The notes under the pieces are model-generated. The model had not been told where the DNA came from. It worked only from the letters and a program-made list of their open reading frames with translations, and did not search any database. Positions 1 to 64,000 of a DNA stretch of 64,000 bases are shown here, one piece after another; position 1 is the first letter of the stretch, and each line of letters opens with the position of its first letter. This DNA comes from Candidatus Limnocylindrales bacterium (lineage in GTDB: Bacteria > Desulfobacterota > Binatia > UBA1149 > CAITLU01). The stretch lies in the NCBI GenBank assembly GCA_035571835.1, contig DATNBU010000041.1, positions 11,955 to 75,954 of the forward strand, read 5' to 3'. Made by a program: the position numbers and the translations under genes.

Positions 1-1766
1 ACCCGCGCTCGCTCGTCACTCCCACCACCGACAAGGCGGTGGCGTTCAATGTCGCGTGGTACTCGTGCATGGGACGCCAGCCGGCAACCTGCGGAGAGCT
101 GCGCGAGCTTCGCGCCCTCGGCGGCCGACTGCTTCGCGGCGACGGCCTGCCGGGCGCCGGATGGGAGTTCAGCGGCGACCATTCGAGCAGCTCATGGTCG
201 ATCTCGTCGGACCAGTACAACTCGCTGTGGTTTCGATGGGGACTGCTCGAGCGGCCGGCCGACTATGACGAGCTCGTCGCCGAGCGCTACGGAACCCCGC
301 TCAGCTCGGTGCGCAATCCGTACCCGCTCCCCGGCGAAGACCCGAACCTGACCGACGGCGGCTCCGGCCAGCTGCCGATGGCGCTTACGCAGACGCGCAA
401 TGCCGACGGATCGTGGACCGGCAACGTCGGCATCACATGCTCGGTCTGCCACAGCGGTCAGGTCGGAAATGCGGCCGACGGACCGGGCCTCGGACCTCTC
501 AACGGCAACAACGGCCTGACCGACGTCAACCTGCTGCTCACCGAGATGGGAAGCGCGAGCAACGGATTCACGGTGATGAGCCTGAATCGCGTACGCGGCA
601 GCGGCAACATCACCAACTTCCAGCTGTTCGGACTGCTCACATTGTTCGACTTCAACACGACGCTGCCGGGAATGGTCGAGAATCCGGGTCTGTGGACGTC
701 GGGCAACACCGGAAGCGAAGACCCGCCGAACTGGTGGAACCTCGGACACCGGCCCGCGAAGTTCTACGACGCCGGCATGAGCAGCGATTCCACGCGCATC
801 GAGCTGTCGTGGTACATGCCGGGCGCGGCGACGCCGAGCTTCCAGGAAGGCTACGACTGGATCAACGACCACGACTACGCAGCCAACACGTGGATGCTGA
901 GCCTGACGTCGCCCGTCTACCCGATGGCGATCGACGAACGGCTCGCGAAAAAGGGCGCGAAGCTGTTTCACCGGCTCAACCTGTGGGACTCGAAGCGCGC
1001 CAATCCGGTGCCGCGTCCAGAAGGCGGCAACGGCTCATGCGCAAGCTGTCACGGCGCCTATTCGCCGCGCTTCGCAAAGAAGCCGCAGTTCCTCGCAACG
1101 CCGCTGCTGACGGGAATCGCGGCCAACGTGACGCCGATCGACATCATCAACACCGACCCGGCAAGAATGGACGGCAACAGCGAAGCCGTCGAAGGCGCGG
1201 CCGCCGCGAGCTGGTTCACGTACTACGGGCAGGACGGCTGCGCGGAGAAATACAACCTCATCGGATACCTGGCGCAGCCGCTGTACGGCGTGTGGGCCTC
1301 GGCGCCGTATTTCCACAACGGCTCGGTGCCGGACGTGTGGGGCGTTCTCAAGTCGTCGGACCGTCCGCTGTTCTGGCGCCGCCTGTCGAAGCCCGCGCGC
1401 GACGGAGTCGTCATGGGCTACGAGAGCGATCTCGCGCGCGGATACGACCCGGTAAAGCTCGGGTGGAAGTACGACGACCTCGCGTGCGGGTCGCCTGAGG
1501 TTACGCCGTATCTCGAGTGCGATCCGGCCGATCCGTTTGCGACGCCGCTCCTCGAATCGTGGATGTCGACGATGTTCGCGAACGGGTCCTTGTCCTGGAA
1601 CATCCTCGGCACGGTGCTCGCGCCGACGCTGACGAACCAGCAAATCGAAGACCGCAAAATCTACAACACCCGCATGTACAGCCAGTCGAACAGCGGGCAC
1701 GAATTCACCGACGTGCTGACGGACGACGAACGCACCGCCATCATCGAATACCTCAAGACACTGTGA
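1..1766 (+). CDS. di-heme c-type cytochrome, 5'-truncated at the window edge (two CxxCH motifs: CSVCH, CASCH)
   Basis: The reading frame is open from nt 3 with no upstream stop, so the gene continues beyond the window. Two canonical heme c attachment motifs are present. ORF 39..1766. Confidence 0.6.
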   Translation, partial: PRSLVTPTTDKAVAFNVAWYSCMGRQPATCGELRELRALGGRLLRGDGLPGAGWEFSGDHSSSSWSISSDQYNSLWFRWGLLERPADYDELVAERYGTPLSSVRNPYPLPGEDPNLTDGGSGQLPMALTQTRNADGSWTGNVGITCSVCHSGQVGNAADGPGLGPLNGNNGLTDVNLLLTEMGSASNGFTVMSLNRVRGSGNITNFQLFGLLTLFDFNTTLPGMVENPGLWTSGNTGSEDPPNWWNLGHRPAKFYDAGMSSDSTRIELSWYMPGAATPSFQEGYDWINDHDYAANTWMLSLTSPVYPMAIDERLAKKGAKLFHRLNLWDSKRANPVPRPEGGNGSCASCHGAYSPRFAKKPQFLATPLLTGIAANVTPIDIINTDPARMDGNSEAVEGAAAASWFTYYGQDGCAEKYNLIGYLAQPLYGVWASAPYFHNGSVPDVWGVLKSSDRPLFWRRLSKPARDGVVMGYESDLARGYDPVKLGWKYDDLACGSPEVTPYLECDPADPFATPLLESWMSTMFANGSLSWNILGTVLAPTLTNQQIEDRKIYNTRMYSQSNSGHEFTDVLTDDERTAIIEYLKTL

Positions 1767-1771
1767 AGCCA

Positions 1772-4294
1772 ATGAAAACAACATCCGCTCTGTTTACGAT
1801 TCTTCTGTCTGTTCTGGTCCACGCGTCCGCAGGCTACGCCTGCGATCCGGCTGCGGAGCCGAACAGGAGCGACATCGCCAGCGCCCGTGCGCTGATCGCG
1901 GCAAATTGCGACTGCTTCAACTCGACGCGACGCGATTACGCGCGCTGCGCGAAAGAGCAGGCGACTGCGGCATTGTCCGACAGCACGTGCCTTTCGTACG
2001 TGAAGCGGTGTTCCGCCCAGTCGACCTGCGGACGGCCCGGCGCGGTCACGTGCTGCGTGGCGACATCATCCGGGACGAAGTGCAAGATCGCGAGGGACAC
2101 GGCGCGATGCGATGCGCTCGAGGGAACGGTGAGCGACTGCTCGAGCGTCTGCGACGGCTCTCCGCTGCCGGGTAGCGGCCCGAGCTGTTCGGCGAGTGAA
2201 GTCCGCGTGCTGTCGAACCGCGCCGATCTCGTCAGCAGCGGCGATGCGCTGGTCGAGGTCGTGATCCCCGCGGGCATCGATCCATCGACGGTTACGGTCG
2301 ATGTCGACGGCGACGACGTCACCTCGAGTTTCGCGATGCGGCCGAACGGACGCTACGTGGGACTGCTGACCAACCTCGCGCTCGGACCGAACGTCGTGAC
2401 GGCGCGCATGCCCGGCGCCGAGCGCGAGCTCACGATCACCAATCATCCGAGCGGTGGGCCGATCCTTTCCGGTCCCCAGATCCAGCCGTGGATCTGCCAG
2501 GCAGATGCGGTCGACGCGCAGTGCAACCAGCCGGCAAGCTACACGTACCTCTACAAGTCGAGCGATCCGACCAAGCAGGGATTGCAGTCGTACGACCCGG
2601 AGAGCCCTCCGACCGACGTCGCCGATACGACCACCGACCGCGGCGTGACGGTGCCGTTCATCGTCCGTCTCGAGACCGGCTATCAGGACCGCGACCAGTA
2701 CCAGATCGCGACGCTGTTCCAGCCGAACCAGCCGTGGACGCCGTGGGAACCGCAGCCGCAGTGGAATCACAAGCTGCTGATCATGCACGGCGCGTCGTGC
2801 GGCGTGGAACATCAGACCGGATCAGCTCCTGGCGTTACGACTGGTGCGACCGTCGCCGATACCGCCGGCACCGCCGAGTACGCGCTCGGTCTCGGCTACG
2901 CGACGATGTCGACGGCTCTCGACAACAGCGGCCACAACTGCAACGTCGCCGTGCAGGCCGAATCGCTGATCATGGCGAGGGAACGTCTCGTCGAAGAGCT
3001 CGGCGAACTCGACTACACGATCGGTGCCGGCTGCTCGGGCGGCTCGCTCGCTATCCAGTGGATCGGCAATGCGTATCCGGGATTCTACCAGGGCATTCTG
3101 CCGAGCTGCTCGTTCCCCGACGCGTGGGGCACCGCAACGCAGTTCCTCGATTACCACCTGACGCTTGCGTACTTCACCGATCCGTCGAAGTGGGGACTCG
3201 GCATCGCATGGCTGCCGTCGCAGATGGCGGACGTGCAGGGACACATCTCGATCGTCAACTCGGAAGTCAGCGATGCGGCGCAGTTCCACGTGGCGGTTCC
3301 GACCGATCCGTGCGCCGGCGTCAGCGACGCCGAGCGCTACGATCCCGTGACCAATCCGGGCGGCGTACGCTGCGACATCCAGGACGCCGCCATCAGCATT
3401 CTCGGCCCGCGTCCGCCGGCCGACTGGTCTGCGAACGAGCAGGCGCTCGGCCACGGATTCGCCGGGGTTCCGATCGACAACGTCGGCGTGCAGTACGGGC
3501 TGACGGCGCTGCAGCAGTCGCTGATCACGCCGTCGCAGTTCGTCGACCTCAACGAGAAGATCGGCGGGCTCGACGTCGACGTCAATCCGATTCCGCAGCG
3601 CATCGCCGCGACCAGGCCGGCGCTTGCCAACGCGTACCGCAGCGGCCTGATCAACGAGGGCAACAACCTCGACCAGACCGCGATCATCGACTGCCGCGGA
3701 CCCGATCCCGGCGCGTTCCACGATGCGTATCGTGCGTTCGCGATGCGGGCGCGGCTCGATCGCGAGCACGGCACGCACGCCAACCAGCTGATCTGGGAAG
3801 GGCCGGTCGCGCTGTTCGCCGACGCGCAGTGCGTGAAGAACAGCTTCATCGCGATGGACCGGTGGCTGACGGCCGTCAAGGCGGACAGCACCGACAAGCC
3901 GCTCGCACAGAAGATCATCGACGACAAGCCCGCCGACCTTACCGATCGCTGCTACGACGGTGCAGGCGACAAGCTGACCGACGATCTTTGCGGCGAGGCG
4001 GTCGTGACGACGTTCCGCACGCCGCGCATGGTGGCCGGCGACGCGCTGACGACCGACACCAACAAGTGCCAGCTTAAGCCGCTCAGTCGGAGCGACAACT
4101 ACGGGCCGATCCCGTTCATGGATTCGGAATGGGCACGGCTGCAGGCGGTGTTCCCGGACGGCGTCTGCGACTTCTCGAAGCCCGGCGTCGATCAGCAGGG
4201 AACGATTCCGTGGCAGACGTATCAGGACGACGCCGCCGGCGGCGCGGTCATCTATGGTGGAAGACCGCTCGGTGATGCGCCGGTGTCGGAGTAG
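1772..4294 (+). CDS. secreted protein with N-terminal Cys-rich region and alpha/beta-hydrolase-like core (GAGCSGGS motif, tannase/feruloyl-esterase-like)
   Basis: Signal-peptide-like start MKTTSALFTILLSVLVHASAGYA at ATG 1772, six nt after the upstream stop. The upstream in-frame M at 1517 overlaps gene 1 and was rejected. The G-C-S-G-G nucleophile-elbow-like motif is seen in the translation. Confidence 0.55.
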   Translation: MKTTSALFTILLSVLVHASAGYACDPAAEPNRSDIASARALIAANCDCFNSTRRDYARCAKEQATAALSDSTCLSYVKRCSAQSTCGRPGAVTCCVATSSGTKCKIARDTARCDALEGTVSDCSSVCDGSPLPGSGPSCSASEVRVLSNRADLVSSGDALVEVVIPAGIDPSTVTVDVDGDDVTSSFAMRPNGRYVGLLTNLALGPNVVTARMPGAERELTITNHPSGGPILSGPQIQPWICQADAVDAQCNQPASYTYLYKSSDPTKQGLQSYDPESPPTDVADTTTDRGVTVPFIVRLETGYQDRDQYQIATLFQPNQPWTPWEPQPQWNHKLLIMHGASCGVEHQTGSAPGVTTGATVADTAGTAEYALGLGYATMSTALDNSGHNCNVAVQAESLIMARERLVEELGELDYTIGAGCSGGSLAIQWIGNAYPGFYQGILPSCSFPDAWGTATQFLDYHLTLAYFTDPSKWGLGIAWLPSQMADVQGHISIVNSEVSDAAQFHVAVPTDPCAGVSDAERYDPVTNPGGVRCDIQDAAISILGPRPPADWSANEQALGHGFAGVPIDNVGVQYGLTALQQSLITPSQFVDLNEKIGGLDVDVNPIPQRIAATRPALANAYRSGLINEGNNLDQTAIIDCRGPDPGAFHDAYRAFAMRARLDREHGTHANQLIWEGPVALFADAQCVKNSFIAMDRWLTAVKADSTDKPLAQKIIDDKPADLTDRCYDGAGDKLTDDLCGEAVVTTFRTPRMVAGDALTTDTNKCQLKPLSRSDNYGPIPFMDSEWARLQAVFPDGVCDFSKPGVDQQGTIPWQTYQDDAAGGAVIYGGRPLGDAPVSE

Positions 4295-4300
4295 CTGCTG

Positions 4301-4356
4301 AAAAGGGGACAGGTACATTTACGCAGCGCGTAAATGTACCTGTCCCCATTTTTTTT
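4301..4356. terminator. bidirectional rho-independent terminator between convergent genes (17-bp perfect stem GGGGACAGGTACATTTA / TAAATGTACCTGTCCCC, 9-nt loop, A4 upstream, T8 downstream)
   Basis: Perfect inverted repeat read directly in the sequence. It is flanked by an A-run and a T-run and sits between the stop at 4294 (+) and the stop at 4363 (-). Confidence 0.8.
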
Positions 4357-4362
4357 CCGTAG

Positions 4363-5817
4363 TTATTTCGCGGCGGCGCGGCGGCCGGCTTCGCGGCCGA
4401 AGAACGTTGCGTCGCCGAGCGAGATGCCGCTGCAGTAGCCGTAGGCTGCGATGCCCGACGTCGTGCGTCCTGCTGCGAACAGGCCGGCGATCTCGTTGCC
4501 ATCCGGATCGAGCACCTCGCCGGTTGGCTTCGTGTGCAGGCCGCCGAGCGTGAACGTCGCCCACAGCACTTTGTCCGGGCGGCAGTCGATGACCGCAAAA
4601 GGCGGCTCGACGAGCGGCTGCACGAGGGCAGGCACCTTGTGGAACGCGGGATCTTCGCCGCGCACGGCAAATCGATTGTAGTACTCGACGGTCGCCTGCA
4701 GCGATCCTTCGGGAAAGCCGGCACTCCGTTCGAGCTCTTCGATGGTCTCCTCGACGAACGTCGCCTCGAAGCCGAGCGCGTTGCGTTCGTAGATCGCGTT
4801 GTCGACGACCAGGAACACCTGCCCGTCGTGGCGGAACAGCGCTTCCTGTCCGACGCGCCCGTAGTAGGTGTCCTCGTTGATGAAGCGCTGGCCGTGGCGA
4901 TTGACGACGATGCCGCGCACGAGCCGGCGCGGCGGCGTCAGCGGCAGCGCGACCTCGGCGGCGTCCATGCGGATCGCGTCGGCGCCCACCGCCATCGCCA
5001 TGCGGATCGCCAGGCCGTCGTCGCCGTCGACGCCGAGCTTGAAGCTGCACGCGGCGATGCGCGGCTGGTGCCGCGCGACCATCTCCTCGTTCTTGACGAA
5101 CCCTCCGGCGGTGAGCACGACGCCGCGCCGCGCACGCACCACGCGATCATGTCCATCGTGACGGACGACGATGCCCGCCACGCTGCCGTCGTCCTCGACG
5201 ATCAGTGCATCGGCGCGTGCGTCGCAGACGATCGCTGCACCGCTTCGCTCGGTTGCCGCGACGAGCTTCTGCATCAGGAAGCCGCCGGCCGCCGCCGGAT
5301 GCTGCGGCTTGTGCGCGCGCGGAGCCGGCTTCGCGATGCGGTCGAACGGATGACCGTCCTCGCCGCCGGAGAAGACCAGGCAGTCGTCGGTCGGCGCTTC
5401 GAGCCCGGGCTCCGGATAGAAGCTTCGCTTGAACGGAACGCCGTGCGCCTCGAGCCAGTGGAAGTGCGACACGCTTTCGTCGCAGAACAGGCGGATCTTG
5501 GACTCGTCGGGCTCGGGCCCGAGCGCGGCCATGAGGAAGCCGAACATTTCGTCGGGAGAGTCCTCGTAGCCGCAGGCCTGCTGCACCGGAGTACCGCCGC
5601 CCATGTAGATGAGGCCGCCCGACATGGCCGACGTTCCGCCGCCGCCGCCGGATCTCTCGAGCACGAGCACGTCGGCGCCCGTTTCGGCGGCTTCGATCGC
5701 CGCGCACGCTCCGGCCGCGCCGAAGCCGACCACGACGACGTCGGTTTCGTTGTCCCACGCGGCGACGTCCCGCGCGCGCCGCGCCGCCGAGGCGCTCGTC
5801 TGCTGTTTCATCGTCAT
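4363..5817 (-). CDS. FAD-dependent oxidoreductase, fumarate reductase/3-ketosteroid dehydrogenase (KstD)-like flavoprotein
   Basis: N-terminus MTMKQQT...VVVGFGAAGACAAIEAAETGADVLVLER carries a GxGxxG FAD-binding fold. Start chosen at ATG 5817; the ORF-track start 6123 is an upstream extension through an R-rich low-complexity region. Confidence 0.7.
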   Translation of the reverse strand: MTMKQQTSASAARRARDVAAWDNETDVVVVGFGAAGACAAIEAAETGADVLVLERSGGGGGTSAMSGGLIYMGGGTPVQQACGYEDSPDEMFGFLMAALGPEPDESKIRLFCDESVSHFHWLEAHGVPFKRSFYPEPGLEAPTDDCLVFSGGEDGHPFDRIAKPAPRAHKPQHPAAAGGFLMQKLVAATERSGAAIVCDARADALIVEDDGSVAGIVVRHDGHDRVVRARRGVVLTAGGFVKNEEMVARHQPRIAACSFKLGVDGDDGLAIRMAMAVGADAIRMDAAEVALPLTPPRRLVRGIVVNRHGQRFINEDTYYGRVGQEALFRHDGQVFLVVDNAIYERNALGFEATFVEETIEELERSAGFPEGSLQATVEYYNRFAVRGEDPAFHKVPALVQPLVEPPFAVIDCRPDKVLWATFTLGGLHTKPTGEVLDPDGNEIAGLFAAGRTTSGIAAYGYCSGISLGDATFFGREAGRRAAAK

Positions 5818-5945
5818 CGGCTGTTCGCCCGGTCCGGCCGGCGCGCCGTTGTAGAGGAAGATCGCAGATCTCGCGAGAAGCGATGCGCACGGCGCCGGCG
5901 TGCGCGCGTTGCCTCGGAGCGACGGCCCGGGCAAAGGAGAGCCCC

Positions 5946-6740
5946 ATGATTCTCGATCGATTTCGGCTCGACGGAAAAGTCGCCATCGTAACCGGCGCAA
6001 GTGCAGGAATTGGCCGCGGCAGCGCGCTCGGGCTCGCCGAGGCCGGTGCGCACGTCGTGATCGCGGCCCGCACCGCGTCCACTCTCGACGATGCCGCCGC
6101 GGAGATCGCCGGCACCGGCGCACGCGTGCTGCCGATCGTCACCGACGTCAACGACGCCGCCCAGCTCGGACGGTTGGCCGACGCCGCGATCGCCGAGTTC
6201 GGCCGCATCGACATCCTCGTCAACAACGCCGGGGGTACGGCGCCGGGACCCGCGCTGTTCCTCGATCCGGACGACCTCGCCGCGTCGTTCCACTTCAACG
6301 TCGGTACGGCGCTGCAAATGTCCAAACTCTGTGCGCCGCACATGATCGCTGCAGGCGGCGGGTCGATCGTGAACATCTCGAGCGCGATGTCGTACATGGT
6401 CGAGCCGGGCTTCGTCGCCTACGGCGCGGCCAAGGCAGCGCTGTCGCACATGACGCGTCTTCTTGCGTGCGAATGGGCGCCTCACATCCGCGTGAACGCG
6501 CTCGCGGTGGGCGCGACCGAGACCGAGGCGCTCGGTATGTTTCTGAACGCGTCGCCGACCGTGCGCGATGACATGATCGCGATGACGCCGATGGGCCGCC
6601 TCGGCACGCCCGAAGACATTGCGCTCGGCGTGCTCTATCTCGCGTCTCCCGCCTCGAGCTGGATCACCGGCAAGGTCTACGAGATCGACGGCGGCACGGT
6701 CGCATCGAACTGGCCGATGAAGATGCCGAGCGGGCTCTGA
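5946..6740 (+). CDS. SDR family oxidoreductase (short-chain dehydrogenase/reductase)
   Basis: KVAIVTGASAGIG Rossmann motif with the YGAAK active-site motif. RBS AAGGAG lies 7 nt upstream of ATG 5946. Divergent from the flavoprotein gene. Confidence 0.8.
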   Translation: MILDRFRLDGKVAIVTGASAGIGRGSALGLAEAGAHVVIAARTASTLDDAAAEIAGTGARVLPIVTDVNDAAQLGRLADAAIAEFGRIDILVNNAGGTAPGPALFLDPDDLAASFHFNVGTALQMSKLCAPHMIAAGGGSIVNISSAMSYMVEPGFVAYGAAKAALSHMTRLLACEWAPHIRVNALAVGATETEALGMFLNASPTVRDDMIAMTPMGRLGTPEDIALGVLYLASPASSWITGKVYEIDGGTVASNWPMKMPSGL

Positions 6741-6843
6741 AGCGGAATCACGCGGCCGTGCGATCGTGAGCAGCATCGGGAACGCGGGAAGAAGACGGCG
6801 CGGGACGGCGTTGTCCGCCCCGTCCGCGTTGTCCACGTTGCCC

Positions 6844-8850
6844 ATGCGCGCTGCATGCATCGCAGCCGCGATGAACCTCATCCTGATCACGGGCCTGCCG
6901 GGGAAAGCTGCAGCCGCAGCCGCTTCCAGAAGCGCAACGGCTTCCACGAGCGCAACTTCTGCAAAAGATCCGCAGCATACCGAGGCGCAGCGCCTTCCGG
7001 GTTTCCAGGGGCGTACGCTCGACGGCAAGACGCTGTCGACCGCATCGTTCTCCGGCAAGCGGCTGCTGCTGCTGTGCTTCAATCCCGGCATCGCGCAGTC
7101 GGCGGCGTATGCGCAGGCGCTTGCGAACCTTGCGCCCGAGCGAAGCCGCAACAACTTCGAGATCGCCGGCGTTGCGATGGGGCTCGATCCCGCGGACGCG
7201 CGCGCATTCGCCGCGAAGCTCAAGCTCGACTTCCCGATCTTCGACGACTCGGACGCGACGATCGCGGGCGGCCTCGGGCTGCAGGCTCCGGTGGTCCTGC
7301 TTGGCGTCGACGCCGAAGGTCGCGTCGGCATGGCGATGCTCGGCTTCGAGCACGAGCAGGAGATCCCGGCGGTTGCCGTTGAAGATCACGTCCGCGAGTT
7401 CCTGCGGCTTCCTCGCGCTGACACCGTAACCGGCGGCGCGCTCGATCCGCGGCCGAAAGCGCCGCCGTTCGATGCCGAGCGTCTGAGCGGAGGCGACCGC
7501 TTCCGGCTATCCGATCTGTCGGGCAAGCCGGTGGCGCTGGTGTTTTTCATGCCGACCTGTCCGCACTGCCGCGATGCGCTGCGTTTCTTCAAGGGCGAGC
7601 TTGCGCGCATGCCCGAGAAGAATCGTCCGGTGCTGGTCGGAGTATCGATGGACAGCCGCGCGTACTCGGTCGAATCCACGCTTGCGGAAGAGAAGCTCGA
7701 CTTCTTTCCGGTGCTGCTCGATGCGGACCGCAGGATTGCCTCGGCCTACGGTTCGTTCGCGGGAGTTCCCGACATCGTCCTGATCGATGCGACGGGGCGT
7801 ATCGCGTTCCGGAGCAAAGGATGGAGCGAGGAGCCCGACGCAAGACTGATGCGGATGCGCCTTGCGCGCCTGGCCGGCGCCGAAGTGCCGATGCTGCTCG
7901 ACTCGCACGGATTCAGCGGCAACGACACGTGCGCCATCTGCCATACGATGGAAGCGGCCGCGTGGAAGTACACCGAACACTCGGTCGCATTCGACACGCT
8001 CGTGACGCGCGGAGCAGATCACGATCCGAAATGCGTCGGCTGCCACGTCGTCGGCTTCGGCCAGGCCGGCGGGTACTCCGAAGCCGCGCGCCAGCAGAAC
8101 CTCGAGAACGTCGGATGCGAGACGTGCCACGGCAAGGGCGGCGGACATCTGGACGCGCGATCGAAAACCGCCGGCGGGGCGGCGGCGGTCGACTATCGGT
8201 CCGCCTGCAAAGGCTGTCACGACCCGCAGCATTCGCTCGGCTTCGAGTACGAGAAGTTCCTGCCGAAAGTCTCGCACGCGGCCATCGCCGCGCTCAGCGA
8301 CGCGGAGCGAGAGAAGCTGATCGCCGGACGAAACCGTCCGCGTGACCTGCTGCCGACGGGGTCGGCCGTCGTCGGCTCATCGGCGTGCAAGACCTGCCAC
8401 GAGCATGAATACTTCCTGTGGTCGACGACGGCCCACGCGCGCTCGGTCGAAAGCCTCCGAAAGGAGCGCAAGGAATCGAAGGCCGAGTGTCTTCGCTGTC
8501 ACGTGACGGCCTACGGGCGCCCCGGCGGTTTTCCCGACGGCGAGCCGGTGCGTGCGCACGAGGATCTCGCACGCGTCGGTTGCGAGTCCTGCCACGGCGC
8601 GGGGGCCGAGCACGTGAAGAGCGGCGGCAAGCAGCTTGCCGGCATCGTAACGCTCGGCGACAAGTGCGACTCGTGCGTGATCCTGCAGATCTGCGGCGGG
8701 TGTCACGACGACGCGAACGATCCCGACTTCCGCTTCAACGTGACCCGCAAGATCGATCTCCAGCACCACGGGCGGGCGCCTGCGGTGCCGGAACGATCCG
8801 TTGATACGACGCGCGATACGAGCAGCGCCGCGACCAGCGCCGGCAACTAG
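6844..8850 (+). CDS. fusion protein: two thioredoxin/TlpA-like domains (second with CPHC) plus octaheme c-type cytochrome (8 CxxCH)
   Basis: The translation shows MPTCPHCRDALRFF...VPDIVLIDATGRIAF, a redoxin fold. Eight heme motifs follow: CAICH, CVGCH, CETCH, CKGCH, CKTCH, CLRCH, CESCH, CGGCH. Signal-like start MRAACIAAAMNLILITGLPG at 6844; an alternative start is 6766. Confidence 0.75.
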   Translation: MRAACIAAAMNLILITGLPGKAAAAAASRSATASTSATSAKDPQHTEAQRLPGFQGRTLDGKTLSTASFSGKRLLLLCFNPGIAQSAAYAQALANLAPERSRNNFEIAGVAMGLDPADARAFAAKLKLDFPIFDDSDATIAGGLGLQAPVVLLGVDAEGRVGMAMLGFEHEQEIPAVAVEDHVREFLRLPRADTVTGGALDPRPKAPPFDAERLSGGDRFRLSDLSGKPVALVFFMPTCPHCRDALRFFKGELARMPEKNRPVLVGVSMDSRAYSVESTLAEEKLDFFPVLLDADRRIASAYGSFAGVPDIVLIDATGRIAFRSKGWSEEPDARLMRMRLARLAGAEVPMLLDSHGFSGNDTCAICHTMEAAAWKYTEHSVAFDTLVTRGADHDPKCVGCHVVGFGQAGGYSEAARQQNLENVGCETCHGKGGGHLDARSKTAGGAAAVDYRSACKGCHDPQHSLGFEYEKFLPKVSHAAIAALSDAEREKLIAGRNRPRDLLPTGSAVVGSSACKTCHEHEYFLWSTTAHARSVESLRKERKESKAECLRCHVTAYGRPGGFPDGEPVRAHEDLARVGCESCHGAGAEHVKSGGKQLAGIVTLGDKCDSCVILQICGGCHDDANDPDFRFNVTRKIDLQHHGRAPAVPERSVDTTRDTSSAATSAGN

Positions 8851-9815
8851 GCCGGCGCAGGGCACGACAGCGTCAGCGCACCGCCGACGGCTTTCTTCAG
8901 GATCGCAAGCGCATCGGATGCTGCAACCGAGCCGTTGGCGTTGACGTCGCACACCGTCACGTCACAGACTTTGGCCGAGACCGCGGACTGCAGCGCGAAC
9001 AGCGCGTCGGTTGCGGTCACCGTGCCGGAATCGTTCGGATCTCCGCACGCGAGCGCATCGCATCCTGCGTCGCAGTATTCGCCCGGAGCCCAGGTCGTAT
9101 CGCCGTCGTCGCAGGTCTCTCCCGCAGACGTGATGCCGTCGCCGCATGCGACAGCCACTGCGCAGTCGGCGTCGTCCTGGTCGTAGACACCGTCGCCGTC
9201 GTTGTCGAGACCGAACAGACCGAACCTGTTCTCGTTGCCGGGTGATGCGGCTGCGTTGCACGGATCGACGGGCTTGCTCGCATGCGCGGAGTCGGGCGTG
9301 AAGTAATACGGAGGCTTTTCGTCTTCGCCGGCCGGCGCGCCGTCGCTGTGGCAGTCGGCGCAGTCGCTGATGCCGGCGTTCGCATGATGCAGCCGCAGGC
9401 CGGCGCCCATTCCGCAGTTGGCCGGATCGATCGTCGTGCTGTTGCCGGTGACGCACTCGCCGGTCGCATCGGCCGCGCGCCCGTGACAGCCGAGGCACGA
9501 GACCGGGCTGTATCCGGATATGCCGGCCGAAAGGCCGATGTAGACCGGGCTTCGCGGAGTTCCCGCCGGCGGCTGGTGGCAGACGTTGCACGTACCGCTG
9601 CCCATGAACGCGCTGTGGCCGGTCATGAGATTCGTGCCCCAGCTCGTTCCGTCCGAATCGGAGACGTACGTGCCGGAGTTGAACTCGCCGTGGCAGCCGG
9701 CGCAGCCCGACCACGTCGCATAGGCATGGGCGGACGGAACCCACGTCGCGAACGCCAGATGAGCGACCACTACGGCCGCGCCGACACGAAGGCAGTTCTC
9801 TAAATTCGTTTTCAT
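8847..9815 (-). CDS. secreted tetraheme c-type cytochrome with C-terminal two-repeat dockerin-like (EF-hand-type Ca-binding) module
   Basis: Signal peptide MKTNLENCLRVGAAVVVAHLAFA with RBS GGGAGAG. Four heme motifs: CAGCH, CNVCH, CLGCH, CADCH. C-terminal loops DPNDSGTVTATDALFALQSAV and DVNANGSVAASDALAILKKAVG match the 12-residue dockerin Ca loop at positions 1, 3, 5 and 12, each followed by an L-rich helix. Confidence 0.75.
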   Translation of the reverse strand: MKTNLENCLRVGAAVVVAHLAFATWVPSAHAYATWSGCAGCHGEFNSGTYVSDSDGTSWGTNLMTGHSAFMGSGTCNVCHQPPAGTPRSPVYIGLSAGISGYSPVSCLGCHGRAADATGECVTGNSTTIDPANCGMGAGLRLHHANAGISDCADCHSDGAPAGEDEKPPYYFTPDSAHASKPVDPCNAAASPGNENRFGLFGLDNDGDGVYDQDDADCAVAVACGDGITSAGETCDDGDTTWAPGEYCDAGCDALACGDPNDSGTVTATDALFALQSAVSAKVCDVTVCDVNANGSVAASDALAILKKAVGGALTLSCPAPA

Positions 9816-10012
9816 TTCCGCTCTCCCTTGCTTCCTGTTCGCCGTCGCATCTGCATCAGACATCGCCTGCGGGAGCCCGATCCCGGGCCGCCGACCTTGC
9901 GTATGCACGGTCCATTCCACGTTGCCGACCGGCTGCTCTCGGACGACATGCTTCTTGCAGGAAAGGAGTTGGCAGATACGGCCCTTCGAAGGCCGTGAAA
10001 GGAGGGCCTGTC

Positions 10013-12487
10013 ATGAAAGCTGTCGCAGAGCGGAGTCCGGGAGCGGTTTTCTCAGCAGTTTTTGTCTTTCTGCTCGCATGGATTGCGGTGCCGCAGGCTT
10101 TTGCGGCGAAGGATGACTGTTCCCAGCCTGTCAGCGGCGGCGACGGCCCCGTGACGAGCGACTGCCTTCATATCCTGTCGACCGCCGTCGGTTCCCAGAT
10201 CTGCGAGACTTCCTGCGTGTGCGATGTCAACGGCAGTAATTCGATCACGTCGATTGACGCATTGATGTGCCTGCGGGCCGCCGTCGACCTCGAGGTCGAC
10301 ATGAATTGTCCATGCGGTGACACGACGACCACGACCATCACCACGACGACGACCACGACCATCGAAGTAACGACGACCACGACCACCACGACGACCACCA
10401 CGCTGCCGGTGGCCGGCGTGATGAACGAGGCGTGCCCGGTCTGCCACGGCGATGGGCGGGTCATCGACGTCGCGTCGTATCACCCCGGCCTGCAGACGAT
10501 TCCGGATATCAACGCCAGCATCGACAGTGTCGCGATCGTCGTGGACGACGTGGCCCACACCGCCAGGCTGACCGTCAACTTCACCGTGACCGATCCCGAT
10601 GGCGATCCGATCCCGGACCTCGGCGCGCCTTCGCCGACGCAGGCCACGCGTTTCGCGTACCTGCGTTTCGCGCTGAGCGAGCTCGAGCCGGCCGAAGACC
10701 TGAGCGGTGATCCGGACAGCTGGGTCAGCTACACGACCGGCGACCGGACGCCCGCCAACCTGACCGACCACGGCGACGGCACCTACACGTACCTGCTCGC
10801 AACCAATCTCTACACCCTCTACATCCCGTCGCTGCGGCACCGGCTGCTGATGACTGTGTCGGGCGCAATCGTAGCGCAGTCGAAGAACGTGACGTACGAC
10901 TTCGTGCCCGAGCAGCTGCCGGGTCCGTTCGTGTTCGACACCAGCCGCGACATCGTGACGACGACCGCGTGCAACAGCTGCCACGGCCGCCTCGGCAGCA
11001 CTCTTGGCGATGCGAGCTTCCACGGCGGCAGCCGCTACACGACCGAGGCCTGCGCGACGTGCCACACGACGTCGCTGGTCGGCGGCAGCGCGGAGTTCGC
11101 GCCGATGGTGCACAAGATCCACGCGGCCCAGAACATCGAAGGGCTCGCGGATTTCTCCGAGGTCACGTACCCGCAGGACGTGCGCAACTGTGCCACGTGC
11201 CACGCCGGCACCGACGGCTCCAACTGGTACACGCGGCCGTCGCAGACGGCATGCGGCTCGTGCCACGCCGATGTCGATTTCGTAACCGGCGAGAATCACG
11301 ACGGCGGTCCGCAGACCAATGCGGCGTGCGTCGACTGTCACTCCGAGGACGCCATCAAGGAAGTGCACGTCACCGACATTTCTACGCCGCATAACCCCGA
11401 CGTTCCGGAAGGCGCGGTGAGCTTCGAGTACGTGCTCGAAGAAGTGACCGTGAACGACAGCAGGCAGGCGGTCGTACGCTTCCACATCAACGCCGACGGC
11501 GAGCCTGTCGATCTCAGCACCATCCCGCCTGCCGGATTCAGCGGCGGTCCGGGCTTCCTCGTCGCCTATGCGCTGCCGCAGGACGGCGTCGAAGTGCCGG
11601 TCGATTACAACAACCTCGGCCGCAGCGCAGGACAGCCGGCGACCGTCACGCTCGCAAGCCTGTCCGGCAAGCTGACCGGTACTCCCGAGAGCTACACCGC
11701 GGTGCTCGACGCCGCTCCGTTCCCGTCCGGCGCGACGATGCGCGCGGTCGCGCTGCAGGGCTACTTCACGCAGCTGATGGGCAATCCCGCCAGCACGACG
11801 GACGATCTCGCGCGCCACACGCCGTCGGTCGTCCAGCCGGTCACCGGCGATCCGGTGCGACGTCAGGTGGTCGAAGTGGCCAAGTGCCTCAACTGCCACG
11901 AGAGCCTCGAGCTGCACGGCGGCAATCGCGTCAACAACGTCCAGGTGTGCGTCACGTGCCACGACCCGAACCTGAGCAGCAGCGGTCGCACCGTGAACCC
12001 GGCCGACGTGACGCAGGAACAGAAGGATGCGCTCGCAGCGGCCGGCCACGACCCGAACGATCCGCTCAGCTGGCCGGAGACATCGATGCAGCTGAAGAAC
12101 CTCGTGCACGGGCTGCACTCGTCCGGAATGCGCAACTTCGATTACGACTTCGTCCGCAATCGAAACGGCGCGTCGTACTTCAACTGGAGCGAAGTGACGT
12201 TCCCGGGCATCCTCAGCAACTGCGAAACCTGTCATTTGCCGGGGACGTACGGCGTCGACCTGCCGGACGGAGTACTGGTGAGCACGAACGTGACCACGAG
12301 CGGCCCGAATGCGACGAGGGCGAGCATCCTCGCGGCTCGTGACAGCGTGCCGAACGATACCGACGAGATCCTGAGCCCGACGGCCGGTCCGTGTTCGATG
12401 TGCCATGACAGCGTGCCGGCAGCGGCCCACATGGAACAGAACGGCGGCGTGATCGGCAAGACGCGCCTCGCTGCTCTGGGCAACTGA
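10013..12487 (+). CDS. secreted decaheme c-type cytochrome with N-terminal dockerin-like module and poly-Thr linker
   Basis: RBS AAGGAGG lies 6 nt upstream of ATG 10013. The protein starts with a signal peptide. A dockerin-like loop DVNGSNSITSIDALMCLRAAV follows, then the linker TTTTITTTTTTTIEVTTTTTTTTTTT. Ten CxxCH motifs are present: CPVCH, CNSCH, CATCH twice, CGSCH, CVDCH, CLNCH, CVTCH, CETCH, CSMCH. Confidence 0.8.
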   Translation: MKAVAERSPGAVFSAVFVFLLAWIAVPQAFAAKDDCSQPVSGGDGPVTSDCLHILSTAVGSQICETSCVCDVNGSNSITSIDALMCLRAAVDLEVDMNCPCGDTTTTTITTTTTTTIEVTTTTTTTTTTTLPVAGVMNEACPVCHGDGRVIDVASYHPGLQTIPDINASIDSVAIVVDDVAHTARLTVNFTVTDPDGDPIPDLGAPSPTQATRFAYLRFALSELEPAEDLSGDPDSWVSYTTGDRTPANLTDHGDGTYTYLLATNLYTLYIPSLRHRLLMTVSGAIVAQSKNVTYDFVPEQLPGPFVFDTSRDIVTTTACNSCHGRLGSTLGDASFHGGSRYTTEACATCHTTSLVGGSAEFAPMVHKIHAAQNIEGLADFSEVTYPQDVRNCATCHAGTDGSNWYTRPSQTACGSCHADVDFVTGENHDGGPQTNAACVDCHSEDAIKEVHVTDISTPHNPDVPEGAVSFEYVLEEVTVNDSRQAVVRFHINADGEPVDLSTIPPAGFSGGPGFLVAYALPQDGVEVPVDYNNLGRSAGQPATVTLASLSGKLTGTPESYTAVLDAAPFPSGATMRAVALQGYFTQLMGNPASTTDDLARHTPSVVQPVTGDPVRRQVVEVAKCLNCHESLELHGGNRVNNVQVCVTCHDPNLSSSGRTVNPADVTQEQKDALAAAGHDPNDPLSWPETSMQLKNLVHGLHSSGMRNFDYDFVRNRNGASYFNWSEVTFPGILSNCETCHLPGTYGVDLPDGVLVSTNVTTSGPNATRASILAARDSVPNDTDEILSPTAGPCSMCHDSVPAAAHMEQNGGVIGKTRLAALGN

Positions 12488-12492
12488 ACGAA

Positions 12493-12537
12493 CGCAGGGA
12501 ACCTCGCAGCCATGAAGCGGCTGCGAGGTTCCCTGCG
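12493..12537 (+). terminator. strong stem-loop (19-bp perfect stem CGCAGGGAACCTCGCAGCC / GGCTGCGAGGTTCCCTGCG, 5-nt loop) 6 nt after the decaheme stop
   Basis: Perfect inverted repeat read in the sequence. No canonical U-tract follows (GTCTTTCACC), so it may act as a rho-dependent or processing signal rather than an intrinsic terminator. Confidence 0.55.
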
Positions 12538-12895
12538 TCGATCCGCCGCGTCTTTCACCGTCGAAAGCGCTTCACCTGCAACTTTCTGCTTTGCGCGACG
12601 GTCGCGCATCAAAAAAGCATTGCCGATTTCGCGACAATAGAGACATCTCCCCGAGTTTGCTGAGGTCGCAACGCGTCAGCGCCTCGCATTGCGAAGCGTT
12701 TCGACCAACCATTCCGTTCCCAGTTTCAAAAAATTCCGGTGCGCAGGATCGCCCGGCGGGCGTGAAGCGCTTGTTCTACCGGCGCCACGGCTGTACCCGT
12801 CCTCCTCAAGCGCACGGCGGGGGAGGGGAACGGTGCGTATCTGCGGACTCATTGGTTCGCAGATCCCGCCTGTCGCTTCACCTAGGGAGGTTCCG

Positions 12896-14920
12896 ATGCG
12901 CTCGAGACTGACGCTCTGCGTGCTATTTGCCGCCACGCTCTGGTATCCGCTGCAGGCTGCGGCTACCTGCGGAGACGGCATACTCGAACCGCTCAACGGT
13001 GAGCAGTGCGACGTACCCGGCGGCACCTTCTGCTGCATCGGCTGCCAGTTTCGAGGGTCGGAGACGCTGTGTCGCGCTGCGACCGGCGCCTGCGACGTCG
13101 AAGAATACTGCGCAGGCAACAGCACGGCGTGCCCGGCCAACAGCGTCAAGCCGAGCAGCACGATCTGTCGCGAGTCTCCGGGATCGGTCGCATCGCAGGT
13201 CGAATCCACACGCGGGCCGAGTGATCCGGACACCACCGGAACGGTCTCGGTCGGCGCGTCGTCGAGCTTCCAGTTCAAAATCGGAACCGGCGGCCTGCTG
13301 CGGACAGTTACCGCGGTGCCGTCGAGCTCGCTGCAGACGTTCGTCGACGACATCAATGCGCTGAAGAACAGCGCACCGCTTTACCAGAGGGTATCGGCCA
13401 ACCTGTTCAATGCCGGGAGCAACTGCCAGGCCGATGCGCCGGGCAACAACTCCTGTCTGTCGAACTCGGATTGCTCGGCCAACGTCGACTGCGCCACCAC
13501 GTACAAGGTCCTTCTGCTTGCCGAGACTCGCGGTGCGGACTCGATCATCGTCCAGACCGACCAGACGCAGCTCAAGTTCGCGACCCGCATCGCCGGCGCC
13601 GATGACCCCTGCAACGCGACCGAACGGTGCAACGGAACCAGCGCGAGCTGTCCCGCCGATTCGTTCCAGAATTCGTCGTTCGTCTGCCGTCCGTCCGCCG
13701 GCTCGTGCGACGTCCAGGAGAACTGTCCCGGCAACGCTTCGCTCCTCTGTCCGGCCGACACGGTCCTGGCGTCCACTACCGTGTGCCGATCGTCCGCCGG
13801 TGTCTGCGATCCGGCGGAGCTCTGCACGGGCAGTAACGGCGTTTGTCCGACCGATTCGAAGAGCACGGCGATCTGCCGGGCTTCGGGCGGCGGCTGTGAT
13901 CCGGCCGAGGTATGCGACGGCATCGCCGATGCGTGTCCTGCAACTGCCCTCAGCAGCAACGGCACCGTGTGCCGTGCACCTGCGGGAGGCTGCGACGCCG
14001 CGGAAACCTGCGACGGCGCAAGCGTCGTGTGCCCGGCCGACGTCAACCTGCCCGCGAGCACGCTTTGCCGCGCCGATGTCGGCCAGTGCGACGTTGCCGA
14101 CTTCTGCACCGGCACCACCAGGGATTGCCCGGCCGACAACTTCGAGCCCGACGGCACGACCTGCGACGACGCCGATGTCTGCACCGTCAACGACCAATGC
14201 ATCGGCGGCGTCTGCGTCGTCGATCCCCAGCATTGCGGCGACGGCGTGCTGCAGCTGACCTGCACCGAGGAGTGCGACGACGGCAACGTCGACGACGTCG
14301 ACGGATGCTCGTCGACGTGTGAGGCCGAGCCCGGGCTCGGCTGCCCGTACTTCCCGCTGTCCGGATGCCGCCAGTCGACGGTGCCGGGCAAGTCGCGAGT
14401 CGACATTCGCGACGAAGAGAAAATCAGCGGACTCAAGTTCCAGTGGCGCTGGAAAAAGGGAGCGGCGACTACCGAAGCTGACTTCGGCGATCCGCTCACC
14501 GATGCGCCGGCCGGAACCAGCTACACGCTGTGTCTGTACGATGCGGTCGGTCTGCTCGCGCAGGCCACCGCGCCTGCCGGCGGCGAATGCGGCGTCAAGG
14601 AACCGGGACCGTGCTGGACCGGGCGCCCGTCGCAGGGCTTCAACTATCTCGATTCCGACCAGTCGATCGAGCCGGACGGTGTCAAAAGCGTCGATCTCGT
14701 CGCGGGTCCGGATGGCAGGGCGTACATCGGGCTCAAGGCAGAAGGCGGACTGTTTCCGTTCCCGTCCAACGGCGGGTTCGGAGGCATCGGCGACCTGACC
14801 GGAATTGCATCGCCGCTCGTCGTGCAGCTCCAGAACACCAGCGGGCTCTGCTTCGAGGCAACCTACAGCGCGCCGTTCAAGCGGCAGCTTCCCACTCGCT
14901 TCCAGGCAAGGGCGAACTGA
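12896..14920 (+). CDS. secreted cysteine-rich repeat protein (Myxococcus-type Cys-rich / disintegrin-like repeats)
   Basis: RBS AGGGAGG precedes ATG 12896, followed by signal peptide MRSRLTLCVLFAATLWYPLQAAA. At least 10 tandem protein repeats of the form CRxxxGxCDxxExCxGxxxxCPAD. Confidence 0.7.
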   Translation: MRSRLTLCVLFAATLWYPLQAAATCGDGILEPLNGEQCDVPGGTFCCIGCQFRGSETLCRAATGACDVEEYCAGNSTACPANSVKPSSTICRESPGSVASQVESTRGPSDPDTTGTVSVGASSSFQFKIGTGGLLRTVTAVPSSSLQTFVDDINALKNSAPLYQRVSANLFNAGSNCQADAPGNNSCLSNSDCSANVDCATTYKVLLLAETRGADSIIVQTDQTQLKFATRIAGADDPCNATERCNGTSASCPADSFQNSSFVCRPSAGSCDVQENCPGNASLLCPADTVLASTTVCRSSAGVCDPAELCTGSNGVCPTDSKSTAICRASGGGCDPAEVCDGIADACPATALSSNGTVCRAPAGGCDAAETCDGASVVCPADVNLPASTLCRADVGQCDVADFCTGTTRDCPADNFEPDGTTCDDADVCTVNDQCIGGVCVVDPQHCGDGVLQLTCTEECDDGNVDDVDGCSSTCEAEPGLGCPYFPLSGCRQSTVPGKSRVDIRDEEKISGLKFQWRWKKGAATTEADFGDPLTDAPAGTSYTLCLYDAVGLLAQATAPAGGECGVKEPGPCWTGRPSQGFNYLDSDQSIEPDGVKSVDLVAGPDGRAYIGLKAEGGLFPFPSNGGFGGIGDLTGIASPLVVQLQNTSGLCFEATYSAPFKRQLPTRFQARAN

Positions 14921-15022
14921 CCGATGCGGCGCGCGATGGAAGCAGCCGCGAGTGCGGCGACGAATCGGATGGGGAACTTCACCGGAAACTCTGCCGGCAA
15001 TTCTTCAATGAGGAACTCTGCG

Positions 15023-16105
15023 ATGCGCAAGACGAGAACGATTCTTCAGCGATGGACGGTCGGCATGGTCGTCATGGCCATGGCCGTTGCCGGGCCTGCG
15101 GCCGCAGCGCCGGTCGATGATGCCAGGGCCCTGATCAACGCGATCGTCGCCACGGGCGATACCGAGCGTGCGTGGCAACTGACGCAGGTCGTGGATTCGA
15201 TGTCGGAGGCCGAGCTCGAGACGTTCGCGAATTCCGGCATCCGCGAGCTGACGGGCCTGATGAACCAGCAACGCGAAGCAATCGAAGCGGCGCGCGACAT
15301 CGGGTTCCGGCTGCCGGCCGAGCCCCCGTCGCCGGTCGTCAGAAACCACAACGACGATTTCCCGCTGTTCACCGACTACACGCCCGACTCGACTAGCTGT
15401 CCGAACTCGCCGGACCAGACCTCGATCGGAACCATCGTCGCGATCCGGTCGACGCTGGTCGGTGCGCAGGCCGCCTACAAGATCGCCAAGGCGCTCTACG
15501 ACGACACCAATCCGGTCTGTCACCAGCTCGTCGTTGCAATCGGCGTCGGCAGCAACCCGCAGACAGCCGTGTGCATCGGCCTCGGCATTGCGGAGACGGT
15601 CGTGCACGTGGCCTTCGATGTCACGGCGAAAGCTCTCGAGCTGATCGATTTCTGCGACGACGAAGTCGACTACGCGAAGATCCGCGCGACCTTCCACGAC
15701 CTCGAGTTCATTCACAATCAGCTGACCACGCACGATACGGACGAGAAGCTTCAGGTCACCACGCACGACGACGAGGAGCAGGCCTTGCTCGACGACCTGC
15801 TCGCGCGCCTCGCACGCATCGAGGGCAAGCTCGATCTTCTCATGAAGAGCCAGCTCGAGATTGCGATGGACCGCCGCGGCGGACGCTCACGTCCGAGTGT
15901 GTTCTACGAGGACCGGCTCGACGAGCTGTGCGGCTATGCGCAGGAAGCCGTCGACGATCTTCCCGACGTCTACCTGGTCGCCGACCAGTGCCAGGGGCTG
16001 ATCAACGAAGGACTTTCTCTCAAACTGACGGACCCCAAGCTGGCAGCGGACACGTGTGTCGCGGCCTTCGTACGAGCCACCGCCGGCTCGTCGACGCTGC
16101 AGTAG
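15023..16105 (+). CDS. secreted hypothetical protein, paralog A (conserved C-terminus RPSVFYEDRLDELC...DDLP...TDPK.AAD.C)
   Basis: Signal peptide MRKTRTILQRWTVGMVVMAMAVAGPAAAAP with RBS GAGGA. The paralog downstream shares the acidic HD/E-rich helical segment and the C-terminal block. Confidence 0.65.
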   Translation: MRKTRTILQRWTVGMVVMAMAVAGPAAAAPVDDARALINAIVATGDTERAWQLTQVVDSMSEAELETFANSGIRELTGLMNQQREAIEAARDIGFRLPAEPPSPVVRNHNDDFPLFTDYTPDSTSCPNSPDQTSIGTIVAIRSTLVGAQAAYKIAKALYDDTNPVCHQLVVAIGVGSNPQTAVCIGLGIAETVVHVAFDVTAKALELIDFCDDEVDYAKIRATFHDLEFIHNQLTTHDTDEKLQVTTHDDEEQALLDDLLARLARIEGKLDLLMKSQLEIAMDRRGGRSRPSVFYEDRLDELCGYAQEAVDDLPDVYLVADQCQGLINEGLSLKLTDPKLAADTCVAAFVRATAGSSTLQ

Positions 16106-16171
16106 CGTGAACGACATGATGCAGATGATGTCTCCGCGAACGATGGGTTCGAATACCGGTGATGTTCCGCA

Positions 16172-16207
16172 GAGGAATCCCAAGAGGAATCCCACGAGGA
16201 ATCCAAT
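16172..16207 (+). repeat. 3 x 12-nt tandem repeat GAGGAATCCCAA/CAC/AAT ending in the start codon of paralog B
   Basis: Read directly: gaggaatcccaa gaggaatcccac gaggaatccaATG. Each unit contains an SD-like GAGGA. Confidence 0.7.
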
Positions 16208-17300
16208 GATCCGTAAAGTCCTGCGACGAACGACAGGGATGTTTCTTCTCACGCTTGCCGTATTGGCCGTAGCGCTGCCGCAAGCGGCTGTTGCGTCCGA
16301 CCGCGACGAGACACTGGAGCTGGCCGATACCATCCGCGACCTCGGATATTCCGGCGAAGCCGCGCAGATCGAGCAGCTGGTGGCGGGAATGTCCGATTCC
16401 GAGCTCCAGCTTCTCGGGGATGCCGGCTTCTTCCAGATCTCTTCCAAGCTGAAAGCGTACCAGGTGGCGAAAGAGCGTGCGGACGCGCTCGAGTTCATCT
16501 CCGTCGAGCCCCAGGGCGCAAGCCAGCGTGCGATCCTGTCCGACTACGATCTGTCGACCTTCCCCGCGGCGGTCTATCCGCCGCAGGATTCGACCTGCGT
16601 CAACGCGGTCGGGACGGTCAGCACCGCGGCAGTCAAGGTCGGGCTCAAGGCTACCGTTTTCACGCTGAGGGAAGCGCTGACGGCCGCCGACGGTGCGCAG
16701 CGGGCGGCGATGGCCGGCTGCAACATCATCGTCATCGCGATCGGCATCGGCGGCAACGCCGCGTCGGCCTGCGTCGTCTCAGCCATCGTTCTCAGCGTGG
16801 CCGACGCTGCCCTGTCGGTCGGCGAAATCTTCATCGACAACCTGATCTTCTGCGACGAACAGGTGCATTTTGCGGAATCCGAAGCCTCCGCTGTTCGCGC
16901 GGAGTACCTGAGCCACCAGCTCGAGCTTCACGATCTCGAGCTCGGCGAGCAGATCGCCACGCACGACGTGGAAGTCCAGGCCAAGGTGCAGCAGGCGATC
17001 GCGCGCGCGGCCAGCATCGAAGGCAAGATCGATCTCGGCCTGAAGACCCAGCTCGAAGTCGCGATGGATCGCAAGACCGTCACGCGTCCGAGCATCTTCT
17101 ACGAGGATCGGCTCGATGAGCTCTGCGATCTCGCGCAGGAGGCGATCGACGATCTGCCGGCCACCTACATCCTGGCAACGAGGGCGCAGACCCTCGTCAA
17201 CGACGGAATGGCGTTCAAGATCACCGATCCGAAGCGCGCGGCCGACGAGTGCATTCGTGGATTCAGCATGGCAACCACGAAGTCGACCGAACACAACTAG
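16206..17300 (+). CDS. secreted hypothetical protein, paralog B of 15023..16105
   Basis: Signal peptide MIRKVLRRTTGMFLLTLAVLAVALPQAAVA. C-terminal block RPSIFYEDRLDELCDLAQEAIDDLPATYILA...TDPKRAADECI is shared with paralog A. The upstream part of ORF 16056 has low GC3 and is judged non-coding. Confidence 0.65.
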   Translation: MIRKVLRRTTGMFLLTLAVLAVALPQAAVASDRDETLELADTIRDLGYSGEAAQIEQLVAGMSDSELQLLGDAGFFQISSKLKAYQVAKERADALEFISVEPQGASQRAILSDYDLSTFPAAVYPPQDSTCVNAVGTVSTAAVKVGLKATVFTLREALTAADGAQRAAMAGCNIIVIAIGIGGNAASACVVSAIVLSVADAALSVGEIFIDNLIFCDEQVHFAESEASAVRAEYLSHQLELHDLELGEQIATHDVEVQAKVQQAIARAASIEGKIDLGLKTQLEVAMDRKTVTRPSIFYEDRLDELCDLAQEAIDDLPATYILATRAQTLVNDGMAFKITDPKRAADECIRGFSMATTKSTEHN

Positions 17301-17331
17301 GCGGCCGTAGCTCGCCGACTCGGGCTTCCTG

Positions 17332-18447
17332 GTGACGGGAGTGGATATCTCGAAGGCTGCCGTGCTGTCGCGAAGCGAAGCCGCGGCTTCGAGCGCGTCG
17401 TGGCGGAGCGCGGTTGCCGCCGGGCGCGGCTTCATCGCTTCGGGACTCTACGACAGCGTCTTCTTCCTGCTGGCACCGGTGATCGCGCTCGCGATCGTTG
17501 CCGTGGTCGCGGTGCTGCCGCCGGCGAAGGGGATTCCCGCTGTGTTCCGCGAGCCGGCCGGGCCGGCGATCTTCGTGATGCTGGTCCTTTCGCAGGCGCA
17601 CGCGGTCGCGGTGTTCTTTCGAAGCCACGGCAATCGCGCGATCTTCGTGCGTCACCGCTTCGCATTCGTGGTCGTGCCGGTCCTCCTTTTTGCCGGGCTC
17701 ATGACTTCGAACTGGGTGATGGCCGGTGCACTGGTGCTGGCTCCGTTCTGGGCCGTCTACCACCTCGGCATGCAGAGCTTCGGGCTCGGCCGCATGTACG
17801 ACGTGCGCTGGGGCAACTCGCCGGAGACGGGCCGCACGCTGGACTACTGGCTGCAGCAGCTCTTCAACCTCGCGCCGTTCCTTGCCGGTTGGAGCCTTCT
17901 GCCGCACCTGCAGTCGCTGCGGATCTTCGAACGCGTCGGCTGGCATGCGCCGGCGGCGTGGCTCGATGCGCATCGTTCGATCGAGGGTGCGCTCGCCGGC
18001 GTGTTCCTCGTGGCCGGACCGGTCTTCCTCGCGTACTACGTTTATTCGTACCGCAGGTTCATGCAGCAGGGCTACAGGCTCTGCCCGCAGAAGGTCGTGC
18101 TGCTGGCGACGACGGGCGTCGTCTCGGTGGTTTCCTGGGGATTCCTCACGTCGTGGAAGGCGGTGTTCGTGATGAACCTTTTCCACAGCGTGCAGTATTT
18201 CGCGCTGGTCTGGTGGGCCGAGCGCAAGAACCTCGGCCGCGTGAGCCGCCTGCAGCGCGTCTCGTTCGGCACGCCGGTCCTGCTCGTCGCGTTCCTCGTG
18301 ATCACGCTGTCGCTCGGAACTTTTCTCCAGGCGTACGGTCGCGACTACACGGTGATGCGCTGGACCGCGTCGCTCGCGCTCGTGATCTCGCTGATGCACT
18401 ACTGGTACGATGGATTCGTGTGGTCGGTGCGGCGCCGCGAGGTCTGA
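17332..18447 (+). CDS. polytopic integral membrane protein, hypothetical (GTG start)
   Basis: Multiple hydrophobic helices and high GC3. The overlapping alternative-frame ORF 17400.. was rejected over this interval. Confidence 0.55.
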   Translation: MTGVDISKAAVLSRSEAAASSASWRSAVAAGRGFIASGLYDSVFFLLAPVIALAIVAVVAVLPPAKGIPAVFREPAGPAIFVMLVLSQAHAVAVFFRSHGNRAIFVRHRFAFVVVPVLLFAGLMTSNWVMAGALVLAPFWAVYHLGMQSFGLGRMYDVRWGNSPETGRTLDYWLQQLFNLAPFLAGWSLLPHLQSLRIFERVGWHAPAAWLDAHRSIEGALAGVFLVAGPVFLAYYVYSYRRFMQQGYRLCPQKVVLLATTGVVSVVSWGFLTSWKAVFVMNLFHSVQYFALVWWAERKNLGRVSRLQRVSFGTPVLLVAFLVITLSLGTFLQAYGRDYTVMRWTASLALVISLMHYWYDGFVWSVRRREV

Positions 18448-18458
18448 CGCCGGGTCCC

Positions 18459-20117
18459 GTGGTCGGTGAGGCGTCGCGACGTCTGACGCCCAGTCCCGTG
18501 AAGCGGCGGTCCGCGGTCCTCGACCGTTTGTTCGCAATCGATAGCCGATCGCTCGCGGCATTCCGCATCGGGATCGGCACGCTCGTGCTTGCCGACCTGT
18601 GGACGCGCTTCTCCGCAATCGAGCAGCACTACACGGACTCCGGCGTCCTGTCGCGGGAAGCCTATGCGCGCCTGTTGCAGGTCAGCGGATGGCAGTGGTC
18701 GATTCACTTCTGGACCGGAAGCGTCGCCGGGCAGTCCGCACTGTTTCTTCTGACGGCTGCGGCGGCGTGCGCGCTGATCGCGGGGTACCGGACGCGCGCG
18801 GCGTCGGTCGTGACGTGGGCGCTCGTCGTTTCGCTCCAGGTGCGCAACCCGATGGTGCTCTACGGCGCCGACCAGCTGCTGCGTCTGATGCTGTTCTGGT
18901 CGATATTCGTCCCGCTCGGTGCGGCGTGGTCGCTCGATCGTCGTCGAGCTGCCGTCGCGAACAGCGGGACGACCCGCACCCGGGAAATCGGTGTCTGTCC
19001 CCGATTTTTGTCGGCGGCGACGGCAGCGCTGCTGCTGCAGCCGTGCGTGATGTACGTGTTTGCGGGGCTGCTCAAGTCGAATCCGTCGTGGCACTCGGGC
19101 GATGCGCTCGCGTATGCGCTGTCCGCCGAGACGTACGTGACGCCGCTCGGCCGCGTGCTCGCCGGTTTTCCGGGGCTCGTATCGATGCTCGGCTCCGCCG
19201 TGCCGTGGATCGAGATCTTCGCGCCGGTGCTGCTTCTGATGCCGTGGAAGACGACGGCGGCGCGCAGGATTGCGCTTCCGCTGCTCGTCGCGTTCCACGC
19301 AGCGATGGGCTCGGCGCTGCGCACGGGACTGTTCCAGCCGGTCGTCGTCGTCGCGCTCGTTCCGTTCGTCCCGGCAGACGTCTGGGACCGCGTTGGGCTC
19401 GGCTGCGGCGATGCCGGCGACGCGGCAGGGAAACAGGCTGCGTCGCGGACGTCACGGTGGGACTCGGCGCTCGTGCAGGCCGTCGTCGCTCTGCTGTTCG
19501 TCTACGGCATCGCGTGGAACGTCGTCGGCCTTGGCGTCGAAGAGTATGCGGCGCAGCAGAACCTCGGCTGGATGCGCGAGTGGTGGAGCCAGGGCCGCAC
19601 CGGCATCCCGTTGTCGTTCCGCGACTACGCGGTCGAACGAAGGATGGGCGGATTCGGCTGGATCGGTCGCGTCGCCGCGCTCTATCAGCGATGGGACATG
19701 TTCGAGCGCGTCGGACCGGAGATTCGCGGCTGGCCGGAAATCTCCGGCACGCTGACCGACGGGCAGAAGGTGAGCGTGCTCGATGATGGCGCTGCGCGCG
19801 GTGATCCGGGATCGCAATTCGCACCGCAGGAACCGCTCGCGTTCTATCCGGGCACGCGCTGGCTGGTCTACTTCACGTATCTGCGCACGTCGGGCACGCA
19901 GGCCGCAAGAGAGCTGCTGCCGGCAGTCGTCACGCGTGACTGGGAGCGGCGGCATCCGGGAAACAAGCTCGAGTCGCTGCAGGTGATGTTCGTTCAGCCA
20001 TCCGCCGCTGCCGGCGACTCGACCGCAGTTGCGGGTTCGACGCCGGCGAAGATCGAGGTCTGGTACGACGGGCCGGCGAACGGGCGCGGGCCGTCGAAAG
20101 CACGCAAGCCCGTCTGA
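18459..20117 (+). CDS. HTTM domain protein (vitamin K-dependent gamma-carboxylase-like transmembrane domain) with C-terminal extension
   Basis: N-terminal motif LDRLFAIDSRSLAAFRIGIGTLVLADLW is typical of HTTM proteins. The start is uncertain: GTG 18459 or GTG 18498. This is the downstream part of long ORF 17400..20117. Confidence 0.6.
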   Translation: MVGEASRRLTPSPVKRRSAVLDRLFAIDSRSLAAFRIGIGTLVLADLWTRFSAIEQHYTDSGVLSREAYARLLQVSGWQWSIHFWTGSVAGQSALFLLTAAAACALIAGYRTRAASVVTWALVVSLQVRNPMVLYGADQLLRLMLFWSIFVPLGAAWSLDRRRAAVANSGTTRTREIGVCPRFLSAATAALLLQPCVMYVFAGLLKSNPSWHSGDALAYALSAETYVTPLGRVLAGFPGLVSMLGSAVPWIEIFAPVLLLMPWKTTAARRIALPLLVAFHAAMGSALRTGLFQPVVVVALVPFVPADVWDRVGLGCGDAGDAAGKQAASRTSRWDSALVQAVVALLFVYGIAWNVVGLGVEEYAAQQNLGWMREWWSQGRTGIPLSFRDYAVERRMGGFGWIGRVAALYQRWDMFERVGPEIRGWPEISGTLTDGQKVSVLDDGAARGDPGSQFAPQEPLAFYPGTRWLVYFTYLRTSGTQAARELLPAVVTRDWERRHPGNKLESLQVMFVQPSAAAGDSTAVAGSTPAKIEVWYDGPANGRGPSKARKPV

Positions 20118-20136
20118 GCAAGGTGTCGCGCTGCGA

Positions 20137-20187
20137 GCGAACGCAGCGTGCACGGGTAAACAGCGAACGCAGCGTGCACGGGTAAAC
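20137..20187. repeat. tandem duplication of a ~26-nt unit (GCGAACGCAGCGTGCACGGGTAAACA) in a convergent intergenic region
   Basis: Two near-identical adjacent copies read in the sequence, between stops at 20117 (+) and 20219 (-). Confidence 0.6.
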
Positions 20188-20218
20188 GGGTGGAACGACG
20201 AGCTGCGCGAAGGACGAG

Positions 20219-20731
20219 CTACGACGCGACCGGCCCGGCAGACCCGCTCGAAGCGTCCACCGGCTGCGAGATCAGCTTGCGATACTGCACCCACATCGCG
20301 GCGCGCCAGCGCAGGATCATTCCGTATGCGAGCAGGAAGAAGACCGACGCCGTCTGCATCGGATTGATGAACGTCCCGATGTAGGCGCGCGCGCTCAGCC
20401 GGATGACGACGAGGCCGAGCAGGATCCACAGGAACGCGCGGCCGCGGCTCAGCATCACGAGGTCGCCGGTACGCGTCAGCTCGGTCGTCCTGATCAGCGG
20501 ATACGCGAGAAAGACCGCTCCCGAAACCAGCGCGCACAGTGCCCACGTGAAGGGGATGCGAAGCTGCGGCACCAGGAACATCGCAAGCCCGGTGCTCATG
20601 CCGAGCGGCGGGATGATGATCTTGCGCTCGGTGACCGGGCTGCGCGTTTCCTGGACACGCCATGCGAGGATGACCGCCGCGCCCACGACGGCGGCAACGG
20701 TTCCGATCAGCAGCTCGGGATGCATCAGCAA
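20219..20731 (-). CDS. small membrane protein (CcdC/DUF1453-like, four predicted helices)
   Basis: 170-aa hydrophobic ORF. The family assignment is tentative. Confidence 0.5.
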   Translation of the reverse strand: MLMHPELLIGTVAAVVGAAVILAWRVQETRSPVTERKIIIPPLGMSTGLAMFLVPQLRIPFTWALCALVSGAVFLAYPLIRTTELTRTGDLVMLSRGRAFLWILLGLVVIRLSARAYIGTFINPMQTASVFFLLAYGMILRWRAAMWVQYRKLISQPVDASSGSAGPVAS

Positions 20732-20848
20732 TGGCTATGCGGCCGAAAGCGAGCGGCTGCAACCGAACGGGTACCGGATCGCTCTGTTCATGCGCCGACA
20801 CGATGCGCTCGAGGCTCATTGCTTACTGCCCGGATCGGGCTAAGCTCG

Positions 20849-21712
20849 ATGCCTATGCCGCGCCGGAGCCATGCGTTACGCCTCCTGGCGCTCGCCGTCG
20901 CGGCCGCAATCCTGCTGCCTCGCGACGGCTTCAGTCAGACAACCTCCGCTCTCAGCTTTCTGCGCGACGGCAAGTCCCGTTCGATCGAGCGCGCAGAGCT
21001 GGCGAAGCTTTGCGGCGTGAGAAAGATCTCGATCGAGGATCCTCACTATGGTCGCGTCAAGAATTATCTTGCGTGTCCGATGCTGGACGTCCTTCGGCAG
21101 GGATTCGCAATCACCGGCAGCGATCTCGCGGGCTTCGACGTCGTCTTTCGCGCCAGTGACGGCTACGCAAAGCCGAGCCCGGGTACGCTGCTGACCGAAG
21201 ACGGAGGCTGGCTGACGTTTACCGATGCCGATCGCGGAACGCTCGAGAAACCGGCGTGGGATCCGATCGACCGCCGCCAGGTCGATCCCGCGCCATTCTA
21301 CGTCGTGTGGTCCGGCGAGCCGCAGCGCGATACGCAGCGCTATCCGTGGCCTTACCAGCTGGTCGAGATCGAGCTGACGTCTCTCGAGAAAACCTACCCG
21401 CACATCGTGCCGAGCGGAGCGGCAGCCGGCTCACCGGCGAGGGCCGGCTACGACATCTTCAAGAGCGAGTGCATTGCCTGCCACTCGATCAACGGCGAAG
21501 GCGGAAAGGTCGGTCCCGACCTCAACGTTCCGCGCAGCATCGTCGAGTACCGCCCCGAAGCGCAGATCAAAGAGTACATCCGCAACCCGCTGAGCTTTCG
21601 TTACACGAGCATGCCCGCGCATGAACAGCTCAGCGCCGCGCAGCTCGACGCGCTGGTCGCGTACTTCCGCCAGATGAGCCTGAGCAAGCACGACCCCGGG
21701 AAGCCGCAGTGA
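20849..21712 (+). CDS. periplasmic protein with C-terminal mono-heme cytochrome c domain (CIACH)
   Basis: Start MPMPRRSHALRLLALAVAAAILL has a signal-like N-terminus. The C-terminal domain carries one heme-binding motif and an ...SMPAHE Met-ligand-like region. Confidence 0.65.
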   Translation: MPMPRRSHALRLLALAVAAAILLPRDGFSQTTSALSFLRDGKSRSIERAELAKLCGVRKISIEDPHYGRVKNYLACPMLDVLRQGFAITGSDLAGFDVVFRASDGYAKPSPGTLLTEDGGWLTFTDADRGTLEKPAWDPIDRRQVDPAPFYVVWSGEPQRDTQRYPWPYQLVEIELTSLEKTYPHIVPSGAAAGSPARAGYDIFKSECIACHSINGEGGKVGPDLNVPRSIVEYRPEAQIKEYIRNPLSFRYTSMPAHEQLSAAQLDALVAYFRQMSLSKHDPGKPQ

Positions 21713-22956
21713 GGAGCGATCGGATTCCAGGGCGCAACGCCGTCGCAGGCCGGCTCCTTTATCTCGGAGCGCGCCCGCTGGGCACGCAGCACGGCGAGTT
21801 CGTCGCGCACGTCGCACGCAATCTCGCGAGCGGCGCCGTCGCGTTCGCGATCACTCGCGGCGACTGTCGCTCGTCCGCGCCGCTGCTCGCGCGTGTTCAC
21901 TCTTCGTGCGTTACCAGCGAGACCTTCGGAGGCTGCGACTGCGACTGCGTCGAGCAGCTCGATGCCGCGCTCGCGCAGATCGCTGCGGCCGGACGCGGTG
22001 TGGTCTTCTATCTGCTTCAGGAAGGGCGCGGCGCCGGCCTCGTGGCCAAGGCGCGCGACCGCATGATCGTGCAGGCCAGCGGCCACCGCATGACCACGTT
22101 CGAAGCGTACGCGCGCATGGGTCTCGACCACGACCTCCGCCGTTATGAAGAAGTCGGCGCGCTGTGCCGCCTGCTCGGCGTGCGTGCGCCGCTTACGATC
22201 CTGACCAACAACTCCGACAAGCTGTCTGCGCTCGAGGCCGAAGCCGGAGTCGAGATCGGCGGCTCGGAGGTGCTCGCGCGTCCGGCGTCGCCGTACAACC
22301 AGCATTACATCGGCTCGAAGTCGCGATCCGGCCATCAGCTCGAGGATCCGGTCGGACAGGCGCGGGCCGTGCTTCCCGAGCCCGTCACGGCGTTCGAGCC
22401 GCATCCGCTGCCGCAGGATCCGCGCTTCATCCTGGTCGCGTCGTACTTTCTGCCCGTACGGCCGGTCGATCGTGACCATGCCGTCGAGCCCGTGTGGTTC
22501 CGCCTTCACGTGTACTTCGACCAGGCCATCGGCGCGGAGCGCGTGGTGCTCACGTACGGAGACGCCGATTCGACCAGTCCGCTGGTCCGCATCCAGCGCG
22601 AGTCGCTGCTCGAACGATTTCCTCTCGCGAACGGCGGCACGAGCAAGCGGCTCTGGCATGCGTCGGTGCGCCAGATGGTTCGCCACGGCGCGGGCGTTGC
22701 GACGTTCGTGTCGCCCGACGGCTTCGACGCCGACCTCAGGGAAATGCCCGGCGACGCCGCGCCTTGTGCACGGCTTCTTTCTCATCACGTGCGCGGCGGG
22801 CAGATCTGTCCGATCGTGTTCGACGGCGAGCCGGATCCGGCCGACATCGCTGCGCTCGTGCAATCGGGCATCAACCGGGGCGAACCGTTCGTGGCGCGGC
22901 AGGCGAACGGCAGCGCGGATCATGAGCCTTATTCGGCCCGCGCACGCCTGACCTGA
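21709..22956 (+). CDS. GTP cyclohydrolase II (RibA) family protein with ~170-aa C-terminal extension
   Basis: ARVHSSCVTSETFGGCDCDCVEQLDAALAQIAAAGRGVVFYLLQEGRGAGL aligns with RibA [51 protein letters not shown], including the Zn ligands (C, CxC) and the catalytic Tyr. TNNSDK and NQHYIGSKS match RibA TNNPKK and NEHYLDTKA. The start overlaps the upstream stop (ATGA). Confidence 0.75.
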   Translation: MRSDRIPGRNAVAGRLLYLGARPLGTQHGEFVAHVARNLASGAVAFAITRGDCRSSAPLLARVHSSCVTSETFGGCDCDCVEQLDAALAQIAAAGRGVVFYLLQEGRGAGLVAKARDRMIVQASGHRMTTFEAYARMGLDHDLRRYEEVGALCRLLGVRAPLTILTNNSDKLSALEAEAGVEIGGSEVLARPASPYNQHYIGSKSRSGHQLEDPVGQARAVLPEPVTAFEPHPLPQDPRFILVASYFLPVRPVDRDHAVEPVWFRLHVYFDQAIGAERVVLTYGDADSTSPLVRIQRESLLERFPLANGGTSKRLWHASVRQMVRHGAGVATFVSPDGFDADLREMPGDAAPCARLLSHHVRGGQICPIVFDGEPDPADIAALVQSGINRGEPFVARQANGSADHEPYSARARLT

Positions 22957-22962
22957 CCTCCG

Positions 22963-24933
22963 ATGAACAATCGGGGACAGACACCGATTTCCGGGCAGAA
23001 GCCGCCGGCTGACTCATCGCGCGGAGACTGGACCGCGGGATTCAAACTTCTCCAGGCCCGCAACGCAGCCATCCCGGAGCTTCTGCGCATCGCGCTCACG
23101 TCGCCGGTCGATGAAGAAAAGATTGTGCGCTCGATCGCTCGCGGAGGCGTCGTCACGACCGGCGCCGGAAGCTCGGGCGCGCATGCCCGCTTTCTGGCGA
23201 GCGTGCTCCGCGAGCTCGGCGTTGCGGCGCGCTTCGCACCGCTCAGCGCATTTCTGGAGGCGCCTTCGCGTGCGGCGGCGGATCAGACTCTGGTCGTGTT
23301 CTCGCAAGGTCTTTCGCCGAACGCGCGGCTCGCGCTCGAACACGCGCAGCGCTGGCATGCCGTGTGGCTGGCGACAGCTTCGGGAAGCGACGTCGACGGC
23401 GCCGAGGCTCCACCGGGCGGCGACGGCGATGCGCGTCGCCGCGCACTCGACGATGCCATCGCTGCCGGCGTACATCTGCTGACGTATCCTGGCGCCAATG
23501 AATACGGCACGCTGCTTCGCATCGTCGGGCCGATGCTCGGATACGCCGTGGCGCTGCACTTCGCCGCGGCTGCTGCAGGACGATCCGGTTCGAGCCTGCC
23601 GTGGCGCGCGGTTGCGGCAGACGAGATCTGCCGCGCCGTGGCTGCAGCGAGCGACAAGCTCCATGAGCACGCCGGTGATCTTGCCGCCTGCGAGCTCGAG
23701 GGTACCCTCATCCTGCTTGCCAGCGGCACGCACGGTGAGCGGCTCGAGAATCTTCGCCTCAAGTTCCTCGAAGGAACCCTGCGTCCCGCGCCACCGGTAT
23801 GGGACGTGCTCGATGTGGCTCACGGACCGTACCAGCAGATGTTCGCCGGCCGCGCCACGCTGATCGCCCTCGCGCGCGCGGATGCCGGCAGCGAGAACGA
23901 GCTGCTCGCGCGCGTGTCGACGATGCTCGACCCGGATCGTCACCGCTTGATCCGCCTTCGCGCGGAGCTCCCGGGTCCGCTCGCGATCTTCGAGCACGAA
24001 GCGCTGATGAACGAGCTCCTTCTGCGCTACATCTGCGAACGGAGGATCGATCCGTGCGACTGGCCGGGCAGGGCAGCGGACGATCCGCTGTACGGCATCT
24101 CGGCGGATCGCATCGCGCCCGATGCATCGACGGAGCCGGCCTCAACGGCGAACGGCGCTGCGACCGGACGGACGGCCCGCCGCAACAGTCGACTGGAAGA
24201 GCTCACGTGGCCCGAGCTCGACAGCTTCCTCGCGGCCGGCGGTCGTACGGCGATCCTGCCGCTCGGATCGATCGAGCAGCACGGTCCGCATCTTCCGTTC
24301 GCGACCGATGCGTGGATCGCGGGCGAGCTCGCCCATCGCCTCGCATCGCGTCTGCCCGAGACGATCGAGCTTCCGGTGCTCGCTCTCGGCTGTGCGTCCG
24401 AGCATCTCGGCTTCCCGGGCACGCTCAGTCTTGGCGACGACACGCTTGCGAGCGTGCTTTGCGATCTGGCGGCATGCGTGGCGCGCCACGGGTTCGCGCG
24501 GTTGTTCGTATTCTCGGCGCACGGCGGCAACCGCGACGCGCTCGCGAACGCGCTTCCACGAATGCGCGCCGCTGCGGGCGGTCTGGAAATCCTCGCGGCG
24601 GCGGGGCTCGGCGCGTCGATGGAGCTGTTCCACGCCGAGAGCGCCCGCCACGCCGTCGGACCGGATGCGTCCGGGCATCACGCCGGCGAATTCGAGACGT
24701 CGATCGTCATGGCGATCGCGCCGCAGGCCGTGCGGGCTTCTCGAATCGCGCCCGGGCTTGCTGCCGGAGCCCGAGACCTCGACGGTGTCTTTTATCCGGA
24801 CCTTCGCGCCAATTCGCCAAGCGGAACCGTCGGAGATCCGAGCGGCGCGTCGGGCTCGCGCGCCGAGGCGTATCTGGAAGCGTGGGTCGAAAGCCTTCTC
24901 GAGATCTATCGCCGCGACGTCAGCTGGAAGTAG
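22963..24933 (+). CDS. fusion protein: N-terminal tandem SIS-like sugar-phosphate-binding domains plus C-terminal creatininase/ArfB-family amidohydrolase
   Basis: N-terminal region has VVTTGAGSSGAHARF and VVFSQGLSPNA, matching the SIS GxGSS and SQSGET motifs. C-terminal region LPLGSIEQHGPHLPFATD...ASEHLGFPGTL...FSAHGGN is the creatininase-family signature. Confidence 0.7.
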   Translation: MNNRGQTPISGQKPPADSSRGDWTAGFKLLQARNAAIPELLRIALTSPVDEEKIVRSIARGGVVTTGAGSSGAHARFLASVLRELGVAARFAPLSAFLEAPSRAAADQTLVVFSQGLSPNARLALEHAQRWHAVWLATASGSDVDGAEAPPGGDGDARRRALDDAIAAGVHLLTYPGANEYGTLLRIVGPMLGYAVALHFAAAAAGRSGSSLPWRAVAADEICRAVAAASDKLHEHAGDLAACELEGTLILLASGTHGERLENLRLKFLEGTLRPAPPVWDVLDVAHGPYQQMFAGRATLIALARADAGSENELLARVSTMLDPDRHRLIRLRAELPGPLAIFEHEALMNELLLRYICERRIDPCDWPGRAADDPLYGISADRIAPDASTEPASTANGAATGRTARRNSRLEELTWPELDSFLAAGGRTAILPLGSIEQHGPHLPFATDAWIAGELAHRLASRLPETIELPVLALGCASEHLGFPGTLSLGDDTLASVLCDLAACVARHGFARLFVFSAHGGNRDALANALPRMRAAAGGLEILAAAGLGASMELFHAESARHAVGPDASGHHAGEFETSIVMAIAPQAVRASRIAPGLAAGARDLDGVFYPDLRANSPSGTVGDPSGASGSRAEAYLEAWVESLLEIYRRDVSWK

Positions 24934-25640
24934 ACGAACGGCAGATACAGCGAGTAGTAGAGCTGGTTGGGAATCACCCGCAGCGCCCAGCCGGCGTCGA
25001 GCGCGAAGACCATGATGAGCACGTCCGCCGTCGCCCACAGCGCGTAGTAGACCGCGGCATAGCCCGCCACTGCCTGGATTCGCCGCCGCAGCACGCGGTC
25101 GCGGCGATGGAAGCGGCGCGGAATGCCTTTCCCACAAAGCCACATCGCGACGCCGAGAAACGATAGCTCGTACACGAGCCATATCGTCTCGCCCGGAAGA
25201 TCCGCTCTTGCATGGTGCAGCGCCGTATCGACCGCGTACGCGAAGACCGGCACCACGAATGTCCACGCTGCCGACTCGGCGAGCGCACGCCCCGGCGTCC
25301 GTTCGGGCCGCGCGAGGTGCGCCATGAAAAAGATCAGCAGGTAAACGCGGAAGTCGCCGAGCAGCACGAAGGTCAGCAGAATCGCGGTGCCGAGCGGCGA
25401 GTCGCCGGCGCCGAGCCACTGCGTCAGCGGGCCCGTGGCGATCGGATCGAGAATCGTCTCCAGCGCGAAGGCTACGCTGTACGCGTAGAGGAAACGCCGC
25501 CACGCCTTGTCGCTTCGCGCGGACGCGCGCGCGCGACGCGACAGCAGCAGCCACGCGAGGAACACGAGCGGAACGACGCACAGCGCGTAGACGGACTGCA
25601 GATCGGATTTGTAGAAATCGTGGAAGGGGCTTGCCGACAT
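24906..25640 (-). CDS. integral membrane protein, hypothetical
   Basis: Hydrophobic 244-aa ORF. Its ATG immediately follows the TGA of the upstream desaturase-like gene (TGAATG). Confidence 0.55.
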   Translation of the reverse strand: MSASPFHDFYKSDLQSVYALCVVPLVFLAWLLLSRRARASARSDKAWRRFLYAYSVAFALETILDPIATGPLTQWLGAGDSPLGTAILLTFVLLGDFRVYLLIFFMAHLARPERTPGRALAESAAWTFVVPVFAYAVDTALHHARADLPGETIWLVYELSFLGVAMWLCGKGIPRRFHRRDRVLRRRIQAVAGYAAVYYALWATADVLIMVFALDAGWALRVIPNQLYYSLYLPFVYFQLTSRR

Positions 25641-26384
25641 TCAGCCTTCCGCGGCCCGATCGTCCGGCAAACGGCGTGGTGACGTCCTCACGCCGCCGCA
25701 ACGTGCATCGCGCCCGGCATCGTCGACCGGAACATGACCGACGGCATGCTCGATCCGTTCGAAGATGCCAAGGCGATCGAGCACCGGGTCGAGCAGGCCG
25801 GCAGTAATGCTGAACGCCTGGCGGTGCGTCGAATGGTGCCGGTCATGATGCGCCGGCGACAGAATCAGCCTTGTCCGCTGCAGGCAGCGCACCGCTGCGG
25901 CGGGCCGTTCCTGATGCGCCCACTTGTGGATCTGGTTGGTCGCGAAGGTCGCGAGCGCGAAGGCGAACGCGAGGCTCTGACCGACGAGCGCCGGAACTTC
26001 TTCGCCGTCGGCCGGCTCGCCGAAAACGAGGACGGCGGCCACGAACGGCACGAGCGCGAGGCAGTTGTTTCCGTTGACCTCGAAGAAGCCGTGGCGCGTG
26101 ATCGCACGCGGATCGACGTGGTGCTCGCGAAACGGATGGATGAACGCGCGGCCGATCAGCGGCGTATCGTCGCGAAAAAATGTGTCGCAGAACCAGTGGA
26201 CGATGCCGGAGACGACGTCGGCTGCGAGATATCCGAGAAGGGCTCCCGCGCACATCAGGAGCAGCTGCGGCGTCTCCCACGGCACGGACCAGAGCCGCGT
26301 CGCGAGCGCGCCTGCAACGGCCACGAATGCGGCGACCGAAGCTACCTCGAGCAGGCGGATCGGCAGTGGTCGATCGGAAGCCAT
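25641..26384 (-). CDS. CarF/TMEM189-like membrane desaturase family protein (His-rich motifs HWFCD, FREHHVDP, NQIHKWAH, HHDRHH)
   Basis: Histidine-box motifs read in the translation and consistent with the Kua/CarF plasmanylethanolamine-desaturase family. Confidence 0.55.
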   Translation of the reverse strand: MASDRPLPIRLLEVASVAAFVAVAGALATRLWSVPWETPQLLLMCAGALLGYLAADVVSGIVHWFCDTFFRDDTPLIGRAFIHPFREHHVDPRAITRHGFFEVNGNNCLALVPFVAAVLVFGEPADGEEVPALVGQSLAFAFALATFATNQIHKWAHQERPAAAVRCLQRTRLILSPAHHDRHHSTHRQAFSITAGLLDPVLDRLGIFERIEHAVGHVPVDDAGRDARCGGVRTSPRRLPDDRAAEG

Positions 26385-26505
26385 TGCGCGCTGTCAAAGT
26401 ATGGAAAGCCGTGCGGGATCGCGAGCGCTGCGCCGACGCTCCGTGCGAAGATCAAAATTCCGGACAGCACTTGAATCGCGCGCGGCACGCCCGCAGACTC
26501 GACGC

Positions 26506-26832
26506 ATGTCGGGCAGGGGCCTTACCAAGATCGCCATCGGCTTTGTCGTGCGCCGCTGCACGCTCGCACTCGGGCATTCACCGAGCGCACACGAGTTCAG
26601 CCAGTGGGCGAACACGGCCGGCGAGTTCGGCGGCGCACTGTTTGGCCGGCCCGTGACGGTCCAGGAAGCCGAAGTGATCCTTCGTCATCAGGCGCGCCCG
26701 GTGACTTCGCGCACGGCGCGGCCTTACGAGTCCGCAACCGACGGCGAGCTTCCCGCGGAGCTGCGTGCTTCCGACGACGTCCGCGACAAGGTCGTCGATT
26801 TTGCGGCGATTCGCGCCCGCCGGGCGCGCTAG
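26506..26832 (+). CDS. hypothetical small protein (108 aa)
   Basis: Tail of ORF 26065..26832 taken from the internal ATG. Codon usage is GC3-rich and the ORF is not antisense to a better gene, but no domain was recognised. Confidence 0.25.
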   Translation: MSGRGLTKIAIGFVVRRCTLALGHSPSAHEFSQWANTAGEFGGALFGRPVTVQEAEVILRHQARPVTSRTARPYESATDGELPAELRASDDVRDKVVDFAAIRARRAR

Positions 26833-26873
26833 CTCCTGCCAGCGACACGCAGGCGCCCTTCGGGCGCGCTGGC

Positions 26874-28160
26874 TCACGCCGCGTGCAGTCGCACCGGCAG
26901 GTGCGAGTAGCCGCGGACGAAGTTCGACCTCACCCGCACGGGCTCGCCGGTCACTTCGACGCGCGAGAAGCGCTTCATGATTTCCTCCCACAGCACCCGC
27001 AGCTGAAGGCGGCCGAGATGCGCGCCGAGACAGAAATGGATGCCGGTGCCGAACGAGAGCTGCTCGCGGGCATTCGCACGGTCGATCTGGAAACTGTTGC
27101 CGTCGGGGAACACCGCTTCGTCGCGGTTGGCCGACAGGTACCACAGCACGACCTTCTCTCCCTGCCGGAATCTGGCGCCGCCATACTCCACGTCGCGCGT
27201 TACGGTTCGTCGCATGTACGCGAGCGGCGTCTGCCAGCGGATGATCTCGTCGACCATGTTCGGGATCAGATCGAGGTTTGTGCGCAGCTTGTCGTACTCC
27301 GCGGGGTATTCGTTGAGCGCGAGCACTCCGCCGGTCATCGAGTTGCGTGTCGTGTCGTTGCCGCCGACGATCAGAAGCACGATGTTGCCGAGGAGCTCGT
27401 ACGGACGCGTATTCATGTCGGCCGTTGCCGGCGCATGCGCGAGCATCGAGAGCAGGTCGAAGTCCGGTGCGGCGGCGGCCCGGTCGTCCCAGATCGCGAG
27501 GAATGTGTTCAGGCACTCGGTAAGCTCGGCCTCGCGCTGCTCCCACGAATCGATGATGCCGTCGCCCGGAACCGCGGTCGTCACATCCGACCAGCGTGTC
27601 AGCTTGCGGCGGTCTTCGAACGGGAACCGAAACAGCGTGGCCAGCATCTGCGTCGTCAGCTCGATGGAAACCCGGTCGACCCAGTCGAACTCCCTGCCGA
27701 TTGGAAGCGAATCGAGCACTGCACCCGCACGCTGGCGGATGAGGTCCTCCATCTGCCGGACCTGGTTCGGCGAAACGCTCGGTCGCACGGCCTTGCGCTG
27801 CACCGTGTGTCGCGGCGGATCCATGTTGATGAAACTGCTGAGGTCCATCATCTCGTCGCTGCGACCCTCGATGCCGTCGAACAGCACGATATTCGGCTCG
27901 GACGAGAAATGTTCCCAGTCGAGCTCGATTGCCTTGATGTCATCGAATCGCGTGATCGACCAGTACGGTCCGAACTCGCTGTCCGGGCAGTAGTGAATGG
28001 GCGCCTCGCGTCGCAGGCGCTCGAAGTACGGCAGCACCGTATCGGTAAGGAAGAGGTCGCGGTCGGCCGGGTTCAGCGTAGCGAGCGGTTTCTCCTCGAC
28101 CTGTTGCCTGGCCTGGTTCACTGCGCTGGCATGGCTCTCGAAAATTTCAGCAAGTCCCAT
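26874..28160 (-). CDS. cytochrome P450
   Basis: Heme-thiolate signature FGTGIHFCLGAHLGRLQLRV and the EIIRW (ExxR) motif. Start MGLAEIFESHA at 28160 with RBS GAGGAG. The longer ORF-track start 29192 was rejected. Confidence 0.85.
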   Translation of the reverse strand: MGLAEIFESHASAVNQARQQVEEKPLATLNPADRDLFLTDTVLPYFERLRREAPIHYCPDSEFGPYWSITRFDDIKAIELDWEHFSSEPNIVLFDGIEGRSDEMMDLSSFINMDPPRHTVQRKAVRPSVSPNQVRQMEDLIRQRAGAVLDSLPIGREFDWVDRVSIELTTQMLATLFRFPFEDRRKLTRWSDVTTAVPGDGIIDSWEQREAELTECLNTFLAIWDDRAAAAPDFDLLSMLAHAPATADMNTRPYELLGNIVLLIVGGNDTTRNSMTGGVLALNEYPAEYDKLRTNLDLIPNMVDEIIRWQTPLAYMRRTVTRDVEYGGARFRQGEKVVLWYLSANRDEAVFPDGNSFQIDRANAREQLSFGTGIHFCLGAHLGRLQLRVLWEEIMKRFSRVEVTGEPVRVRSNFVRGYSHLPVRLHAA

Positions 28161-28303
28161 CGGTGGCTCCTCGATGACGCACGGCGACGACAAGTGTGCG
28201 GGGCATTGGTCCTGTACGGTCAACTGTCCGCGTAGCCTAAAGGACGGCTCGGGTCCAGTGTGAAACAGTCGGGGTGCCGGTCGCGGCGCCGCTCGAGCGC
28301 TCG

Positions 28304-29287
28304 CTACGGCGCACAGCGGCGAGACGCCGCGTCGCGCAATTCGATCCAGCGGCGGATCGCAACCGGCGGCGTCGTGAACACGCAGCGGTCGAGGCCGGGG
28401 TGCGCCAGCATTCGGGCGAGATTGCGCCGGAACCACGCCTGCCGCCGGCGTGAGCAGAAGTCGCCGGTGCGCAGCACGATGACGAGCGGTTCCTCGCTCC
28501 GGCGCGCGAGCTCGTGCTCGAGGTGCGGCGCGACCAGCGCCGGCCACGATCCGAGGTTCGGATTGACGCTCGCCCTGGCGATTAGTGGCCTGTACCACAC
28601 CGGCTGCCATCGAGGAGCGGACGTCGTGAGCGGCACGATCCATGGACCGGCCGCGCCATCGCGCTGAAATGGAACCCGCGGTGCGTTGCGCGTGTCCGGC
28701 AACATCCCGCTCGCGAGGCGGTCGCGCAGCGGAGGCTCCGCCGGCCGTCCCGGCTCCAGACTGAGATCGTAGCGGATTCCCCGCGCCGCGAGCGCACGCA
28801 TCGCCGTATCGTTGAGCCAGCGATCGCCGAAGCGGGATGCTTCGGGCCGACGATCGAAGACCGACGCGAAGGTCGCGACCGCCGTGTCGAGGCAGTGCTC
28901 CATCCATGCGTCGCTGAAGTCGTTGAACCAGTCGCGCGCGTGCGGATGCCATCGCCACAGATGCGGATGAATCCCGGCGTAGTCGCCGTGCGACGCGATC
29001 GTGCCGAGCAGATCGGGCGCGACCGCGAGCGCGTGATCGGCGCGACCCCACGTCTGTTCGATCTGCGGATCGAATCGGAAGAACCAGTTGATGACGACCG
29101 GCGTCGCGGTCCGCTTCTCGAGCTCTCGCCGCGCTGCCTCGATGAGCGGTAACGCCTCGCGCGTGCCTTCCCACCCACCACGTACGCCGCACACCGGCTT
29201 TCGCGCGTCCGGTTCGACGTCGATCAGCCAGAGAACGCAGCGAGGATATGGAAGCGCGGGCAAGCTGGCCTTGCTTACGTTCCGCAC
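28304..29287 (-). CDS. hypothetical protein (conserved Trp/His-rich, no recognisable domain)
   Basis: 327-aa ORF with coding-like composition, lying between the P450 and the secreted protein gene on the same strand. Confidence 0.5.
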   Translation of the reverse strand: MRNVSKASLPALPYPRCVLWLIDVEPDARKPVCGVRGGWEGTREALPLIEAARRELEKRTATPVVINWFFRFDPQIEQTWGRADHALAVAPDLLGTIASHGDYAGIHPHLWRWHPHARDWFNDFSDAWMEHCLDTAVATFASVFDRRPEASRFGDRWLNDTAMRALAARGIRYDLSLEPGRPAEPPLRDRLASGMLPDTRNAPRVPFQRDGAAGPWIVPLTTSAPRWQPVWYRPLIARASVNPNLGSWPALVAPHLEHELARRSEEPLVIVLRTGDFCSRRRQAWFRRNLARMLAHPGLDRCVFTTPPVAIRRWIELRDAASRRCAP

Positions 29288-29329
29288 GGCGCCGACTCCA
29301 CAGGTCTACGAAGACGTTACGCGGCTTTG

Positions 29330-30230
29330 TTACGGATCGGGCTGATATTCGTAGTGCCAGGGTTCGTTCGGGTTCTCGAGAGGACCGGTAAACCTGCTGC
29401 TGGCCGCATGGACCGCCTGTGACAGCTTTTCTGACCAGCCCTGATCTTGCCAGACTGCGGCGACGGTCGAAGATCTGGTATCGGCGATGGTGCGTCCGGC
29501 CTTGTCGAGGATCTGAAAGTCGTATGCGCGCCCTCGTCCGTGCAGCGACAGGCCCGGCGCCATCACGGTGGTCCGGCGCGACGGCCGCCAGCCGTTCAGG
29601 AAATCGCGGAAGCGCCTGACGGAAGCCTCGTCCGGCTCTGCTGCGTACGATCTGTCGGCCAGCGTTGCCAGTGCGTGCGCCCGCAGCTCGGCGGCTGCGC
29701 TCCCCACGGAGCTCTCCGTCTGCCAGAGCAACAGCTGTTCTTCGATGCTGCGAGAGCGTGTATTCGCGCGCAGAAGATATCCCGGATTGTCGGTCGAGAA
29801 GCGGGTGGTAATTTTTTCGATTTCGGCCAGCGCCTGCGTGTACTCCGTCGATCGTTCGTAGGCTTTGATCTCTTCGTTCGTCCAGCTCCAGCGCTCGGCG
29901 ATCGGGCTTCGCGCACGCAGATAGTAGGTCATCGCGAGGTAGCGCCGGTCCTTGTCGGTGATCTTCGACAACGCATCGAGCTGATCGACGCCGAGGAACG
30001 CCGACGCGGCGAGCATGTAGGCGTCGAGCTGCTGCGCGCGGTCGGTGTCAGCGGCGGATTGCGGTGGAGTGCTGGCGGATGGCGCTGGAGTGCTGGCGGC
30101 GCGGGCAGCGGCAGCAGGAGGCTCGGCTGCGTAGCTCGGGACTGTCAGGGCGAAAAGAACGCAGCCTGCCGCGGCGATGCGGGAAATGCGGGATCCGGCA
30201 TTTCGCCCTCGGCCACGGAATTCTTCGGAT
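29330..30230 (-). CDS. secreted hypothetical protein with C-terminal S-x-H-x-x-G-x-A-x-D motif (possible LAS/M15-like metallopeptidase); start codon unresolved, possible frameshift
   Basis: A signal peptide (RISRIAAAGCVLFALTVPSYA/AEP) is present in frame, but no in-frame ATG/GTG/TTG lies between it and the upstream AP-family stop. An ATG overlapping that stop (ATGA) is in the +1 frame and terminates after 30 codons. Confidence 0.45.
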
Positions 30231-31403
30231 TCATCGATAGAGCGAGACTCCCTCGATCTGCGTCGTCGTGCGCCAGTCGACGCCGAACATGTCGAGCAGG
30301 GTCGGCGTGATCGACGTGACGTAGACGTTCGGCACGGCGTCTTCGGCCGGCATCGGCTCGTCGAGGCATTGCTGGGGCGACTCGCAGGACGCGCAGTAGT
30401 CGTCGGCGGTGCGTACTGGAACCTGGTCGGTGTGCAGCGTGACGTTGTGCGCGCCCAGCCACGTATTGAAGACGACGCGGCCGGCGCCGCGGGCATGCTG
30501 TACGCGATGGAAGCCATGATCGGTCGTCACCAGGATCGCTGCGTCACCCCAGCCGTAATGCCGGAGCATCTCCATCAGCATGTAGAGCTTGCGATCGGTT
30601 TCGGTGATGACTCGGCGATACGCGCGCGAGTCGGCGCCGCTTCGATGCCCGGTCCAGTCGGTCGTTTTGAAATGGAGGAACATGAAGAAGTAGGTCTCGC
30701 CGAGGCCCATCTCCAGTTCGTCCTGCTTCCATTTTTCGAAGCTTCTCTCGGCGTGACGAAGCGGCCCGGGGTTCATTCCGTCGCCGTTGCCGTGTCCGGT
30801 CGCGACCTGCAGCGCACCGCTGCGCCGCGCCCAGTTGTCGATTGCCCGGCCGACGTATTTCCTGTCGCTCGACTGATGCGTGCGCAGGATGGTTCCGTCG
30901 CGCTCTCCGAATTCGTTCGGCGGATCGAAGGCGTCCATGAGAATCTCGTAGATCGTGATCCCCGGAGCGATCGGCCCTTTGGTCTCGTTGCCGACGAGCC
31001 CGTGCGTCTCGGTATTGAGGCCGGTCAGCATCGACGTATGCTGCGGCTTTGTCATCGTCGTGCCGTCGTTGGTGGTGTGACTCGCGATCATCTGGAACGG
31101 CGCGTATGCGGGCGACCCTTCGGGCGCATCGAACGGCACTGCGCCGCCGAGAGCCGGCAGGCACGTGTAGACGGCATTGCCTTGCGCATCACTGCGTCCG
31201 GTCGCGACCGGGAACACGTCGCCGCCGTCCCAGCACGGCTGCAAAGGATCGCTGCGCTCGAGCAGGTCGAAAAGCACGTCGCGACGTACGCCGTCCCAGC
31301 TGACGAGCACTGCACGATGATAGTCGCCCCACGGCGACATCTGCGCGAATGCTGCGACAGGAATCAGCAACGCCGCCAGTATGAAAAAAGGGGACAGGTA
31401 CAT
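30231..31403 (-). CDS. alkaline phosphatase superfamily protein, nucleotide pyrophosphatase/phosphodiesterase (NPP)-like
   Basis: Signal peptide MYLSPFFILAALLIPVAAFA. TKPQHTSMLTG resembles the NPP nucleophile motif PTKTFPNHY..VTG, with a metal-ligand-like DHG/HGF segment. Confidence 0.65.
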   Translation of the reverse strand: MYLSPFFILAALLIPVAAFAQMSPWGDYHRAVLVSWDGVRRDVLFDLLERSDPLQPCWDGGDVFPVATGRSDAQGNAVYTCLPALGGAVPFDAPEGSPAYAPFQMIASHTTNDGTTMTKPQHTSMLTGLNTETHGLVGNETKGPIAPGITIYEILMDAFDPPNEFGERDGTILRTHQSSDRKYVGRAIDNWARRSGALQVATGHGNGDGMNPGPLRHAERSFEKWKQDELEMGLGETYFFMFLHFKTTDWTGHRSGADSRAYRRVITETDRKLYMLMEMLRHYGWGDAAILVTTDHGFHRVQHARGAGRVVFNTWLGAHNVTLHTDQVPVRTADDYCASCESPQQCLDEPMPAEDAVPNVYVTSITPTLLDMFGVDWRTTTQIEGVSLYR

Positions 31404-31727
31404 TTAAAAAACCGCTGCAAATTCAGCTGAGCCAACTATGAGAAGTGGCTGACGATGTTGTCAATGCGGTAAGCCGGGCCAAACCCCGCGGGCGAGTCGG
31501 AAAGCTCATTCGCTCGCCGGCTCCGACGCCGCGCGCGCACGCCGAGGCATTCCGTGATCAGTACGGCGCGTTTTTCAGCGTAGCCGACGCAGCGGCGGAG
31601 ATGCGTCATCGCGGCGTTCGCCGGGGCGTCGGCATCATCTGCGGGCCAGCGCGGTTTTTTTTGCATCGGCTGTCGGATTGAACCACTGCGGTTCGTCCTC
31701 GGATCAAAACCTCGCAGGAGCGTCGCC

Positions 31728-32174
31728 ATGTCGTCACACACCATTCGTCTTCACCGCGTTCTCCGTACTACGCCCGAGAAGCTCTACCGCGCGTTCCTCG
31801 ATGCCGACGCGCTGTGCAAGTGGCTCCCGCCGAACGGCTTCACGGCCAGGATGCATGAGCAGGACCCGAAAGTCGGCGGCACGTTCCGCATGTCGTTCAC
31901 GAACTTCACGACCGGACACAGCCATTCGTTCGGCGGGACATATCTGGAGCTCGATCCGGGCGGACGCATTCGCTACACGGATCGCTTCGACGACCCGAAT
32001 CTTCCCGGCGAGATGACGGTCACCGCGACGCTGAAACAGGTGTCGTGCGGTACCGAGCTCAGCGTCACGCAGGAAGGAGTTCCGGCCGTGATTCCGGAAG
32101 AGGCCTGCTATCTCGGCTGGCAGGATTCGCTCGACCAGCTCCAGAGGCTCGTCGAGCCGGAGATTCCCGATTGA
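31728..32174 (+). CDS. SRPBCC superfamily protein (Aha1/activator of Hsp90 ATPase-like domain)
   Basis: LHRVLRTTPEKLYRAFLDADALCKWLPP is a typical AHSA1/SRPBCC N-terminal segment. Confidence 0.65.
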   Translation: MSSHTIRLHRVLRTTPEKLYRAFLDADALCKWLPPNGFTARMHEQDPKVGGTFRMSFTNFTTGHSHSFGGTYLELDPGGRIRYTDRFDDPNLPGEMTVTATLKQVSCGTELSVTQEGVPAVIPEEACYLGWQDSLDQLQRLVEPEIPD

Positions 32175-32587
32175 GCGCAACATCCGCCTCCCAATCGATC
32201 GACGGCAAGATCAACGAGCTCGGCGACTGGCGCGGAAAGACGCTCGCCGACGTGCGCCGGATCATCCACGACGCTGACCCGCAGATCGTGGAAGAATGGA
32301 AGTGGAGGGGAACTCCGGTCTGGTCTCACGACGGCATCGTCTGCACGGGAGAGACGTACAAGAGCGTCGTCAAGATGACGTTCGCAAACGGAGCGGCGCT
32401 CGAGGACCCTTGCGGTCTTTTCAACTCGAGCCTCGACGGCAACGTGCGGCGCGCGATCGACATTCACGAAGGCGACGCGATCGATGAGACCGCGTTGAAG
32501 GACCTGATCCGTGCGGCCGTGGCTCTCAATCGCGAGCGCAAGAGCCGGCCGAAGGCCCGGCGGGCGGGCAAGCCGGCAGCGGAATAG
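32171..32587 (+). CDS. DUF1801 (YdhG-like) domain protein
   Basis: GDWRGKTLADVRRIIHDADPQIVEEWKWRGTPVWSHDGIVC...VKMTFANGAAL matches the DUF1801 pattern. TTG start overlaps the upstream stop (TTGA). Confidence 0.55.
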   Translation: MSATSASQSIDGKINELGDWRGKTLADVRRIIHDADPQIVEEWKWRGTPVWSHDGIVCTGETYKSVVKMTFANGAALEDPCGLFNSSLDGNVRRAIDIHEGDAIDETALKDLIRAAVALNRERKSRPKARRAGKPAAE

Positions 32588-32789
32588 GTCTTCCCTGTAT
32601 CCTTTGATTGCTGGCGGAGAGCCCTGTCGGCAGCGACGAGGCGAAGTGGACGACGCCGAAGTGCGGCTTGGTTCCCCCACCTGCGCGCCGCCCAGGCTGG
32701 TCACGGAAATTCCGGATCGCCACGGCCTCCCGCTTGGCGACGCTCAACCTGCCGTAATTACGGGTAAAAGTGCCTCCCGCACTCATGGG

Positions 32790-32819
32790 TTACAAGAATG
32801 TCAGTAAAAGTCCTATACT
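32790..32819 (+). promoter_or_regulatory. sigma70-like promoter candidate (-35 TTACAA, 18-nt spacer, -10 TATACT) in an AT-rich pocket
   Basis: Local GC drops sharply at 32780-32830, and both hexamers with their spacing are read directly. Confidence 0.35.
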
Positions 32820-32926
32820 ATTGAAAACGGTGTAAGTAGCTTCGCGCCGCAGCTGCCGGGTCGCAACCAGCCGACCGACCCTGGACGGGTCCGACCCGGA
32901 AACACGGCTGCTGGGGAGCGAACGCC

Positions 32927-33094
32927 ATGTCCACCATCGACCATCAGGACCACTCGCAGTGGAACATCTACGGCGCCGGATTGGCCATACTCGCACTCGC
33001 CGCGTTTCTGACGGCTGCTGCAGCCGGAGTCTCGCTCGCCGCGAGCTCCGACGGCTACAGCGACGATGTGAGAACTACGCATATCCTCGCGTAA
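32927..33094 (+). CDS. small predicted membrane protein (55 aa, one TM helix)
   Basis: RBS GGGGAG lies 7 nt upstream of the ATG. Translation MSTIDHQDHSQWNIYGAGLAILALAAFLTAAAAGVSLAASSDGYSDDVRTTHILA. Not in the ORF track because it is under 60 aa. Confidence 0.35.
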   Translation: MSTIDHQDHSQWNIYGAGLAILALAAFLTAAAAGVSLAASSDGYSDDVRTTHILA

Positions 33095-33353
33095 CAGAGG
33101 ATCGGGTCTGCTCGCACCTTTGCCCGCAGAACGCTTCTTCTCACGCCGCGCGCGCGGGCAGCATGCGTTCGGTATTGATCCGGAGCTGCCGGGACGGCCG
33201 TTCGCCTGGCGGGCACAACGAAAGCCGGCGAGCACGTTCGAAGCCGCCGGAGAGATGCTGGCGTTGACGCTGAGCGGACCGGCAGTCGCGCCGCCGAACG
33301 CAAACGAGAAACTGCCGCCGCAAAGCTTTGAGTCATTGTGATCGTTGGCCGGA

Positions 33354-34355
33354 TCATCGCCGCCTCCGGTCCGCGCGCTTGTGCGGCTTCTGCAACTGCA
33401 CCGCGTCGCAGAACTCCCTGAGCTCGTCCTGAAGCGGGCCCGGCCCGGCGAAACCCATGTCTGCGGCCGCGGCATCGATGTCTCCGAACTGATCCGACAA
33501 CGCGGAGATGGTCTTGCCGTGACAGCTCGCTGTTCCCGGCGTTCCTGCGCCGGGAACAGTCTGGCCTGCCAGCGAGACGGTCATGTTGAACGTGTGAACC
33601 GGCGCTCCGCCGACGATGTCGGTTCCGATTCGCAGCCAGTCCGGTCGCAGAGCGGAGTTGCGGATCCACGCCTGCAGGTCGCCGAGGAACGTCGTGCCGG
33701 GCGATACGATCGGCTTCGGCGCCGACAGGAACAGGAAGTCGCCGCCGGTCACCTGAACTTCCGGGCGGAAGAAATAGTGTTCCGCCGGCAGCACGATCGG
33801 CGGCGTGAAGCGCATCGTGATTTGAACCGCTTTGCCGCTTGTCGGGCCGTCGCCGTTGGTCTGGTTCGCCGGTGCCGGATGAATCCCGTCCACGACGCTG
33901 TTCGCAGCGGCGAAGCTCGCCTCGAGCAGATCGACGTCAAACGCGAGCGTTCCCTCGGCCCCGTCGCGTGTCGCGCTGTCGATCTCGACATCCGACGGAG
34001 AGTTCACGCGCGACGGAACGGCGGTCGACGCAGGGACCGCCGAATCCCTCGGGAACACGTGATAGATCTCGATCTCGACGTCGCCGATATCTGCGACCGA
34101 CGCTCCGTCGGGAATCAATCCGACGATCGTCGCCTCGGAGATCACCGTGGTTTCGCCCAGAAGAAAATCGTCGGCAGTTTCGGTTTCGAGTGTGCGGCTC
34201 GCGGCCGGCTGCGACAGCGCTGCGAGCAGGCCGTCGGCGTCGTTGGTGCTGAAGAAGAATGGATCTGCCCATGCCGGCGTCGCCGCCCCGGCGGGAACAA
34301 ACGCAAGCAATGCGATGGCGCAGAATCTCCGGATTGTCGTGTGTGATCGATTCAT
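33354..34355 (-). CDS. secreted hypothetical protein
   Basis: RBS GAGGAG precedes signal peptide MNRSHTTIRRFCAIALLAFVPAGAATPAWA. Confidence 0.6.
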   Translation of the reverse strand: MNRSHTTIRRFCAIALLAFVPAGAATPAWADPFFFSTNDADGLLAALSQPAASRTLETETADDFLLGETTVISEATIVGLIPDGASVADIGDVEIEIYHVFPRDSAVPASTAVPSRVNSPSDVEIDSATRDGAEGTLAFDVDLLEASFAAANSVVDGIHPAPANQTNGDGPTSGKAVQITMRFTPPIVLPAEHYFFRPEVQVTGGDFLFLSAPKPIVSPGTTFLGDLQAWIRNSALRPDWLRIGTDIVGGAPVHTFNMTVSLAGQTVPGAGTPGTASCHGKTISALSDQFGDIDAAAADMGFAGPGPLQDELREFCDAVQLQKPHKRADRRRR

Positions 34356-34709
34356 GACGGTCTCCTCTTGGGTGATTGTTGTTGGGGAAGGCGGAAACGA
34401 TTCCCGGTTCGAGTTCCGGCAGCGCTGCCTATCGACAACTACGAGTGGACGAACGGGAGGTTTCGCCTGGATCAAAGTCTTGCGCGCATTCACCGCCGCG
34501 TTTCATCATGAAGCCGCAGCGCGCAGCGTGGATGACGACGTGGCTGACGAAGGCGATCAGCGGTGCGAATGACAACGACGTCGTGCTCGTGACCGTTGCC
34601 GGTGCGCTGCTGCCTCGGCGTGGACGACAGCGCGAGAATGGAAAGATCGCGGTGACGACGACGTCGCCGCCATCACCGCGAAGGCAGGATCACGAAAGGG
34701 AAGGATTCG

Positions 34710-35402
34710 TCAGCGGCTTCGGACCGAGAGCAGTGCCTGTCCGAGCAGCGCACCGAGGCCGCCGAGAATGCCGAGCGGCAGCACGTGTCCGAGCAGCAGA
34801 TGCGGCACCGAAGCGACCGGACACCACAGATCGAGCGGCACCCACGCGCACGCACCGCACGCCACGCCAATGACCGCGCCGTTGAGCGCGGGATGCGCCG
34901 GCGCGCTGCGGCGCACGGCAAGAAATGCGAGCAAGGGTCCGGCCGCGACCAGCATCGTCAGCGAAAGGCATCTCAGTCCCGGCCGCGCGGGCCACTGTGC
35001 CATCGGATCGCCGAATCCGAGGCTGCAGACGACCTTCCACGCGAACAGCGCGAGCGGAGTCAGTGCAATTGCGCCGACGAGCCAGGTGCGAGGCCGTCCG
35101 AGCATCGACCGCCCTCTGGAAAGTGCGAGCCATGTGGCGGTCAGCGCAATCGCGAGTGCGCCGCCGGCTGTCATCCCTACGAGCCAGACCGATCGCTCCA
35201 CATCGTGCTGCGGTGCAATCTCGCCACCGAGCCTCACGAGTTGTCCCTGCGACGTGAACATCGCGAACACGACGAATGCGGCCAAACCGCTCGCGACCGC
35301 CAGCAGCCCGACAAGAATGTTGCGACGACGGACCGCCGCGCGCGTCGGCGAAGCCTCGGCCGCTACCGATTCCAGAACCCACGCTTTGAGATCCGCGCTC
35401 AC
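34710..35402 (-). CDS. anti-sigma factor, NrsF/DUF1109-like membrane protein
   Basis: GTG start overlaps the sigma-factor stop (GTGA). A multi-helix hydrophobic body follows a short cytoplasmic N-terminus, as in NrsF-family anti-sigma factors. Confidence 0.6.
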   Translation of the reverse strand: MSADLKAWVLESVAAEASPTRAAVRRRNILVGLLAVASGLAAFVVFAMFTSQGQLVRLGGEIAPQHDVERSVWLVGMTAGGALAIALTATWLALSRGRSMLGRPRTWLVGAIALTPLALFAWKVVCSLGFGDPMAQWPARPGLRCLSLTMLVAAGPLLAFLAVRRSAPAHPALNGAVIGVACGACAWVPLDLWCPVASVPHLLLGHVLPLGILGGLGALLGQALLSVRSR

Positions 35403-36004
35403 AACGGGCCGCCTTCTTCGCGAAGCACCGCGCGCAGCGCCCGGTATGCGCGATGCGTTCTCAGCTTCACGGCGGGTATCGTCGTGCCGAGCAGCTCTGC
35501 TGCCCGTTTGAGACTCATCCCTTCCTCCTTGACGAGGCGGTACGCGGTGCGATGGCTCTCGGGCATGGCGTCGAGGCGCTGCTGTACGCGGTGCTCGACG
35601 CGATGTGCATCGAGCAGGTCGGCCGTAGACGCGGCGTCGGTCTGTCCGCCCGCAATCCGGTCGTCCTCGACGGAAGTGTCCACCAGGAAGCCGAGCTCGA
35701 CGTTTCGACGCCGGGCGCTGTCGATCATCAGCCGCTTCGCGACGGCAAGCGCCCACGGCATGACCGGGGCACCGGGAATGAACGTGCCTCGCGCGCGATG
35801 AATCTGCAGAAATGTCTGTTGCATGAGGTCCTCGGCCGCGACGTCGTCACGCGTCGCCTTGCGCAAATATCCGATCAGGCGCGGTGCAATTGCGTCGTAG
35901 AGCTCCGCAAATGCAGCGTTGTCGCCGTTGGAGTAGCGCTCCATTGCTGCGTCGGCGCCTGCTGCGCGCGGGTTCGCCGCGGACTGCAATCGAGCCTCCT
36001 CCAT
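35399..36004 (-). CDS. ECF (extracytoplasmic function) RNA polymerase sigma-70 family factor
   Basis: Region 2 FAELYDAIAPRLIGYLRKATRDDVAAEDLMQQTFLQIH and region 4 RTAYRLVKEEGMSLKRAAELLGTTIPAVKLRTHRA (HTH). Confidence 0.8.
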   Translation of the reverse strand: MEEARLQSAANPRAAGADAAMERYSNGDNAAFAELYDAIAPRLIGYLRKATRDDVAAEDLMQQTFLQIHRARGTFIPGAPVMPWALAVAKRLMIDSARRRNVELGFLVDTSVEDDRIAGGQTDAASTADLLDAHRVEHRVQQRLDAMPESHRTAYRLVKEEGMSLKRAAELLGTTIPAVKLRTHRAYRALRAVLREEGGPL

Positions 36005-36011
36005 GTCGGTA

Positions 36012-36038
36012 GTACGAACCGGGATCACACAGGTTTCT
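36012..36038 (-). promoter_or_regulatory. putative autoregulated ECF-type promoter (GAAAC, 16 nt, CGTAC) immediately upstream of the sigma factor ATG; the mRNA would be near-leaderless
   Basis: The minus strand reads GGAGAAACctgtgtgatcccggttCGTACtaccgacATG, matching the ECF -35 GGAAC-like and -10 CGT-like arrangement. Confidence 0.35.
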
Positions 36039-36406
36039 CCGTCACCCGATAAAATCGTGCAGGGCGCAACGTGAGAGGACTGGTTGAATCCGCGAAGCCG
36101 TCGTCGCGAGGAACACAGATCACGGAATTTCTTCAGGGTCGCGCCAGTCGCACACCGGCGACGTCGTCGTCTCGCGAACATTGAGCGGGAAAACGTGGAG
36201 AGCAAGCACGTCGGGGCGCGCAATGGTGGTCTGCGTGCGGGGAATAATCGTCCGCGCAGCCCCGACACGCGTCGAGCTCGCTGCGTTCGTGGCGATCAGA
36301 GATGCCAGCAGATCTCGTGATTACGGCGAGTTGCCGGAGAAGGTGTGACGAGTCGCATCGAGGGAGGCCGGATGGACGCGCTCCACGCTCAGGCCAGGGC
36401 TCCGGC

Positions 36407-36979
36407 TCAGTCGCGACGTCCCGGCCCGCTGGCCGACCGGAAGCGCGCGTCGAAAGTCTCCCTGGTGATCTCGTAGACGACATTGCTGAGCGTGACGCCG
36501 TTCAGCGTGCGAGGGGTGAGCCCTCCGCGCTGCACTCCGCCGATCTTCTGCATCGCCTGCTGTGAACGGTAGTTCGTCTCGCCGACCCAGAACACGACCG
36601 TATCGACGAACCGGAACGCGTGCTCGAGCATCAGTCCTTTCACTTCGCGGTTGTAGCTGCCGCCCCAGTACGCGATCGCAAGGAACGTCCAGCCGATCTC
36701 GATCTCGCGCGCTGCCGCGTCGAAGCCGTAGTAGCGGCTGGAGCCGATGATTGCGCCGGTGCCGTGGTCGACGAACGTGAACGCCGAGCCGCTTGCGAGC
36801 GCGCCGTCGAAGAACTCTCGAAAAACCGGCTCGGTGTAACGATCGCGGATCGGATGAAGCTCCCAGACTTTGGGATTGGACGCCGCACGGAACATGCCGT
36901 CCCAGTCGTCCGCACGGATCGGGCGAATCGTGATGCGCGGGCCGATCAGGGTCGGCTGGAGATCGATCGAGGTGTGCAC
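36407..36979 (-). CDS. GNAT family N-acetyltransferase
   Basis: The RimL/RimJ-like pattern (IGWTFLAIAYWGGSYNREV..LMLEHAF) is seen in the translation. Confidence 0.65.
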   Translation of the reverse strand: MHTSIDLQPTLIGPRITIRPIRADDWDGMFRAASNPKVWELHPIRDRYTEPVFREFFDGALASGSAFTFVDHGTGAIIGSSRYYGFDAAAREIEIGWTFLAIAYWGGSYNREVKGLMLEHAFRFVDTVVFWVGETNYRSQQAMQKIGGVQRGGLTPRTLNGVTLSNVVYEITRETFDARFRSASGPGRRD

Positions 36980-37082
36980 GGCTGGGTTTTTAGCGAGTCA
37001 GGACCCGGATGGCCATCCGGGCATCTCAGGGAAAAGCGGCCGAGCGATACCGGACGTTGATCTGGAAGGCTGCTGGCCGTCG

Positions 37083-37775
37083 TCACTGTCCGCTTGCGAG
37101 CTTGCCGGGCTCATCGCCGGGCATCAGTGCAGCAGTCAGGATCTCGACGATTCGTTCCACGGAATCCTCCGCGCGAATGTCGAGCGGCGCACCGAAACGG
37201 ACGACGAGGTCGACGTTGCGCTCCAGCAAGCGGAATCCTTTCCGGTCGAACGCCCGGTCGAAGCCGTCGACAAAGACCGGGACGACGACCGGATTGCAGT
37301 CTCGAATGATGCGAGCCGTGCCCTTTCGCACGGGCGCACCGCGCGTAGTCGTTCCCTGCGGAAACGTGATGAGCCAGCCGCGATCGAGTGCTTCGCGGAC
37401 CTTCCGGATGTCGTCGACGTCCAATGGACGCTGAACGTCGCGATCGCCGTCTCGCCACGTGCGGCGGATGAGGACCGCTCCCGCGAAGTTGAATACCCGC
37501 GGCCAGAAGCCGCGCTCGTTAAGCGTCTCGAACGCCGCGACGAACCGCACGTTGAGGTTGTGGCGGAACCCGTCGATCGGCGAACATCTGGCGCTTGCGA
37601 TCGCGCTGTGGATGCCGAGCACGTCCATGTAGTACGTCAGATGATTGGAGACGAAGAGGACGCCTTTCGCCGGCAGACCGACGAGGTTCTCGCGGCCCTC
37701 GGACCGCAGGCGATTGATGACGCCGAAGAGCAGCCACGCGTAAACGCCGAGAAGCACGAACACCAGTCGTTTCAT
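37083..37775 (-). CDS. 1-acyl-sn-glycerol-3-phosphate acyltransferase (PlsC/LPLAT family)
   Basis: NHLTYYMD (NHxxxxD) and FPQGTTTRG (FPEGTR) acyltransferase motifs with an N-terminal TM anchor. Confidence 0.8.
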   Translation of the reverse strand: MKRLVFVLLGVYAWLLFGVINRLRSEGRENLVGLPAKGVLFVSNHLTYYMDVLGIHSAIASARCSPIDGFRHNLNVRFVAAFETLNERGFWPRVFNFAGAVLIRRTWRDGDRDVQRPLDVDDIRKVREALDRGWLITFPQGTTTRGAPVRKGTARIIRDCNPVVVPVFVDGFDRAFDRKGFRLLERNVDLVVRFGAPLDIRAEDSVERIVEILTAALMPGDEPGKLASGQ

Positions 37776-38116
37776 CTTGGAATCCGGAACTGGCGCGAGG
37801 TTGCGGGAATCACGGTTTCAGCGTCTTCGGGGCAGGGGCCGGATGTGCTGTCGACGGCAGCGGGGATCTTATGTTCGCGCCGCATCCCACGCCATTCGCT
37901 CGCGACGATCTCGCGGCTCGCTCGATGGGTGCCCGCACGTGCCGTGAAATATCCGAGGCGGCGTCGAGTGCGAATCGCTCACGTGCACCAGCCGAGGAGA
38001 TGCGGCAGACTCCGCATGAGCTGCGCAGCGCCTGACGTCAGGGGCCTCGGCGTGGTCAGCGCATCCCGAGGTCTCAGTCGCCGCGGCAGACGTTCCAACG
38101 TGTAGACGAGAATCGA

Positions 38117-39031
38117 ATGACCCTGCTGCTGTCCATCTTCGCGTCCGACATCCTGCCGATCTTTGCGATCGCGGGGGTAGGATTCGTGCTTGCCCGTACG
38201 CTCGCGGCCAACGTCCGGACGCTATCGCACGTGGTCTTTTACGCACTGGTCCCATGCCTCGTCTTCAACCTGCTCGTCACGTCGGGGATGACGTCCGCAG
38301 AGTTCGGCCGGATGGCGCTGCTCAACGTGCTCGTCGTCGCATCGATGGCCGTGATTGCACGGGTGATCGCCGTGCCGCTCGGCCTGAGCCGGCCGGAGAT
38401 GAGCGCGTTCATGCTCGTGGTGATGATCTCCAACGCCGGAAACTACGGGCTGCCGGTCGTGCTTTTCGCGTTCGGCCCGGACGCGCTCGCTCATGCCAGC
38501 GCATTTTTCGTGACCGGATCGCTGCTGACCTACACCGTCGGCGTATTCGTCGCGGCAAGCGGGCGCCGCAGCATGCAGCAGGCACTTGGCGGAGTTCTGC
38601 GAGTGCCGGCCATCTACGCCGTGGCTGCGGCAGCGCTCGTTCTCGCGACCGGGACCCGATTGCCGCTCGCGATCACGCGCCCGATCTCGATGCTCGGCGA
38701 CGCGGCGATTCCGATGATGATTCTCGTGCTCGGCATGCAGCTCGAGCGCGCAACGCTGCCGGAGCGACCTGCCGTCGTCGCAGCAGCGGTGCTCGTCTCG
38801 CTCGTGATCGCGCCGCTCGTCGCGCTGAGCCTGACGGCTGCTCTCGGGGTGACCGGGCCTGCTCGCCAGGCTGCCGTGTGCCTCGCGTCGACGCCGGTTG
38901 CCGTGATCACGACGATTCTGTCGCTCGAGTTCGACGTCGCCCCTGCGTTCGTGACCAGCGCGGTGCTGGTGTCGACGCTCCTCAGTCCGTTTACGCTCAC
39001 GCCGCTGATCGCTTATCTGCAGTCTGGTTGA
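38117..39031 (+). CDS. AEC (auxin efflux carrier) family transporter
   Basis: A ~300-aa protein with about 10 TM helices whose N-terminus resembles AEC/malate permease. Confidence 0.65.
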   Translation: MTLLLSIFASDILPIFAIAGVGFVLARTLAANVRTLSHVVFYALVPCLVFNLLVTSGMTSAEFGRMALLNVLVVASMAVIARVIAVPLGLSRPEMSAFMLVVMISNAGNYGLPVVLFAFGPDALAHASAFFVTGSLLTYTVGVFVAASGRRSMQQALGGVLRVPAIYAVAAAALVLATGTRLPLAITRPISMLGDAAIPMMILVLGMQLERATLPERPAVVAAAVLVSLVIAPLVALSLTAALGVTGPARQAAVCLASTPVAVITTILSLEFDVAPAFVTSAVLVSTLLSPFTLTPLIAYLQSG

Positions 39032-39044
39032 ATGGGGACGAACC

Positions 39045-40598
39045 TCAGTACGCGTCGGCCGTCACCTCGACCTTGTCGAAGCGGCTGGCCTTGAAGTCTT
39101 CCGGCGTGATCCAGAACTGGAAGACGCCCTCGCCGAAGTTGTGCCCAAGCCCCTGATTCGACGAGAGCTCGAGCAGCAGAAGGTGCGTCTGCGCGCGCTC
39201 CCACTGATTCCCCTGTACGTCGACCGGCGGCGCCAGCATTCGATCCGGGATATTTGCGTGAATGCCGGAATCGGTCTGGACGGCAAGCGCGTGGCGACCG
39301 CGGATACGATCGGCGATCTCGGACGGAACGCGCGCCGCCGCCCGCGCGGAGTGCGACAGCGAAGATTCGATCGATTGCGTCAGCGCGTCGACGAGCATGT
39401 AGCGCGTAAGCGACGGATGGCGGGCGATGAGCTCCCAGAACGCATCGCGGTCGGCGGCGGGAACTTCGTCGAATGCCGGCTGGGCGGCTGCGCGGTCGAA
39501 CCATGACTGTGCTTCCGCGGAGATTTCCGTGAGGAGGGTAGCCTTCGCGCCACTGTCCATGTCGCGGAACGTGCCCATGTCGGGATACCGGCGCTGGCGA
39601 TCGGCCTGCCGCACGAGCTCGGCGCTGCAGATCTGCAGCGCGCGCCAGTCGTGCGGAAAGGCTGCGAACGGACGCCGCACCGAAGTTCCGTCGATGACGT
39701 CCCTGACAGTCAGATAGTCGTAGCGGACCGGGTCGCCCTGCGCTTCGAGCAGCCGCTCTGCTGCGGCATCTCCCGGCCAGAGAGCGGGGTAGGGACCGTC
39801 GCCCTCATCCACTTCCTCGAGAACGCGTTCCGGCAATTCGATGACGATCGGATCGAACGTCCACTTCGGCAGCAGGATGGGACACTGCTCCAGTGACTGC
39901 GTCCAGCCCCAGTGAGAAGCCGCATGTTTGCCGAAAGCCGGACCGAGGTCGCCCGGAGGCGCGATGCTTTCCCAGTCGCCGGCAGGAGCGTCGGCATGAA
40001 CAACACCGGCTTCGAAGATCTCCCACGACATGTCGAGAAAGAAGTAGAGCACGCCGCGACTCGGCAGCGCATCGAGACGGGCTGCTTCCGGCACGGCGGC
40101 GCAGTCGACCTGAAGGACGAAGTGCAAAGGCTGCCCCTGCGACTTCGGATTGTGCGAGCGCGGCCACGCGAAGCCGCGCGGAGCGAACGGCGCGCCACCG
40201 AAGAAGCTGCGCTCGGCGGGCTCGTGACGCGGAGGAAAGTGCTGGCGGAAGACGATGGCCTGCCGCGCTGCGGCGGCGATCATTTGAGCGGCCGGCTCGC
40301 TCAACGGCAGCGGACTATCCGCCGGTAACGGGCCTGCGGCTGGTTGCGGTGCTGCGGCGGGGCGCGACCCGGCGCCTGTTCGCGGCGCTGAGCCTGCCGG
40401 CGCTGTTCGCTCTCGGAACCTCGTCCAGCGCAGGATCGCGCCGGCCACGCTCACGGCGAGAGTGACGAAGAACAGGGCTTTCCTCGAGCCGAAGGGATCG
40501 ATGTGGAGCCCGCCGAAGCCTTCGGCCACGGCCAGCGCGATGGTCTGGCCGAAGAGCAGAAGGAAGAACGCATTCAATGCGGCGAGAAATCGATTCAT
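39045..40598 (-). CDS. DUF1963 (YwqG-like) domain protein with N-terminal membrane anchor
   Basis: C-terminal LLLLELSSNQGLGHNFGEGVFQFWITPEDFKASRFDKVEV is DUF1963-like. The start is chosen at ATG 40598, but the ORF runs to 40751. Confidence 0.55.
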   Translation of the reverse strand: MNRFLAALNAFFLLLFGQTIALAVAEGFGGLHIDPFGSRKALFFVTLAVSVAGAILRWTRFRERTAPAGSAPRTGAGSRPAAAPQPAAGPLPADSPLPLSEPAAQMIAAAARQAIVFRQHFPPRHEPAERSFFGGAPFAPRGFAWPRSHNPKSQGQPLHFVLQVDCAAVPEAARLDALPSRGVLYFFLDMSWEIFEAGVVHADAPAGDWESIAPPGDLGPAFGKHAASHWGWTQSLEQCPILLPKWTFDPIVIELPERVLEEVDEGDGPYPALWPGDAAAERLLEAQGDPVRYDYLTVRDVIDGTSVRRPFAAFPHDWRALQICSAELVRQADRQRRYPDMGTFRDMDSGAKATLLTEISAEAQSWFDRAAAQPAFDEVPAADRDAFWELIARHPSLTRYMLVDALTQSIESSLSHSARAAARVPSEIADRIRGRHALAVQTDSGIHANIPDRMLAPPVDVQGNQWERAQTHLLLLELSSNQGLGHNFGEGVFQFWITPEDFKASRFDKVEVTADAY

Positions 40599-41000
40599 GC
40601 TGCCCGCGTTGCTGCGCGCACTATTAAGTTGCGCGCCGAGGCACGGCAACGCCGCGCTACGCGTGCCGGAGGCGAGCAGGGTGAGGAGCATCCCCAGCTT
40701 GATGTTGTTCCAACGCTCAGTCGCAGCTGAAGAAGACCGATGCGACCGCATAGTCGTCTTCGCTGGGATCCGTGTTGCCCGGCGTCGAGTCCACGTCCTG
40801 CTGATCGGCTGCGCTCACTTCGGCAGTGTGTAGCCGTTCGAGAGCATTCCGCTGCACGCAGGAGCGAGATTTCCGGCACGCGACGGCACTCGAAGCCGAC
40901 CACACCTCATCGCAAAAACCAACATGGAACTGGCACGGAATCGCGCTCGCCAAGGAGTGTGCCGAAGTGCTAGGTTCGTGCATTCGTCCGGGAGGATTCC

Positions 41001-41144
41001 ATGACACGTGCCGTTCCCGTCTTTCTCGCCGCCATCGCTTTGTTCGCCGCCTCTGCGCAGGCCAGCCCCGATCCGCTGACGACCTGCGGCAGCACCGTCG
41101 ATCCGGCGGCAAAGAGCTGGCGCGTCTGTCTCGACGACGAATAG
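41001..41144 (+). CDS. small secreted peptide (47-aa precursor; ~25-aa mature peptide with 2 Cys)
   Basis: RBS GGGAGG lies 6 nt upstream of the ATG. The signal peptide MTRAVPVFLAAIALFAASAQA is followed by SPDPLTTCGSTVDPAAKSWRVCLDDE. Confidence 0.5.
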   Translation: MTRAVPVFLAAIALFAASAQASPDPLTTCGSTVDPAAKSWRVCLDDE

Positions 41145-41220
41145 TTTTCTCAGACAGCTCGAATCTGGCGGGCGTTGCAGGTCGTACTGTCGACGCTCGG
41201 CGTTTCGGGAGATTTGTCGC

Positions 41221-41640
41221 ATGAGCTTCTTGTTTCGAGTTTTCGAGCAACGGCGAAAACGTCGGGTTCTGCGCCGGATGGTTGCCGAGCTGCCCAGGCT
41301 GCTTGCTCAGAGATATGGAAATTCGGACAGCTACTCACGCGCGCAAGTTCGTAAAACTCTCGAGGCAGCCGGCTATCGCGGACGCTATGTGGAGTACGCC
41401 TACGCGCTTTGTTTGAACGCGGCAGATGCCGAGCGCGAGCTGGACAACCGGGTCGTCTCGGCGCGACTTCGCAAAGAGCTGGCAGATGAGTTCTTCGACG
41501 GCGACACCGACTTCACCATAAAGCTGCGAAGGCGAGGAGAGGTGGGCAACTCGGCCCACACGTCGATTCCCCTGACGGATCAGGCACTCGGCGCCCGAAA
41601 CCACGGAATCACCGGCACTGCGGACGCCGACGTCCCTTAA
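41221..41640 (+). CDS. hypothetical protein (139 aa)
   Basis: Coding-like GC3. It starts 77 nt after the small peptide gene, and no domain was recognised. Confidence 0.4.
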   Translation: MSFLFRVFEQRRKRRVLRRMVAELPRLLAQRYGNSDSYSRAQVRKTLEAAGYRGRYVEYAYALCLNAADAERELDNRVVSARLRKELADEFFDGDTDFTIKLRRRGEVGNSAHTSIPLTDQALGARNHGITGTADADVP

Positions 41641-42167
41641 CAGCCCTGCAATTAAAGATTGCCGCGCGGCCCCGCTCTCTATTCAGGAAAAGAGACTGAA
41701 TCACTTCGACGTTTGTCGAAAGTGACATTCATCATTGCGCAGACCAAGCCATGTCACTACGACGATAGCGCTTGCGCAAGGACGTCGAGTCGTCAGCCGG
41801 CAGGCATTCTGAAGTTACTATCGTTCCAGCGCTGCCGGCAAATCACGTTCGTGCGGCGACGCGGAATAGACTGCGCTAGCCGCCGGGATTGCCGACGAGA
41901 ACGCCTGCGCTTCCAAAGGAGCGCGGGCGTTCTTATGTGCTACGCCGCCGCGCTGCGCTCGACTGAATTTGTTCTGCAAGATGTTCACCCCCGGAATCGG
42001 GGCTGCAGACTAAAATCGTTCGCATCGGCTCGGATTCGCAACGAATGGCGGTTTACAGAGCGGAGTCGGGTCCGCTATGAGCTTCGGCTCGCTGCCGCAC
42101 GGTGCGATCAAGGCGAACGTTGCTGCGCCTTTCGTCGCACACCGCGAGCTCTGCGGAGGAGCATTTG

Positions 42168-43268
42168 ATGAAATCTGTGTCGATCATTCTCTCGGGCGTC
42201 GTTCTCGCCAGCCTCCCGGCTGCGAAAGCGTTTGCCGCGTTCTCGGCTTCCGGCTGCCAGATCACCCAGGCCGAACCGGTCTGCGTGTGCGTCAGTGCCA
42301 AAGGAAAGCACGGAAAAACGTTCGAATGCGACGATCCGAAGCTCGGCCCGAAATGCACGGGAAAGGGCGGGGTGATCAAGCACCTTCTCGAAGGCGACGA
42401 TCCGACCAATCCGCTGACGATCGTTTGCGGCGCGTCGAACGCCGCTTGCGACGGGCCGTTCACGTGCCCCGCGCCGGTGGACGGCGCGCACCAGACGATC
42501 TGCGGTCAGCTGTACGATCTCGAAGACAGCTCGAAATTCCAGGCGGCAGGCGCGACGGGCACAGCGTGCACCACGACGACCGTCGATGGCCCGTGCTCGC
42601 TCGACATCGTCGCGTACGATGCCGTGGGGTTCGGCACGAATCCGGCGACCGCGCCGGCGCTGACTTCGGGTGCGGTCTTCATCGACGACTGCGGTCGCTA
42701 TCGCGTGCCGGACGTCGCGATCCCGTCCGGCGCGTTCATCGAGCTCGCGATCGATGACGCCGATGTCGCGAAGCACGGACCGACCGGATCGACGAACACC
42801 GTGACCGTCACAACGCCGAAGCAGGCCGGCGCCGCGACCCCGAACTTCGACGCCTGGGTCGCGTCCAAAGCGACGACCGACACGTGGGAACTCTCCGGCG
42901 CGCCGCCCGTCTCCGGCGGGCTGTTCGTCCCGATCTTCCACGCGATGATCTCGAAGACGAACCGCGACCTGCAGGACGGTGTGACGTTCACTGCCAGCGG
43001 CAGCCCGGTGCCGGCGCGCGACTCCTACTTCGTTGCGACCGAAGCCTCACGGGATACCATCGATCCCACCGCAAATTCGACCGGCATCAACGGAACAGTG
43101 CTCGTCACCGGCGCGTCGCTTAGCGACGGGCCGATCTACAGCGGAAGCGGCGGCGGCTTGTCGTCGAGCTGCGTGTGGGAAACGCACGGCGGAACGTCGC
43201 TCCCGTCGATCCTGTCCGTTCAGGACTTCCGGCCGCAGAACGCGGTCAGTGAGACGTGCGACCGGTAG
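42168..43268 (+). CDS. secreted hypothetical protein with Cys-rich N-terminal region
   Basis: RBS GGAGGA precedes signal peptide MKSVSIILSGVVLASLPAAKAFA. Confidence 0.6.
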   Translation: MKSVSIILSGVVLASLPAAKAFAAFSASGCQITQAEPVCVCVSAKGKHGKTFECDDPKLGPKCTGKGGVIKHLLEGDDPTNPLTIVCGASNAACDGPFTCPAPVDGAHQTICGQLYDLEDSSKFQAAGATGTACTTTTVDGPCSLDIVAYDAVGFGTNPATAPALTSGAVFIDDCGRYRVPDVAIPSGAFIELAIDDADVAKHGPTGSTNTVTVTTPKQAGAATPNFDAWVASKATTDTWELSGAPPVSGGLFVPIFHAMISKTNRDLQDGVTFTASGSPVPARDSYFVATEASRDTIDPTANSTGINGTVLVTGASLSDGPIYSGSGGGLSSSCVWETHGGTSLPSILSVQDFRPQNAVSETCDR

Positions 43269-43296
43269 TCTTTCTCGACCAGCCTGCCGGTGGCCT

Positions 43297-44307
43297 TCAG
43301 CCCCAGACCTGCGGCGACGGCGGAAAAACGACGCCGTCTTTGTAGACCATTGCGGGAGCTCGGTCCGTCCCGATCAGCAGCGGTGCATCGAGATCGGTGA
43401 AGCGGCTCGATTGCGCAAGGAGCATCGCCGGCGCCATCGCGAGCGATGTTCCGAGCATGCATCCGACCATCACGTCGAGCCCGGCGGCGCGCGCGTGATC
43501 GAGCATGCGCAGCGCCTCGGTCAGCCCGCCTGTCTTGTCCAGCTTGATGTTGACCACGTCGTAGAGGTCGGCCAGCCGGTCGGTGTCGTCAGCGGTGTGA
43601 CACGATTCGTCGGCACCGATCGGAACTGATCGCGCCGCTCGCGGCAAGCGGGCGAGCTCGTCGTCACGCCCGGCCGGCAGCGGCTGTTCGATCAGCTCGA
43701 CACGCGCGTCGATCATCGCGGGAAGGCATCGCTCGAGCTCGGCGAAACTCCAGCCTTCGTTCACGTCGACGATCAGCCGCTTGTCCGGTACGGCGTCGCG
43801 GATCGCGCGGATGCGAAGATCGTCGTCGCTTCCGCCGAGCTTGATCTTGAGCACGGGATAATGGCCGGCATCGCGTGCTGCTGCAGCCATGGCTTCGGGC
43901 GCGGCGACGCTGATCGTGAATACCGTTTCGACCGGCTGCCACTCGGGAAGATCGAGCAATTCCCAGATCGGCTTGCCGGCGCGCTTGGCCCGCAGGTCCC
44001 AAAGCGCGCAATCGACCGCGTTGCGCGCAGCGCCGGCGGAGGTGAGGTCGTGCAGCTTCGACCATTCTGCGCCGCCCCGCAGTGCGGCGAGCATTCCTTC
44101 GGCCCCGGCAAGCGCCTTCTCCATACTTTGCCCGAAGCGTCGGATCGGACACGCCTCGCCGCGTCCGATGCATTGGCCATCGTCGACCTCGACCACGAGC
44201 ACGTCGGTCGTGTCGGCCCGGGCGCGGGAGATGACGAAAGGCTTCGCAAGCGGCCAGGTCTCGCGATACGCGCGAGCGTTTCTCAGTGTGAATGTGTCTT
44301 CGATCAT
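43297..44307 (-). CDS. enolase-superfamily dipeptide epimerase (L-Ala-D/L-Glu epimerase-like, MR/MLE family)
   Basis: The MR/MLE pattern includes KIKLG, DVNEGW and a D/E metal ligand series. It is adjacent to the murein-sugar recycling genes. Confidence 0.65.
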   Translation of the reverse strand: MIEDTFTLRNARAYRETWPLAKPFVISRARADTTDVLVVEVDDGQCIGRGEACPIRRFGQSMEKALAGAEGMLAALRGGAEWSKLHDLTSAGAARNAVDCALWDLRAKRAGKPIWELLDLPEWQPVETVFTISVAAPEAMAAAARDAGHYPVLKIKLGGSDDDLRIRAIRDAVPDKRLIVDVNEGWSFAELERCLPAMIDARVELIEQPLPAGRDDELARLPRAARSVPIGADESCHTADDTDRLADLYDVVNIKLDKTGGLTEALRMLDHARAAGLDVMVGCMLGTSLAMAPAMLLAQSSRFTDLDAPLLIGTDRAPAMVYKDGVVFPPSPQVWG

Positions 44308-44405
44308 CGCTCGGACCGGTTAAAACGCGGCCTCGGTCGCGCAACAGGTGACCTCGACATCCCGCCGTCGAAGATCGATAAACCGGCGACAGGACCCAGG
44401 CGCAG

Positions 44406-45461
44406 ATGACACCGAAGCAATCGTTCATGCATGCGGAAGCGGCCGAATCCGGCGACGTCGCGGAGCGTCAGCTGGCGGAGCTTGCGCATGACATGCGCCT
44501 TCTGGGCGAGCGACTGCGGGCGATGGATCCGCCCGTCGTCATCACCTGTGCACGGGGAAGCTCCGATCATGCTGCCACGTTCGCAAAATATCTGATCGAG
44601 ACCCGGGTCCGAACGCCGGTCGCCTCGTTTGCCCCGTCGACGTCGTCGCTCTACGCGACGCCGTGGCGCCATCTCGACGGCGCTCTGTTCCTCGCGATCT
44701 CCCAATCGGGCCGAAGCCCCGACATCGTCATCTCGGCACGCGCGGCCAGAGAGGCAGGCGCGTGTGTGATTGCGGTGGTCAACGATCGGGCGTCGCCGCT
44801 TTCGGAAGTCGCCGAGCTGACGATTCCGCTCCTGGCCGGTACCGAGCGAAGCGTGGCGGCCACCAAATCGTTCATCGCTTCGTTGCTCCTCATTGTGCAT
44901 CTGGTGGCCACCTGGACGGAGGAGGAGGATCTCCGCCTCGCTCTTGCGGATGCGCCGCGCGTTCTGCGCAGCGCATGGGATCTGGATTGGTCGCCGGCTG
45001 TTGCTGCGTTGTCTGGGGCGAGCAGCGTGTTCGTCATCGGGCGCGGACTCACGCTGGCGATCGCGCAGGAAGCAGCGCTCAAGCTGAAGGAGACCTGCGG
45101 GATTCACGCCGAAGCGTTCAGCGCCGCCGAGGTGAAGCATGGTCCGATGGCGCTGGTCGGCCGGGGATTTCCGGTCGTGATGTTTCCGCCGGGCGATGAA
45201 GGTGCGGAGGATTTCGACGAGCTGGCGAACGATTTCGTCGGCCGCGGCGCGCGCGTGATCATGGCAGGGGCCGACACGCACGGGCACGGCCCGGCCGAAG
45301 GCGCGCTGATGCTGCCGGCACCTTCCGGCGCCGATCATCCGGTGCTGGCGGTGCTGTCGATGATTCAGAGTTTTTACGGTCTTGCCGCCGCGCTCAGTGT
45401 TGCGCGCGGGTTCGACCCGGACCGGCCGCCGCATCTGCAGAAGGTTACCGAGACGCGATGA
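44406..45461 (+). CDS. SIS domain protein (AgaS/NagB-II-like sugar-phosphate isomerase/deaminase)
   Basis: Two SIS subdomains (VVITCARGSSDHAA..; AISQSGRSPD; VFVIGRGLTLAIAQEAALKLKE). It is translationally coupled to nagA by an ATGA overlap. Confidence 0.7.
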   Translation: MTPKQSFMHAEAAESGDVAERQLAELAHDMRLLGERLRAMDPPVVITCARGSSDHAATFAKYLIETRVRTPVASFAPSTSSLYATPWRHLDGALFLAISQSGRSPDIVISARAAREAGACVIAVVNDRASPLSEVAELTIPLLAGTERSVAATKSFIASLLLIVHLVATWTEEEDLRLALADAPRVLRSAWDLDWSPAVAALSGASSVFVIGRGLTLAIAQEAALKLKETCGIHAEAFSAAEVKHGPMALVGRGFPVVMFPPGDEGAEDFDELANDFVGRGARVIMAGADTHGHGPAEGALMLPAPSGADHPVLAVLSMIQSFYGLAAALSVARGFDPDRPPHLQKVTETR

Positions 45462-46606
45462 GCGCGTTCGCACTTCATCCTTCGCGCGTGCTGACACCGG
45501 ACGGGTTTCGCGAGGATTGCTGCGTCGTGGTGGACGATGGCCTTGTCGTTGATGTGCTCCCATCGCGCGAGTGCCCGCACGGTGTTCCGCGCAGAGCGCT
45601 CGACGGCGAGCTCGTGCCGGGCTTCATCGACCTGCAGGTGAACGGCGGCGGCGGAATACTGTTCAACGATCATCCGACCGTTGCCGGCATCGCGGCGATC
45701 GGGGAGGCGCACCGTCGATTCGGAACCACGGGGTTTCTGCCGACGCTGATCAGTGACGATCTCGAGGTCGTTCGCCGCGCGATCGAAGCGGTCGATGCGG
45801 CGATCGCCCAGGGCATTCCCGGCGTGCTCGGCATTCACATCGAGGGGCCTTTCCTGAACCCGTCCAGGAAGGGCGCTCACGATGCTTCGAAGTTCAAAGT
45901 TCTGGGTGCCGAGGCGATCGACCTCCTTTCTTCGCTGCATCGCGGCCGCACTCTGGTCACTCTCGCGCCGGAGGCGGCTCCGCCCGGCTCCATTCGTGCG
46001 CTCGTCGAGCGCGGCATCGTGGTTTCCGCCGGTCACACCGCCGCCTCTTATGACGAGATCCAACTCGCCATCGCCGAAGGGCTGAGCGGGTTTACTCATC
46101 TGTTCAACGCGATGCCGCAGCTCGGCAGCCGCGAGCCCGGGCCGGTCGGAGCCGCGCTCGAAAGCCGCGCGGCGTGGTGCGGGCTCATCGCGGACGGCCA
46201 TCATGTGCACCCCGCGACGCTTCGCATCGCACTCGCGGCCAAAGGTGCGCAGCGTCTCGCGCTGGTGACGGACGCGATGCCTTCGGTCGGATCGGACGAC
46301 AAGGAATTCGAGCTCGCGGGACAGCGTGTTTTTGTCGACGGCGGCCGCTGCGTTACCGCCGATGGCACGCTCGCTGGATCTCACCTGACGATGGCGGAGG
46401 CGGTTCGCAACGCCGAGCGACTGATGGGCGTCGATGCCGCGACTGCAGTGCGCATGGCGAGCAAGGTGCCGGCCGACATACTCGGGCTCTCGCACGAGCG
46501 CGGCGCGATCCGCAGCGGCCTGCGCGCGGATCTCGTGCTGCTCGATGCGGAGCGAAATGTCGTTGAGACATGGATCGGCGGGAGCGACGACTCGTCCATG
46601 AGATAA
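45458..46606 (+). CDS. nagA: N-acetylglucosamine-6-phosphate deacetylase
   Basis: Signature motifs GFIDLQVNGGGG, GIHIEGPFLNP and HLFNAM..LG match the NagA amidohydrolase signature. Confidence 0.85.
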   Translation: MSAFALHPSRVLTPDGFREDCCVVVDDGLVVDVLPSRECPHGVPRRALDGELVPGFIDLQVNGGGGILFNDHPTVAGIAAIGEAHRRFGTTGFLPTLISDDLEVVRRAIEAVDAAIAQGIPGVLGIHIEGPFLNPSRKGAHDASKFKVLGAEAIDLLSSLHRGRTLVTLAPEAAPPGSIRALVERGIVVSAGHTAASYDEIQLAIAEGLSGFTHLFNAMPQLGSREPGPVGAALESRAAWCGLIADGHHVHPATLRIALAAKGAQRLALVTDAMPSVGSDDKEFELAGQRVFVDGGRCVTADGTLAGSHLTMAEAVRNAERLMGVDAATAVRMASKVPADILGLSHERGAIRSGLRADLVLLDAERNVVETWIGGSDDSSMR

Positions 46607-46660
46607 CATCAGGCGTCGATCTCAGCGCCCGCCTGGTAGCCGATCGACCCGCGGCGACTG

Positions 46661-49600
46661 TCAGGGCAATCGCAAACTGTAGACGTGCGTGCCGTCCGCC
46701 ACCGGCACCCGCGCACCGACCGAACCGATCATCGCACCGTCCTGCAGGCACAGCCGCACACCGTCCTCGTAAATCGCCGTGCCTGCCGGGAACACCCCGA
46801 ACAGATCCACGGTGGTCGCGCCGTCGGAGACGGTCTCCAGCACGAGCTCGGTGCCGGCGACGAGCCCCGCGCGAGCGACATCGACCTGCACCGATCGCAG
46901 GTTGGTCAGTGTAAGGCGCAGAACGTTCTCGGGAAGAATCGCTGCCGGCGCCGACCAGCTGCGACTGTATTCGGTGTATGCGAGCGGGCCGAGGTTGCCA
47001 CCGGTCAGCGTACCGGGAGCGCTCGACTGCGCAGAAACCACCGGATCGGCGACACCGAAGGCCAGGCTGTACGCGTCGACCGTGCCCTTGGCCGACTTGC
47101 TGCCGCTCGTCGTCGGCGTTCCTTCGGCGTCACGCAGCGTAAGACCCGAGACCCAGTACGCGTGGTCGTGCACCAGCGTCAGGTCGGCTCGATCGCTTTC
47201 GGGAACGTACGTGAAGGTCACGTGCGCAGGGTCGGGGTCGATCAGGGCAGTTCCGAGGAAATCCTTCGCACGCGGATAGGCATCGTTGACGAAGAGCGTC
47301 AGGTGCTCACCGCTGGTGAATTCCTGGAAGGTGTAGCGGTAGCCGAGACCATCGAAGCTCTGTGCCTCGCCGGTCTCGTCGACGCCGCCGATGTTCTGCT
47401 GGCGCGTGCCGGCAACGGGAACCAGCTCGTCGGTCTCCATGGCCATGTTGAAGAACGGCACGTTACGCACGTTCTCCAGCCAGTAGTTGGTGAGCGTCGA
47501 ATAATCGTCGCCCTTGCTCGAGCTGATGCTGGCGCCACCCGTGCCGCGCCAGATGCCCGCGCCCGGCGGGCCGACGATACTGTAGGCCCTGCCGAACAGG
47601 TCAGGATAGAGCGTGGCCATGCGGTACGTGGCATAGCCGCCCATCGAATAGCCGGTCATCGCGACGCGATTCGGATCGACGTTGTAGTGGCGCAGCACGT
47701 CGTTCCAGACCTCGAAGTGGTCGTATTCATTGCGGCCGACGTAGAAGCCGTCGGTCGCTCGCGAATTCGGCGTGACGACAAGGCTGTCGCGCTTCTCGCC
47801 GATCTCCTGGACGTAGTCGGTACCGTTGTACTGCCAGTGGAACTGGGCCAGCGAGTGATTGGCCCAGGTCAGCGCTGCGGGCGCGGCGGCGTCGTACGCG
47901 GTCGGAACATAAATACTGTAGGACTGCAGCGCGCCGTAGAAGTAGACCGTGTCGTTGGCGGGAACATCGGGCAGTGCATTGCTGCGGCCCTCTGCCGGCG
48001 TCGTCACAAGACGGCTCGGGAAAATCCGCACGAGCGTTCCGCTGTCGGGCACGCTGGTCGAGTCGGCGTGCGCCGCGAGCCGGTCGAAATCGACGGCGCG
48101 AGCGTACTTGGCCAGCGCCGGCGCGCCGCCATTGACCCCGCGCAGGTCGATGGCCTGCACCATGTCGCAGGGACCGTCGAGGAAGTGGCAGATCTCGCCA
48201 GTCTTGCCCGACTGACCGTCGGCGATCGCGTAGTGGTTGTTGATGTCGAAGACCGCGCACGGATTCGGAGCGGCAAATGCGGCGCCTCCGGGCGTTGTCG
48301 TGTTGGCAGTGGTCGTCGGCCGCACCCAGGCCATGGAGCCGTTGCGCAGGCCGGTCATCACGACGTACTTCCACGACGTGCCGGTCGGATTGTGAATGCT
48401 GCGCGGCACGAAGGTCGTCATCTGGTTGGCTTCCAGGTCGACTGTCACTGCCAGTGGTGTCGTCGCGGCGACCGTGCCGTTGCTGTTGTATTTCACGTGC
48501 TCGCCGCCAGTGCCCCACAGGTACAGGACCTCGTCGGTGCCTTGCACGGTAACCCCGGGGTTTCGGGAGAGCGTCGAGGTGCCGGTGTTACTGCTGTCGC
48601 TGTTCCACGCGATCGCGACCATCGTCGTGTCGTCGGCCAGCAGCGTGTTCAGCGTGATCCGGTAAGCGACGTCGGCAGGGCCGGGTGCGATGCGCAGCTC
48701 GACCAGGTCGGCGGCGTTGTTGCCGTAGCGCGCGACATCGGTCGGATAGGTGATGTCGCCGGTATGATAGTTGGCGGCATCCGGCGTGCCGGTGCCGGAA
48801 GACGGGCTGCTCACGAAGCTCGTCGTGTACGGGCCGCCGCTGGTCTCGGCGCCGAAGTCGTCATCGACATAATCCTGGTAGAGGTATTCTCCGCCGGCGT
48901 AGGCTTCGTGACCGGCGACGAGCAGCGGCGCTGCGCTGAAGCGCGCGTCTCTGTTCTGCAGCTGCGGAAGATCGGGCGCATCCTCGTACATCACGGCCGG
49001 GCCCGCAGGCGGACCGGCACTGAGCGCGAGCGTCGGCTCGTCGTTGATGCACCCTGCGACCACCGGATCGAACGCTGCGGTCACGTTCCTGGCGGCGTCC
49101 ATCGAGACGATGCAAACGCCCGAGCCGCTGCAATCGCCGCTCCAGCCGGTAAAGGTGAATCCATCTGCCGGCGCTGCATCGAGCGTAACGACGGTCTGGT
49201 CCTGGTAGTCTTCGCTGCAGTCGGCGCCGCAGTCGATTCCGGCAGGAAGCGAGGACACCGTACCGCTGCCGAGGCGCGTGACGCTGAGGCGATGGAAAGG
49301 AATCGGCGTAAAGATCGCCGTGACCTGCCGGTCGCCGTCCATCGTGACGACGCAGGCAGCGCTGCCCGTGCAGTCGCCGTCCCAGCTGTCGAAGTCGTAG
49401 CCGTCTGCTGGCGTGGCTGTCAGTGCGACTTCGGTCCCACCCTCATAGCTCTCGTTGCAGTCGGTGCCGCAATCGATGCCGGCAGGTGACGAGACGACGG
49501 TGCCGTCGCCCGAGGTGTTCACCGAAAGCTCGTGGATCGGCACCGGACAACCGCTTGCCGTCGGGTTCTTGATCGACCACTTCGAAGCGCTGTCGGAGGT

Positions 49601-50140
49601 GATCGTGCCACCGGCGACATCGCCGAAGGCGATGCAGTAACTGGTCGCGCCGGGGATCGTCAGAATGAAGCCCCCGTCGCTGCCGGGATTGGGTGGTACG
49701 ATGTCGACCGGGCCGTTCTCGTCGTTGATGCGGACTTTGATCTGGAAGACGCCGCTGCTGCTCTTGGCGATGCTGGCGCCAACGACCGCAGTGCCGAGGC
49801 CCGCTCCGGAGAACTTGAAGCCGCTCGTACCGTTGGCCTTCCAGCCGGCGGCGGGCAGGTCGAAGGACTGGTCGCTTGCGGTGGCGCCGTTGACGACGAC
49901 TTCCAGCGTGGCGCCGGAAACTGTCGGATCGCCCACGATCGTCGCGGAGCTACCGCGTTCGCGGGCCATCGCGCGCAGCATCCGGTCGCCAGGCTGATCA
50001 CCGGTCAGGCTGATCTGGAGCTTCTTGCCGAGGACGGCCTGCGTGGCTTCGGTTGGCGGATAGGCTCGCCCGTCGGTCGCGATGCACAACGAAAAGAGCA
50101 ATGGGGCGAGGAAAATCGCCGGGTTGCGAGTCTGCGACAT
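46661..50140 (-). CDS. large secreted alpha/beta-hydrolase (esterase/depolymerase-like, GYSMGG nucleophile motif) with two tandem ~80-aa InlB-B-repeat-like domains
   Basis: Signal peptide MSQTRNPAIFLAPLLFSLCIATDG. Two repeats of the form H(E/R)LSV...GSGTVSS.PAGIDCG.DC...Y...T.V.L.A.PADG..F..W.GDC.GS..C.V.MD..R.VTA.F. The alpha/beta-hydrolase core has GYSMGGYATY. Confidence 0.8.
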   Translation of the reverse strand: MSQTRNPAIFLAPLLFSLCIATDGRAYPPTEATQAVLGKKLQISLTGDQPGDRMLRAMARERGSSATIVGDPTVSGATLEVVVNGATASDQSFDLPAAGWKANGTSGFKFSGAGLGTAVVGASIAKSSSGVFQIKVRINDENGPVDIVPPNPGSDGGFILTIPGATSYCIAFGDVAGGTITSDSASKWSIKNPTASGCPVPIHELSVNTSGDGTVVSSPAGIDCGTDCNESYEGGTEVALTATPADGYDFDSWDGDCTGSAACVVTMDGDRQVTAIFTPIPFHRLSVTRLGSGTVSSLPAGIDCGADCSEDYQDQTVVTLDAAPADGFTFTGWSGDCSGSGVCIVSMDAARNVTAAFDPVVAGCINDEPTLALSAGPPAGPAVMYEDAPDLPQLQNRDARFSAAPLLVAGHEAYAGGEYLYQDYVDDDFGAETSGGPYTTSFVSSPSSGTGTPDAANYHTGDITYPTDVARYGNNAADLVELRIAPGPADVAYRITLNTLLADDTTMVAIAWNSDSSNTGTSTLSRNPGVTVQGTDEVLYLWGTGGEHVKYNSNGTVAATTPLAVTVDLEANQMTTFVPRSIHNPTGTSWKYVVMTGLRNGSMAWVRPTTTANTTTPGGAAFAAPNPCAVFDINNHYAIADGQSGKTGEICHFLDGPCDMVQAIDLRGVNGGAPALAKYARAVDFDRLAAHADSTSVPDSGTLVRIFPSRLVTTPAEGRSNALPDVPANDTVYFYGALQSYSIYVPTAYDAAAPAALTWANHSLAQFHWQYNGTDYVQEIGEKRDSLVVTPNSRATDGFYVGRNEYDHFEVWNDVLRHYNVDPNRVAMTGYSMGGYATYRMATLYPDLFGRAYSIVGPPGAGIWRGTGGASISSSKGDDYSTLTNYWLENVRNVPFFNMAMETDELVPVAGTRQQNIGGVDETGEAQSFDGLGYRYTFQEFTSGEHLTLFVNDAYPRAKDFLGTALIDPDPAHVTFTYVPESDRADLTLVHDHAYWVSGLTLRDAEGTPTTSGSKSAKGTVDAYSLAFGVADPVVSAQSSAPGTLTGGNLGPLAYTEYSRSWSAPAAILPENVLRLTLTNLRSVQVDVARAGLVAGTELVLETVSDGATTVDLFGVFPAGTAIYEDGVRLCLQDGAMIGSVGARVPVADGTHVYSLRLP

Positions 50141-50324
50141 GGGTCGGTCCCTCCACGGGCCGGCCCGCGGCGGCCGGCCCCATCCGCAGAGTGGAACAGT
50201 TTGGGCTTACTAACAATGATGTTCGTACGGGTCCAGGTCGAATTCCGGGCCGATCACCGCTCCCGATACCGGGCAGGTCCGATTCGATGTCGCGCCGCAT
50301 CAGTTCCACGCGGCAATGTCTGCT

Positions 50325-51194
50325 CTACAGCTGCGCCGCGCGTGTACGGGCGAGCAGGATCGCGCCGTCGAGCGCATCGCCGAGCGGCTCTCGAAGGCGC
50401 GCCCTGATGCTGGGCGCGAGCCAGTCGCGAAGGTACGGCGCGACGCCGCCCATCAGGCAGCAATGCGGAGCGCCGCGTTCGAGCATCGTGCGGATCACCG
50501 CTCCGATCCGCTGCGCAGCTTCCTGCACGATCAGCTCGCCCGTCGCATCGCCTTGATTCGCGTGCTGCATCACCATCGGTGCAAAGGCTGCATAGTCGCG
50601 CGGAGTCGCGCGCGCGGTCCAGTCGACGATCTCGCCTGCCGATCCGTGGAAGTGATCGAGCAGCTCGCGCGTAAGCGGCGTGTGCGAAATGCGTCCGTCG
50701 CGCGCCCACAGCGCGCGGCGGATTGCGCGCAGGCCGAGCTCGGCGCCGCTGCCTTCGTCGGACACCGCAAATCCATACCCGCCGATCGTGAAGATCTCGT
50801 CGTCGACGCGGGCGAAGCCGATGCTCCCGGTTCCGACGACGACGATCGCACCATCCTGCCCGGCATGCGCGCCGAGATTGGCAATCGCCGCATCACTTGC
50901 GAACGCGGTAGACTTGAAAGGAAACGGATGCGCCTTGAGTCCGTCGAGAACGCCGCGCCGGTTGAGCCCGGCGATGCCGATGCCCGCGTGAATCGACGAG
51001 AGCTCGCCGTCCGCAATTCCTGCCTGGTCGATCGCGTGGCCGTAGGCTTCCTCGATCACGTTGAGTGCGTGCGGCAGTCCGGCCGGCGTATTGGCGGCGC
51101 CGGTTTCACCGGCGCCGAGGACTTCGCCGTCATCCGATACCAGCCGTGCGCGCGTATGGGTGCCGCCGGCGTCTATCCCGAGGTACAACGGCAT
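50325..51194 (-). CDS. N-acetylglucosamine kinase (BadF/BadG/BcrA/BcrD ATPase family)
   Basis: LGIDAGGTHTR ATPase motif and ...VVGTGSIG...GGYGF.. actin-fold motifs. Confidence 0.75.
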   Translation of the reverse strand: MPLYLGIDAGGTHTRARLVSDDGEVLGAGETGAANTPAGLPHALNVIEEAYGHAIDQAGIADGELSSIHAGIGIAGLNRRGVLDGLKAHPFPFKSTAFASDAAIANLGAHAGQDGAIVVVGTGSIGFARVDDEIFTIGGYGFAVSDEGSGAELGLRAIRRALWARDGRISHTPLTRELLDHFHGSAGEIVDWTARATPRDYAAFAPMVMQHANQGDATGELIVQEAAQRIGAVIRTMLERGAPHCCLMGGVAPYLRDWLAPSIRARLREPLGDALDGAILLARTRAAQL

Positions 51195-51256
51195 CTCTGC
51201 TCGGATAGCGTGAGCAACGGTGATAGCAAGGCAACCTTCACTGGGGAGACGCTGAC

Positions 51257-52147
51257 TTGCCGACCGAAGATATCAGCGCGCGATTTGCCGATCTCGATCT
51301 GTGGACGACCGGTGACGCGGTGCACGCGATGGTCGAAGACCAGCTCGCCGCTGTTGCAGCCGTGCAGTCGCAGGCCGCAAGGATCGTCGAAGCGGCCGAA
51401 CAGGCAGCAATCCGCCTCAGCGGCGCCGAAGGGCGGCTCATCTACGTCGGTGCGGGCACGTCCGGGCGCATTGCGGTGCAGGACGGAGTGGAGCTCGGGC
51501 CTACCTTTGATTGGGACCGCGTGGCGTATCTGCTGGCCGGAGGTTGGGATGCGCTGCGCTCGAGCGTCGAAGGCGCGGAAGATGACGCAGAGGCTGCCGA
51601 CGCGGCGATGCGCAATCTTGCACCGACCTCGCACGATGTGGTGATCGGCGTCGCTGCCAGCGGGCGCACCGCCTATACACTCGCCGCTGTTCGAACGGCG
51701 GCAGCCGCAGGCGCATTGACTGTCGGGCTTGCGAACAACGCGGGCACGCCGCTACTCGAAGCGGTCGATCATCCGATCCTGCTCGACACGGGCGCTGAGG
51801 TCATTGGCGGCTCGACGCGGATGAAGGCCGGAACGGCGCAGAAGATCGCGCTCAATCTTTTTTCGACTGCGGTGATGCTGCGACTCGGGCGGGCCGACAT
51901 GGGTCTGATGATCGATATGCGGCTGTCGAACCGAAAGCTGCGCGATCGTGCGGTGAGGATCGTCGCGCGGGCGGCCGGTGTCGAAGATCCGGTTGCCGCG
52001 GACGCTCTCGAAAAGGCGGGCAGCAACATCAAGCTGGCCGTGCTGATTGCTCATGGCCGAAGCCGCGACGAAGGCTCGGCATTGCTGCGGGCCGCGGGCG
52101 GGAAACTCCGTGCGGCGATCGAGCAGGCGAAGTCGCAACAACGCTGA
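51257..52147 (+). CDS. murQ: N-acetylmuramic acid 6-phosphate etherase
   Basis: YVGAGTSGRIA and GGSTRMKAGTAQKIALN are characteristic MurQ SIS-fold motifs. TTG start. Confidence 0.8.
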   Translation: MPTEDISARFADLDLWTTGDAVHAMVEDQLAAVAAVQSQAARIVEAAEQAAIRLSGAEGRLIYVGAGTSGRIAVQDGVELGPTFDWDRVAYLLAGGWDALRSSVEGAEDDAEAADAAMRNLAPTSHDVVIGVAASGRTAYTLAAVRTAAAAGALTVGLANNAGTPLLEAVDHPILLDTGAEVIGGSTRMKAGTAQKIALNLFSTAVMLRLGRADMGLMIDMRLSNRKLRDRAVRIVARAAGVEDPVAADALEKAGSNIKLAVLIAHGRSRDEGSALLRAAGGKLRAAIEQAKSQQR

Positions 52148-52264
52148 CGCGAGATCGCGCGAACCAGCACTCCTCGTCGCGGTGGCACGAGTCTGCAAGC
52201 GTCGCTTCAAATAAATCGCGCCGCTGACGTCATTCCTCGCCGCACTGGCGGTCTCTGTCGCGCG

Positions 52265-53023
52265 CTATGGAATGGTGGTCGTTGTAATGCCCGGCATTGT
52301 CGTCGTGGTAATGCTCGTCGTGGTTATCCTCGGCTCCGTGGTCGTGGTTATTCCCGGCACGGTGGTGGTGGTGATCCCCGGCATCGTGGTTGTGGTTATC
52401 CCCGGCATCGTGGTTGTGGTTATCCCTGGCACCGTCGTTGTGGTGATCGACGACGGCTCGCAGAGGTCTGCGCAGACGCCGGAAGCACCGCAACACGTGT
52501 TGATGATGCAGACCTGACCTGAGCCGCAGTCCTGGCTGTCGGTGCATGGAAACAAGCAGAGGCTGTTGAAGACGCACTCCCCACAGGTCGTCTCCGTGGT
52601 CTGGTTCCGATAACACCCGAGCTCCGGATTGCACAGCGGCGATGAGCCGCAGGTCGCGTCCGAGCAAGGAATCGTCGTCGTGGTGATGCTGATGGTGGTG
52701 GTCGTCGTCGGCGGCGGCAACGTTGTCGTCACGGTCACGCACTGATTCTCGATGCAAAGGTCCCCTGGCCCGCATACTCCGCAATCGATCGGTGTACCGC
52801 AGCCGTTGCTCGCGCTGCCGCACTGCAGTCCTTGCTGCGCACAGCTTTGCGCGCCGCAGCAGGTTCCGAGTCTGTCGGACGGGTTCCGTTTCAAGCACAG
52901 GTTGCTGCTGCAGACTCTGTCGACGGCGCAGGTCGCACCACCTGGTCTCCCCGCAGGGCCGGCAACACCCACGGTTGCACACAAAATGATCATCAGCAGC
53001 GAAGCCGTTGTTGCTGTCTTCAT
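52265..53023 (-). CDS. secreted Cys-rich / Thr-rich repeat protein (TTTT-x-PGI tandem repeats)
   Basis: Signal peptide MKTATTASLLMIILCATVGVAG. Cys-rich module CCGAQSCAQQGLQCGSASNGCGTPIDCGVCGPGDLCIENQC followed by Thr-rich repeats. Confidence 0.7.
   Translation of the reverse strand: MKTATTASLLMIILCATVGVAGPAGRPGGATCAVDRVCSSNLCLKRNPSDRLGTCCGAQSCAQQGLQCGSASNGCGTPIDCGVCGPGDLCIENQCVTVTTTLPPPTTTTTISITTTTIPCSDATCGSSPLCNPELGCYRNQTTETTCGECVFNSLCLFPCTDSQDCGSGQVCIINTCCGASGVCADLCEPSSITTTTVPGITTTTMPGITTTTMPGITTTTVPGITTTTEPRITTTSITTTTMPGITTTTIP
52270..52460. repeat. tandem ~27-nt DNA repeats (CCCCGGCATCGTGGTTGTGGTTATC-like) encoding the TTTTxPGI peptide repeats on the minus strand
   Basis: At least six near-identical adjacent units read in the sequence. 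Confidence 0.8.
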
Positions 53024-53190
53024 GGAACCCCCTGCGACGGAAGATTTGAGTAAGAGCGAAATTCTTCACCCTTGTGACTGAGGCTCACTCGCACAGTTTC
53101 ACGGCTCAGGAAGTCCGACAAGATCTTTGGGAAATATGATTCTGACGTCTCGTGCGAATCGCTGCACACGCTTGGTGCGCGAGATCATCC

Positions 53191-53264
53191 GACACGAGAG
53201 CTGCGACACGAGAGCTGCCGACACGAGAGCTGCCGACACGAGAGTTGCCGACACGAGAGCTGCG
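53191..53264. repeat. 5 x ~15-nt tandem repeat GACACGAGAGCTGCC in a divergent intergenic region
   Basis: gacacgagagctgc / gacacgagagctgcc x2 / gacacgagagttgcc / gacacgagagctgcg, read directly between the starts at 53023 (-) and 53582 (+). Confidence 0.8.
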
Positions 53265-53581
53265 CCATTCGGGTGATATTTGCTGCGGGCCGCGGGCGGG
53301 ATCGTCGCGAGCGATCGATCGGGGGAAGCCGGAATGACCGTACAACCACCGGAGGCCCGGACAAGGCAATCATTCGCGCCAAAAGTTTTTACGACGCGGG
53401 CGCGTCACGCGCTGGATCAGAAGGGCAGGCTGGACCAACCCTCATCGAGCCAAAGATAAAAGACAGTGACGCTACACAAGCCCGTTGGCCTCGCTTTTCG
53501 GCCATCGTCCCTGCAAAATCCTGCGACGTGTGCCGCAGCGGAAGAATGCCGCGGCGTAGCAGGGGCGAGGAGGAGTTCCCC

Positions 53582-54109
53582 ATGAGCATGAGAGCAATCG
53601 TCGGCATCACGTTTCTGCTGACTGTGTCGTTCGTCCTTCCCGACAGCGCGATTGCCCGCGGCAAGCCGAACGGCGCGATGTGCCACGTGAGCAAGAGCTG
53701 CAGCAGCGGCGTCTGCACGCGCATTCATCCCGAGGACAAGTTCGGGGAATGCTGTGCGCCGCAGGATTGCGCCGAGCTCGGGCGTCAATGCGGATCCGGC
53801 ACGGACAATTGCGGACGTCCGCTCGACTGCAGCGAATGCGGACCCGGCTTCACCTGCGTGAACTTCCAGTGCGAGTCGGGCACGACGACCACGACGACGA
53901 CGACGTCCACGACAAGCTCGACGACTTCCAGCACGAGCTCGACGACGTCTTCGACGAGCACCTCGAGCACGTCGTCGACGACGACGACGTCAACCACATC
54001 GACGACGATGCCGCCGGTGTGCGCATTCCCGGGCCAGGACTGCACCATTATGCCGTGCTGCTTCGGCGGCTGCGTTTCGCTCGAGGGACAGATGACTTGT
54101 GCGTTCTGA
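53582..54109 (+). CDS. secreted Cys-rich / Ser-Thr-rich protein, paralogous module to 52265..53023
   Basis: RBS GGAGGAG precedes signal peptide MSMRAIVGITFLLTVSFVLP. CCAPQDCAELGRQCGSGTDNCGRPLDCSECGPGFTCVNFQC aligns with the Cys module of the upstream divergent gene and is followed by a poly-S/T linker. Confidence 0.7.
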   Translation: MSMRAIVGITFLLTVSFVLPDSAIARGKPNGAMCHVSKSCSSGVCTRIHPEDKFGECCAPQDCAELGRQCGSGTDNCGRPLDCSECGPGFTCVNFQCESGTTTTTTTTSTTSSTTSSTSSTTSSTSTSSTSSTTTTSTTSTTMPPVCAFPGQDCTIMPCCFGGCVSLEGQMTCAF

Positions 54110-54156
54110 GCCTTGGCGGATGCTGAAGCTCATCAGCCTTATCCAGGGATCCCGAA

Positions 54157-54771
54157 GTGCAGCTCAGCCGGCCAGATAGCCGGCTGAGCTCGCACGCGAG
54201 TCGCGGAGTTGCCCGCTGGGCTCCGCCCGTTCTGTTCGTCGCAGTTGCGATCGTGCATCTTCACCAGACCCTTACCGCCGATCTCAATCCGTGGTTCGGC
54301 GGCGGGTTCGCAATGTTCTCTACGACGTACCGGCCATGGCCCCAGGCGTTGTCGATCGAAGCGGACGATGCCTCGGGCAAGCACTATCTCTCGAGCTGGA
54401 TCCCGCAGCGTTTCGGCGCGACGGGACTTTTCGCTCGCGAGAGGCTTCTGGCCCAGCCGGACCGCGAGTCTCTTACGTCGCTTGCAGAGTACGCGCTGCG
54501 ATCCTCGCGCCGCGGCGGCGCGGCACCGCGGCAGGCTCTCGCTGCCGTCGAGAACGCTGGCCTTCTCGAGCGGGTTCGCTTTCGAGACGCGGATGCCGGC
54601 GCGATCGCGAAGATCGAACCTTTGATGACGGGCCCGGATGCCCGCGCATCGTCCGACCTCGTGCTCGTGCATGCGCGCGCACGTGTGTGGAGGCTTGCTT
54701 TCGACGGCAGAGAGGCGCGCTTCACGGCGATGCCGATCGGAGAGGCCGGCGAGGCAGACCTCGCGAGGTGA
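54157..54771 (+). CDS. hypothetical protein with N-terminal membrane anchor
   Basis: 204-aa ORF. Its stop overlaps the GTG start of the next gene (GTGA). Confidence 0.45.
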   Translation: MQLSRPDSRLSSHASRGVARWAPPVLFVAVAIVHLHQTLTADLNPWFGGGFAMFSTTYRPWPQALSIEADDASGKHYLSSWIPQRFGATGLFARERLLAQPDRESLTSLAEYALRSSRRGGAAPRQALAAVENAGLLERVRFRDADAGAIAKIEPLMTGPDARASSDLVLVHARARVWRLAFDGREARFTAMPIGEAGEADLAR

Positions 54772-55682
54772 ACGCTCCGTCCGCGGTCTCCGCCGTTGCG
54801 GACGATTTGCTCGCGCAGCCGCACGGGCGAACGACACTGCGCCTGACGGCCCTGTTCCTGCTCGCGACGACGCGCATCTTCTTCGCATGGCATCCGATCA
54901 GTCTTCTCGCCGCGGTAATGGCGGTGCTGATGCTGCTGAGCCCGCGCGTTCTCGTGAGCCGCTGGGCCTGGGCCGTCGTCGTGGCTGCCGTCGGTTACGG
55001 CCTGGTTGCCCGCTGGCCGGCGTCCGAGAACAACCGGTTTCTCGACTTCTACTGGCTGCTCGCGTGCTGTCTCGCCGTCGGCTTCCCGGATGACGAAGCC
55101 GAGAGCCTGCTCGCCCGCCACGGCCGCCTGCTGATCGGCCTTACGTTTGCGCTCGCTGCGACGCAGAAGGCTCTGCGTGGCGAATACTGGGACGGCGCCT
55201 TCATGCACGGGCTGATCCTGTGGGACGAGCGCTTCCGCAGCGTCGCGATGACTCTCGGAGGTCTCGACGCGAAGGATCTGCTCGCGAACACTCAGCTGAA
55301 GAATGCGCTCACCGCAATGCCGTCGGCCGTCGAGAGTGTCACGCTCATCACGAGCGACAGGCTGCGTGCGGTCGCCTTGGTGCTCGGCTACTTCGTTCTT
55401 ACTCTCGAGGCCGCAGTAGGATTGTCGTTTCTGCTGCCGCGTCCGCGCTGGTTCGCGCGCTACCGGCACTATCTGCTCTTTCTGTTCGTGCTGCCGACGT
55501 ACCTGCTGGCGCAGGTGTCGCACTTCGGAATCGTCCTGGCCGTCATGGGTTTCGCGCAGTGCCCGGCCGAACGGCGCAGGCTTCGGCTCGCGTACGTGCT
55601 GGTGTTCGTGTTCCTGTGCTTTGCGGATTTTACCGGGCCGCTGCTCGTCGGCTCATTCTTTGGCGGACGCGTCGCGGGATAG
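54768..55682 (+). CDS. polytopic membrane protein, hypothetical
   Basis: The downstream, strongly hydrophobic part of ORF 54291..55682, translationally coupled to 54157..54771. The upstream part of the long ORF overlaps that gene in another frame and was rejected. Confidence 0.5.
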   Translation: MNAPSAVSAVADDLLAQPHGRTTLRLTALFLLATTRIFFAWHPISLLAAVMAVLMLLSPRVLVSRWAWAVVVAAVGYGLVARWPASENNRFLDFYWLLACCLAVGFPDDEAESLLARHGRLLIGLTFALAATQKALRGEYWDGAFMHGLILWDERFRSVAMTLGGLDAKDLLANTQLKNALTAMPSAVESVTLITSDRLRAVALVLGYFVLTLEAAVGLSFLLPRPRWFARYRHYLLFLFVLPTYLLAQVSHFGIVLAVMGFAQCPAERRRLRLAYVLVFVFLCFADFTGPLLVGSFFGGRVAG

Positions 55683-55697
55683 CCCGCGGCGATCGTC

Positions 55698-57716
55698 TCA
55701 GAACTCGAAGGCTTCGACTGGAATATCTCGCGCCTTCTCGCATTCGGCCTTGAAGTCGTAGGGCACCTCGCCGGCGCAGTCCGGCCACTGTCCGCTCGAT
55801 AACCAGAACTCGACGAGGCCGAGCCGCGCGCAAAGCGGCACGAAGCGCGGATCACTCCGCAGCTCGGGCATGCCGGCGTGAAAGAGCAGGGCGGTGCGGT
55901 AGCCGTCGGGGCCCATGATGTCGTCGGCCGCTCCGCGCGGCCCGAGACGAGCGCCCTCGGCGATGCGGTAAGCCTCGTCGACGAGGCCGAGGTGCGCCGC
56001 GTACACGAGGCGCGAGACATCGACGCCGCCGGTCCTTTGGAAATGCTCCTCGAGCGCGCGCCGTATGCCGCCGATGCGCTCCGGCGTCGGATCGCGCTTG
56101 GCCTGGATGAACGTGACGCCGTCCTGGAATTCGCGCAGCGGAAAGTTCGCCGCCGGGTCGAGAATGCGATCGACCGCCGCCCAGTCCCCGAGAAACGCTT
56201 TGGCCCGCAGCAGATTCGCGACGGGGAAACTCATCTCCGGCACGCGTTTCATCAGGTCTTCGAGATCGGGCACGGCTTCCGCGACGCGTCCGGCGGCCAT
56301 TCTCGCCAGCGCGATCATGTTGCCCCAGCCCGGATTTCGCGCGTCGAGCCGATAGGCTCGCTCGGTCTCTTCGAGGCTCTCGCGAACCAGGCCGACGTTG
56401 CGGATGTACCAGCCGAGAAAAATTCGGCCGGCTCCGACACCGGGCGTGCGCCGGATGCGCTCGACGATCGGCACGTGCTCGCCGAAACGTCCGAACGGCG
56501 CGATCGTAAACAGCCGCGCGACGAGAGCATCTTCGTTCTGCGGATCGAGCGTGAGAGCGCGGTCGCATTCGCGCGCAACGAGGTCGGCGTTCGCCGCGCG
56601 TTCGGCGAACGGCTGGTAGAAGCGCAGCCACGCGCGCAGGTACGCGAGCCGGCCCCAGGCCTCCGCGAAGTGCGGCGCGCGCTGCGTGGCGATGTCGAGG
56701 AGGCCGACGTTGGTGCGCAGCTCGTCGGGTGAGAACGAGTGAGGGCTGGCCCGCAGGTAGAGGTCGTAGACCGCCGGATCGATCGCTTTGGTCGAAAAGC
56801 TCGTGAAGGTGCGGTCTAGCGCGGCCGCGATCTCCTCGGAGATCTCGTCCTGCACGGCGAACACGTCCTCGAGGCTCCGGTCGTAGCGCTCCGACCACAG
56901 GATCGTTTGCGAAGCGGCTTCGACGAGGTTCGCCGAAATGCGCACGCGCCCGCCGGCGCGCCGGATCGAGCCGTCGAGGATGTGCGTGCACCTGAGCTCG
57001 TCGGCGACCTTGCGCGCAGTCTTGTCGGCGCCGCGGAACTGAAAGCTCGAAGTCCGGCCGATCACTTTCATGCTGGCGCCGCGCGCCAGGCGCTGGATGA
57101 TGTCTTCGGAGACGCCGTCGGAGAAGAACTGCATCTCGCGGTCGTCCGAAAGGTTGTCGAACGGGAGCACGGCAAGCAGCGGCTCGCGGTTTCTCGGCGC
57201 AGCGGCCGACACCGCGGCTCCCACAGCGGTAAGCGCAAAGGCCTCGATCGTCTCGGACATCTTGTCGAGCTGAAGATCGCCGCGCGAGACGAGGCGTTCG
57301 GCAAGCGGGCCCCGGATCGTGCGCCGCACGTCGGCCGAGACGAGCGCGGAGCCGGGATCGCTGCGAGCCATGAGGCGGGCCGCAACATTGACGCCGTGGC
57401 CGAGCAGGTCGCCGCCCGGCTGGACCACGACGTCGCCGAGATGCACGCCGACGCGCACCTTCGGCACGCACTGCGCGGCCAGCGCGAACGCGACTTCGAC
57501 CGCGGCCACGCTCGACCCGAACTCGAGCATGAAGCCGTCGCCGGCGCTGTTGAAGATGCGGCCGCCGCGCGGGGCGGCGATGCTTTCGATTACGCTGCGC
57601 AGTGCCGCGACTTCGGCAGTGGTGGCGTCTTCGTCGGCTTCGGTTCGCGCGGAGTAGCCGGCGACGTCGAGGGCGACGATGGTGGTCAGGCGGCGGGGGC
57701 GCGGGTCTTCAGGCAT
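55698..57716 (-). CDS. class III adenylate/guanylate cyclase domain protein with C-terminal TolB-N-like and TPR-like regions
   Basis: Cyclase core IVALDVAGYSARTE...FNSAGDGFMLEF...VRVGVHLGDV...GHGVNVAARL. Confidence 0.75.
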   Translation of the reverse strand: MPEDPRPRRLTTIVALDVAGYSARTEADEDATTAEVAALRSVIESIAAPRGGRIFNSAGDGFMLEFGSSVAAVEVAFALAAQCVPKVRVGVHLGDVVVQPGGDLLGHGVNVAARLMARSDPGSALVSADVRRTIRGPLAERLVSRGDLQLDKMSETIEAFALTAVGAAVSAAAPRNREPLLAVLPFDNLSDDREMQFFSDGVSEDIIQRLARGASMKVIGRTSSFQFRGADKTARKVADELRCTHILDGSIRRAGGRVRISANLVEAASQTILWSERYDRSLEDVFAVQDEISEEIAAALDRTFTSFSTKAIDPAVYDLYLRASPHSFSPDELRTNVGLLDIATQRAPHFAEAWGRLAYLRAWLRFYQPFAERAANADLVARECDRALTLDPQNEDALVARLFTIAPFGRFGEHVPIVERIRRTPGVGAGRIFLGWYIRNVGLVRESLEETERAYRLDARNPGWGNMIALARMAAGRVAEAVPDLEDLMKRVPEMSFPVANLLRAKAFLGDWAAVDRILDPAANFPLREFQDGVTFIQAKRDPTPERIGGIRRALEEHFQRTGGVDVSRLVYAAHLGLVDEAYRIAEGARLGPRGAADDIMGPDGYRTALLFHAGMPELRSDPRFVPLCARLGLVEFWLSSGQWPDCAGEVPYDFKAECEKARDIPVEAFEF

Positions 57717-57828
57717 GGGCGGGCTCGGCGCTTCCTCCTTTGCAATAGGGAGTGGAGGAATGCCACACTCGCCCGGTCCGGTCCGTGACCGGGGACCTCA
57801 GCTTCGTCCGAAATTTGATGGAGGGACC

Positions 57829-59229
57829 ATGATCATTCTCGCTCGCGCGCTCGCGCTTGTCGTACTCGTCTGCAACGCGGCTGCCGCCGGAACGCTGTAT
57901 GTCTCCGCTTCGGCCGGAGACGACGCCAATGCATGCACGCTGGCCGCGAGTCCCTGCAAAACGGTGGGGCGGGCGCTGGACGTCGCCGTCTCCGGAGACT
58001 CGGTGCAAGTCGCGCCCGGCACCTACACCGAAAGCAACTCCGTGATCAATGCGGGCGACATAGAGATCTCCGGCGGGTGGGATGACGGCGTGTCCGATCC
58101 GAACGACGCTACCGTGATCGAGCCTCGGCATGATCGAGGCCTGGCGTTCACCTACGACGGCACCAATTCCGGTACCGTCGCGCTTCGCGACCTGACGATT
58201 CAGAAGACCCGGTACGGACACCGCTCCGACCTCGTCAACGCGTACGGCGACAACACGTACAGCGCGTACGGCGGCGGGTTGTTCGTCCTCGCGAGCGGGA
58301 ACGCCTCGGTCGGCGTCGTCATCGATCACGTCTCGTTCGTGAAAAACAGGAGTCCGTTGGGCGGTGGCGCGGCACTGATCGCCTCCGGCGATGCGAGCAT
58401 GACGGTGACGGTCGCAGACAGCGTTTTCTCCAAGAACAGGGCGTCTACCGCAGGCGGCCTCTTCGTTCTCGATGACAGCGCATTGATGCCCAACATCAAT
58501 GTCGAACGGACGGTATTCTCGAAAAACAACGGAACGGGAGCCATCTCTGCCCTGTTGGTTGCTGTACGACAGAAGACGGAAACCACCTCTACGGTTCTGC
58601 TCTCGCGGCTTACCTTCCAGGAGAACAGGGGTGGGACTGTCGACGTCGACGTGCGTGGCGGCGAACTGGATCTGCAGCTCGAAAACAGTGTTTTCGTGAA
58701 CAACACGAGCATCGACTGGGGAACGGCACTTTTCGCCATCGCGGGTCCGAACGCCGTGCCGGACGGTGCCGGCGGATACCAGCATGTGCCCGGCCATCTT
58801 CGCGCTACGTCGGTCAACAACAGCGTGAGCCACAACTCCGGTCGCATTCCCGCGCTCGTCGTGGAAGCAGGCAACTTCGGGTATCAGCCTGCGCAGATCG
58901 AGTTCGTGTCCACCAACGACATCATCTACGGGAACGCCGGTGGGGATGTGCTGGCGGTAAGCTACTTCGGCGCCCCTGTGAACCTGACGCGAGGGAACGG
59001 GATCCAGGGGCCGGCCTCGGGGGCATCCGAGGACGTCACCATCGTGAACAACAATATTCTCAACGTGGACCCGCGCTTTCAGAGCGCAAATTCGGACCTG
59101 CATCTGCGGGCGGACTCTCCCGCGATCGACGCGGTCTCGTGCGCGGCTTCACCGGCCGAGGACTTCGACGGTGAGGTGCGGCCGCAAGGCAGTCAGTGCG
59201 ACATCGGTGCCGACGAGTACGTTCCGTGA
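57829..59229 (+). CDS. secreted right-handed parallel beta-helix repeat protein (DUF1565/pectate-lyase-fold-like)
   Basis: RBS GGAGGGA precedes signal peptide MIILARALALVVLVCNAAAAG. N-terminal segment GTLYVSASAGDDANACTLASPCKTVGRAL, and the C-terminus ends ...CDIGADEY, typical of this fold family. Confidence 0.65.
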   Translation: MIILARALALVVLVCNAAAAGTLYVSASAGDDANACTLAASPCKTVGRALDVAVSGDSVQVAPGTYTESNSVINAGDIEISGGWDDGVSDPNDATVIEPRHDRGLAFTYDGTNSGTVALRDLTIQKTRYGHRSDLVNAYGDNTYSAYGGGLFVLASGNASVGVVIDHVSFVKNRSPLGGGAALIASGDASMTVTVADSVFSKNRASTAGGLFVLDDSALMPNINVERTVFSKNNGTGAISALLVAVRQKTETTSTVLLSRLTFQENRGGTVDVDVRGGELDLQLENSVFVNNTSIDWGTALFAIAGPNAVPDGAGGYQHVPGHLRATSVNNSVSHNSGRIPALVVEAGNFGYQPAQIEFVSTNDIIYGNAGGDVLAVSYFGAPVNLTRGNGIQGPASGASEDVTIVNNNILNVDPRFQSANSDLHLRADSPAIDAVSCAASPAEDFDGEVRPQGSQCDIGADEYVP

Positions 59230-59253
59230 CGCTCTAAGGTCCGCTCACGACGG

Positions 59254-60579
59254 TCATGGCAGACACGTCCCTTCGCAGTGGAGCTCGAAGTCCTTGCACT
59301 GCGCCACCGCGCCGCCCGTATCGCAGCAGCAACCACCTCGCGGCAGCCCCGCCGGACCCAGGCACTGGGAGCTGAACGAGCATGCCGAGTCGGCGACCTG
59401 CTTCGGTCGACACGCCCCTGACGTGCAGAACTGTTCGTCGAGATTGCAGTCGGAGTCCTCGTCGCACGGGGACCCCAGACATACGCCGCCAAACTGGTCA
59501 GGATCGCCGCATTCGCATGTGCCACCGGAGATCCGGATGCACTTGTCCTGCGTGCTGCACACGCCAGTCGAAGTCGCTGTGGAACAGCAACACTCGGGCG
59601 GCCAGTCTCCGTCCACGAACTCATCCCCACCACCGCACGCGGAGGTAGACGAACAAGGGGAATCGAGCTCTTGCTTCATGCGACAGACGCCTCCACTGCA
59701 GAACTGCGACTCAACGGCACCGCACTTGTCGCTCTCGGTAGCCGTGTTGCAGTCATCGTCGCTTTGGCACGCCGTACCCGGGCACTGCGCGAGACTGAAG
59801 ACAGCAGCGCCCGCCCGGGATGCGGTCGTGCAGTCAGAAAGCGTGTCGCAGAATCCGAGACCTACGCCGGTAACACAGTTCTCGGCGTCATTCAGGACGC
59901 AGCAGCATCCGGACAGGCAATCGTCGTCCGCCCGGCACCCGCGACTCAGGCTGAGCCTGTCCTCGCACTTGCTCCTGGGAGTGATGCATCGCTGCGTTGC
60001 ACTGCAGTCGGAGTCGTCGGAACACTGAGTCGTGCAGTCAACTGTCCCTCCGCAGCCGTTCGCGATCGTTCCGCAGGTCGCCCCGACGTCGTCGCACGTC
60101 AGCGGCGTGCAGCCGCAGACGTTCGGCGTACCACCACCTCCGCACGTATCGGGTACGGCGCAGCTGCCGCAGCTCAGGCGTCCGCCACAGCCGTTGGAAA
60201 TCGTGCCGCAGGTTTTCCCCTGAGCCGCACACGTCGTCGGCGTACAGCCGCAGACGTTCGGCGTCTCCGCCCCACAGGTCTCCGGGAACGTACAGGTGCC
60301 GCAATCCAGCGTGTCAGGACAAGTCCCGTTGGGAATGCTGCCGCAGTTTTTGCCCTGCGCGGCGCACGTCGTCGGCGTACAGCACGTACCGAACGATTGA
60401 GAGCCCGGCGGGCCGGCGCCGACGCATGTCCGGCTGCAGCAGCTCTTGTTGCTCAGACATGGCTGGCCGGCTGGCCGGCACGGGTCGGCTTGGGCTGCGC
60501 GCGCAACGAGCGCGGCGGCAAGGAGGAGCGTGAGTGAGAGAGCACGGCAGAACAGGTTTGCGTGAGAGGATTGCCTCAT
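59254..60579 (-). CDS. secreted cysteine-rich repeat protein (repeated C..TTCAAQGK.CG.I.NGCGG.L.CG.C..P.TCG....NVCGC units)
   Basis: Signal peptide MRQSSHANLFCRALSLTLLLAAALVARAAQA. At least 3 tandem Cys-module repeats are related to the Cys module of 52265..53023 and 53582..54109. Confidence 0.7.
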   Translation of the reverse strand: MRQSSHANLFCRALSLTLLLAAALVARAAQADPCRPAGQPCLSNKSCCSRTCVGAGPPGSQSFGTCCTPTTCAAQGKNCGSIPNGTCPDTLDCGTCTFPETCGAETPNVCGCTPTTCAAQGKTCGTISNGCGGRLSCGSCAVPDTCGGGGTPNVCGCTPLTCDDVGATCGTIANGCGGTVDCTTQCSDDSDCSATQRCITPRSKCEDRLSLSRGCRADDDCLSGCCCVLNDAENCVTGVGLGFCDTLSDCTTASRAGAAVFSLAQCPGTACQSDDDCNTATESDKCGAVESQFCSGGVCRMKQELDSPCSSTSACGGGDEFVDGDWPPECCCSTATSTGVCSTQDKCIRISGGTCECGDPDQFGGVCLGSPCDEDSDCNLDEQFCTSGACRPKQVADSACSFSSQCLGPAGLPRGGCCCDTGGAVAQCKDFELHCEGTCLP

Positions 60580-61089
60580 GACGTCCTCCGTTCGATCCGG
60601 GGCGGGAAAGCGCAGCTCAGCGGTGCGTGGGTGTTTCTTAGCTGTCGTCGTTTTGACTTGTCGAGCGCGGCGCGCACCTGACAGAGTCGGCAGCGTCGGA
60701 AAAATGAGATCGAGCTACCGCATTGGGTGATACATAGAGGTGCGCTTAAGCGAAGTCCGAGCGATACCCAATTCCGCGGCTGGTCGTCCACCGGCCGCAG
60801 CTGGCGCCTCGAAAACTTGATCGGAAATCCTCGAAGCGTTCCGCGCAACCGGTGTCGATCAGCCGCCCGCTGGCTGATGCTCGACCGAGAGGCGTCCGTC
60901 GACGCTGCGCACGGTCCTGCACGCTTTAGCCTTCTCTACATTGCAGGTGATCGATCCTCGGAATGACACCAATGCGCGCGCACCCACGGCCGCGGGCATC
61001 GACGAGATCGAATGGAAATCAGTGAGCCTCCGGATTTCGGATCCTACGGACTCATTACTCCGACGAGCGCCGGTGTGGGAGCCCAATGC

Positions 61090-61810
61090 TTCTGGCTGTT
61101 AACCAGTAGATGCGCTTGCCACTTCGTGGTTAACAGCAAATGTTGTCCACTCTCACGATTCTCTCCCCGAAGTTGAGCCTGTGGCGCCCGTGAGCGTGAC
61201 GCGCGGGTAAAGTGATCCAAAAGAAAAGCCTGCGCCACGTTCCCGCGGGCAGGCTTCTCAGTCTGAGAGCACATCGGCTCCAATGTCTCCGGAACAATCC
61301 GGAGTATCCTTCAGGTTGACGACCTTTTGGGAAAGTGCCGCAGCCAGGTCACGCTCGGCGGCACCGGATCTGGCCCGGTGGCGTTTCCATTTCTTACTCC
61401 TCGATCACCACGAGCAACCTCCTTGCGGTGCTCAATCTGCAAAAAAAACACATGACGCTAAAGCGTCATGTCGAGAGGTGCACTTCTGATTTGGCTGTGT
61501 CAATCGACGTCCTCTCTGAACTCGAATTAATCAGTTAGTTAGAGGTACCGCGGCTTGGTGTAGGCGCTTCCATCGTCAACACGTCCTGCAACTCGGCGTT
61601 TTCTGGTTGGATCCGGTAGGACCTAGGCTCGAGCCATCGCTCGAGTACCGAGCCTGTTAACCACTCGCCATACTCATTGACGGTTGGTTAACAGATTCTG
61701 TTAACCGCTGCCCCGACTCTCTCACCGGAGAGGCGTCCTGAGAGCGAAATTCGGCCTCGTCGTCATCAAAACGGCTCTCTCAGCCGCTGCCTTGGTTAAC
61801 AGCGGGGCGT
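61090..61810. repeat. six copies of a 10-bp GTTAAC-centred motif (CTGTTAACCA / TGGTTAACAG), arranged as inverted pairs, in a gene-free low-GC stretch
   Basis: Copies sit near 61093 and 61132 (inverted pair), 61640, 61667 and 61679 (back-to-back), and 61795. A degenerate copy (CTGGTTAACTG) sits at 63483. Confidence 0.6.
61436..61470 (-). terminator. rho-independent terminator-like hairpin (CATGACGC-taaa-GCGTCATG) followed on the minus strand by a T8 run
   Basis: The + strand reads gcaaaaaaaacaCATGACGCtaaaGCGTCATGtcg. No gene was called nearby, so it may terminate an unannotated ncRNA. Confidence 0.4.
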
Positions 61811-62176
61811 CGAGACGCTGCCACTCGAACCCGCAAACCCTCGCGACATCGCGCAGGTTTCGGGCCGCTCCTTGCGGGGAGGCGGCGCGGCTCATCCGCA
61901 GGGAGAGAAAGGGTCGAACCCGCAGAGAATTTATTCGCGGCGGAGGTGTTACCGATGTGTCCGGTATGAAATGACACCTATGTGACCGGGATAGACTTTA
62001 GAGGATTGGCTCAAGCGTATGTCGGCAAGATTCGCTAGAGCCCCTCGATTACCTACTACGCCATGGTAAGAGCGAGCTCGGCCGACGCGCAGCATCATAG
62101 GAGACTCGTGGACAAGGGTTAAGTTGAGTTGAAAGGTCTGATCGCTGGGGCGAGGCTCTTATTCAGAGGAGAGGGA

Positions 62177-62659
62177 ATGGCTACCTACTTAACAATCGCG
62201 ATCGGTCTGATCTGGGTCGCGAATCTGGTTTGTTTGCTCATGATCTACTCAGCGCGCAGTAGGATGAAGTCCGTACTCAGTCTTGATCAATTCTCGCTGC
62301 CTTCAAATCAGACTCTTGCCATATTGCAGAAGCACAGCCGAGCGAGCGAACATCTCCGAGGCTACATCGTAAACAACGCGCCGTGCCTAATGTTTCCTCA
62401 TGGTGCGAGTATGTTTTCTCTCCTCATCACACTCGCCGGCTGGGTCTGCGTTGTTCTTACAATTCTTGCATTGATGAATCGAGAATGGACGCACGTGGCT
62501 GTGTTGGTCGCGACATGGCTCGCGTGCAACTTCTGTGGGTCAAGATTTAATCAGAATCTAATGTACGAAGAAGCGCTGAAAGCGATTCACATAGAGGACC
62601 GAGGGGTTTTCAAGACCTGGCTTGATCAATTCCATCGCGACTACAACGCCGCGAGATAG
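62177..62659 (+). CDS. small membrane protein, hypothetical (low-GC island)
   Basis: RBS GGAGAGGG precedes ATG 62177 (the ORF track starts at TTG 62129). Three or four TM helices. GC content is lower than the rest of the window. Confidence 0.5.
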   Translation: MATYLTIAIGLIWVANLVCLLMIYSARSRMKSVLSLDQFSLPSNQTLAILQKHSRASEHLRGYIVNNAPCLMFPHGASMFSLLITLAGWVCVVLTILALMNREWTHVAVLVATWLACNFCGSRFNQNLMYEEALKAIHIEDRGVFKTWLDQFHRDYNAAR

Positions 62660-62839
62660 AATGCGGGCCGCTAGGCGATATGACGGACGCGGAGAGATGC
62701 GTAGTTCAGCCGGCGGCCGCGACGTCTAGGGTCGTTCCGCTAGTATACAGCCCACCCGGTCGATGGCGCACCGATAGCAGATCTTAACTAGTCTCAGGCT
62801 TCTCCTGCGAGAGAAGTCTTTGCAGAGGGGCGAAGATCC

Positions 62840-63382
62840 GTGAAGGTTTCAGTACACGGACGAATTACCCAGGACGCTGAAGGGCAAGACCAAGCGCCTT
62901 TAACCATCGGCAGAGCGCGGGAGAAGCGGACTATACTGTTGAAATTGAGCCCTGGGTACGATCCTGCGAGTTCAGAACCAACTCGACCGTTTGGCGAGGA
63001 TGAATCGCCGATCGATGGACCGTGGGCGTATCGGGGATACTTGTTGCTGGTTGACGACGGAAGCGACGTGTCACTTGATGAAGCAAAGTTAAAGATTAAG
63101 CACGTCGTACTTAGCCGCGACAAAGGGTTCGATAAGATGCGGCGCGAGCTTGAGGCGCTTCAAAACGTCGAGAGAGTTGACGGGGCACGGCGCGAACGAA
63201 TTCCCGATTCGGTACGGCTTTTCGTCTGGCAACGCGACCAAGGAAAATGTGTCCGGTGTGGATGCAACAGCAAGCTGGAGTTTGACCATATCGTTCCGGT
63301 GATCAAAGGCGGCAGCGGCACCGAACGGAACGTCCAGCTTCTGTGCGAGCAGTGCAATCGCTCAAAGGGTTCAGATATCTAG
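62840..63382 (+). CDS. HNH endonuclease
   Basis: C-terminal CVRCGCNSKLEFDHIVPVIKGGSGTERNVQLLCEQCNRSKG is a classic HNH motif with a Cys4 zinc finger. GTG start. Confidence 0.75.
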   Translation: MKVSVHGRITQDAEGQDQAPLTIGRAREKRTILLKLSPGYDPASSEPTRPFGEDESPIDGPWAYRGYLLLVDDGSDVSLDEAKLKIKHVVLSRDKGFDKMRRELEALQNVERVDGARRERIPDSVRLFVWQRDQGKCVRCGCNSKLEFDHIVPVIKGGSGTERNVQLLCEQCNRSKGSDI

Positions 63383-63528
63383 GTGCACCGGCGTCCTAGC
63401 GCCTGTTGACCAGCCGAAGCTCTCGATGCCGAGTCGGAATTCGGCCTGATGAGGCACCATACGGTGCTCTCAGCCGGAGTGCTGGTTAACTGCGTGGCGC
63501 CGAGTGTCAGCTAGTCGACCTCGCTCAA

Positions 63529-63849
63529 TCACGCGCTAGCGGCGCGAAAGAACTTCGCAAACGACGCCAATAGCGCTTTCGGTTGATTGCTGCCGGGCAG
63601 ATCCTCGCGCCCCAAGAGTACGTCCACGCTAACTTTGTAAAGGCGAGACGCTTTAAAAAGAATTTCAATCGGTAGCGTCCGCTGTCCCTTTTCAATCTGC
63701 GCAAGATAGCTATGGGAGATCCCGAGCTGCACCGCGGCGACCCGCAATGATAGCGCTCGCAGCCGTCGGGCGGCTTCGAGCTGTCCGCCGACGATCTGCC
63801 GGAGCTCTACCGGAAACTGAGACGAAAACTCACGCATTACGACGTTCAT
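63529..63849 (-). CDS. XRE family helix-turn-helix transcriptional regulator
   Basis: LRALSLRVAAVQLGISHSYLAQIEKGQRTLPIEILFKASRLYKVSVDVLL matches the HTH_XRE pattern. Confidence 0.7.
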   Translation of the reverse strand: MNVVMREFSSQFPVELRQIVGGQLEAARRLRALSLRVAAVQLGISHSYLAQIEKGQRTLPIEILFKASRLYKVSVDVLLGREDLPGSNQPKALLASFAKFFRAASA

Positions 63850-64000
63850 CCTCTGCCGGCACGTCCTCCAACGTAACCTGCGCTAATTCCGGAATGTCAA
63901 GTGACAGCATCTTGCTGCACGAATTTGGCCAGTGCGAACGGATCTGCTCGATTGCCCACTCTGCATCAATGATTGCTGCATTGATTTGAGGGCTGTCTCG

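Follow-up and report, generated by a model that had tools for sequence, protein, structure and literature searches.

Two adjacent genes in the 64-kb window (the whole stretch of DNA analysed here, which is part of a Candidatus Binatia genome) were found to encode Sec-exported multihaem cytochromes, B and C, that carry homologous dockerin-like modules, C-terminal in B and N-terminal in C. Comparison with related proteins supports the view that, in B and C alike, the module stands where relatives carry a putative membrane anchor, and the sharing of such an anchor-replacing module suggests that these electron-transfer proteins may be docked non-covalently at the cell surface. The features are listed in Table 1, in which the likely starts of genes A, B and C were taken from gene calls (for the B and C region, those of the relative locus L001).

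Table 1. Features of the window and of X-domain genes on related contigs
Feature	Position	Strand	Remarks
Gene A	6766..8850	+	Likely start 6844 (M27) or 6871 (M36); 8 CxxCH
Gene B	8847..9815	-	ORF open to 9920; called start M36 (9815); 4 CxxCH
B dockerin module	8850..9044	-	Two Ca-loop+helix repeats (DPNDSGTVTATD…, DVNANGSVAASD…); four Cys
B Cys-rich acidic repeats (myxo_disulf_rpt/DUF4215-like spacer)	9051..9212	-	
B tetrahaem domain	9213..9725	-	~200 aa; ends …NENKFGLxGLDNDGD
Divergent B/C intergenic region	9816..10012	.	Gene calls in relative locus L001
Gene C	10013..12487	+	ORF open from 9995; likely start M7 (10013); 10 CxxCH
C N-terminal dockerin-like module	10112..10321	+	70 aa; eight Cys
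C Thr-rich linker	10322..10402	+	27 aa, 23 Thr
C decahaem core	10433..12484	+	CxxCH at aa 147, 326-445, 631-800
Gene D	12896..14920	+	Neighbour, membership unproven
Genes E and F	15023..17300	+	E 15023-16105, F 16206-17300; neighbours, membership unproven
X-domain lipoprotein	L152:5914-7575		
X-domain lipoprotein	L119:444-1544		
X-domain lipoprotein	L126:71-1153		
X-domain lipoprotein	L093:3993-5063		
X+module adaptor	L155:1736-2974		
X+module adaptor	L098:1662-2399		

Judged from its sequence, protein C is a true decahaem cytochrome of the OmcA/MtrC family, predicted to act as a terminal reductase or oxidase. It scored 348.3 bits against the TIGR03507 OmcA/MtrC model (cut-off 209.3; aa 187-821) and 158 bits against PF22113 of Pfam, and its PDB matches were MtrF (3pmq, 2e-33), MtrC and OmcA. 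Like the Shewanella proteins MtrC, OmcA and MtrF (TIGR03507; PDB 4lm8, 4lmh and 3pmq), it combines ten CxxCH motifs and the MtrC/MtrF II-IV pentahaem-domain architecture with Sec export, but it differs from them in the spread of its haems: domain II contains five motifs and domain IV four, and the remaining motif, instead of being the fifth haem of domain IV, lies on the N-terminal side of domain I. All haem-binding Cys and His residues were invariant in the alignment of homologues (A3). A second difference lies at the N-terminus of C, where a SPase I signal peptide (cleavage between …PQAFA and AKDDC) lacks the lipobox that would mark C as a lipoprotein of the OmcA/MtrC type, and where a dockerin-like module and a poly-Thr linker follow. 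The linker is encoded by tandem ACG/ACC repeats and is polymorphic in length, being 8 residues (24 nt) shorter in a near-identical strain (L001/P0001).

Protein B is a small tetrahaem cytochrome of surface type, which starts with a signal peptide (cleavage between …PSAHA and YA) and continues through the tetrahaem domain and a stretch of Cys-rich acidic repeats to a dockerin at the C-terminus. Its counterpart in L001 is a gene call of 322 aa, and about 20 full-length homologues have the same architecture. The haem domain, which gave faint Pfam matches to the MtrC/MtrF II-IV domain, is a portable unit whose homologues end in TSP3 plus dockerin, FG-GAP, fn3, PKD or MYXO-CTERM, or have no tail. 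The Cys-rich repeats scored under the cut-off against both TIGR02232 (18.8 bits) and DUF4215 (14.9 bits), and the cassette of B-type repeats plus dockerin also occurs on lipases and on LamG and FG-GAP proteins.

The modules of B and C are homologous, since an HMM built from the C-type module matched that of B over its full length (E 3.3e-12). In B, both Ca loops are intact, the Pfam match to Dockerin_1 (PF00404; aa 293-340) was marginal (23.1 bits; cut-off 22.9), a precomputed PF00404 match was present in several homologues, and the top PDB sequence matches were all dockerins that covered both repeats (E about 0.05). In C, the first repeat is degenerate, having kept its helix but lost its Ca ligands, and the second contains the sole intact Ca-loop consensus (DVNGSNSITSID); the module scored 13.3 bits against PF00404 within the full protein, which is under the cut-off, but 29.2 bits when scanned alone. 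It is kept in at least 16 homologues, in which its eight Cys residues are invariant or nearly so. Modelled with AF2 at low confidence (pLDDT 56), the C module contained two helices, and the top 14 Foldseek matches were all dockerins, although with non-significant values (E 0.23-4.5, TM 0.3-0.4). The original prediction of a tetrahaem protein with a two-repeat dockerin-like C-terminus is thus borne out for B, as is its description of C as a decahaem protein with a signal peptide and a dockerin-like module, and the Ca-loop segments of B and of the isolated C module both passed the HMM check; for C, however, the poly-Thr linker, which had been given as 26 residues, has one more, and only one Ca loop is intact.

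The position of the module was compared with that of anchoring elements in relatives. Among 75 GTDB-species loci, nearly all homologues of C start with a lipobox, which is often followed by a collagen-like GXX spacer, and the module was present on OmcA/MtrC proteins only in a small clade of Binatia (the window, L001-L003 and L007), where the lipobox is missing. Similarly, relatives of the B haem domain have MYXO-CTERM (P0187), FG-GAP, fn3 or TSP3 plus a canonical dockerin at the position of the module. Since the module occupies the position of MYXO-CTERM in homologues of B and of the lipobox in homologues of C, the same job is implied, namely that of keeping an exported protein at the predicted surface location. 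Unlike the MYXO-CTERM, PEP-CTERM and lipoprotein signals, which sort proteins covalently and from a fixed position, the module may be placed at either terminus and has the character of a binding domain.

The module is not confined to cytochromes. It is encoded in 119 metagenome stretches, with at least four copies on one 686-kb contig, and lies at either the N- or the C-terminus among 92 ORFs bearing it. Its cargo is diverse, including malectin, NHL, PKD, reprolysin, CAP and amidohydrolase domains and others; MtrC-type proteins made up 2 of the 51 scanned, and about 11 of the 92 ORFs, representing several types of cytochrome, had at least one CxxCH. The presence of the module on many non-cytochrome exoproteins argues against an assembly dedicated to cytochromes.

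In 8 of the 80 loci fetched with the module, we found ORFs containing an uncharacterised domain of about 115 aa, here termed X, with the motif …LGALQFxVxY…GFTGP…C.F…; these loci come from other metagenomes and are not assignable to the genome of the window. The X-domain lipoproteins have one to three copies of X with poly-Thr linkers between them, and most have a lipobox. In seven of the eight loci the X gene was adjacent to a module gene (L119, L126, L153 and L134), fused with it (L098 and L155) or part of a five-gene X-D-D-X-X cluster (L152). This architecture looks like that of scaffoldins, and X itself may weakly resemble cohesin. Specifically, X had no Pfam match, its only domain-like match in a PDB profile search was the A. 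fulgidus cohesin 2xdh (E 0.93), and hhalign of X with cohesin gave a probability of 42% and a pairwise E of 2.6e-4 over 74 columns, which is not significant. An X-domain HMM found no match in the window or in 81 loci fetched with MtrC or B. Cohesin (PF00963) was likewise without a match among the scanned ORFs of the window and in Pfam annotations precomputed for 10 related loci, the window contained no scaffold-like gene, and no locus holding a dockerin-MtrC contained a cohesin, X-domain or other scaffold gene. The earlier proposal that dockerin-like modules dock the cytochromes on a scaffold therefore holds in that the modules are real, homologous and at the position of an anchor, with X-domain lipoproteins on related contigs, but not in that the window supplies a cohesin or a scaffold.

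On balance, we think it probable that the modules of B and C are docking tags of a general display system, which would have the two cytochromes among its clients and would not be a machine dedicated to cytochromes. B and C are both exported by Sec, and the same Cys-rich, type-I-dockerin-like, Ca-binding module replaces a covalent membrane anchor in both; in C, the module is N-terminal and leads into a poly-Thr spacer that is probably O-glycosylated, and in B it lies at the C-terminus, after the Cys-rich acidic repeats. The module would thus act as a position-independent protein-docking tag, predicted to bind in a Ca-dependent manner and to keep exported proteins attached, without a covalent bond, to a receptor at the cell surface, and from there the cytochromes may serve in extracellular electron transfer. 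In one relative, L002, genes for a 7-haem lipoprotein cytochrome and a 746-aa beta-barrel lie directly downstream of the dockerin-MtrC gene; this neighbourhood resembles that of mtrCAB, with its periplasmic multihaem cytochrome and its large beta-barrel, and is consistent with an outer-membrane conduit. The best candidates for the receptor would be the X-domain lipoproteins of the related contigs, together with the adaptors that bear both X and the dockerin-like module.

Several features of this arrangement resemble the type I dockerin-cohesin system of cellulosomes (Clostridium thermocellum and relatives; PF00404/PF00963), including the Ca-loop+helix repeats of about 22 residues (two in B, one intact in C), the portability of the module to either terminus, the Thr-rich linkers and, on related contigs only, anchored multi-domain scaffold-like proteins and adaptors with both types of module. 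In contrast to cellulosomes, however, the host belongs to an uncultured Gram-negative (diderm) lineage, the module has four to eight conserved Cys residues (disulfides), the cargo includes multihaem cytochromes instead of carbohydrate-active enzymes, the putative receptor domain X is not seen as a cohesin by Pfam, and attachment would be through a lipoprotein instead of SLH or sortase. Non-cellulosomal dockerin and cohesin modules have also been reported in ANME archaea and syntrophic SRB, which carry out extracellular electron transfer; the dockerins described there belong to ABC-transporter binding proteins, S-layer proteins and adhesins, and the authors speculate that they may help in attachment to surfaces or in 'MHC adhesion' (PMC9012536, PMC5244752, PMC10553843); fusion to OmcA/MtrC-type or other multihaem cytochromes is not described in the parts of these papers on which we draw.

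It is possible, though we consider it doubtful, that the module has no protein receptor and is instead an element for folding or matrix binding that takes up Ca and is stabilised by disulfides, like TSP3 or RTX-like repeats; it would then bind exopolysaccharide, LPS or mineral surfaces and leave the cytochromes released or embedded in a matrix rather than docked on a scaffold. The tight adjacency or fusion of the module with X-domain lipoproteins in seven loci, among them the adaptor-like proteins, and the specific replacement of lipid anchors by the module both argue against such an element, as does the binding of proteins by characterised dockerins, such as those of cellulosomes. It would nevertheless agree with the lack of cohesin among the window ORFs scanned, the great diversity of the cargo, the non-significant homology of X to cohesin and the pairing of dockerin with TSP3 Ca-binding repeats in B homologues of other lineages, and also with the setting of the dockerin-MtrC genes, which in L003, L082, L083 and L085 are orphans amid housekeeping genes.

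Far less probable is the reading of B and C as ordinary soluble periplasmic cytochromes, in which the dockerin-like segments would be vestigial or chance EF-hand-like matches with no tethering. The marginal Pfam score of B, the low score of the C module within the full protein and its low-confidence model could be taken in this sense, as could the gene content of the window, in which tblastn with the 7-haem cytochrome and the 746-aa barrel of L002 found no MtrAB-type porin-cytochrome pair; in this respect the window, with neither mtrA nor mtrB and with a Candidatus Binatia host, differs from Shewanella mtrCAB. A vestigial or chance origin is difficult to reconcile, however, with the conservation of eight Cys residues and the occurrence of the module in so many metagenome stretches, with the lipobox or MYXO-CTERM of relatives at the same position, and with the characterised members of the family of C, matched in the PDB, being outer-surface lipoproteins. 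Thr-rich linkers, which are typical of extracellular modular proteins, point in the same direction.

The product of gene A is secreted and joins two domains of thioredoxin fold (TlpA/ResA-like) to an octahaem part that is made up of two cytochrome c554-like tetrahaem units, in agreement with its original description as an octahaem cytochrome fused to thioredoxin/TlpA-like domains. Pfam matches were AhpC-TSA (91.6 bits) and Redoxin (69.6 bits) for the thioredoxin part and two stretches of Cytochrome_C554 (PF13435; 97.8 bits, cut-off 20.8) for the haem part, NCBIfam matches were ResA and the UshA-like PCGU C-terminal region, and PDB matches were ResA/TlpA (ResA to 2.8e-9) and cytochrome c554 (1bvb, 2.3e-11). 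The active-site CxxC (CPHC) characteristic of TlpA/ResA proteins is present only in the second thioredoxin domain, the first being degenerate and without CxxC, and the tetrahaem units and HMM matches place the haem part in the cytochrome c554 family. No homologue of A was found beside other homologues of B or C in the loci compared. Gene A is thus an independent periplasmic or extracytoplasmic thiol-disulfide oxidoreductase-octahaem fusion that lies beside the B-C pair by happenstance, with no syntenic link.

An exact motif count gave 8, 4 and 10 CxxCH in A, B and C, or the 22 haem sites in three adjacent genes that had been predicted, against a chance expectation of about 0.01 CxxCH per protein for Cys and His contents of roughly 3% and 2%. 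Gene B lies on the minus strand and is convergent with A, the two genes overlapping at their stop codons, whereas B and C are divergent, so that the three genes do not form one operon. The region between B and C, in which no consensus promoter was found, is possibly a shared control region. The divergent B-C pair is the sole part of the neighbourhood that recurs elsewhere (L001 and L086), and genes A, D, E and F adjoined no B or C homologue in the other loci compared; the proposed single cluster of A, B and C is therefore not a conserved unit. Least probable of all is an assembly encoded by A, B and C at this locus, in which B and C would dock onto each other or onto scaffolds formed by D, E or F: the adjacency of the genes, the recurrence of the B-C pair and the position of the secreted proteins D, E and F directly downstream would fit such an assembly, but A is convergent with B, no other B or C homologue has A, D, E or F beside it, the C-terminal domain of D is not cohesin-like, the orphans E and F each consist of a single helical domain without repeats, and the X-domain HMM found no match in D, E or F. 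The features earlier assigned to D, E and F were found, but the absence of cohesin-like or X domains, as well as of any B or C homologue beside them elsewhere, speaks against a role as scaffold or partner. Specifically, D is secreted and has disintegrin-like, Cys-rich repeats, with six stretches matching the Disintegrin model of Pfam and a C-terminal beta-sandwich domain of Binatia type. E and F, which had no relatives in Pfam or PDB, are secreted paralogues with 36% identity and belong to a small orphan family with 62 representatives among 1.84 billion proteins.

Six genes were delineated in the region from codon-position G+C and an ORF listing (see the table), the window having a high G+C content of about 0.65, and an identical gene order was found in the near-identical strain L001 (ENA ERZ27256655, 192-kb contig), whose gene calls place the starts as listed. 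The numbers of CxxCH motifs, eight in A, four in B and ten in C, are far above those expected by chance from composition and agree with the 22 haem sites predicted over these three adjacent genes. A and B are convergent, with overlapping stop codons, and B and C are divergent, with ~197 bp between them; this arrangement, with B on the minus strand, means that A, B and C do not form a single transcription unit. A scan of 6.4-15.2 kb revealed no promoters or terminators above shuffled expectation.

Genes of the window region (A to F) and loci encoding the X domain
Feature	Position	Strand	Start by L001 gene calls	Description
A	6766-8850	+	M36	ORF
B	8847-9920	−	M36 (window 9815)	ORF
C	9995-12487	+	M7 (10013)	ORF, product 830 aa
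D	12689-14920	+	12896	ORF
E	14924-16105	+	15023	ORF
F	16056-17300	+	16206	ORF
L119	444-1544; 1723-3612			X gene directly upstream of module gene
L126	71-1678			X directly upstream of module gene, as in L119
L153	342-2228; 2232-3413			Module gene, then X gene
L134	9683-11689; 11592-12899; 12706-14691			Module gene, then two X genes
L152	5914-7575; 7687-9672; 9797-11776; 11895-12413; 12417-13793			Five-gene cluster: X, module, module, X, X
L098	1662-2399			One protein: module – poly-Thr – X
L155	1736-2974			One protein: X – poly-Thr – X – module
L093	3993-5063			X-domain locus

The domain assignments of the three cytochromes are of very high confidence. In protein A, a pair of AhpC/TSA-Redoxin domains (TlpA/ResA-like), of which the first lacks the CxxC motif kept in the second (CPHC), precedes two tetrahaem units resembling cytochrome c554; these matches bear out the octahaem protein fused to TlpA-like domains that had been described, and A, a thioredoxin–octahaem fusion, stands apart from B and C, its position beside them not being conserved. 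Protein B consists of a signal peptide, a ~200-aa tetrahaem domain, Cys-rich acidic repeats (with sub-threshold matches to myxo_disulf_rpt and DUF4215) and a C-terminal module. In protein C, an SPase I-type signal peptide precedes a 70-aa module with eight Cys, directly after which comes a Thr-rich linker of 27 residues; the poly-Thr nature of this linker was predicted correctly, but not its length, given as 26. With 348 bits against TIGR03507 (OmcA/MtrC; cut-off 209), 158 bits against PF22113, and MtrF, MtrC and OmcA among its PDB matches, C is, judged by sequence, unambiguously a member of the OmcA/MtrC family, and proteins of this type bear the public annotation name 'OmcA/MtrC family decaheme c-type cytochrome'; an exact look-up of the 830-aa ORF product gave no entry, owing to where the start codon is placed. 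This membership is solid, but the lipoprotein anchor of the family, when tested for, was absent in C, and MtrAB linkage was likewise tested for and absent in the window. The poly-Thr linker (window 10322-10402) is 24 nt, or eight residues, longer than in L001, which suggests that the ACG/ACC repeat has undergone slippage. Members of the OmcA/MtrC subfamily to which C belongs have the haem motif 'CxxCHGxGRxxDV…HPG' on the N-terminal side of domain I (C aa 147-170, window 10433-10500), and a very similar one is found at the extreme C-terminus of more distant homologues (P0031, P0036, P0047, P0062 and P0077); it appears that a haem-binding segment has changed place (been permuted) in this family.

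B ends, as predicted, in a dockerin-like module, which scored 23.1 bits against Dockerin_1 (Pfam gathering score 22.9) and aligned by sequence with solved dockerins across both repeats. The C module scored 13.3 bits in the full protein and 29.2 bits when scanned alone, and its HMM (16 homologues) matched the B module over its full length (E 3.3e-12), indicating that the two modules are of one family. The Ca-loop consensus is kept only in the second repeat of the C module, and the claim of an N-terminal dockerin-like module in C thus stands as to its presence but not as to the integrity of both repeats. An AlphaFold2 model of this module has two helices at low confidence (pLDDT 56); the best Foldseek matches of that model were almost all dockerins, none significant, and dockerins were also top-ranked when the C-module profile was compared with PDB sequences, but at an E of 0.3. 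At the sequence level, the modules can be assigned to the dockerins, and the original observation holds overall once strand, repeat integrity and linker length are corrected.

Judged by source names, the homologues closest to C appear to come from Candidatus Binatia, and about 17-19 of the 120 best have the same N-terminal module (consensus, GDCGQPV…DC.FIL..AVG…C…C.CD.N..G…..DAL.CL..VVG…C.C); the next clade has a lipobox start instead, usually followed by collagen-like GXX repeats. When one genome per GTDB species was scanned, 75 loci were found to encode a relative, nearly all complete relatives having a lipobox start, with or without a collagen-like spacer, and the module being present only in Binatia loci, in proteins without a lipobox. 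The architecture of B is common to about 20 homologues; elsewhere its haem domain is joined to TSP3 repeats and a canonical dockerin (L005 and L006), or to FG-GAP repeats, fn3 or a PT-rich linker, or has a MYXO-CTERM sorting signal (P0187) or no tail. In both families, the module occupies the place of the surface anchor of relatives, which is the main argument for a role as a tether. The B homologue with TSP3 repeats and canonical dockerin in L005 (2774-10960) is clustered with two more TSP3–dockerin proteins, one of them a PD40/Tol-like beta-propeller, and with several small proteins having a PEP-CTERM-like 'VPIPAAVWLLGSAL…RRR' tail.

Scanning metagenomes with the module alignment gave 119 encoding stretches, and 80 loci were kept, at least four of them at separate places on one 686-kb contig. 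Among 92 bearing ORFs, the module is either N- or C-terminal, and its cargo includes malectin, NHL and other beta-propellers, PKD, Big_1, reprolysin-type peptidases, CAP, amidohydrolase, esterases and the EB_dh haem domain, MtrC-type cargo being found in only two of 51 module proteins scanned. At least one CxxCH is present in about 11 of these ORFs, whose products include decahaem, tetrahaem, ≥5-haem, trihaem-like and monohaem proteins; cytochromes are recurrent clients of the module tag. The diverse cargo and the position at either terminus indicate that the module is a general, position-independent exoproteome tag, and a tag of this kind, not tied to one terminus, is more readily explained as a binding module than as a sorting signal. 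In L151, the gene for a truncated ≥5-haem protein with a dockerin module (3-1739, minus strand) lies beside that for a monohaem protein (1977-2870, plus strand) whose module has Thr/Ser-rich linkers on both sides.

When the neighbours of module genes were clustered all against all, the X domain was noticed within a heterogeneous cluster of proteins with Cys-rich repeats; the other recurring cluster was of acyl-CoA dehydrogenases, which are housekeeping proteins. X is an uncharacterised domain of ~115 aa (alignment consensus, …C.VTF.L……LGALQ….Y..A.G.F.G..G.V.C……ND.D…L……G..GP…A.C.F……P.A.DF..T..DA…), and its HMM gave matches in eight of the 80 loci fetched with the module, none in the window and none in the 81 loci fetched via C or B. 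In seven of the eight, X adjoins or is fused with a module gene. Most X proteins have a lipobox start and one to three copies of X with poly-Thr/Ser linkers between them, a layout like that of anchoring and adaptor scaffoldins. No Pfam match was found for X; among PDB sequences, the Archaeoglobus cohesin 2xdh was the only non-nanobody domain match of its profile (E 0.93), with an alignment that begins at the first strand and extends in register over the 'GSINLILSYP' and 'GISGDGSLFYVKF' segments, and hhalign of X with the 2xdh fragment gave a probability of 42%. The apparent homology of X to cohesin is weak and not established.

On our best reading, C is a decahaem cytochrome of the surface type with the small cytochrome B as its companion, and the dockerin-like module, not a lipid, most likely tethers both to the cell surface, an idea that we consider reasonably probable; metal reduction, metal oxidation and interspecies transfer are candidate redox functions. 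The two would be clients of a lineage-wide docking system, the receptor of which is probably the X-domain lipoprotein family, although we place less confidence in this receptor than in the tethering. More tentatively, and as a possibility short of probable, Binatia-like bacteria may practise a cellulosome-style surface display, in which outer-membrane X-domain lipoproteins (distantly cohesin-like, tandem and on poly-Thr stalks) capture dozens of exoproteins with disulfide-rich dockerins, including OmcA/MtrC decahaem and smaller cytochromes, so that haem proteins could cluster as a modular, exchangeable EET array, or 'cytochromosome'. The module, which in C keeps one Ca loop, might instead be a Ca-binding or matrix-binding element without a partner, a reading that appears rather unlikely beside the association of X with module genes. 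That B and C are periplasmic cytochromes with vestigial modules is very unlikely, given where the module sits relative to the anchors of relatives.

The least probable reading is that of the original prediction, an assembly encoded by the locus itself with D, E or F as scaffold or partners. BLAST of the 81 loci with A, D, E, F and the two downstream membrane proteins gave matches in L001 alone, and the neighbourhoods of dockerin-MtrC genes (L002, L003, L082, L083 and L085) are entirely unlike each other, as are those of B homologues (L005 and L006). A conserved operon was rejected on this BLAST and on 10 homologue neighbourhoods, near which A, D, E and F are not kept; the sole recurring part is the divergent B–C pair, also present in L086 (B 64% and C 75% identical). 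E and F, 36% identical to each other, were rejected as scaffold proteins: a search of 1.84 billion proteins gave just 62 representatives of their orphan family, they have no relatives in Pfam or the PDB (sporadic helical-repeat matches only), and neither contains internal repeats. Cohesin had no Pfam match among about 46 window ORFs, and the partners suggested in the original prediction are therefore not supported. In L002, a 7-haem lipoprotein cytochrome and a 746-aa beta-barrel with an aromatic last residue are encoded directly downstream of the dockerin-MtrC gene and look like a porin-cytochrome conduit; tblastn found no homologue of either in the window, and MtrA/MtrB were rejected there on this negative result. 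In L004 (8711-9427), a 238-aa protein, a further type of cytochrome with a dockerin tag, is encoded directly upstream of a lipobox/collagen-type MtrC homologue (P0020); its N-terminal dockerin, of two repeats, is joined by a PT-rich linker to a trihaem cytochrome part (three CxxCH).

Mtr-type surface multihaem cytochromes are the paradigm of bacterial extracellular electron transfer and are known as lipid-anchored partners of the porin-cytochrome complex, and cohesin-dockerin pairs are already in use for artificial enzyme scaffolding. If the lipid anchor has been swapped for the module in a clade of Binatia, a widespread uncultured lineage, terminal reductases could be attached non-covalently and be exchangeable or spaced on stalks, the design principle of the cellulosome would have been carried over to respiration, and many 'orphan' dockerins outside cellulolytic bacteria would gain a concrete function. 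Such a system would also point to a capacity of Binatia for redox reactions with metals or electrodes, name X-domain lipoproteins as a testable receptor family and, as a natural cytochrome version of cohesin-dockerin pairing, offer a ready-made toolkit. PMC9012536, PMC5244752 and PMC10553843 deal with dockerin/cohesin proteins of ANME archaea and of the sulfate reducers that partner them, and one review among them speculates on 'MHC adhesion'. No description of dockerin-fused OmcA/MtrC cytochromes, or of OmcA/MtrC-type cytochromes in Binatia, was present in the open-access papers found.

Downstream of C, five co-directional genes with short gaps (window 12896-20117, plus strand) encode the disintegrin-like Cys-rich protein D, the orphan paralogues E and F, a 371-aa membrane protein 3' of F (17332-18447) and an HTTM-domain protein (PF05090; about 18498-20117) with a weak MauE match; this set, which is not kept beside other MtrC homologues, may be a unit of its own around the Cys-rich secreted protein. 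Upstream (window 3-4294, plus strand) are secreted redox/hydrolytic proteins, the first a RoxA-like protein (di-haem cytochrome c) truncated at the start of the window and the second a DUF6351 protein (tannase-like, 743 bits) with a Cys-rich N-terminal extension. Towards the other end (60001-64000), the G+C content falls from about 0.65 to 0.55-0.61, and only short ORFs are present, with an HTH_3 regulator at 63529-63882 (minus strand), and this part may mark the border of foreign or mobile DNA.

Follow-up and report, generated by a model that had tools for sequence, protein, structure and literature searches.

A redoxin-redoxin-octaheme cytochrome fusion as a possible periplasmic thiol:heme oxidoreductase

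One gene of the window (the whole 64-kb stretch of DNA that was analysed) encodes two redoxin domains covalently joined to an octaheme cytochrome, a protein in which disulfide chemistry and heme electron transfer are probably coupled directly. The reading preferred here, given a probability of about 0.4, is that of a self-contained periplasmic thiol:heme oxidoreductase in which electrons would pass between a CPHC active site, a second cysteine pair (C608/C611) and the heme chain, probably in the direction of thiol oxidation. To our knowledge, characterised periplasmic disulfide systems reach electron pools in three ways only, namely through quinones (DsbB, VKOR), flavins or transmembrane cysteine relays (DsbD, CcdA). 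If the preferred reading is correct, a DsbA-tuned CxxC joined to a chain of eight hemes would add a fourth. It is proposed tentatively, and with more doubt than confidence, that such proteins constitute a novel class of enzymes that generate (or consume) disulfides de novo, in which a cysteine at or beside a c-type heme replaces the quinone of DsbB and VKOR or the flavin of Ero1, Erv and QSOX; periplasmic protein thiols would then exchange electrons directly with a multiheme wire and, by way of it, with the respiratory chain.

The fusion protein and its relatives

The coordinates of the gene and its features are collected in Table 1. Translation yields 668 codons with no internal stop, and the list of open reading frames has the same frame open already from the GTG at 6766, which bears out the single uninterrupted frame reported in a preliminary description of this DNA; the start codon may be this GTG or the ATG at 6844. 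A gene-model error merging two separate genes is ruled out by the continuous frame and by 118 full-length homologs that carry both halves in one open reading frame. Identical or near-identical copies of the protein occur in NCBI (HXC53061.1, 659 aa) and in IMG (668 aa), and the start chosen by NCBI (Met10) would cut the h-region of the signal peptide. This peptide (MRAACIAAAMNLILITGLPGKAAA, then A) is a stretch of low pLDDT in the AF2 model, and n-h-c regions of the same kind, closing with AxA, are seen at the N-termini of homologs. A lipoprotein anchor was rejected, as a lipobox-like string occurs in only 39 of 118 homologs and is absent from the present protein. Pfam matches above gathering thresholds (AhpC-TSA/Redoxin in two stretches, Cytochrome_C554 in two stretches) and the fused homologs uphold the covalent redoxin-redoxin-octaheme architecture, and the confident AF2 model of the whole protein (pLDDT 88, pTM 0.85) suggests that the predicted inter-domain arrangement is fixed.

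Table 1. Positions of the gene and its features within the window
Feature	Position (nt)	Strand	Basis or remark
Redoxin-redoxin-octaheme gene	6844..8850	+	Secreted 668-aa protein; alternative start GTG 6766
Sec-type signal peptide, approximate	6844..6924	+	Read from sequence
Redoxin-like domain 1 (aa ~46-190), redox-inactive	6979..7413	+	Pfam, NCBIfam and PDB matches; homolog alignment
Redoxin domain 2 (aa ~199-345), TlpA/ResA fold	7438..7878	+	Pfam, Foldseek, phmmer
Active site C239-P-H-C242	7558..7569	+	Conservation, AF2 model
V308-P309, putative Val-cis-Pro loop opposite active site	7765..7770	+	Conservation, ResA alignment
c554-like tetraheme module A (aa 353-500), hemes 1-4	7900..8343	+	Pfam PF13435, PDB 1bvb
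Module A CxxCH sites	7930-7944, 8032-8046, 8116-8130, 8206-8220	+	
c554-like tetraheme module B (aa 505-650), hemes 5-8	8356..8793	+	Pfam, PDB, paralogy to module A
Module B CxxCH sites	8386-8400, 8488-8502, 8581-8595, 8692-8706	+	
C608-D-S-C611, candidate heme-adjacent or heme-ligating redox cysteines	8665..8676	+	Conservation, AF2 model

At least 118 full-length homologs with the same architecture were found among the best 120 matches, with identities of about 46-100%, in metagenome-assembled genomes (MAGs) of Binatia, Myxococcota and "Deltaproteobacteria". The search returned 355 cluster representatives at E<=1e-30; members are widespread in soil and sediment MAGs of Binatia and Myxococcota, and there are sister families with a single Trx domain, with three redoxin domains or with a TPR domain added. 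The fusion had been called unusual, which is fair with respect to the literature, where the search for a redoxin-octaheme fusion found no paper on the family, but not with respect to sequence space, where it occupies hundreds of clusters. A fusion of Sco with cytochrome c is also known; it was not retrieved by the literature search, and no argument here depends on it.

All eight CxxCH motifs ascribed beforehand to the C-terminal half were located (aa 363, 397, 425, 455, 515, 549, 580 and 617); each is kept in 117-118 of 118 homologs, and the 16 heme cysteines are invariant or nearly so. Pfam PF13435 matches in two stretches (97.8 bits against a cutoff of 20.8), cytochrome c554 is matched in the PDB (1bvb, E=5e-12) and the two modules match one another (E=3e-18); on sequence grounds, this half consists of a c554-like tetraheme module duplicated in tandem. 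Each module shares with cytochrome c554 (CycA, Nitrosomonas europaea, PF13435) the four CxxCH motifs and their spacing and context. In contrast to c554, the modules stand in tandem and are fused to redoxin domains, an extra His lies six residues past the His of heme motifs 3 and 7, and module B contains an extra CxxC; the NCBIfam Cyt554 score (NF043010, 79.5 against a cutoff of 400) indicates that the protein is not a CycA ortholog. Module B has N625 where module A has H463, and the close family has seven conserved non-motif histidines for eight hemes. However, H463 is kept in only 43 of 64 members of the wider relative set, and the "missing histidine" argument is therefore limited to the close family. 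A C-terminal c554-like tetraheme module is also shared with the UshA-like (seleno)protein family NF041198 (185 bits, model positions 379-518, against a cutoff of 275), a match to the cytochrome part only and thus short of full-length equivalence. The N-terminal enzyme of NF041198 is different, and it has four hemes instead of eight and no CxxC-x5-CxxCH. Judged from this family and other c554 fusions, the c554-like module is a reusable electron-transfer tail of periplasmic enzymes.

The active site, the extra cysteines and a proposed relay

The strings quoted in the preliminary description were confirmed, LLLLCFNPGIAQS at aa 74-86 and CPHC at aa 239-242. The first redoxin-like domain indeed has no CxxC: G82-I-A-Q85 occupies its position, and no homolog aligned has a cysteine pair there. 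This domain matches thiol peroxidase/PrxQ models and PDB 2l5o, and is 30% identical to domain 2 (E=4e-8). An inactive Trx-fold domain beside an active C-x-H-C domain is likewise the b/a layout of PDI, which domains 1 and 2 resemble.

Domain 2 matches AhpC-TSA/Redoxin/Thioredoxin_8 in Pfam (aa 205-329), and its best Foldseek matches, obtained with the AF2 model, are ResA, DsbE, Geobacter Trx 3kcm, Mtb DsbE/DsbF and Etrx (top 40: TM 0.75-0.91 relative to target). With ResA, CcmG (DsbE) and TlpA it shares the fold (TM 0.8-0.9, rmsd ~2-3 A), a CxxC at a helix N-terminus, the cis-Pro loop motif, a periplasmic location and sequence matches at E 1e-7 to 1e-11; it differs from them in having CPHC in place of CEPC, CPPC or CVPC, in being preceded by a cysteine-less duplicate and in being covalently joined to eight hemes. 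C239, H241 and C242 are invariant in 119/119 sequences, with P (93) or S (24) at position 240, and in the AF2 model C239 stands just ahead of helix 240-254, with C242 in its first turn. P309 is invariant and V308 at least 90% conserved in the family alignment, and the pair aligns with the ResA cis-Pro loop. However, the ResA-type environment (W-C-E-P-C ... Glu80) is absent from domain 2, since in the phmmer alignment Trp73 is replaced by Thr238, CEPC by CPHC and Glu80 by Ala245; the NCBIfam scores for ResA (NF002854, 47.4 against 170) and DsbE (TIGR00385, 13.4 against 123) lie below their cutoffs, as does that for TlpA. The earlier designation of this domain as typical TlpA/ResA with CPHC thus stands for the fold and the motif but not for the active site, which by its motifs (CPHC and Val-Pro, without the ResA Trp and Glu80) is DsbA-like. 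DsbA has this combination of CPHC and Val-Pro, with a potential of about -90 to -125 mV (PMC8405906). CPHC also raises the potential of other Trx scaffolds, with a CMPC-to-CPHC change adding +66 mV and AfTrx1 with CPHC standing at -32 mV (PMC4395160). E. coli DsbA has CPHC and Val-(cis)Pro in common with domain 2, where the cis form is putative; domain 2 nevertheless has no helical insertion domain and no match to Pfam DSBA (PF01323), and its structural neighbours are ResA-type. In addition, the presumed re-oxidant here is the intramolecular heme chain, as opposed to the DsbB/quinone or Ero1/FAD of DsbA and PDI. The DsbA-like tuning is not universal, as divergent two-redoxin relatives carry other motifs (CSEC, CPYC, CPRC and others); the single-Trx sister family has Thr-Pro instead of Val-Pro.

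The second cysteine pair, C608-x-x-C611, lies within a seven-residue insertion that module B has and module A lacks, and precedes heme motif 8 by five residues; each cysteine is at least 90% conserved in the family. Of 64 divergent octaheme relatives, 62 retain C611 and 55 retain C608, and where a single cysteine of the pair remains it is always C611. In the AF2 model C608 is found just ahead of helix 611-617, of which C611 is the first residue. The arrangement CxxC-x5-CxxCH recurs in the two-redoxin, one-Trx, three-redoxin and TPR-fused classes and was found in none of the octaheme-only relatives or the ~55 tetraheme c554 fusions surveyed, such that the extra cysteines near heme motif 8 are confined to relatives with Trx-like N-domains. 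The six relatives without C608 all retain the Trx CxHC, and the five without Trx cysteines all retain C608 and C611; the resulting loss counts (40/6/5/0, Trx CxxC versus C608) are not significant, with 11 non-independent loss sequences. It could also be that C608/C611 form a structural disulfide or a metal site instead.

These observations allow the proposal of a relay. Sec export and heme attachment would give a four-part mature protein, in which the cysteine-less domain 1 may serve as a substrate binder or scaffold comparable to the b domains of PDI, the TlpA-fold domain 2 with its DsbA chemistry would be the site of thiol-disulfide exchange, and the two c554-like modules would form an eight-heme wire; the fourth part is C611, as a rule together with C608, beside the last heme-binding motif. 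The two-electron exchange at CPHC may be handed to the C608/C611 site, where a heme-adjacent or heme-ligating cysteine would split the two electrons into two one-electron heme steps; substrate dithiols would thereby be oxidised, with electrons leaving via the hemes to a periplasmic or respiratory acceptor, and the protein would be a heme-based counterpart of DsbA plus DsbB. Protein substrates fit this proposal, given the TPR-fused variant and the PDI-like arrangement of inactive and active Trx domains. The motif chemistry, read from the sequence, favours thiol oxidation; the preliminary idea of heme electron transfer coupled to disulfide reduction is strengthened as to the coupling, by the conserved cysteine (pair) at heme motif 8 that occurs in Trx-linked relatives only, but is not supported as to the direction. 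However, the Trx domain runs straight into heme motif 1, and heme 8 could lie far from it if the c554 modules form a linear wire. Direct electron transfer between heme and disulfide without a flavin, an FeS cluster or a quinone is also rare, which counts against the relay.

SoxAX, TsdA and MccSep, with their His/Cys hemes, resemble the proposed relay in concept only: they use a cysteine placed at a c-type heme to connect the two-electron making or breaking of S-S bonds with one-electron heme transfer. No such chain is among the PDB phmmer matches at E<=0.1. MccSep provides the structural precedent for S-S bond cleavage by a heme plus a cysteine (PMC13510729). In contrast to these systems, the partner here would be a thioredoxin-fold CxxC and not Sec or a carrier protein, and Cys-heme ligation in the present protein is a proposal, with indirect evidence in the retention of C611 beside heme motif 8 (62/64 relatives) and in the seven spare histidines for eight hemes of the close family. 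If the preferred reading is correct, the recently recognised chemistry of Cys or Sec at c-type hemes would extend from inorganic sulfur substrates to thiol-disulfide exchange, and a single compact gene with clear point-mutation targets (C239, C242, C608 and C611) makes this directly testable by heterologous expression.

Alternative readings

A reversed electron flow, which is considered unlikely, would have a low-potential donor in the periplasm or membrane pass electrons to the hemes and these reduce the CPHC disulfide, providing a DsbD/CcdA-independent periplasmic reducing route, with oxidised proteins, Msr or Sco/CuA-type clients, or organic disulfides as possible targets. Relatives with the TlpA/ResA fold are mostly reductants, a raised CxxC potential would ease reduction by hemes, MccSep exemplifies heme-driven S-S cleavage, and the gene adjoins multiheme cytochromes that include a decaheme MtrC-like protein in the window. 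The requirement for Shewanella Mtr cytochromes in extracellular DTNB reduction also counts in its favour (PMC10986466). However, CPHC with Val-Pro is the oxidase signature, and synteny with the neighbouring cytochromes is not kept in other genomes. Electron flow from quinol to disulfide is moreover uphill, and the carrier lineages, Binatia and Myxococcota, are largely aerobic, both of which speak against reversal.

It is about equally improbable that the catalytic centre is instead the site formed by C611 (with or without C608) and its heme, with small sulfur or selenium molecules as substrates (thiosulfate, polysulfide, low-molecular-weight thiols or selenite, for instance), as in TsdA, SoxAX and MccSep, and with the Trx domain an auxiliary that resets or protects the cysteine. 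The periplasmic thioredoxins SoxS/SoxW, thought to reset or protect the Sox system, offer a model for such a role. C611 is more widely kept than the dipeptide, and indeed than the cysteines, of the Trx site; a CxxC at heme 8 persists in five relatives whose N-domain has no cysteines; and a lone retained C611, unlike monothiol Trx logic, fits an axial-ligand or catalytic role; a related c554 module is, in addition, fused to the UshA-like (SoxB-superfamily-like) selenoprotein family with a CxU motif. Against this stand the lack of TsdA, SoxA or MccSep similarity in the PDB searches, the absence of sulfur-metabolism genes nearby in any locus examined, and the finding that CxHC is strictly invariant within the close family, which points to a Trx site that is central and not auxiliary.

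The preliminary description had also offered self-maturation, read here as a built-in ResA/CcmG-like module that would keep the CxxCH cysteines of its own polypeptide reduced until the hemes are attached and would be idle once the protein is mature. Among solved structures the closest are indeed of ResA and DsbE/CcmG type, but this suggestion now appears very improbable, because a DsbA-like site, with Ala245 for Glu80 and Thr238 for the Trp preceding the first Cys, speaks against an apocytochrome reductase of the ResA/CcmG type. The ResA and DsbE NCBIfam scores are far under their cutoffs, the dipeptide is that of an oxidising CPHC, and one CxxC cannot provide 16 electrons without an external reductant. 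Further, the adjoining 10-heme and 4-heme cytochromes manage without such a domain, the redoxin domain is rigidly integrated and strongly conserved, and C608/C611 would be left unexplained. Similarly slim are the chances of a heme-fed thiol peroxidase (cf. the JGI label "peroxiredoxin"), in which peroxide reduction would fall to the redoxin domain and its regeneration to the hemes, for although Pfam AhpC-TSA is the top redoxin match (91.8 bits; this model, PF00578, also covers TlpA-like proteins) and many homologs are auto-named peroxiredoxin, the Prx motif PxxxT/SxxC is absent (the sequence is F-F-M-P-T-C-P-H-C, with Thr238 adjoining Cys239), the position of the catalytic Arg is taken by Val308-Pro309, and the thiol peroxidase/PrxQ NCBIfam scores of 28/17, against cutoffs of 140/260, fall on the cysteine-less domain 1.

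Gene neighbourhood and annotation

No gene neighbourhood conserved across clades was found, as would be expected if the needed parts are fused in one protein. The Binatia-type loci (the window, L001 and P0002) differ from one another in their neighbours; in the window these are the multiheme cytochromes already mentioned, of which the adjoining 10-heme and 4-heme proteins carry no redoxin domain. A coherent clade of Myxococcota loci has HSP70 and a J-protein upstream and UDG downstream, which look like cytoplasmic housekeeping genes, and the neighbours of a sister family were uninformative. The clustering of neighbouring open reading frames is qualitative only, as opposite-strand frames pollute these high-GC loci.

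For redoxin-octaheme proteins, "peroxiredoxin" and "multiheme cytochrome" are both incomplete labels. A ninth heme site at the Trx motif was considered and rejected: CPHCH is present in 75 of 119 homologs, and the fifth residue varies between H, Q and R (R in the present protein). The CPHCH variant inflates heme counts taken from CxxCH motifs.

Extent of the family and the gene model

The database search for the same architecture that the preliminary description had proposed covered 5.8 billion proteins and returned 466 matches, the best 120 of which were inspected. Among these, 118 are at least 600 aa long, and every one of those covers the full length (620-733 aa) and shows the redoxin plus c554 combination in Pfam, the remaining two being shorter fragments; identity to the window protein runs from 100% down to 48%. 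The fusion had been called unusual, which holds only in that a literature search for a redoxin-octaheme fusion found no publication on the family; in the databases, 355 of 1.84 billion representatives clustered at 50% identity matched the family profile at E<=1e-30. The source MAGs of the homologs carry the labels Binatia, Myxococcota and Deltaproteobacteria, and annotation of the proteins goes no further than “multiheme c-type cytochrome”, “redoxin domain-containing protein” or “peroxiredoxin”, and PDB sequence searches found solved structures for the separate domains only and none for the whole architecture. The family is widespread yet uncharacterised, although every component is familiar.

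Translation of 6844-8850 (+) gives 668 residues in a continuous frame with no internal stop, as had been reported, and the GC3 of 0.81, against 65% GC for the window, marks this as the coding frame. A gene-model error was rejected in view of the full-length fused homologs and the 355 representatives. The strings quoted earlier are exact (LLLLCFNPGIAQS at residues 74-86, CPHC at 239-242), and the eight CxxCH motifs are present at residues 363, 397, 425, 455, 515, 549, 580 and 617. The protein begins with a Sec-type signal peptide. ATG 6844 is the IMG start (668 aa), whereas the NCBI start at Met10 (659 aa, HXC53061.1) would truncate the hydrophobic core of the signal peptide. The frame stays open back to GTG 6766, which may possibly be the true start, since homologs have longer n-regions. 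The identical NCBI protein, HXC53061.1, is filed under a “Candidatus Limnocylindrales” (Chloroflexota) MAG; its close relatives are all from Binatia, Myxococcota or Deltaproteobacteria MAGs, which hints that the MAG was misbinned or mislabelled, or that the gene moved laterally.

Redoxin domains, hemes and an additional cysteine pair

Domain assignment by HMM, also proposed earlier, placed Pfam AhpC-TSA/Redoxin in two stretches (best, residues 205-329) and Cytochrome_C554 in two (best, residues 514-585), all above gathering thresholds. [quoted passage not shown] The reported loss of CxxC from domain 1 extends to every homolog; in the window protein G82-I-A-Q85 fills the position, with F79, N80 and P81 conserved. 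Domain 2 had been described as typical of TlpA/ResA, which is borne out by its fold (Foldseek TM 0.8-0.9 to ResA and likewise to Chlorobium DsbE, Geobacter 3kcm and M. tuberculosis DsbE/DsbF) but not by its active site, where the Trp preceding the first Cys of ResA is Thr238 and ResA Glu80 is Ala245. The closest sequence among ResA entries is 3c71, an engineered CPHC variant. All 119 family members share C239, H241 and C242, position 240 is Pro or Ser, and Val308 precedes the invariant loop proline. CPHC with Val-cisPro is the DsbA combination, at about -90 to -125 mV (PMC8405906), and other thioredoxin scaffolds shift to a higher potential when CPHC is introduced (PMC4395160); judged by its residues, the CxxC of domain 2 appears DsbA-tuned. 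In 75 of the 119 members the site reads C-P-H-C-H, formally a heme-attachment motif, so that motif-based counting gives nine hemes for such homologs (among P0002-P0137); the window protein has CPHCR (residues 239-243).

The cytochrome half, related to N. europaea c554 (E=5e-12), consists of two paralogous c554-like tetraheme modules, A (residues 353-500) and B (505-650), with a mutual E of 3e-18. Relative to A, module B carries a 7-residue insertion, D606-K-C608-D-S-C611-V-I-L-Q-I, directly before heme motif 8 (C617-G-G-C620-H621), and has N625 in place of H463. The close family conserves seven non-motif histidines for eight hemes (H379, H435, H463 and H478 in A; H531, H590 and H642 in B), although this lost-histidine argument is limited to the close family, since H463 is conserved in only 43/64 of the wider octaheme set. 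C608/C611 are conserved in at least 90% of the close family. In the model, helix 611-617 begins with C611 and C608 lies just before it, a predicted geometry the same as that of C239/C242 at helix 240-254.

Of the 64 divergent octaheme sequences listed, 62 have C611 and 55 have C608; two, L037 (complete) and P0265 (possibly a fragment), lack both and also have no N-terminal domain. A single surviving cysteine is always C611. Thioredoxin CxHC is retained in 6/6 C611-only proteins having an N-domain, and both C608 and C611 in 5/5 proteins without thioredoxin cysteines, in small, non-independent samples in which neither pattern is significant; such complementary loss is what a cysteine needing one partner thiol would show. 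Among the matches listed, CxxC-x5-CxxCH is absent from ~55 tetraheme c554 fusions (UshA-like and others) and from 10-heme propeller proteins.

A putative thiol-heme relay and its direction

The strictly conserved parts, namely the DsbA-tuned CxxC, the cysteine or cysteine pair by the last heme motif and the uninterrupted eight-heme module, are most economically read as an intramolecular redox relay. Electrons would pass within one protein between substrate thiols or disulfide, C239/C242, C608/C611, the hemes and an external partner, with two-electron to one-electron conversion at a heme-adjacent or heme-ligating cysteine. The His/Cys hemes of SoxAX, TsdA and MccSep perform such conversion; for MccSep, a recently solved polysulfide reductase, the proposal is that a chalcogen-bridged intermediate carried by the heme-ligating Cys receives its electrons via the heme (PMC13510729). 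The domain combination and the CxxC-x5-CxxCH element point to an undescribed coupling of thiol-disulfide chemistry to heme electron transfer, and we give roughly one chance in four to the family being a truly new enzyme class that generates or consumes disulfides by means of heme.

The oxidative direction, in which a dithiol would be oxidised and electrons would exit through the hemes, is favoured by the CPHC/Val-Pro signature, by an arrangement resembling PDI, in which one Trx domain is inactive and the other active, and by a TPR-fused variant suggesting protein clients. Reduction through the same relay with reversed electron flow is a serious rival; however, disulfide reduction from quinol-level donors is thermodynamically difficult, and the signature favours thiol oxidation. 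A small-molecule sulfur or selenium substrate, acted on at the C611/heme site, is likewise a serious rival. The earlier interpretation is partly supported: the proposed coupling of disulfide chemistry to hemes is strengthened by the CxxC-x5-CxxCH element, but a self-maturation module for the protein's own hemes is poorly supported, as the active site is not ResA-like. A peroxiredoxin function is also poorly supported, and membership was rejected, because PxxxTxxC is lacking and Val-Pro fills the catalytic-Arg position.

Gene neighbourhood and related architectures

In the window, an SDR gene precedes the redoxin-octaheme gene and the tetraheme-dockerin gene converges on it.

Genes near the redoxin-octaheme gene (window positions)
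Feature	Position	Strand	Remark
RoxA-like diheme cytochrome	39-1766	+	
DUF6351 tannase-like protein	1517-4294	+	743 bits; after RoxA-like gene
Tetraheme c3/c7-like protein with dockerin domain	8847-9920	-	
Decaheme MtrC/MtrF-like protein	9995-12487	+	
55-cysteine protein	12689-14920	+	four disintegrin repeats
Three ORFs	14924-18447		no Pfam match

Window 8847-18447 is a possible extracellular electron-transfer cluster, whose gene order is not shared by the homolog loci. Upstream of the homolog in a second Binatia-type locus is a SulP transporter, and a third locus has an acetoacetate decarboxylase-family (Pfam ADC) gene. In 9/11 Myxococcota loci (L002-L009, L011) HSP70 and small J-domain protein genes immediately precede the homolog in the same orientation, sometimes with a gap of only 3-4 nt, and in 10/11 a UDG-family gene lies downstream; neither chaperone has an export signal, and these neighbours look like cytoplasmic housekeeping genes shared within a coherent clade. 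The sister-family neighbours examined were uninformative. As no neighbour was conserved across clades in the homolog loci compared, the protein seems to function on its own.

Sister architectures, drawn from the matches listed in a GTDB species-genome scan and from the representative search, comprise one Trx domain (CPHC, CSHC or CGHC) plus octaheme in 440-515 aa (L013, L015, L016 and many representatives), a ~200-aa cysteine-free N-domain plus octaheme (L014, P0176, P0183, P0191, P0199), three redoxin-like domains plus octaheme (P0142), ~400 aa of TPR repeats preceding redoxin plus octaheme (P0149), and Trx plus tetraheme (L055). A large family of 400-530-aa proteins from Planctomycetota, Verrucomicrobiota, Armatimonadota and Myxococcota (most of L017-L083, with L056 7320-9422 listed among them) joins a ~320-aa N-terminal domain to a C-terminal c554-like tetraheme module, and probably falls within NF041198, the UshA-like (seleno)proteins, which PMC13188914 lists among CxU selenoproteins. 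Planctomycetota proteins of ~950-990 aa with 10 CxxCH in total (L072, L076, L080, L084; fragment L039) are another uncharacterised c554 fusion, in which two c554-like modules are joined to a middle region resembling a YVTN-type beta-propeller and to a C-terminus resembling a diheme peroxidase, both resemblances being assigned by eye from sequence.

Follow-up and report, generated by a model that had tools for sequence, protein, structure and literature searches.

Of the terminal wires that microbes use in extracellular electron transfer, the MtrC/OmcA proteins are understood best, and they also serve as parts in bioelectronics. In the Shewanella proteins MtrC, MtrF, OmcA and UndA (PDB 4LM8, 6QYC, 6R2Q, 3PMQ, 4LMH, 3UCP), two beta-barrels alternate with two multiheme domains, and the protein described here has the same fold. 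A CX8-15C disulfide in domain III is conserved across all Shewanella clades, where it gates flavin binding (PMC4486940). Dockerin-type modules, which also bear on this locus, are present in ANME archaea, which are thought to perform extracellular electron transfer, and a role in anchoring functional proteins at the cell surface has been proposed for them (PMC9012536). Within the literature covered by a full-text search, no earlier description of a permuted or dockerin-fused MtrC was found.

A decaheme cytochrome of the OmcA/MtrC family

We have analysed a gene for a ten-heme cytochrome lying in a 64-kb stretch of DNA (the window). The gene and its ribosome-binding sequence have these coordinates:

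10000..10005, + strand: Shine-Dalgarno sequence AGGAGG, 7 nt 5' of the ATG at 10013 (sequence reading)
10013..12487, + strand: whole decaheme gene of the OmcA/MtrC family, very probably in circularly permuted form, 824 aa (TIGR03507, Pfam, CxxCH count)

A separate gene call, made on the near-identical contig L001, chose the same ATG, and the encoded protein is identical to NCBI HXC53063.1, where it is already named as an OmcA/MtrC family decaheme. The permuted chain order was missed by the earlier, sequence-only reading of this DNA. Taxon labels differ, the NCBI source being labelled Candidatus Limnocylindrales and the closest homologues Binatia. Scanning positions 8700-13000 for promoters and terminators gave no signal exceeding shuffle expectation.

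CxxCH occurs exactly ten times in the protein, at aa 141, 320, 347, 393, 414, 439, 625, 646, 737 and 794. Shuffling its own sequence 2000 times produced a mean of 0.03 such motifs and a maximum of 1, which confirmed that the count of ten reported in the sequence-only reading is not inflated by chance. That reading also described the motifs as evenly spaced, and in this it was mistaken: they are grouped 1 + 5 + 4.

The proposed OmcA/MtrC type was borne out by HMM comparison and by structure. The protein scored 360 bits against TIGR03507 (cutoff 209.3), with aa 181-815 corresponding to profile positions 3-642 of 672, and matched the Pfam family Mtrc-MtrF_II-IV_dom with an E value of 1.7e-46; its best PDB sequence match was MtrF (E 1.8e-33). 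An AlphaFold model (pLDDT 86 overall, above 90 in the core) was submitted to Foldseek, and the best matches were MtrC, OmcA, UndA and MtrF, with E values from 4e-27 to 6e-22 and target-normalised TM scores of 0.52-0.69 (for MtrC 6QYC, E 4e-27 and TM 0.67). AlphaFold and Foldseek together revealed the four-domain architecture of beta-barrel I, multiheme II, beta-barrel III and multiheme IV:

10505..10912, + strand: domain I, beta-barrel, aa ~165-300 (AlphaFold strands with pLDDT >90; aligns to domain I of MtrF/MtrC)
10946..11368, + strand: domain II, pentaheme, aa 312-452, CxxCH at 320/347/393/414/439, family hemes 1-5 (PF22113)
11405..11848, + strand: domain III, beta-barrel, aa ~465-612, cysteine-free (sequence, AlphaFold)
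11855..12484, + strand: domain IV, aa 615-824, CxxCH at 625/646/737/794, family hemes 6-9 only (TIGR03507, MtrF alignment)

We regard it as practically certain that the protein is a genuine member of the OmcA/MtrC family with the MtrC/OmcA four-domain fold. The Cys and His columns of the region covered by PF22113 (aa 312-452) are invariant. Outside the CxxCH motifs, the clade has exactly ten invariant histidines (157, 337, 367, 370, 429, 452, 635, 699, 702 and 806), and in an alignment of 104 sequences all the distal His candidates except His157 were invariant or near-invariant. As judged from sequence, the ten CxxCH histidines and the ten further invariant ones fit ten bis-His hemes. There are no cysteines between heme 5 and heme 6 of this protein, nor in 85 of the 108 homologues counted; domain III, being free of cysteines, lacks the CX8-15C disulfide found in Shewanella.

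A probable heme-10 segment at the N-terminus

The single CxxCH that precedes domain I belongs to the following segment:

10421..10492, + strand: heme-10 segment, very probably relocated, aa 137-160, MNEACPVCHGDGRVIDVASYHPGL, comprising the first CxxCH and the invariant His157 (MtrF alignment, HMM)

The resulting heme order is 1+5+4, as compared with the canonical 5+5, in which heme 10 lies near the C-terminus. Residues 137-158 aligned to the C-terminal heme-10 segment of MtrF; the match to TIGR03507 stopped at position 642 of the 672 in the profile, where the chain itself stops 30 aa past heme 9. The N-terminal CxxCH could in principle be a newly acquired "heme 0" on or near domain I, the family heme 10 having been lost independently, in which case the geometry of the heme chain would be altered, for instance by a new entry point near heme 2. 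The CxxCHG motif is indeed short, and AlphaFold confidence at aa 141-160 is only ~60 pLDDT. An HMM built from 70 canonical C-terminal heme-10 segments, however, gave 27.1 bits at aa 137-160 and at most 6.6 bits at the other nine motifs of this protein, a result that speaks against a new heme, as does the fact that the similarity extends past CxxCH along the pattern xExCxxCHGxGRxxDVxxxHPGL. Also contrary to a new heme, His157 is invariant in the clade, and so is the matching His of the canonical tails. The canonical homologue P0031 (55% identical) carries the same heme-10 motif, VETCKLCHGPGRLADVATIHPGL, at its C-terminus.

The distribution of the segment among homologues pointed in the same direction. 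Across the permuted proteins, the heme-10 HMM matched the N-terminal heme in 37/37 cases, with 12-38 bits, and no other motif exceeded 10.6 bits. No protein with an N-terminal copy also has a C-terminal one, and the heme total remains ten: gain at one end and loss at the other are paired without exception, in 37/37 permuted and 70/70 canonical proteins, a coincidence that argues against independent gain and loss. Only one candidate for an 11-heme protein was detected (P0317), its extra C-terminal CxxCHG lying at the extreme end of the sequence. The permuted form accounts for 37 of the 108 full-length homologues and for 18 of the 102 classifiable cluster representatives, and it seems that the permutation arose more than once.

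Internal symmetry of the protein was also examined. In the permuted register its two halves can be aligned over their full length, with heme 10 opposite heme 5 and hemes 1, 2 and 3 opposite hemes 6, 7 and 8, and Smith-Waterman alignment of the two halves scored 103 against 39 +/- 6 for shuffles (z = 10). The link from heme 10 to domain I mirrors that from heme 5 to domain III, which again disfavours a "heme 0"; we consider that alternative very unlikely. Circular permutation, with the canonical C-terminal heme-10 segment moved to the N-terminus directly before domain I, is by our assessment highly probable. The 1+5+4 order is a difference in topology and does not count against OmcA/MtrC homology. 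The claim that the hemes are arranged as in OmcA/MtrC accordingly holds for the family and fails for the arrangement, the heme-10 segment being N-terminal and both the lipobox and the domain-III disulfide being absent. Because the model reaches only ~60 pLDDT at aa 141-160, it is by inference that we pack the N-terminal heme segment on domain IV.

N-terminal module and poly-threonine linker

Upstream of the heme-10 segment, three further elements were delimited:

10013..10105, + strand: probable Sec-type signal peptide, aa 1-31, predicted cleavage between AFA and AK, without lipobox (from sequence reading)
10112..10321, + strand: dockerin-like module, 70 aa, aa 34-103, 8 conserved Cys, two repeat segments (Dockerin_1, PDB profile)
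10322..10402, + strand: poly-Thr linker TTTTTITTTTTTTIEVTTTTTTTTTTT, aa 104-130, 23/27 Thr (sequence; imperfect tandem repeat)

The motif DVNGSNSITSIDALMCLRAAV, previously noted as a dockerin-like loop, is found at aa 71-91, within the 8-Cys module, and the dockerin-like nature of the N-terminus was upheld by profile searches. When isolated, the module matched Pfam Dockerin_1 (PF00404) with 29.2 bits and an E value of 1e-6 (cutoff 22.9); as part of the whole protein it gave only 13.3 bits against the same cutoff, and only 6/20 homologous modules matched Dockerin_1 at E <= 1. The best six matches of a module profile to PDB sequences were cellulosomal dockerins, at marginal E values of 0.009-0.43. 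The second repeat shows the calcium-loop pattern DxNxxGxxxxxD, with D38, N40 and D49 kept and with D38 and D49 invariant in the module alignment. The first repeat is degenerate, having an invariant Pro at its start and retaining D17 alone; it has lost the calcium-loop consensus. Two helices (aa 48-59 and 80-90) were predicted by AlphaFold with pLDDT 57-72, and the eight conserved Cys probably form four disulfides.

Among the 88 ten-heme homologues without the module, 57 have a lipobox motif at the module's position (regular expression), and 39 of those 57 bear collagen-like GXY repeats. By the same kind of expression, a lipobox was detected in one of the 20 module-bearing homologues. In the protein studied here the signal ends in AFA, followed by AKDDC, so that Cys36 is preceded by AKDD and there is no lipobox. 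The module also terminates other, fragmentary proteins, in two of which it follows a Thr-rich stretch; the module profile search returned mostly contig-end fragments.

An imperfect 24-nt/6-nt tandem repeat of ACG/ACC codes for the linker, in agreement with the repetitive DNA reported earlier, and the linker is enclosed in a predicted disordered tether spanning aa 102-140 (AlphaFold pLDDT <50). Whether its length varies among related strains had been raised as a question, and it does differ by 24 nt between near-identical assemblies: a 24-nt (8-aa) indel in the repeat is the sole gap in 22,475 aligned nt between the window and contig L001. Both sequences are metagenome assemblies and the indel is exactly one unit of a short, imperfect repeat, as would be expected if the difference were a short-read assembly artefact over the repeat and not real strain variation. 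Nevertheless, the 824-aa form was recovered from four sources (NCBI, JGI/IMG, Logan and NCBI nr), the 816-aa form coming from ENA, and both the length and the presence of the linker differ among homologues as well; we consider an artefact rather unlikely.

The neighbouring tetraheme and the genomic context

A second cytochrome gene is divergently transcribed next to the decaheme gene:

8847..9815, - strand: tetraheme cytochrome, 322 aa, four CxxCH (CxxCH count)
~8850-9053, - strand: C-terminal dockerin-like module of the tetraheme (Dockerin_1 23.1 bits, cutoff 22.9)

The tetraheme contains an acidic Cys-rich repeat, and an HMM of the module from which its own sequence had been excluded matched it with 41.2 bits and an E value of 4e-12. 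This result supported the earlier statement that the module is oriented oppositely in the two proteins, N-terminal in the decaheme and C-terminal in the tetraheme.

No gene for a cohesin, a porin or an MtrA-like protein was found in the Pfam lists for the whole 64-kb window, and tblastn with the MtrA-like and porin-like proteins of L002 as queries gave zero matches to MtrA or MtrB in it. An adjacent MtrA-type periplasmic decaheme and MtrB-type porin are thus absent beside this gene, within the window. In 5 of 6 distinct genomic contexts, dockerin-type homologues are orphan genes, and no operon partners conserved across them were found. One dockerin-type homologue (P0012, 62% identical) lies in a cluster composed of mtrC, an MtrA-like heptaheme gene and a gene for a 746-aa putative porin; the heptaheme is MtrA/DmsE-like (E 2e-42, under the cutoff), and the putative porin matches no family.

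These observations bear on what the module does. As neither a cohesin partner nor MtrAB was detected in the window, surface docking is a presumed role, and we propose only tentatively, as one reasonable possibility, that the module works as a docking tether. It could instead be a non-cohesin device, such as a stalk stabilised by calcium and disulfides, a module for adhesion to carbohydrate or mineral, or an export recognition tag, and the cytochrome would then be freely released or be a soluble periplasmic electron carrier. The absence of a cohesin from the 64-kb window, the orphan status of most dockerin-type homologues, which lack MtrAB, and the degenerate first calcium loop would all suit such a device, and non-cellulosomal dockerins are generally of unknown role (PMC9012536). 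On the other hand, the module is found at either terminus behind flexible linkers, like cellulosomal dockerins, and this favours an autonomous binding module over a terminal sorting signal. Further points against a non-cohesin device are that the module replaces the lipid anchor in an otherwise lipoprotein family, that two adjacent cytochromes have it, and that one homologue adjoins an MtrA-like cytochrome and a putative porin. We judge this alternative to be on the unlikely side.

Proposed mode of action and significance

We favour with moderate confidence an overall explanation in which a permuted MtrC/OmcA-type decaheme, with a dockerin-like tether in place of the lipid anchor, serves extracellular electron transfer. 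The protein would be a secreted electron-transfer protein with ten hemes, all bis-His, and in the permuted register it would consist of exactly two tandem units, each made up of heme segment, beta-barrel and four hemes. Its N-terminal segment is envisaged to fold back onto domain IV, thereby completing the staggered-cross heme network. The Sec signal and the dockerin-like module, rich in disulfides, would take the place of lipid anchor and spacer together with a poly-Thr tether, flexible and ~40 residues long, which would attach to the cytochrome right beside heme 10. The module would most likely dock the cytochrome non-covalently to a partner in the cell envelope or matrix, where the decaheme, held by its tether, could function in extracellular electron transfer as a terminal reductase or oxidase; the tetraheme with the same module may dock beside it.

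A more far-reaching version, which we think quite unlikely, is that of a "cytochrome-some", in which decaheme and tetraheme would be cargo plugged through their disulfide-rich dockerin modules into a putative cell-surface scaffold; the resulting extracellular electron conduit would need neither lipid anchors nor the MtrAB porin. The permutation would in that case position the tether precisely at heme 10, the terminal heme, and docking would thereby also wire the heme chain to the partner. Should the organism truly belong to Candidatus Limnocylindrales (Chloroflexota), as NCBI labels it, the system could even work in a lineage that has no classical outer membrane.

A natural and widespread circular permutant would indicate that re-threading at the boundary between repeats is compatible with the staggered-cross heme scaffold, and it would point to evolution of the family through a register shift of its two-unit repeat. 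It would also offer protein engineers ready-made alternative termini for fusions, beside heme 10. The exchange of the lipid anchor for a dockerin-like module suggests a second way to mount these wires on cells. Annotation is affected too: unless the permutation is taken into account, a count that heeds heme order would mark permuted proteins as odd or truncated.

Comparison with known systems

The module resembles type I dockerins (PF00404; 1OHZ_B, 4UYP_B) in its size of ~70 aa, in its two repeat segments, each with a predicted helix after it, in the DxNxxGxxxxxD pattern matched by its second loop, in being joined to a functional domain by a Thr-rich linker, and in occurring at either end of a protein. 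It differs from them in having eight conserved Cys and a first loop without calcium ligands, the similarity being marginal, and in that its cargo is a cytochrome and not a glycoside hydrolase, with no cohesin found in the window. In ANME archaea, the passages of PMC9012536 consulted place dockerins mainly on substrate-binding and S-layer proteins and mention no fusion of a dockerin with an MtrC-family decaheme; the present protein comes from a bacterial lineage.

Like the Shewanella proteins MtrC, MtrF, OmcA and UndA, the decaheme has ten CxxCH motifs and ten conserved distal histidines; identity to them is only 16-21% over the structural alignment. It differs from these four in the position of the heme-10 segment, N-terminal here and C-terminal there, in lacking the domain-III CX8-15C disulfide and in having no mtrAB beside it in this window; unlike MtrC and OmcA of Shewanella, it has no lipobox. 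An example of the canonical environmental homologues is P0031, from a MAG labelled Candidatus Binatia, whose core is 55% identical and whose domain I starts in residue-for-residue alignment with that of the decaheme. In P0031, however, the heme-10 segment stays at the C-terminus, and in the N-terminus as called, a collagen-like stretch is followed immediately by domain I.

An OmcA/MtrC family decaheme cytochrome

The gene at 10013-12487 (plus strand) is the only long high-GC3 frame in its region besides the opposite-strand shadow ORFs 10052-12430 and 10168-10464, which were not counted as genes. AGGAGG lies 7 nt ahead of its ATG, and the same start was chosen when genes were called independently on a near-identical contig. 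The 824-aa product contains ten CxxCH motifs (aa 141, 320, 347, 393, 414, 439, 625, 646, 737, and 794) versus a mean of 0.03 when its own composition was shuffled 2000 times. The ORF, the module motif, the Thr linker, and the ten motifs described in the sequence-only reading were all recovered; the motifs, which it had considered evenly spaced, are actually grouped as 1 + 5 + 4. Ahead of the hemes, the protein contains:

N-terminus: Sec-type signal peptide, predicted to be cleaved between AFA and AK, without a lipobox
Upstream of the hemes: 70-aa module with eight cysteines, containing DVNGSNSITSIDALMCLRAAV
Upstream of the hemes: linker TTTTTITTTTTTTIEVTTTTTTTTTTT, whose coding DNA is an imperfect ACG/ACC repeat (periods of 6 nt and 24 nt)

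Assignment to the OmcA/MtrC family, anticipated in the same reading, is secure: NCBIfam TIGR03507 (OmcA/MtrC family decaheme) gave 360 bits, above its curated cutoff of 209.3, the Pfam MtrC/MtrF domain II/IV model gave E 1.7e-46, and MtrF (1.8e-33) and MtrC were the top matches among PDB sequences. The assignment is not new; the identical NCBI protein HXC53063.1 is already named 'OmcA/MtrC family decaheme c-type cytochrome'. An AlphaFold2 model (104 sequences) had a mean pLDDT of 86, rising above 90 in the core (about residue 160 onwards), and its strong Foldseek matches were exclusively MtrC, OmcA, UndA, and MtrF (E 4e-27 to 6e-22; target-normalised TM 0.52-0.69). The clade has exactly ten invariant histidines outside the motifs (157, 337, 367, 370, 429, 452, 635, 699, 702, and 806), and nine of them, all except His157, are invariant or nearly so in the 104-sequence alignment. 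Ten is the number required for ten bis-His hemes and, judged by conservation, these residues constitute the full candidate ligand set. The family comprises 2661 clusters at 50% identity (E <= 1e-3), 1412 of them at E <= 1e-10.

Circular permutation of the chain

The sequence-only reading overlooked the order of the chain. The TIGR03507 match ends at profile position 642 of 672, the chain stops 30 residues past the last heme motif, and phmmer aligned residues 137-158 (MNEACPVCHGDGRVIDVASYHP) with the C-terminal heme-10 segment of MtrF (GTETCAFCHGQGTVADVLKVHP). Among the 120 homologues listed, 70 proteins had the canonical order (5 + 5 hemes, the last motif about 20 residues before the end), and 37, including the query, a permuted one (1 + 5 + 4 hemes, ending about 30 residues past heme 9) with the heme-10 segment at the N-terminus. 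An HMM made from the 70 canonical tails matched the N-terminal heme in 37/37 permuted proteins with scores of 12-38 bits, the query reaching 27.1, and every other heme motif scored 10.6 bits or less. N- and C-terminal copies were mutually exclusive, with the total constant at ten hemes; this exclusivity was also found in 49 classified loci from species-representative genomes, and a second independent sample (50%-identity representatives) contained 84 canonical and 18 permuted proteins. The canonical relative P0031 (55% identical) starts ...TTNSISIAVDDVAKTATLTVNF and ends ...NGGFLDLTRSDAVASNAPVETCKLCHGPGRLADVATIHPGLVATQ; the mature core of the query starts ...MNEACPVCHGDGRVIDVASYHPGLQTIPDINASIDSVAIVVDDVAHTARLTVNF and the protein ends ...NGGVIGKTRLAALGN. 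At the level of sequence, these comparisons establish the permuted chain order of the query.

The two halves of the query align end to end in permuted register (Smith-Waterman score 103 versus 39 +/- 6 in shuffles, z = 10), so that heme 10 falls on heme 5, domain I on domain III, and hemes 1, 2, and 3 on hemes 6, 7, and 8. In this alignment the permutation sits on a repeat boundary. Since the halves align in this way, the link from heme 10 to domain I is the pseudo-symmetric mate of that from heme 5 to domain III, and the rearrangement is thus structurally conservative. AlphaFold, which includes no hemes, gave aa 141-160 only about 60 pLDDT; the N-terminal heme segment would pack on, or complete, domain IV. 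In a rough neighbour-joining tree, the query fell in one large permuted clade with the canonical P0031 nested within it, and the permuted P0052-54, P0047, P0099, and P0107 were scattered among canonical proteins; this tree, only indicative, suggests that both forms have interconverted repeatedly.

One permuted protein of the representative library, P0317, carries an eleventh CxxCH (…CCSCHGPN) at its extreme C-terminus, behind a poly-Gly stretch. This protein may represent a relic or an intermediate with N- and C-terminal heme-10-type motifs, or a truncated gene call.

Dockerin-like module and poly-Thr linker

The Dockerin_1 model was sub-threshold on the whole protein (13.3 bits) and reached 29.2 bits on the isolated 70-aa module (cutoff 22.9; E 1e-6; two stretches). 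When a profile of 20 homologous modules was compared with PDB sequences, the top six matches were cellulosomal dockerins, at marginal E values of 0.009-0.43. Eight cysteines are conserved across the module; repeat 2 retains the DxNxxGxxxxxD loop, with D38 and D49 invariant, and repeat 1 has lost it and begins with an invariant Pro. An HMM of the module made without the neighbour's sequence matched the C-terminal 66 residues of the adjacent, divergently transcribed tetraheme (8847-9815, minus strand) with 41 bits (E 4e-12). This match upholds the opposite module orientation previously noticed (N-terminal in the query, C-terminal in the tetraheme), and indicates a dockerin-like module common to both cytochromes. 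Profile searches also located the module in other, fragmentary proteins, terminal in several and placed behind a Thr-rich stretch in two.

The repetitive DNA of the linker pointed out earlier corresponds to the ACG/ACC repeat, and the question of poly-Thr length variation found an answer in L001 (ENA ERZ27256655), the near-identical contig: over 22,475 aligned nt there were one mismatch and one gap, the latter being one poly-Thr repeat unit of 24 nt (8 aa), both sequences being metagenome assemblies. Poly-Thr runs occur in only some homologues of the query's clade. O-glycosylation of the linker is speculative.

Genomic context

The following genes and features accompany the decaheme gene:

39-4294, plus: RoxA-like cytochrome c protein, then an 840-aa tannase-like protein (DUF6351), ahead of the cytochrome cluster
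6871-8850, plus: two AhpC/TlpA-type thioredoxin-like domains (one with CPHC) fused to a C-terminal octaheme region resembling cytochrome c554 (eight CxxCH)
8847-9815, minus: tetraheme
Nearby: disintegrin-like Cys-rich protein
14924-16105 and 16056-17300, plus: two paralogous proteins, no assigned family
17332-18447, plus: 371-aa multi-pass membrane protein without family
18498-20117, plus: HTTM-domain membrane protein

No MtrA, MtrB, or cohesin gene was found within the 64-kb window. The product of 6871-8850 partially matched NCBIfam 'UshA-like (seleno)protein' at 185 bits, short of the 275-bit cutoff, and represents an unusual fusion of a thiol-disulfide oxidoreductase to an octaheme cytochrome. 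Each of the tandem paralogues (35% identical to one another, E 1e-62) has a signal-like N-terminus and no significant Pfam or NCBIfam match. The pair at 17332-20117 sits directly downstream of Cys-rich secreted proteins; the HTTM domain has a vitamin-K-dependent gamma-carboxylase-like fold. GC content at 62001-64000 is 0.55 versus a window average of about 0.65, and this segment could be foreign or non-coding.

Dockerin-type homologues were orphan genes in five of six distinct contexts. In the remaining one, that of P0012 (62% identical, 880-kb contig; locus L002, 12540-15665), the gene after the decaheme encodes a 287-aa heptaheme relative of MtrA/DmsE (E 2e-42, below cutoff) and GSU2203, and the next one a signal-bearing 746-aa protein that ends in FEFEY and has no family match. 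The latter is a putative porin resembling an outer-membrane barrel, and the three may form an unclassified porin-cytochrome conduit.

The NCBI MAG that contains the identical protein is labelled Candidatus Limnocylindrales (Chloroflexota), and the MAGs with the closest decaheme homologues carry the labels Candidatus Binatia or Deltaproteobacteria. These labels conflict, and which one holds decides if an outer membrane is expected for the source organism. Cys-rich repeats of the 'myxo_disulf' type are characteristic of MAGs with Binatia, Myxococcota, or Deltaproteobacteria labels.

Proposed surface anchoring and comparison with known systems

A lipobox motif, called by a regular-expression test, occupies the position of the module in 57 of the 88 ten-heme homologues without it, followed in 39 of these by collagen-like GXY repeats and in others by poly-Gly; most loci from species-representative genomes had the same pattern. 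Members of the dockerin-type clade carry a Sec signal, and all but one lack a lipobox motif; the module thus occupies the position of the lipid anchor, and poly-Thr that of the spacer. After export, the query protein would be tethered through its module to a cell-surface partner, where it could donate electrons to external substrates or accept them, perhaps alongside the tetraheme. The searchable literature yielded no account of an MtrC that is permuted or fused to a dockerin, and such an arrangement is relevant for extracellular electron transfer research and protein engineering.

Many MtrC/OmcA-family proteins, canonical and permuted, consist of a lipobox, long collagen-like GXY repeats (Pfam Collagen matches), and the cytochrome (e.g., loci L008, L011, L009, and L023; proteins P0020, P0025-27, and P0043-45). 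The repeats suggest that surface decahemes have a triple-helical stalk and may trimerise.

In MtrC of Shewanella, heme 5 touches MtrA and heme 10 is exposed some 90 A above the membrane (PMC7198977), an arrangement that accounts for a long N-terminal spacer; the tether of the permuted form leaves directly beside heme 10. The query lacks the domain-III disulfide of the Shewanella proteins and, unlike most module-less homologues, a lipobox. The fragments in which a Thr-rich stretch precedes the module (e.g., P0140) have the same order as the classic enzyme-linker-dockerin layout.
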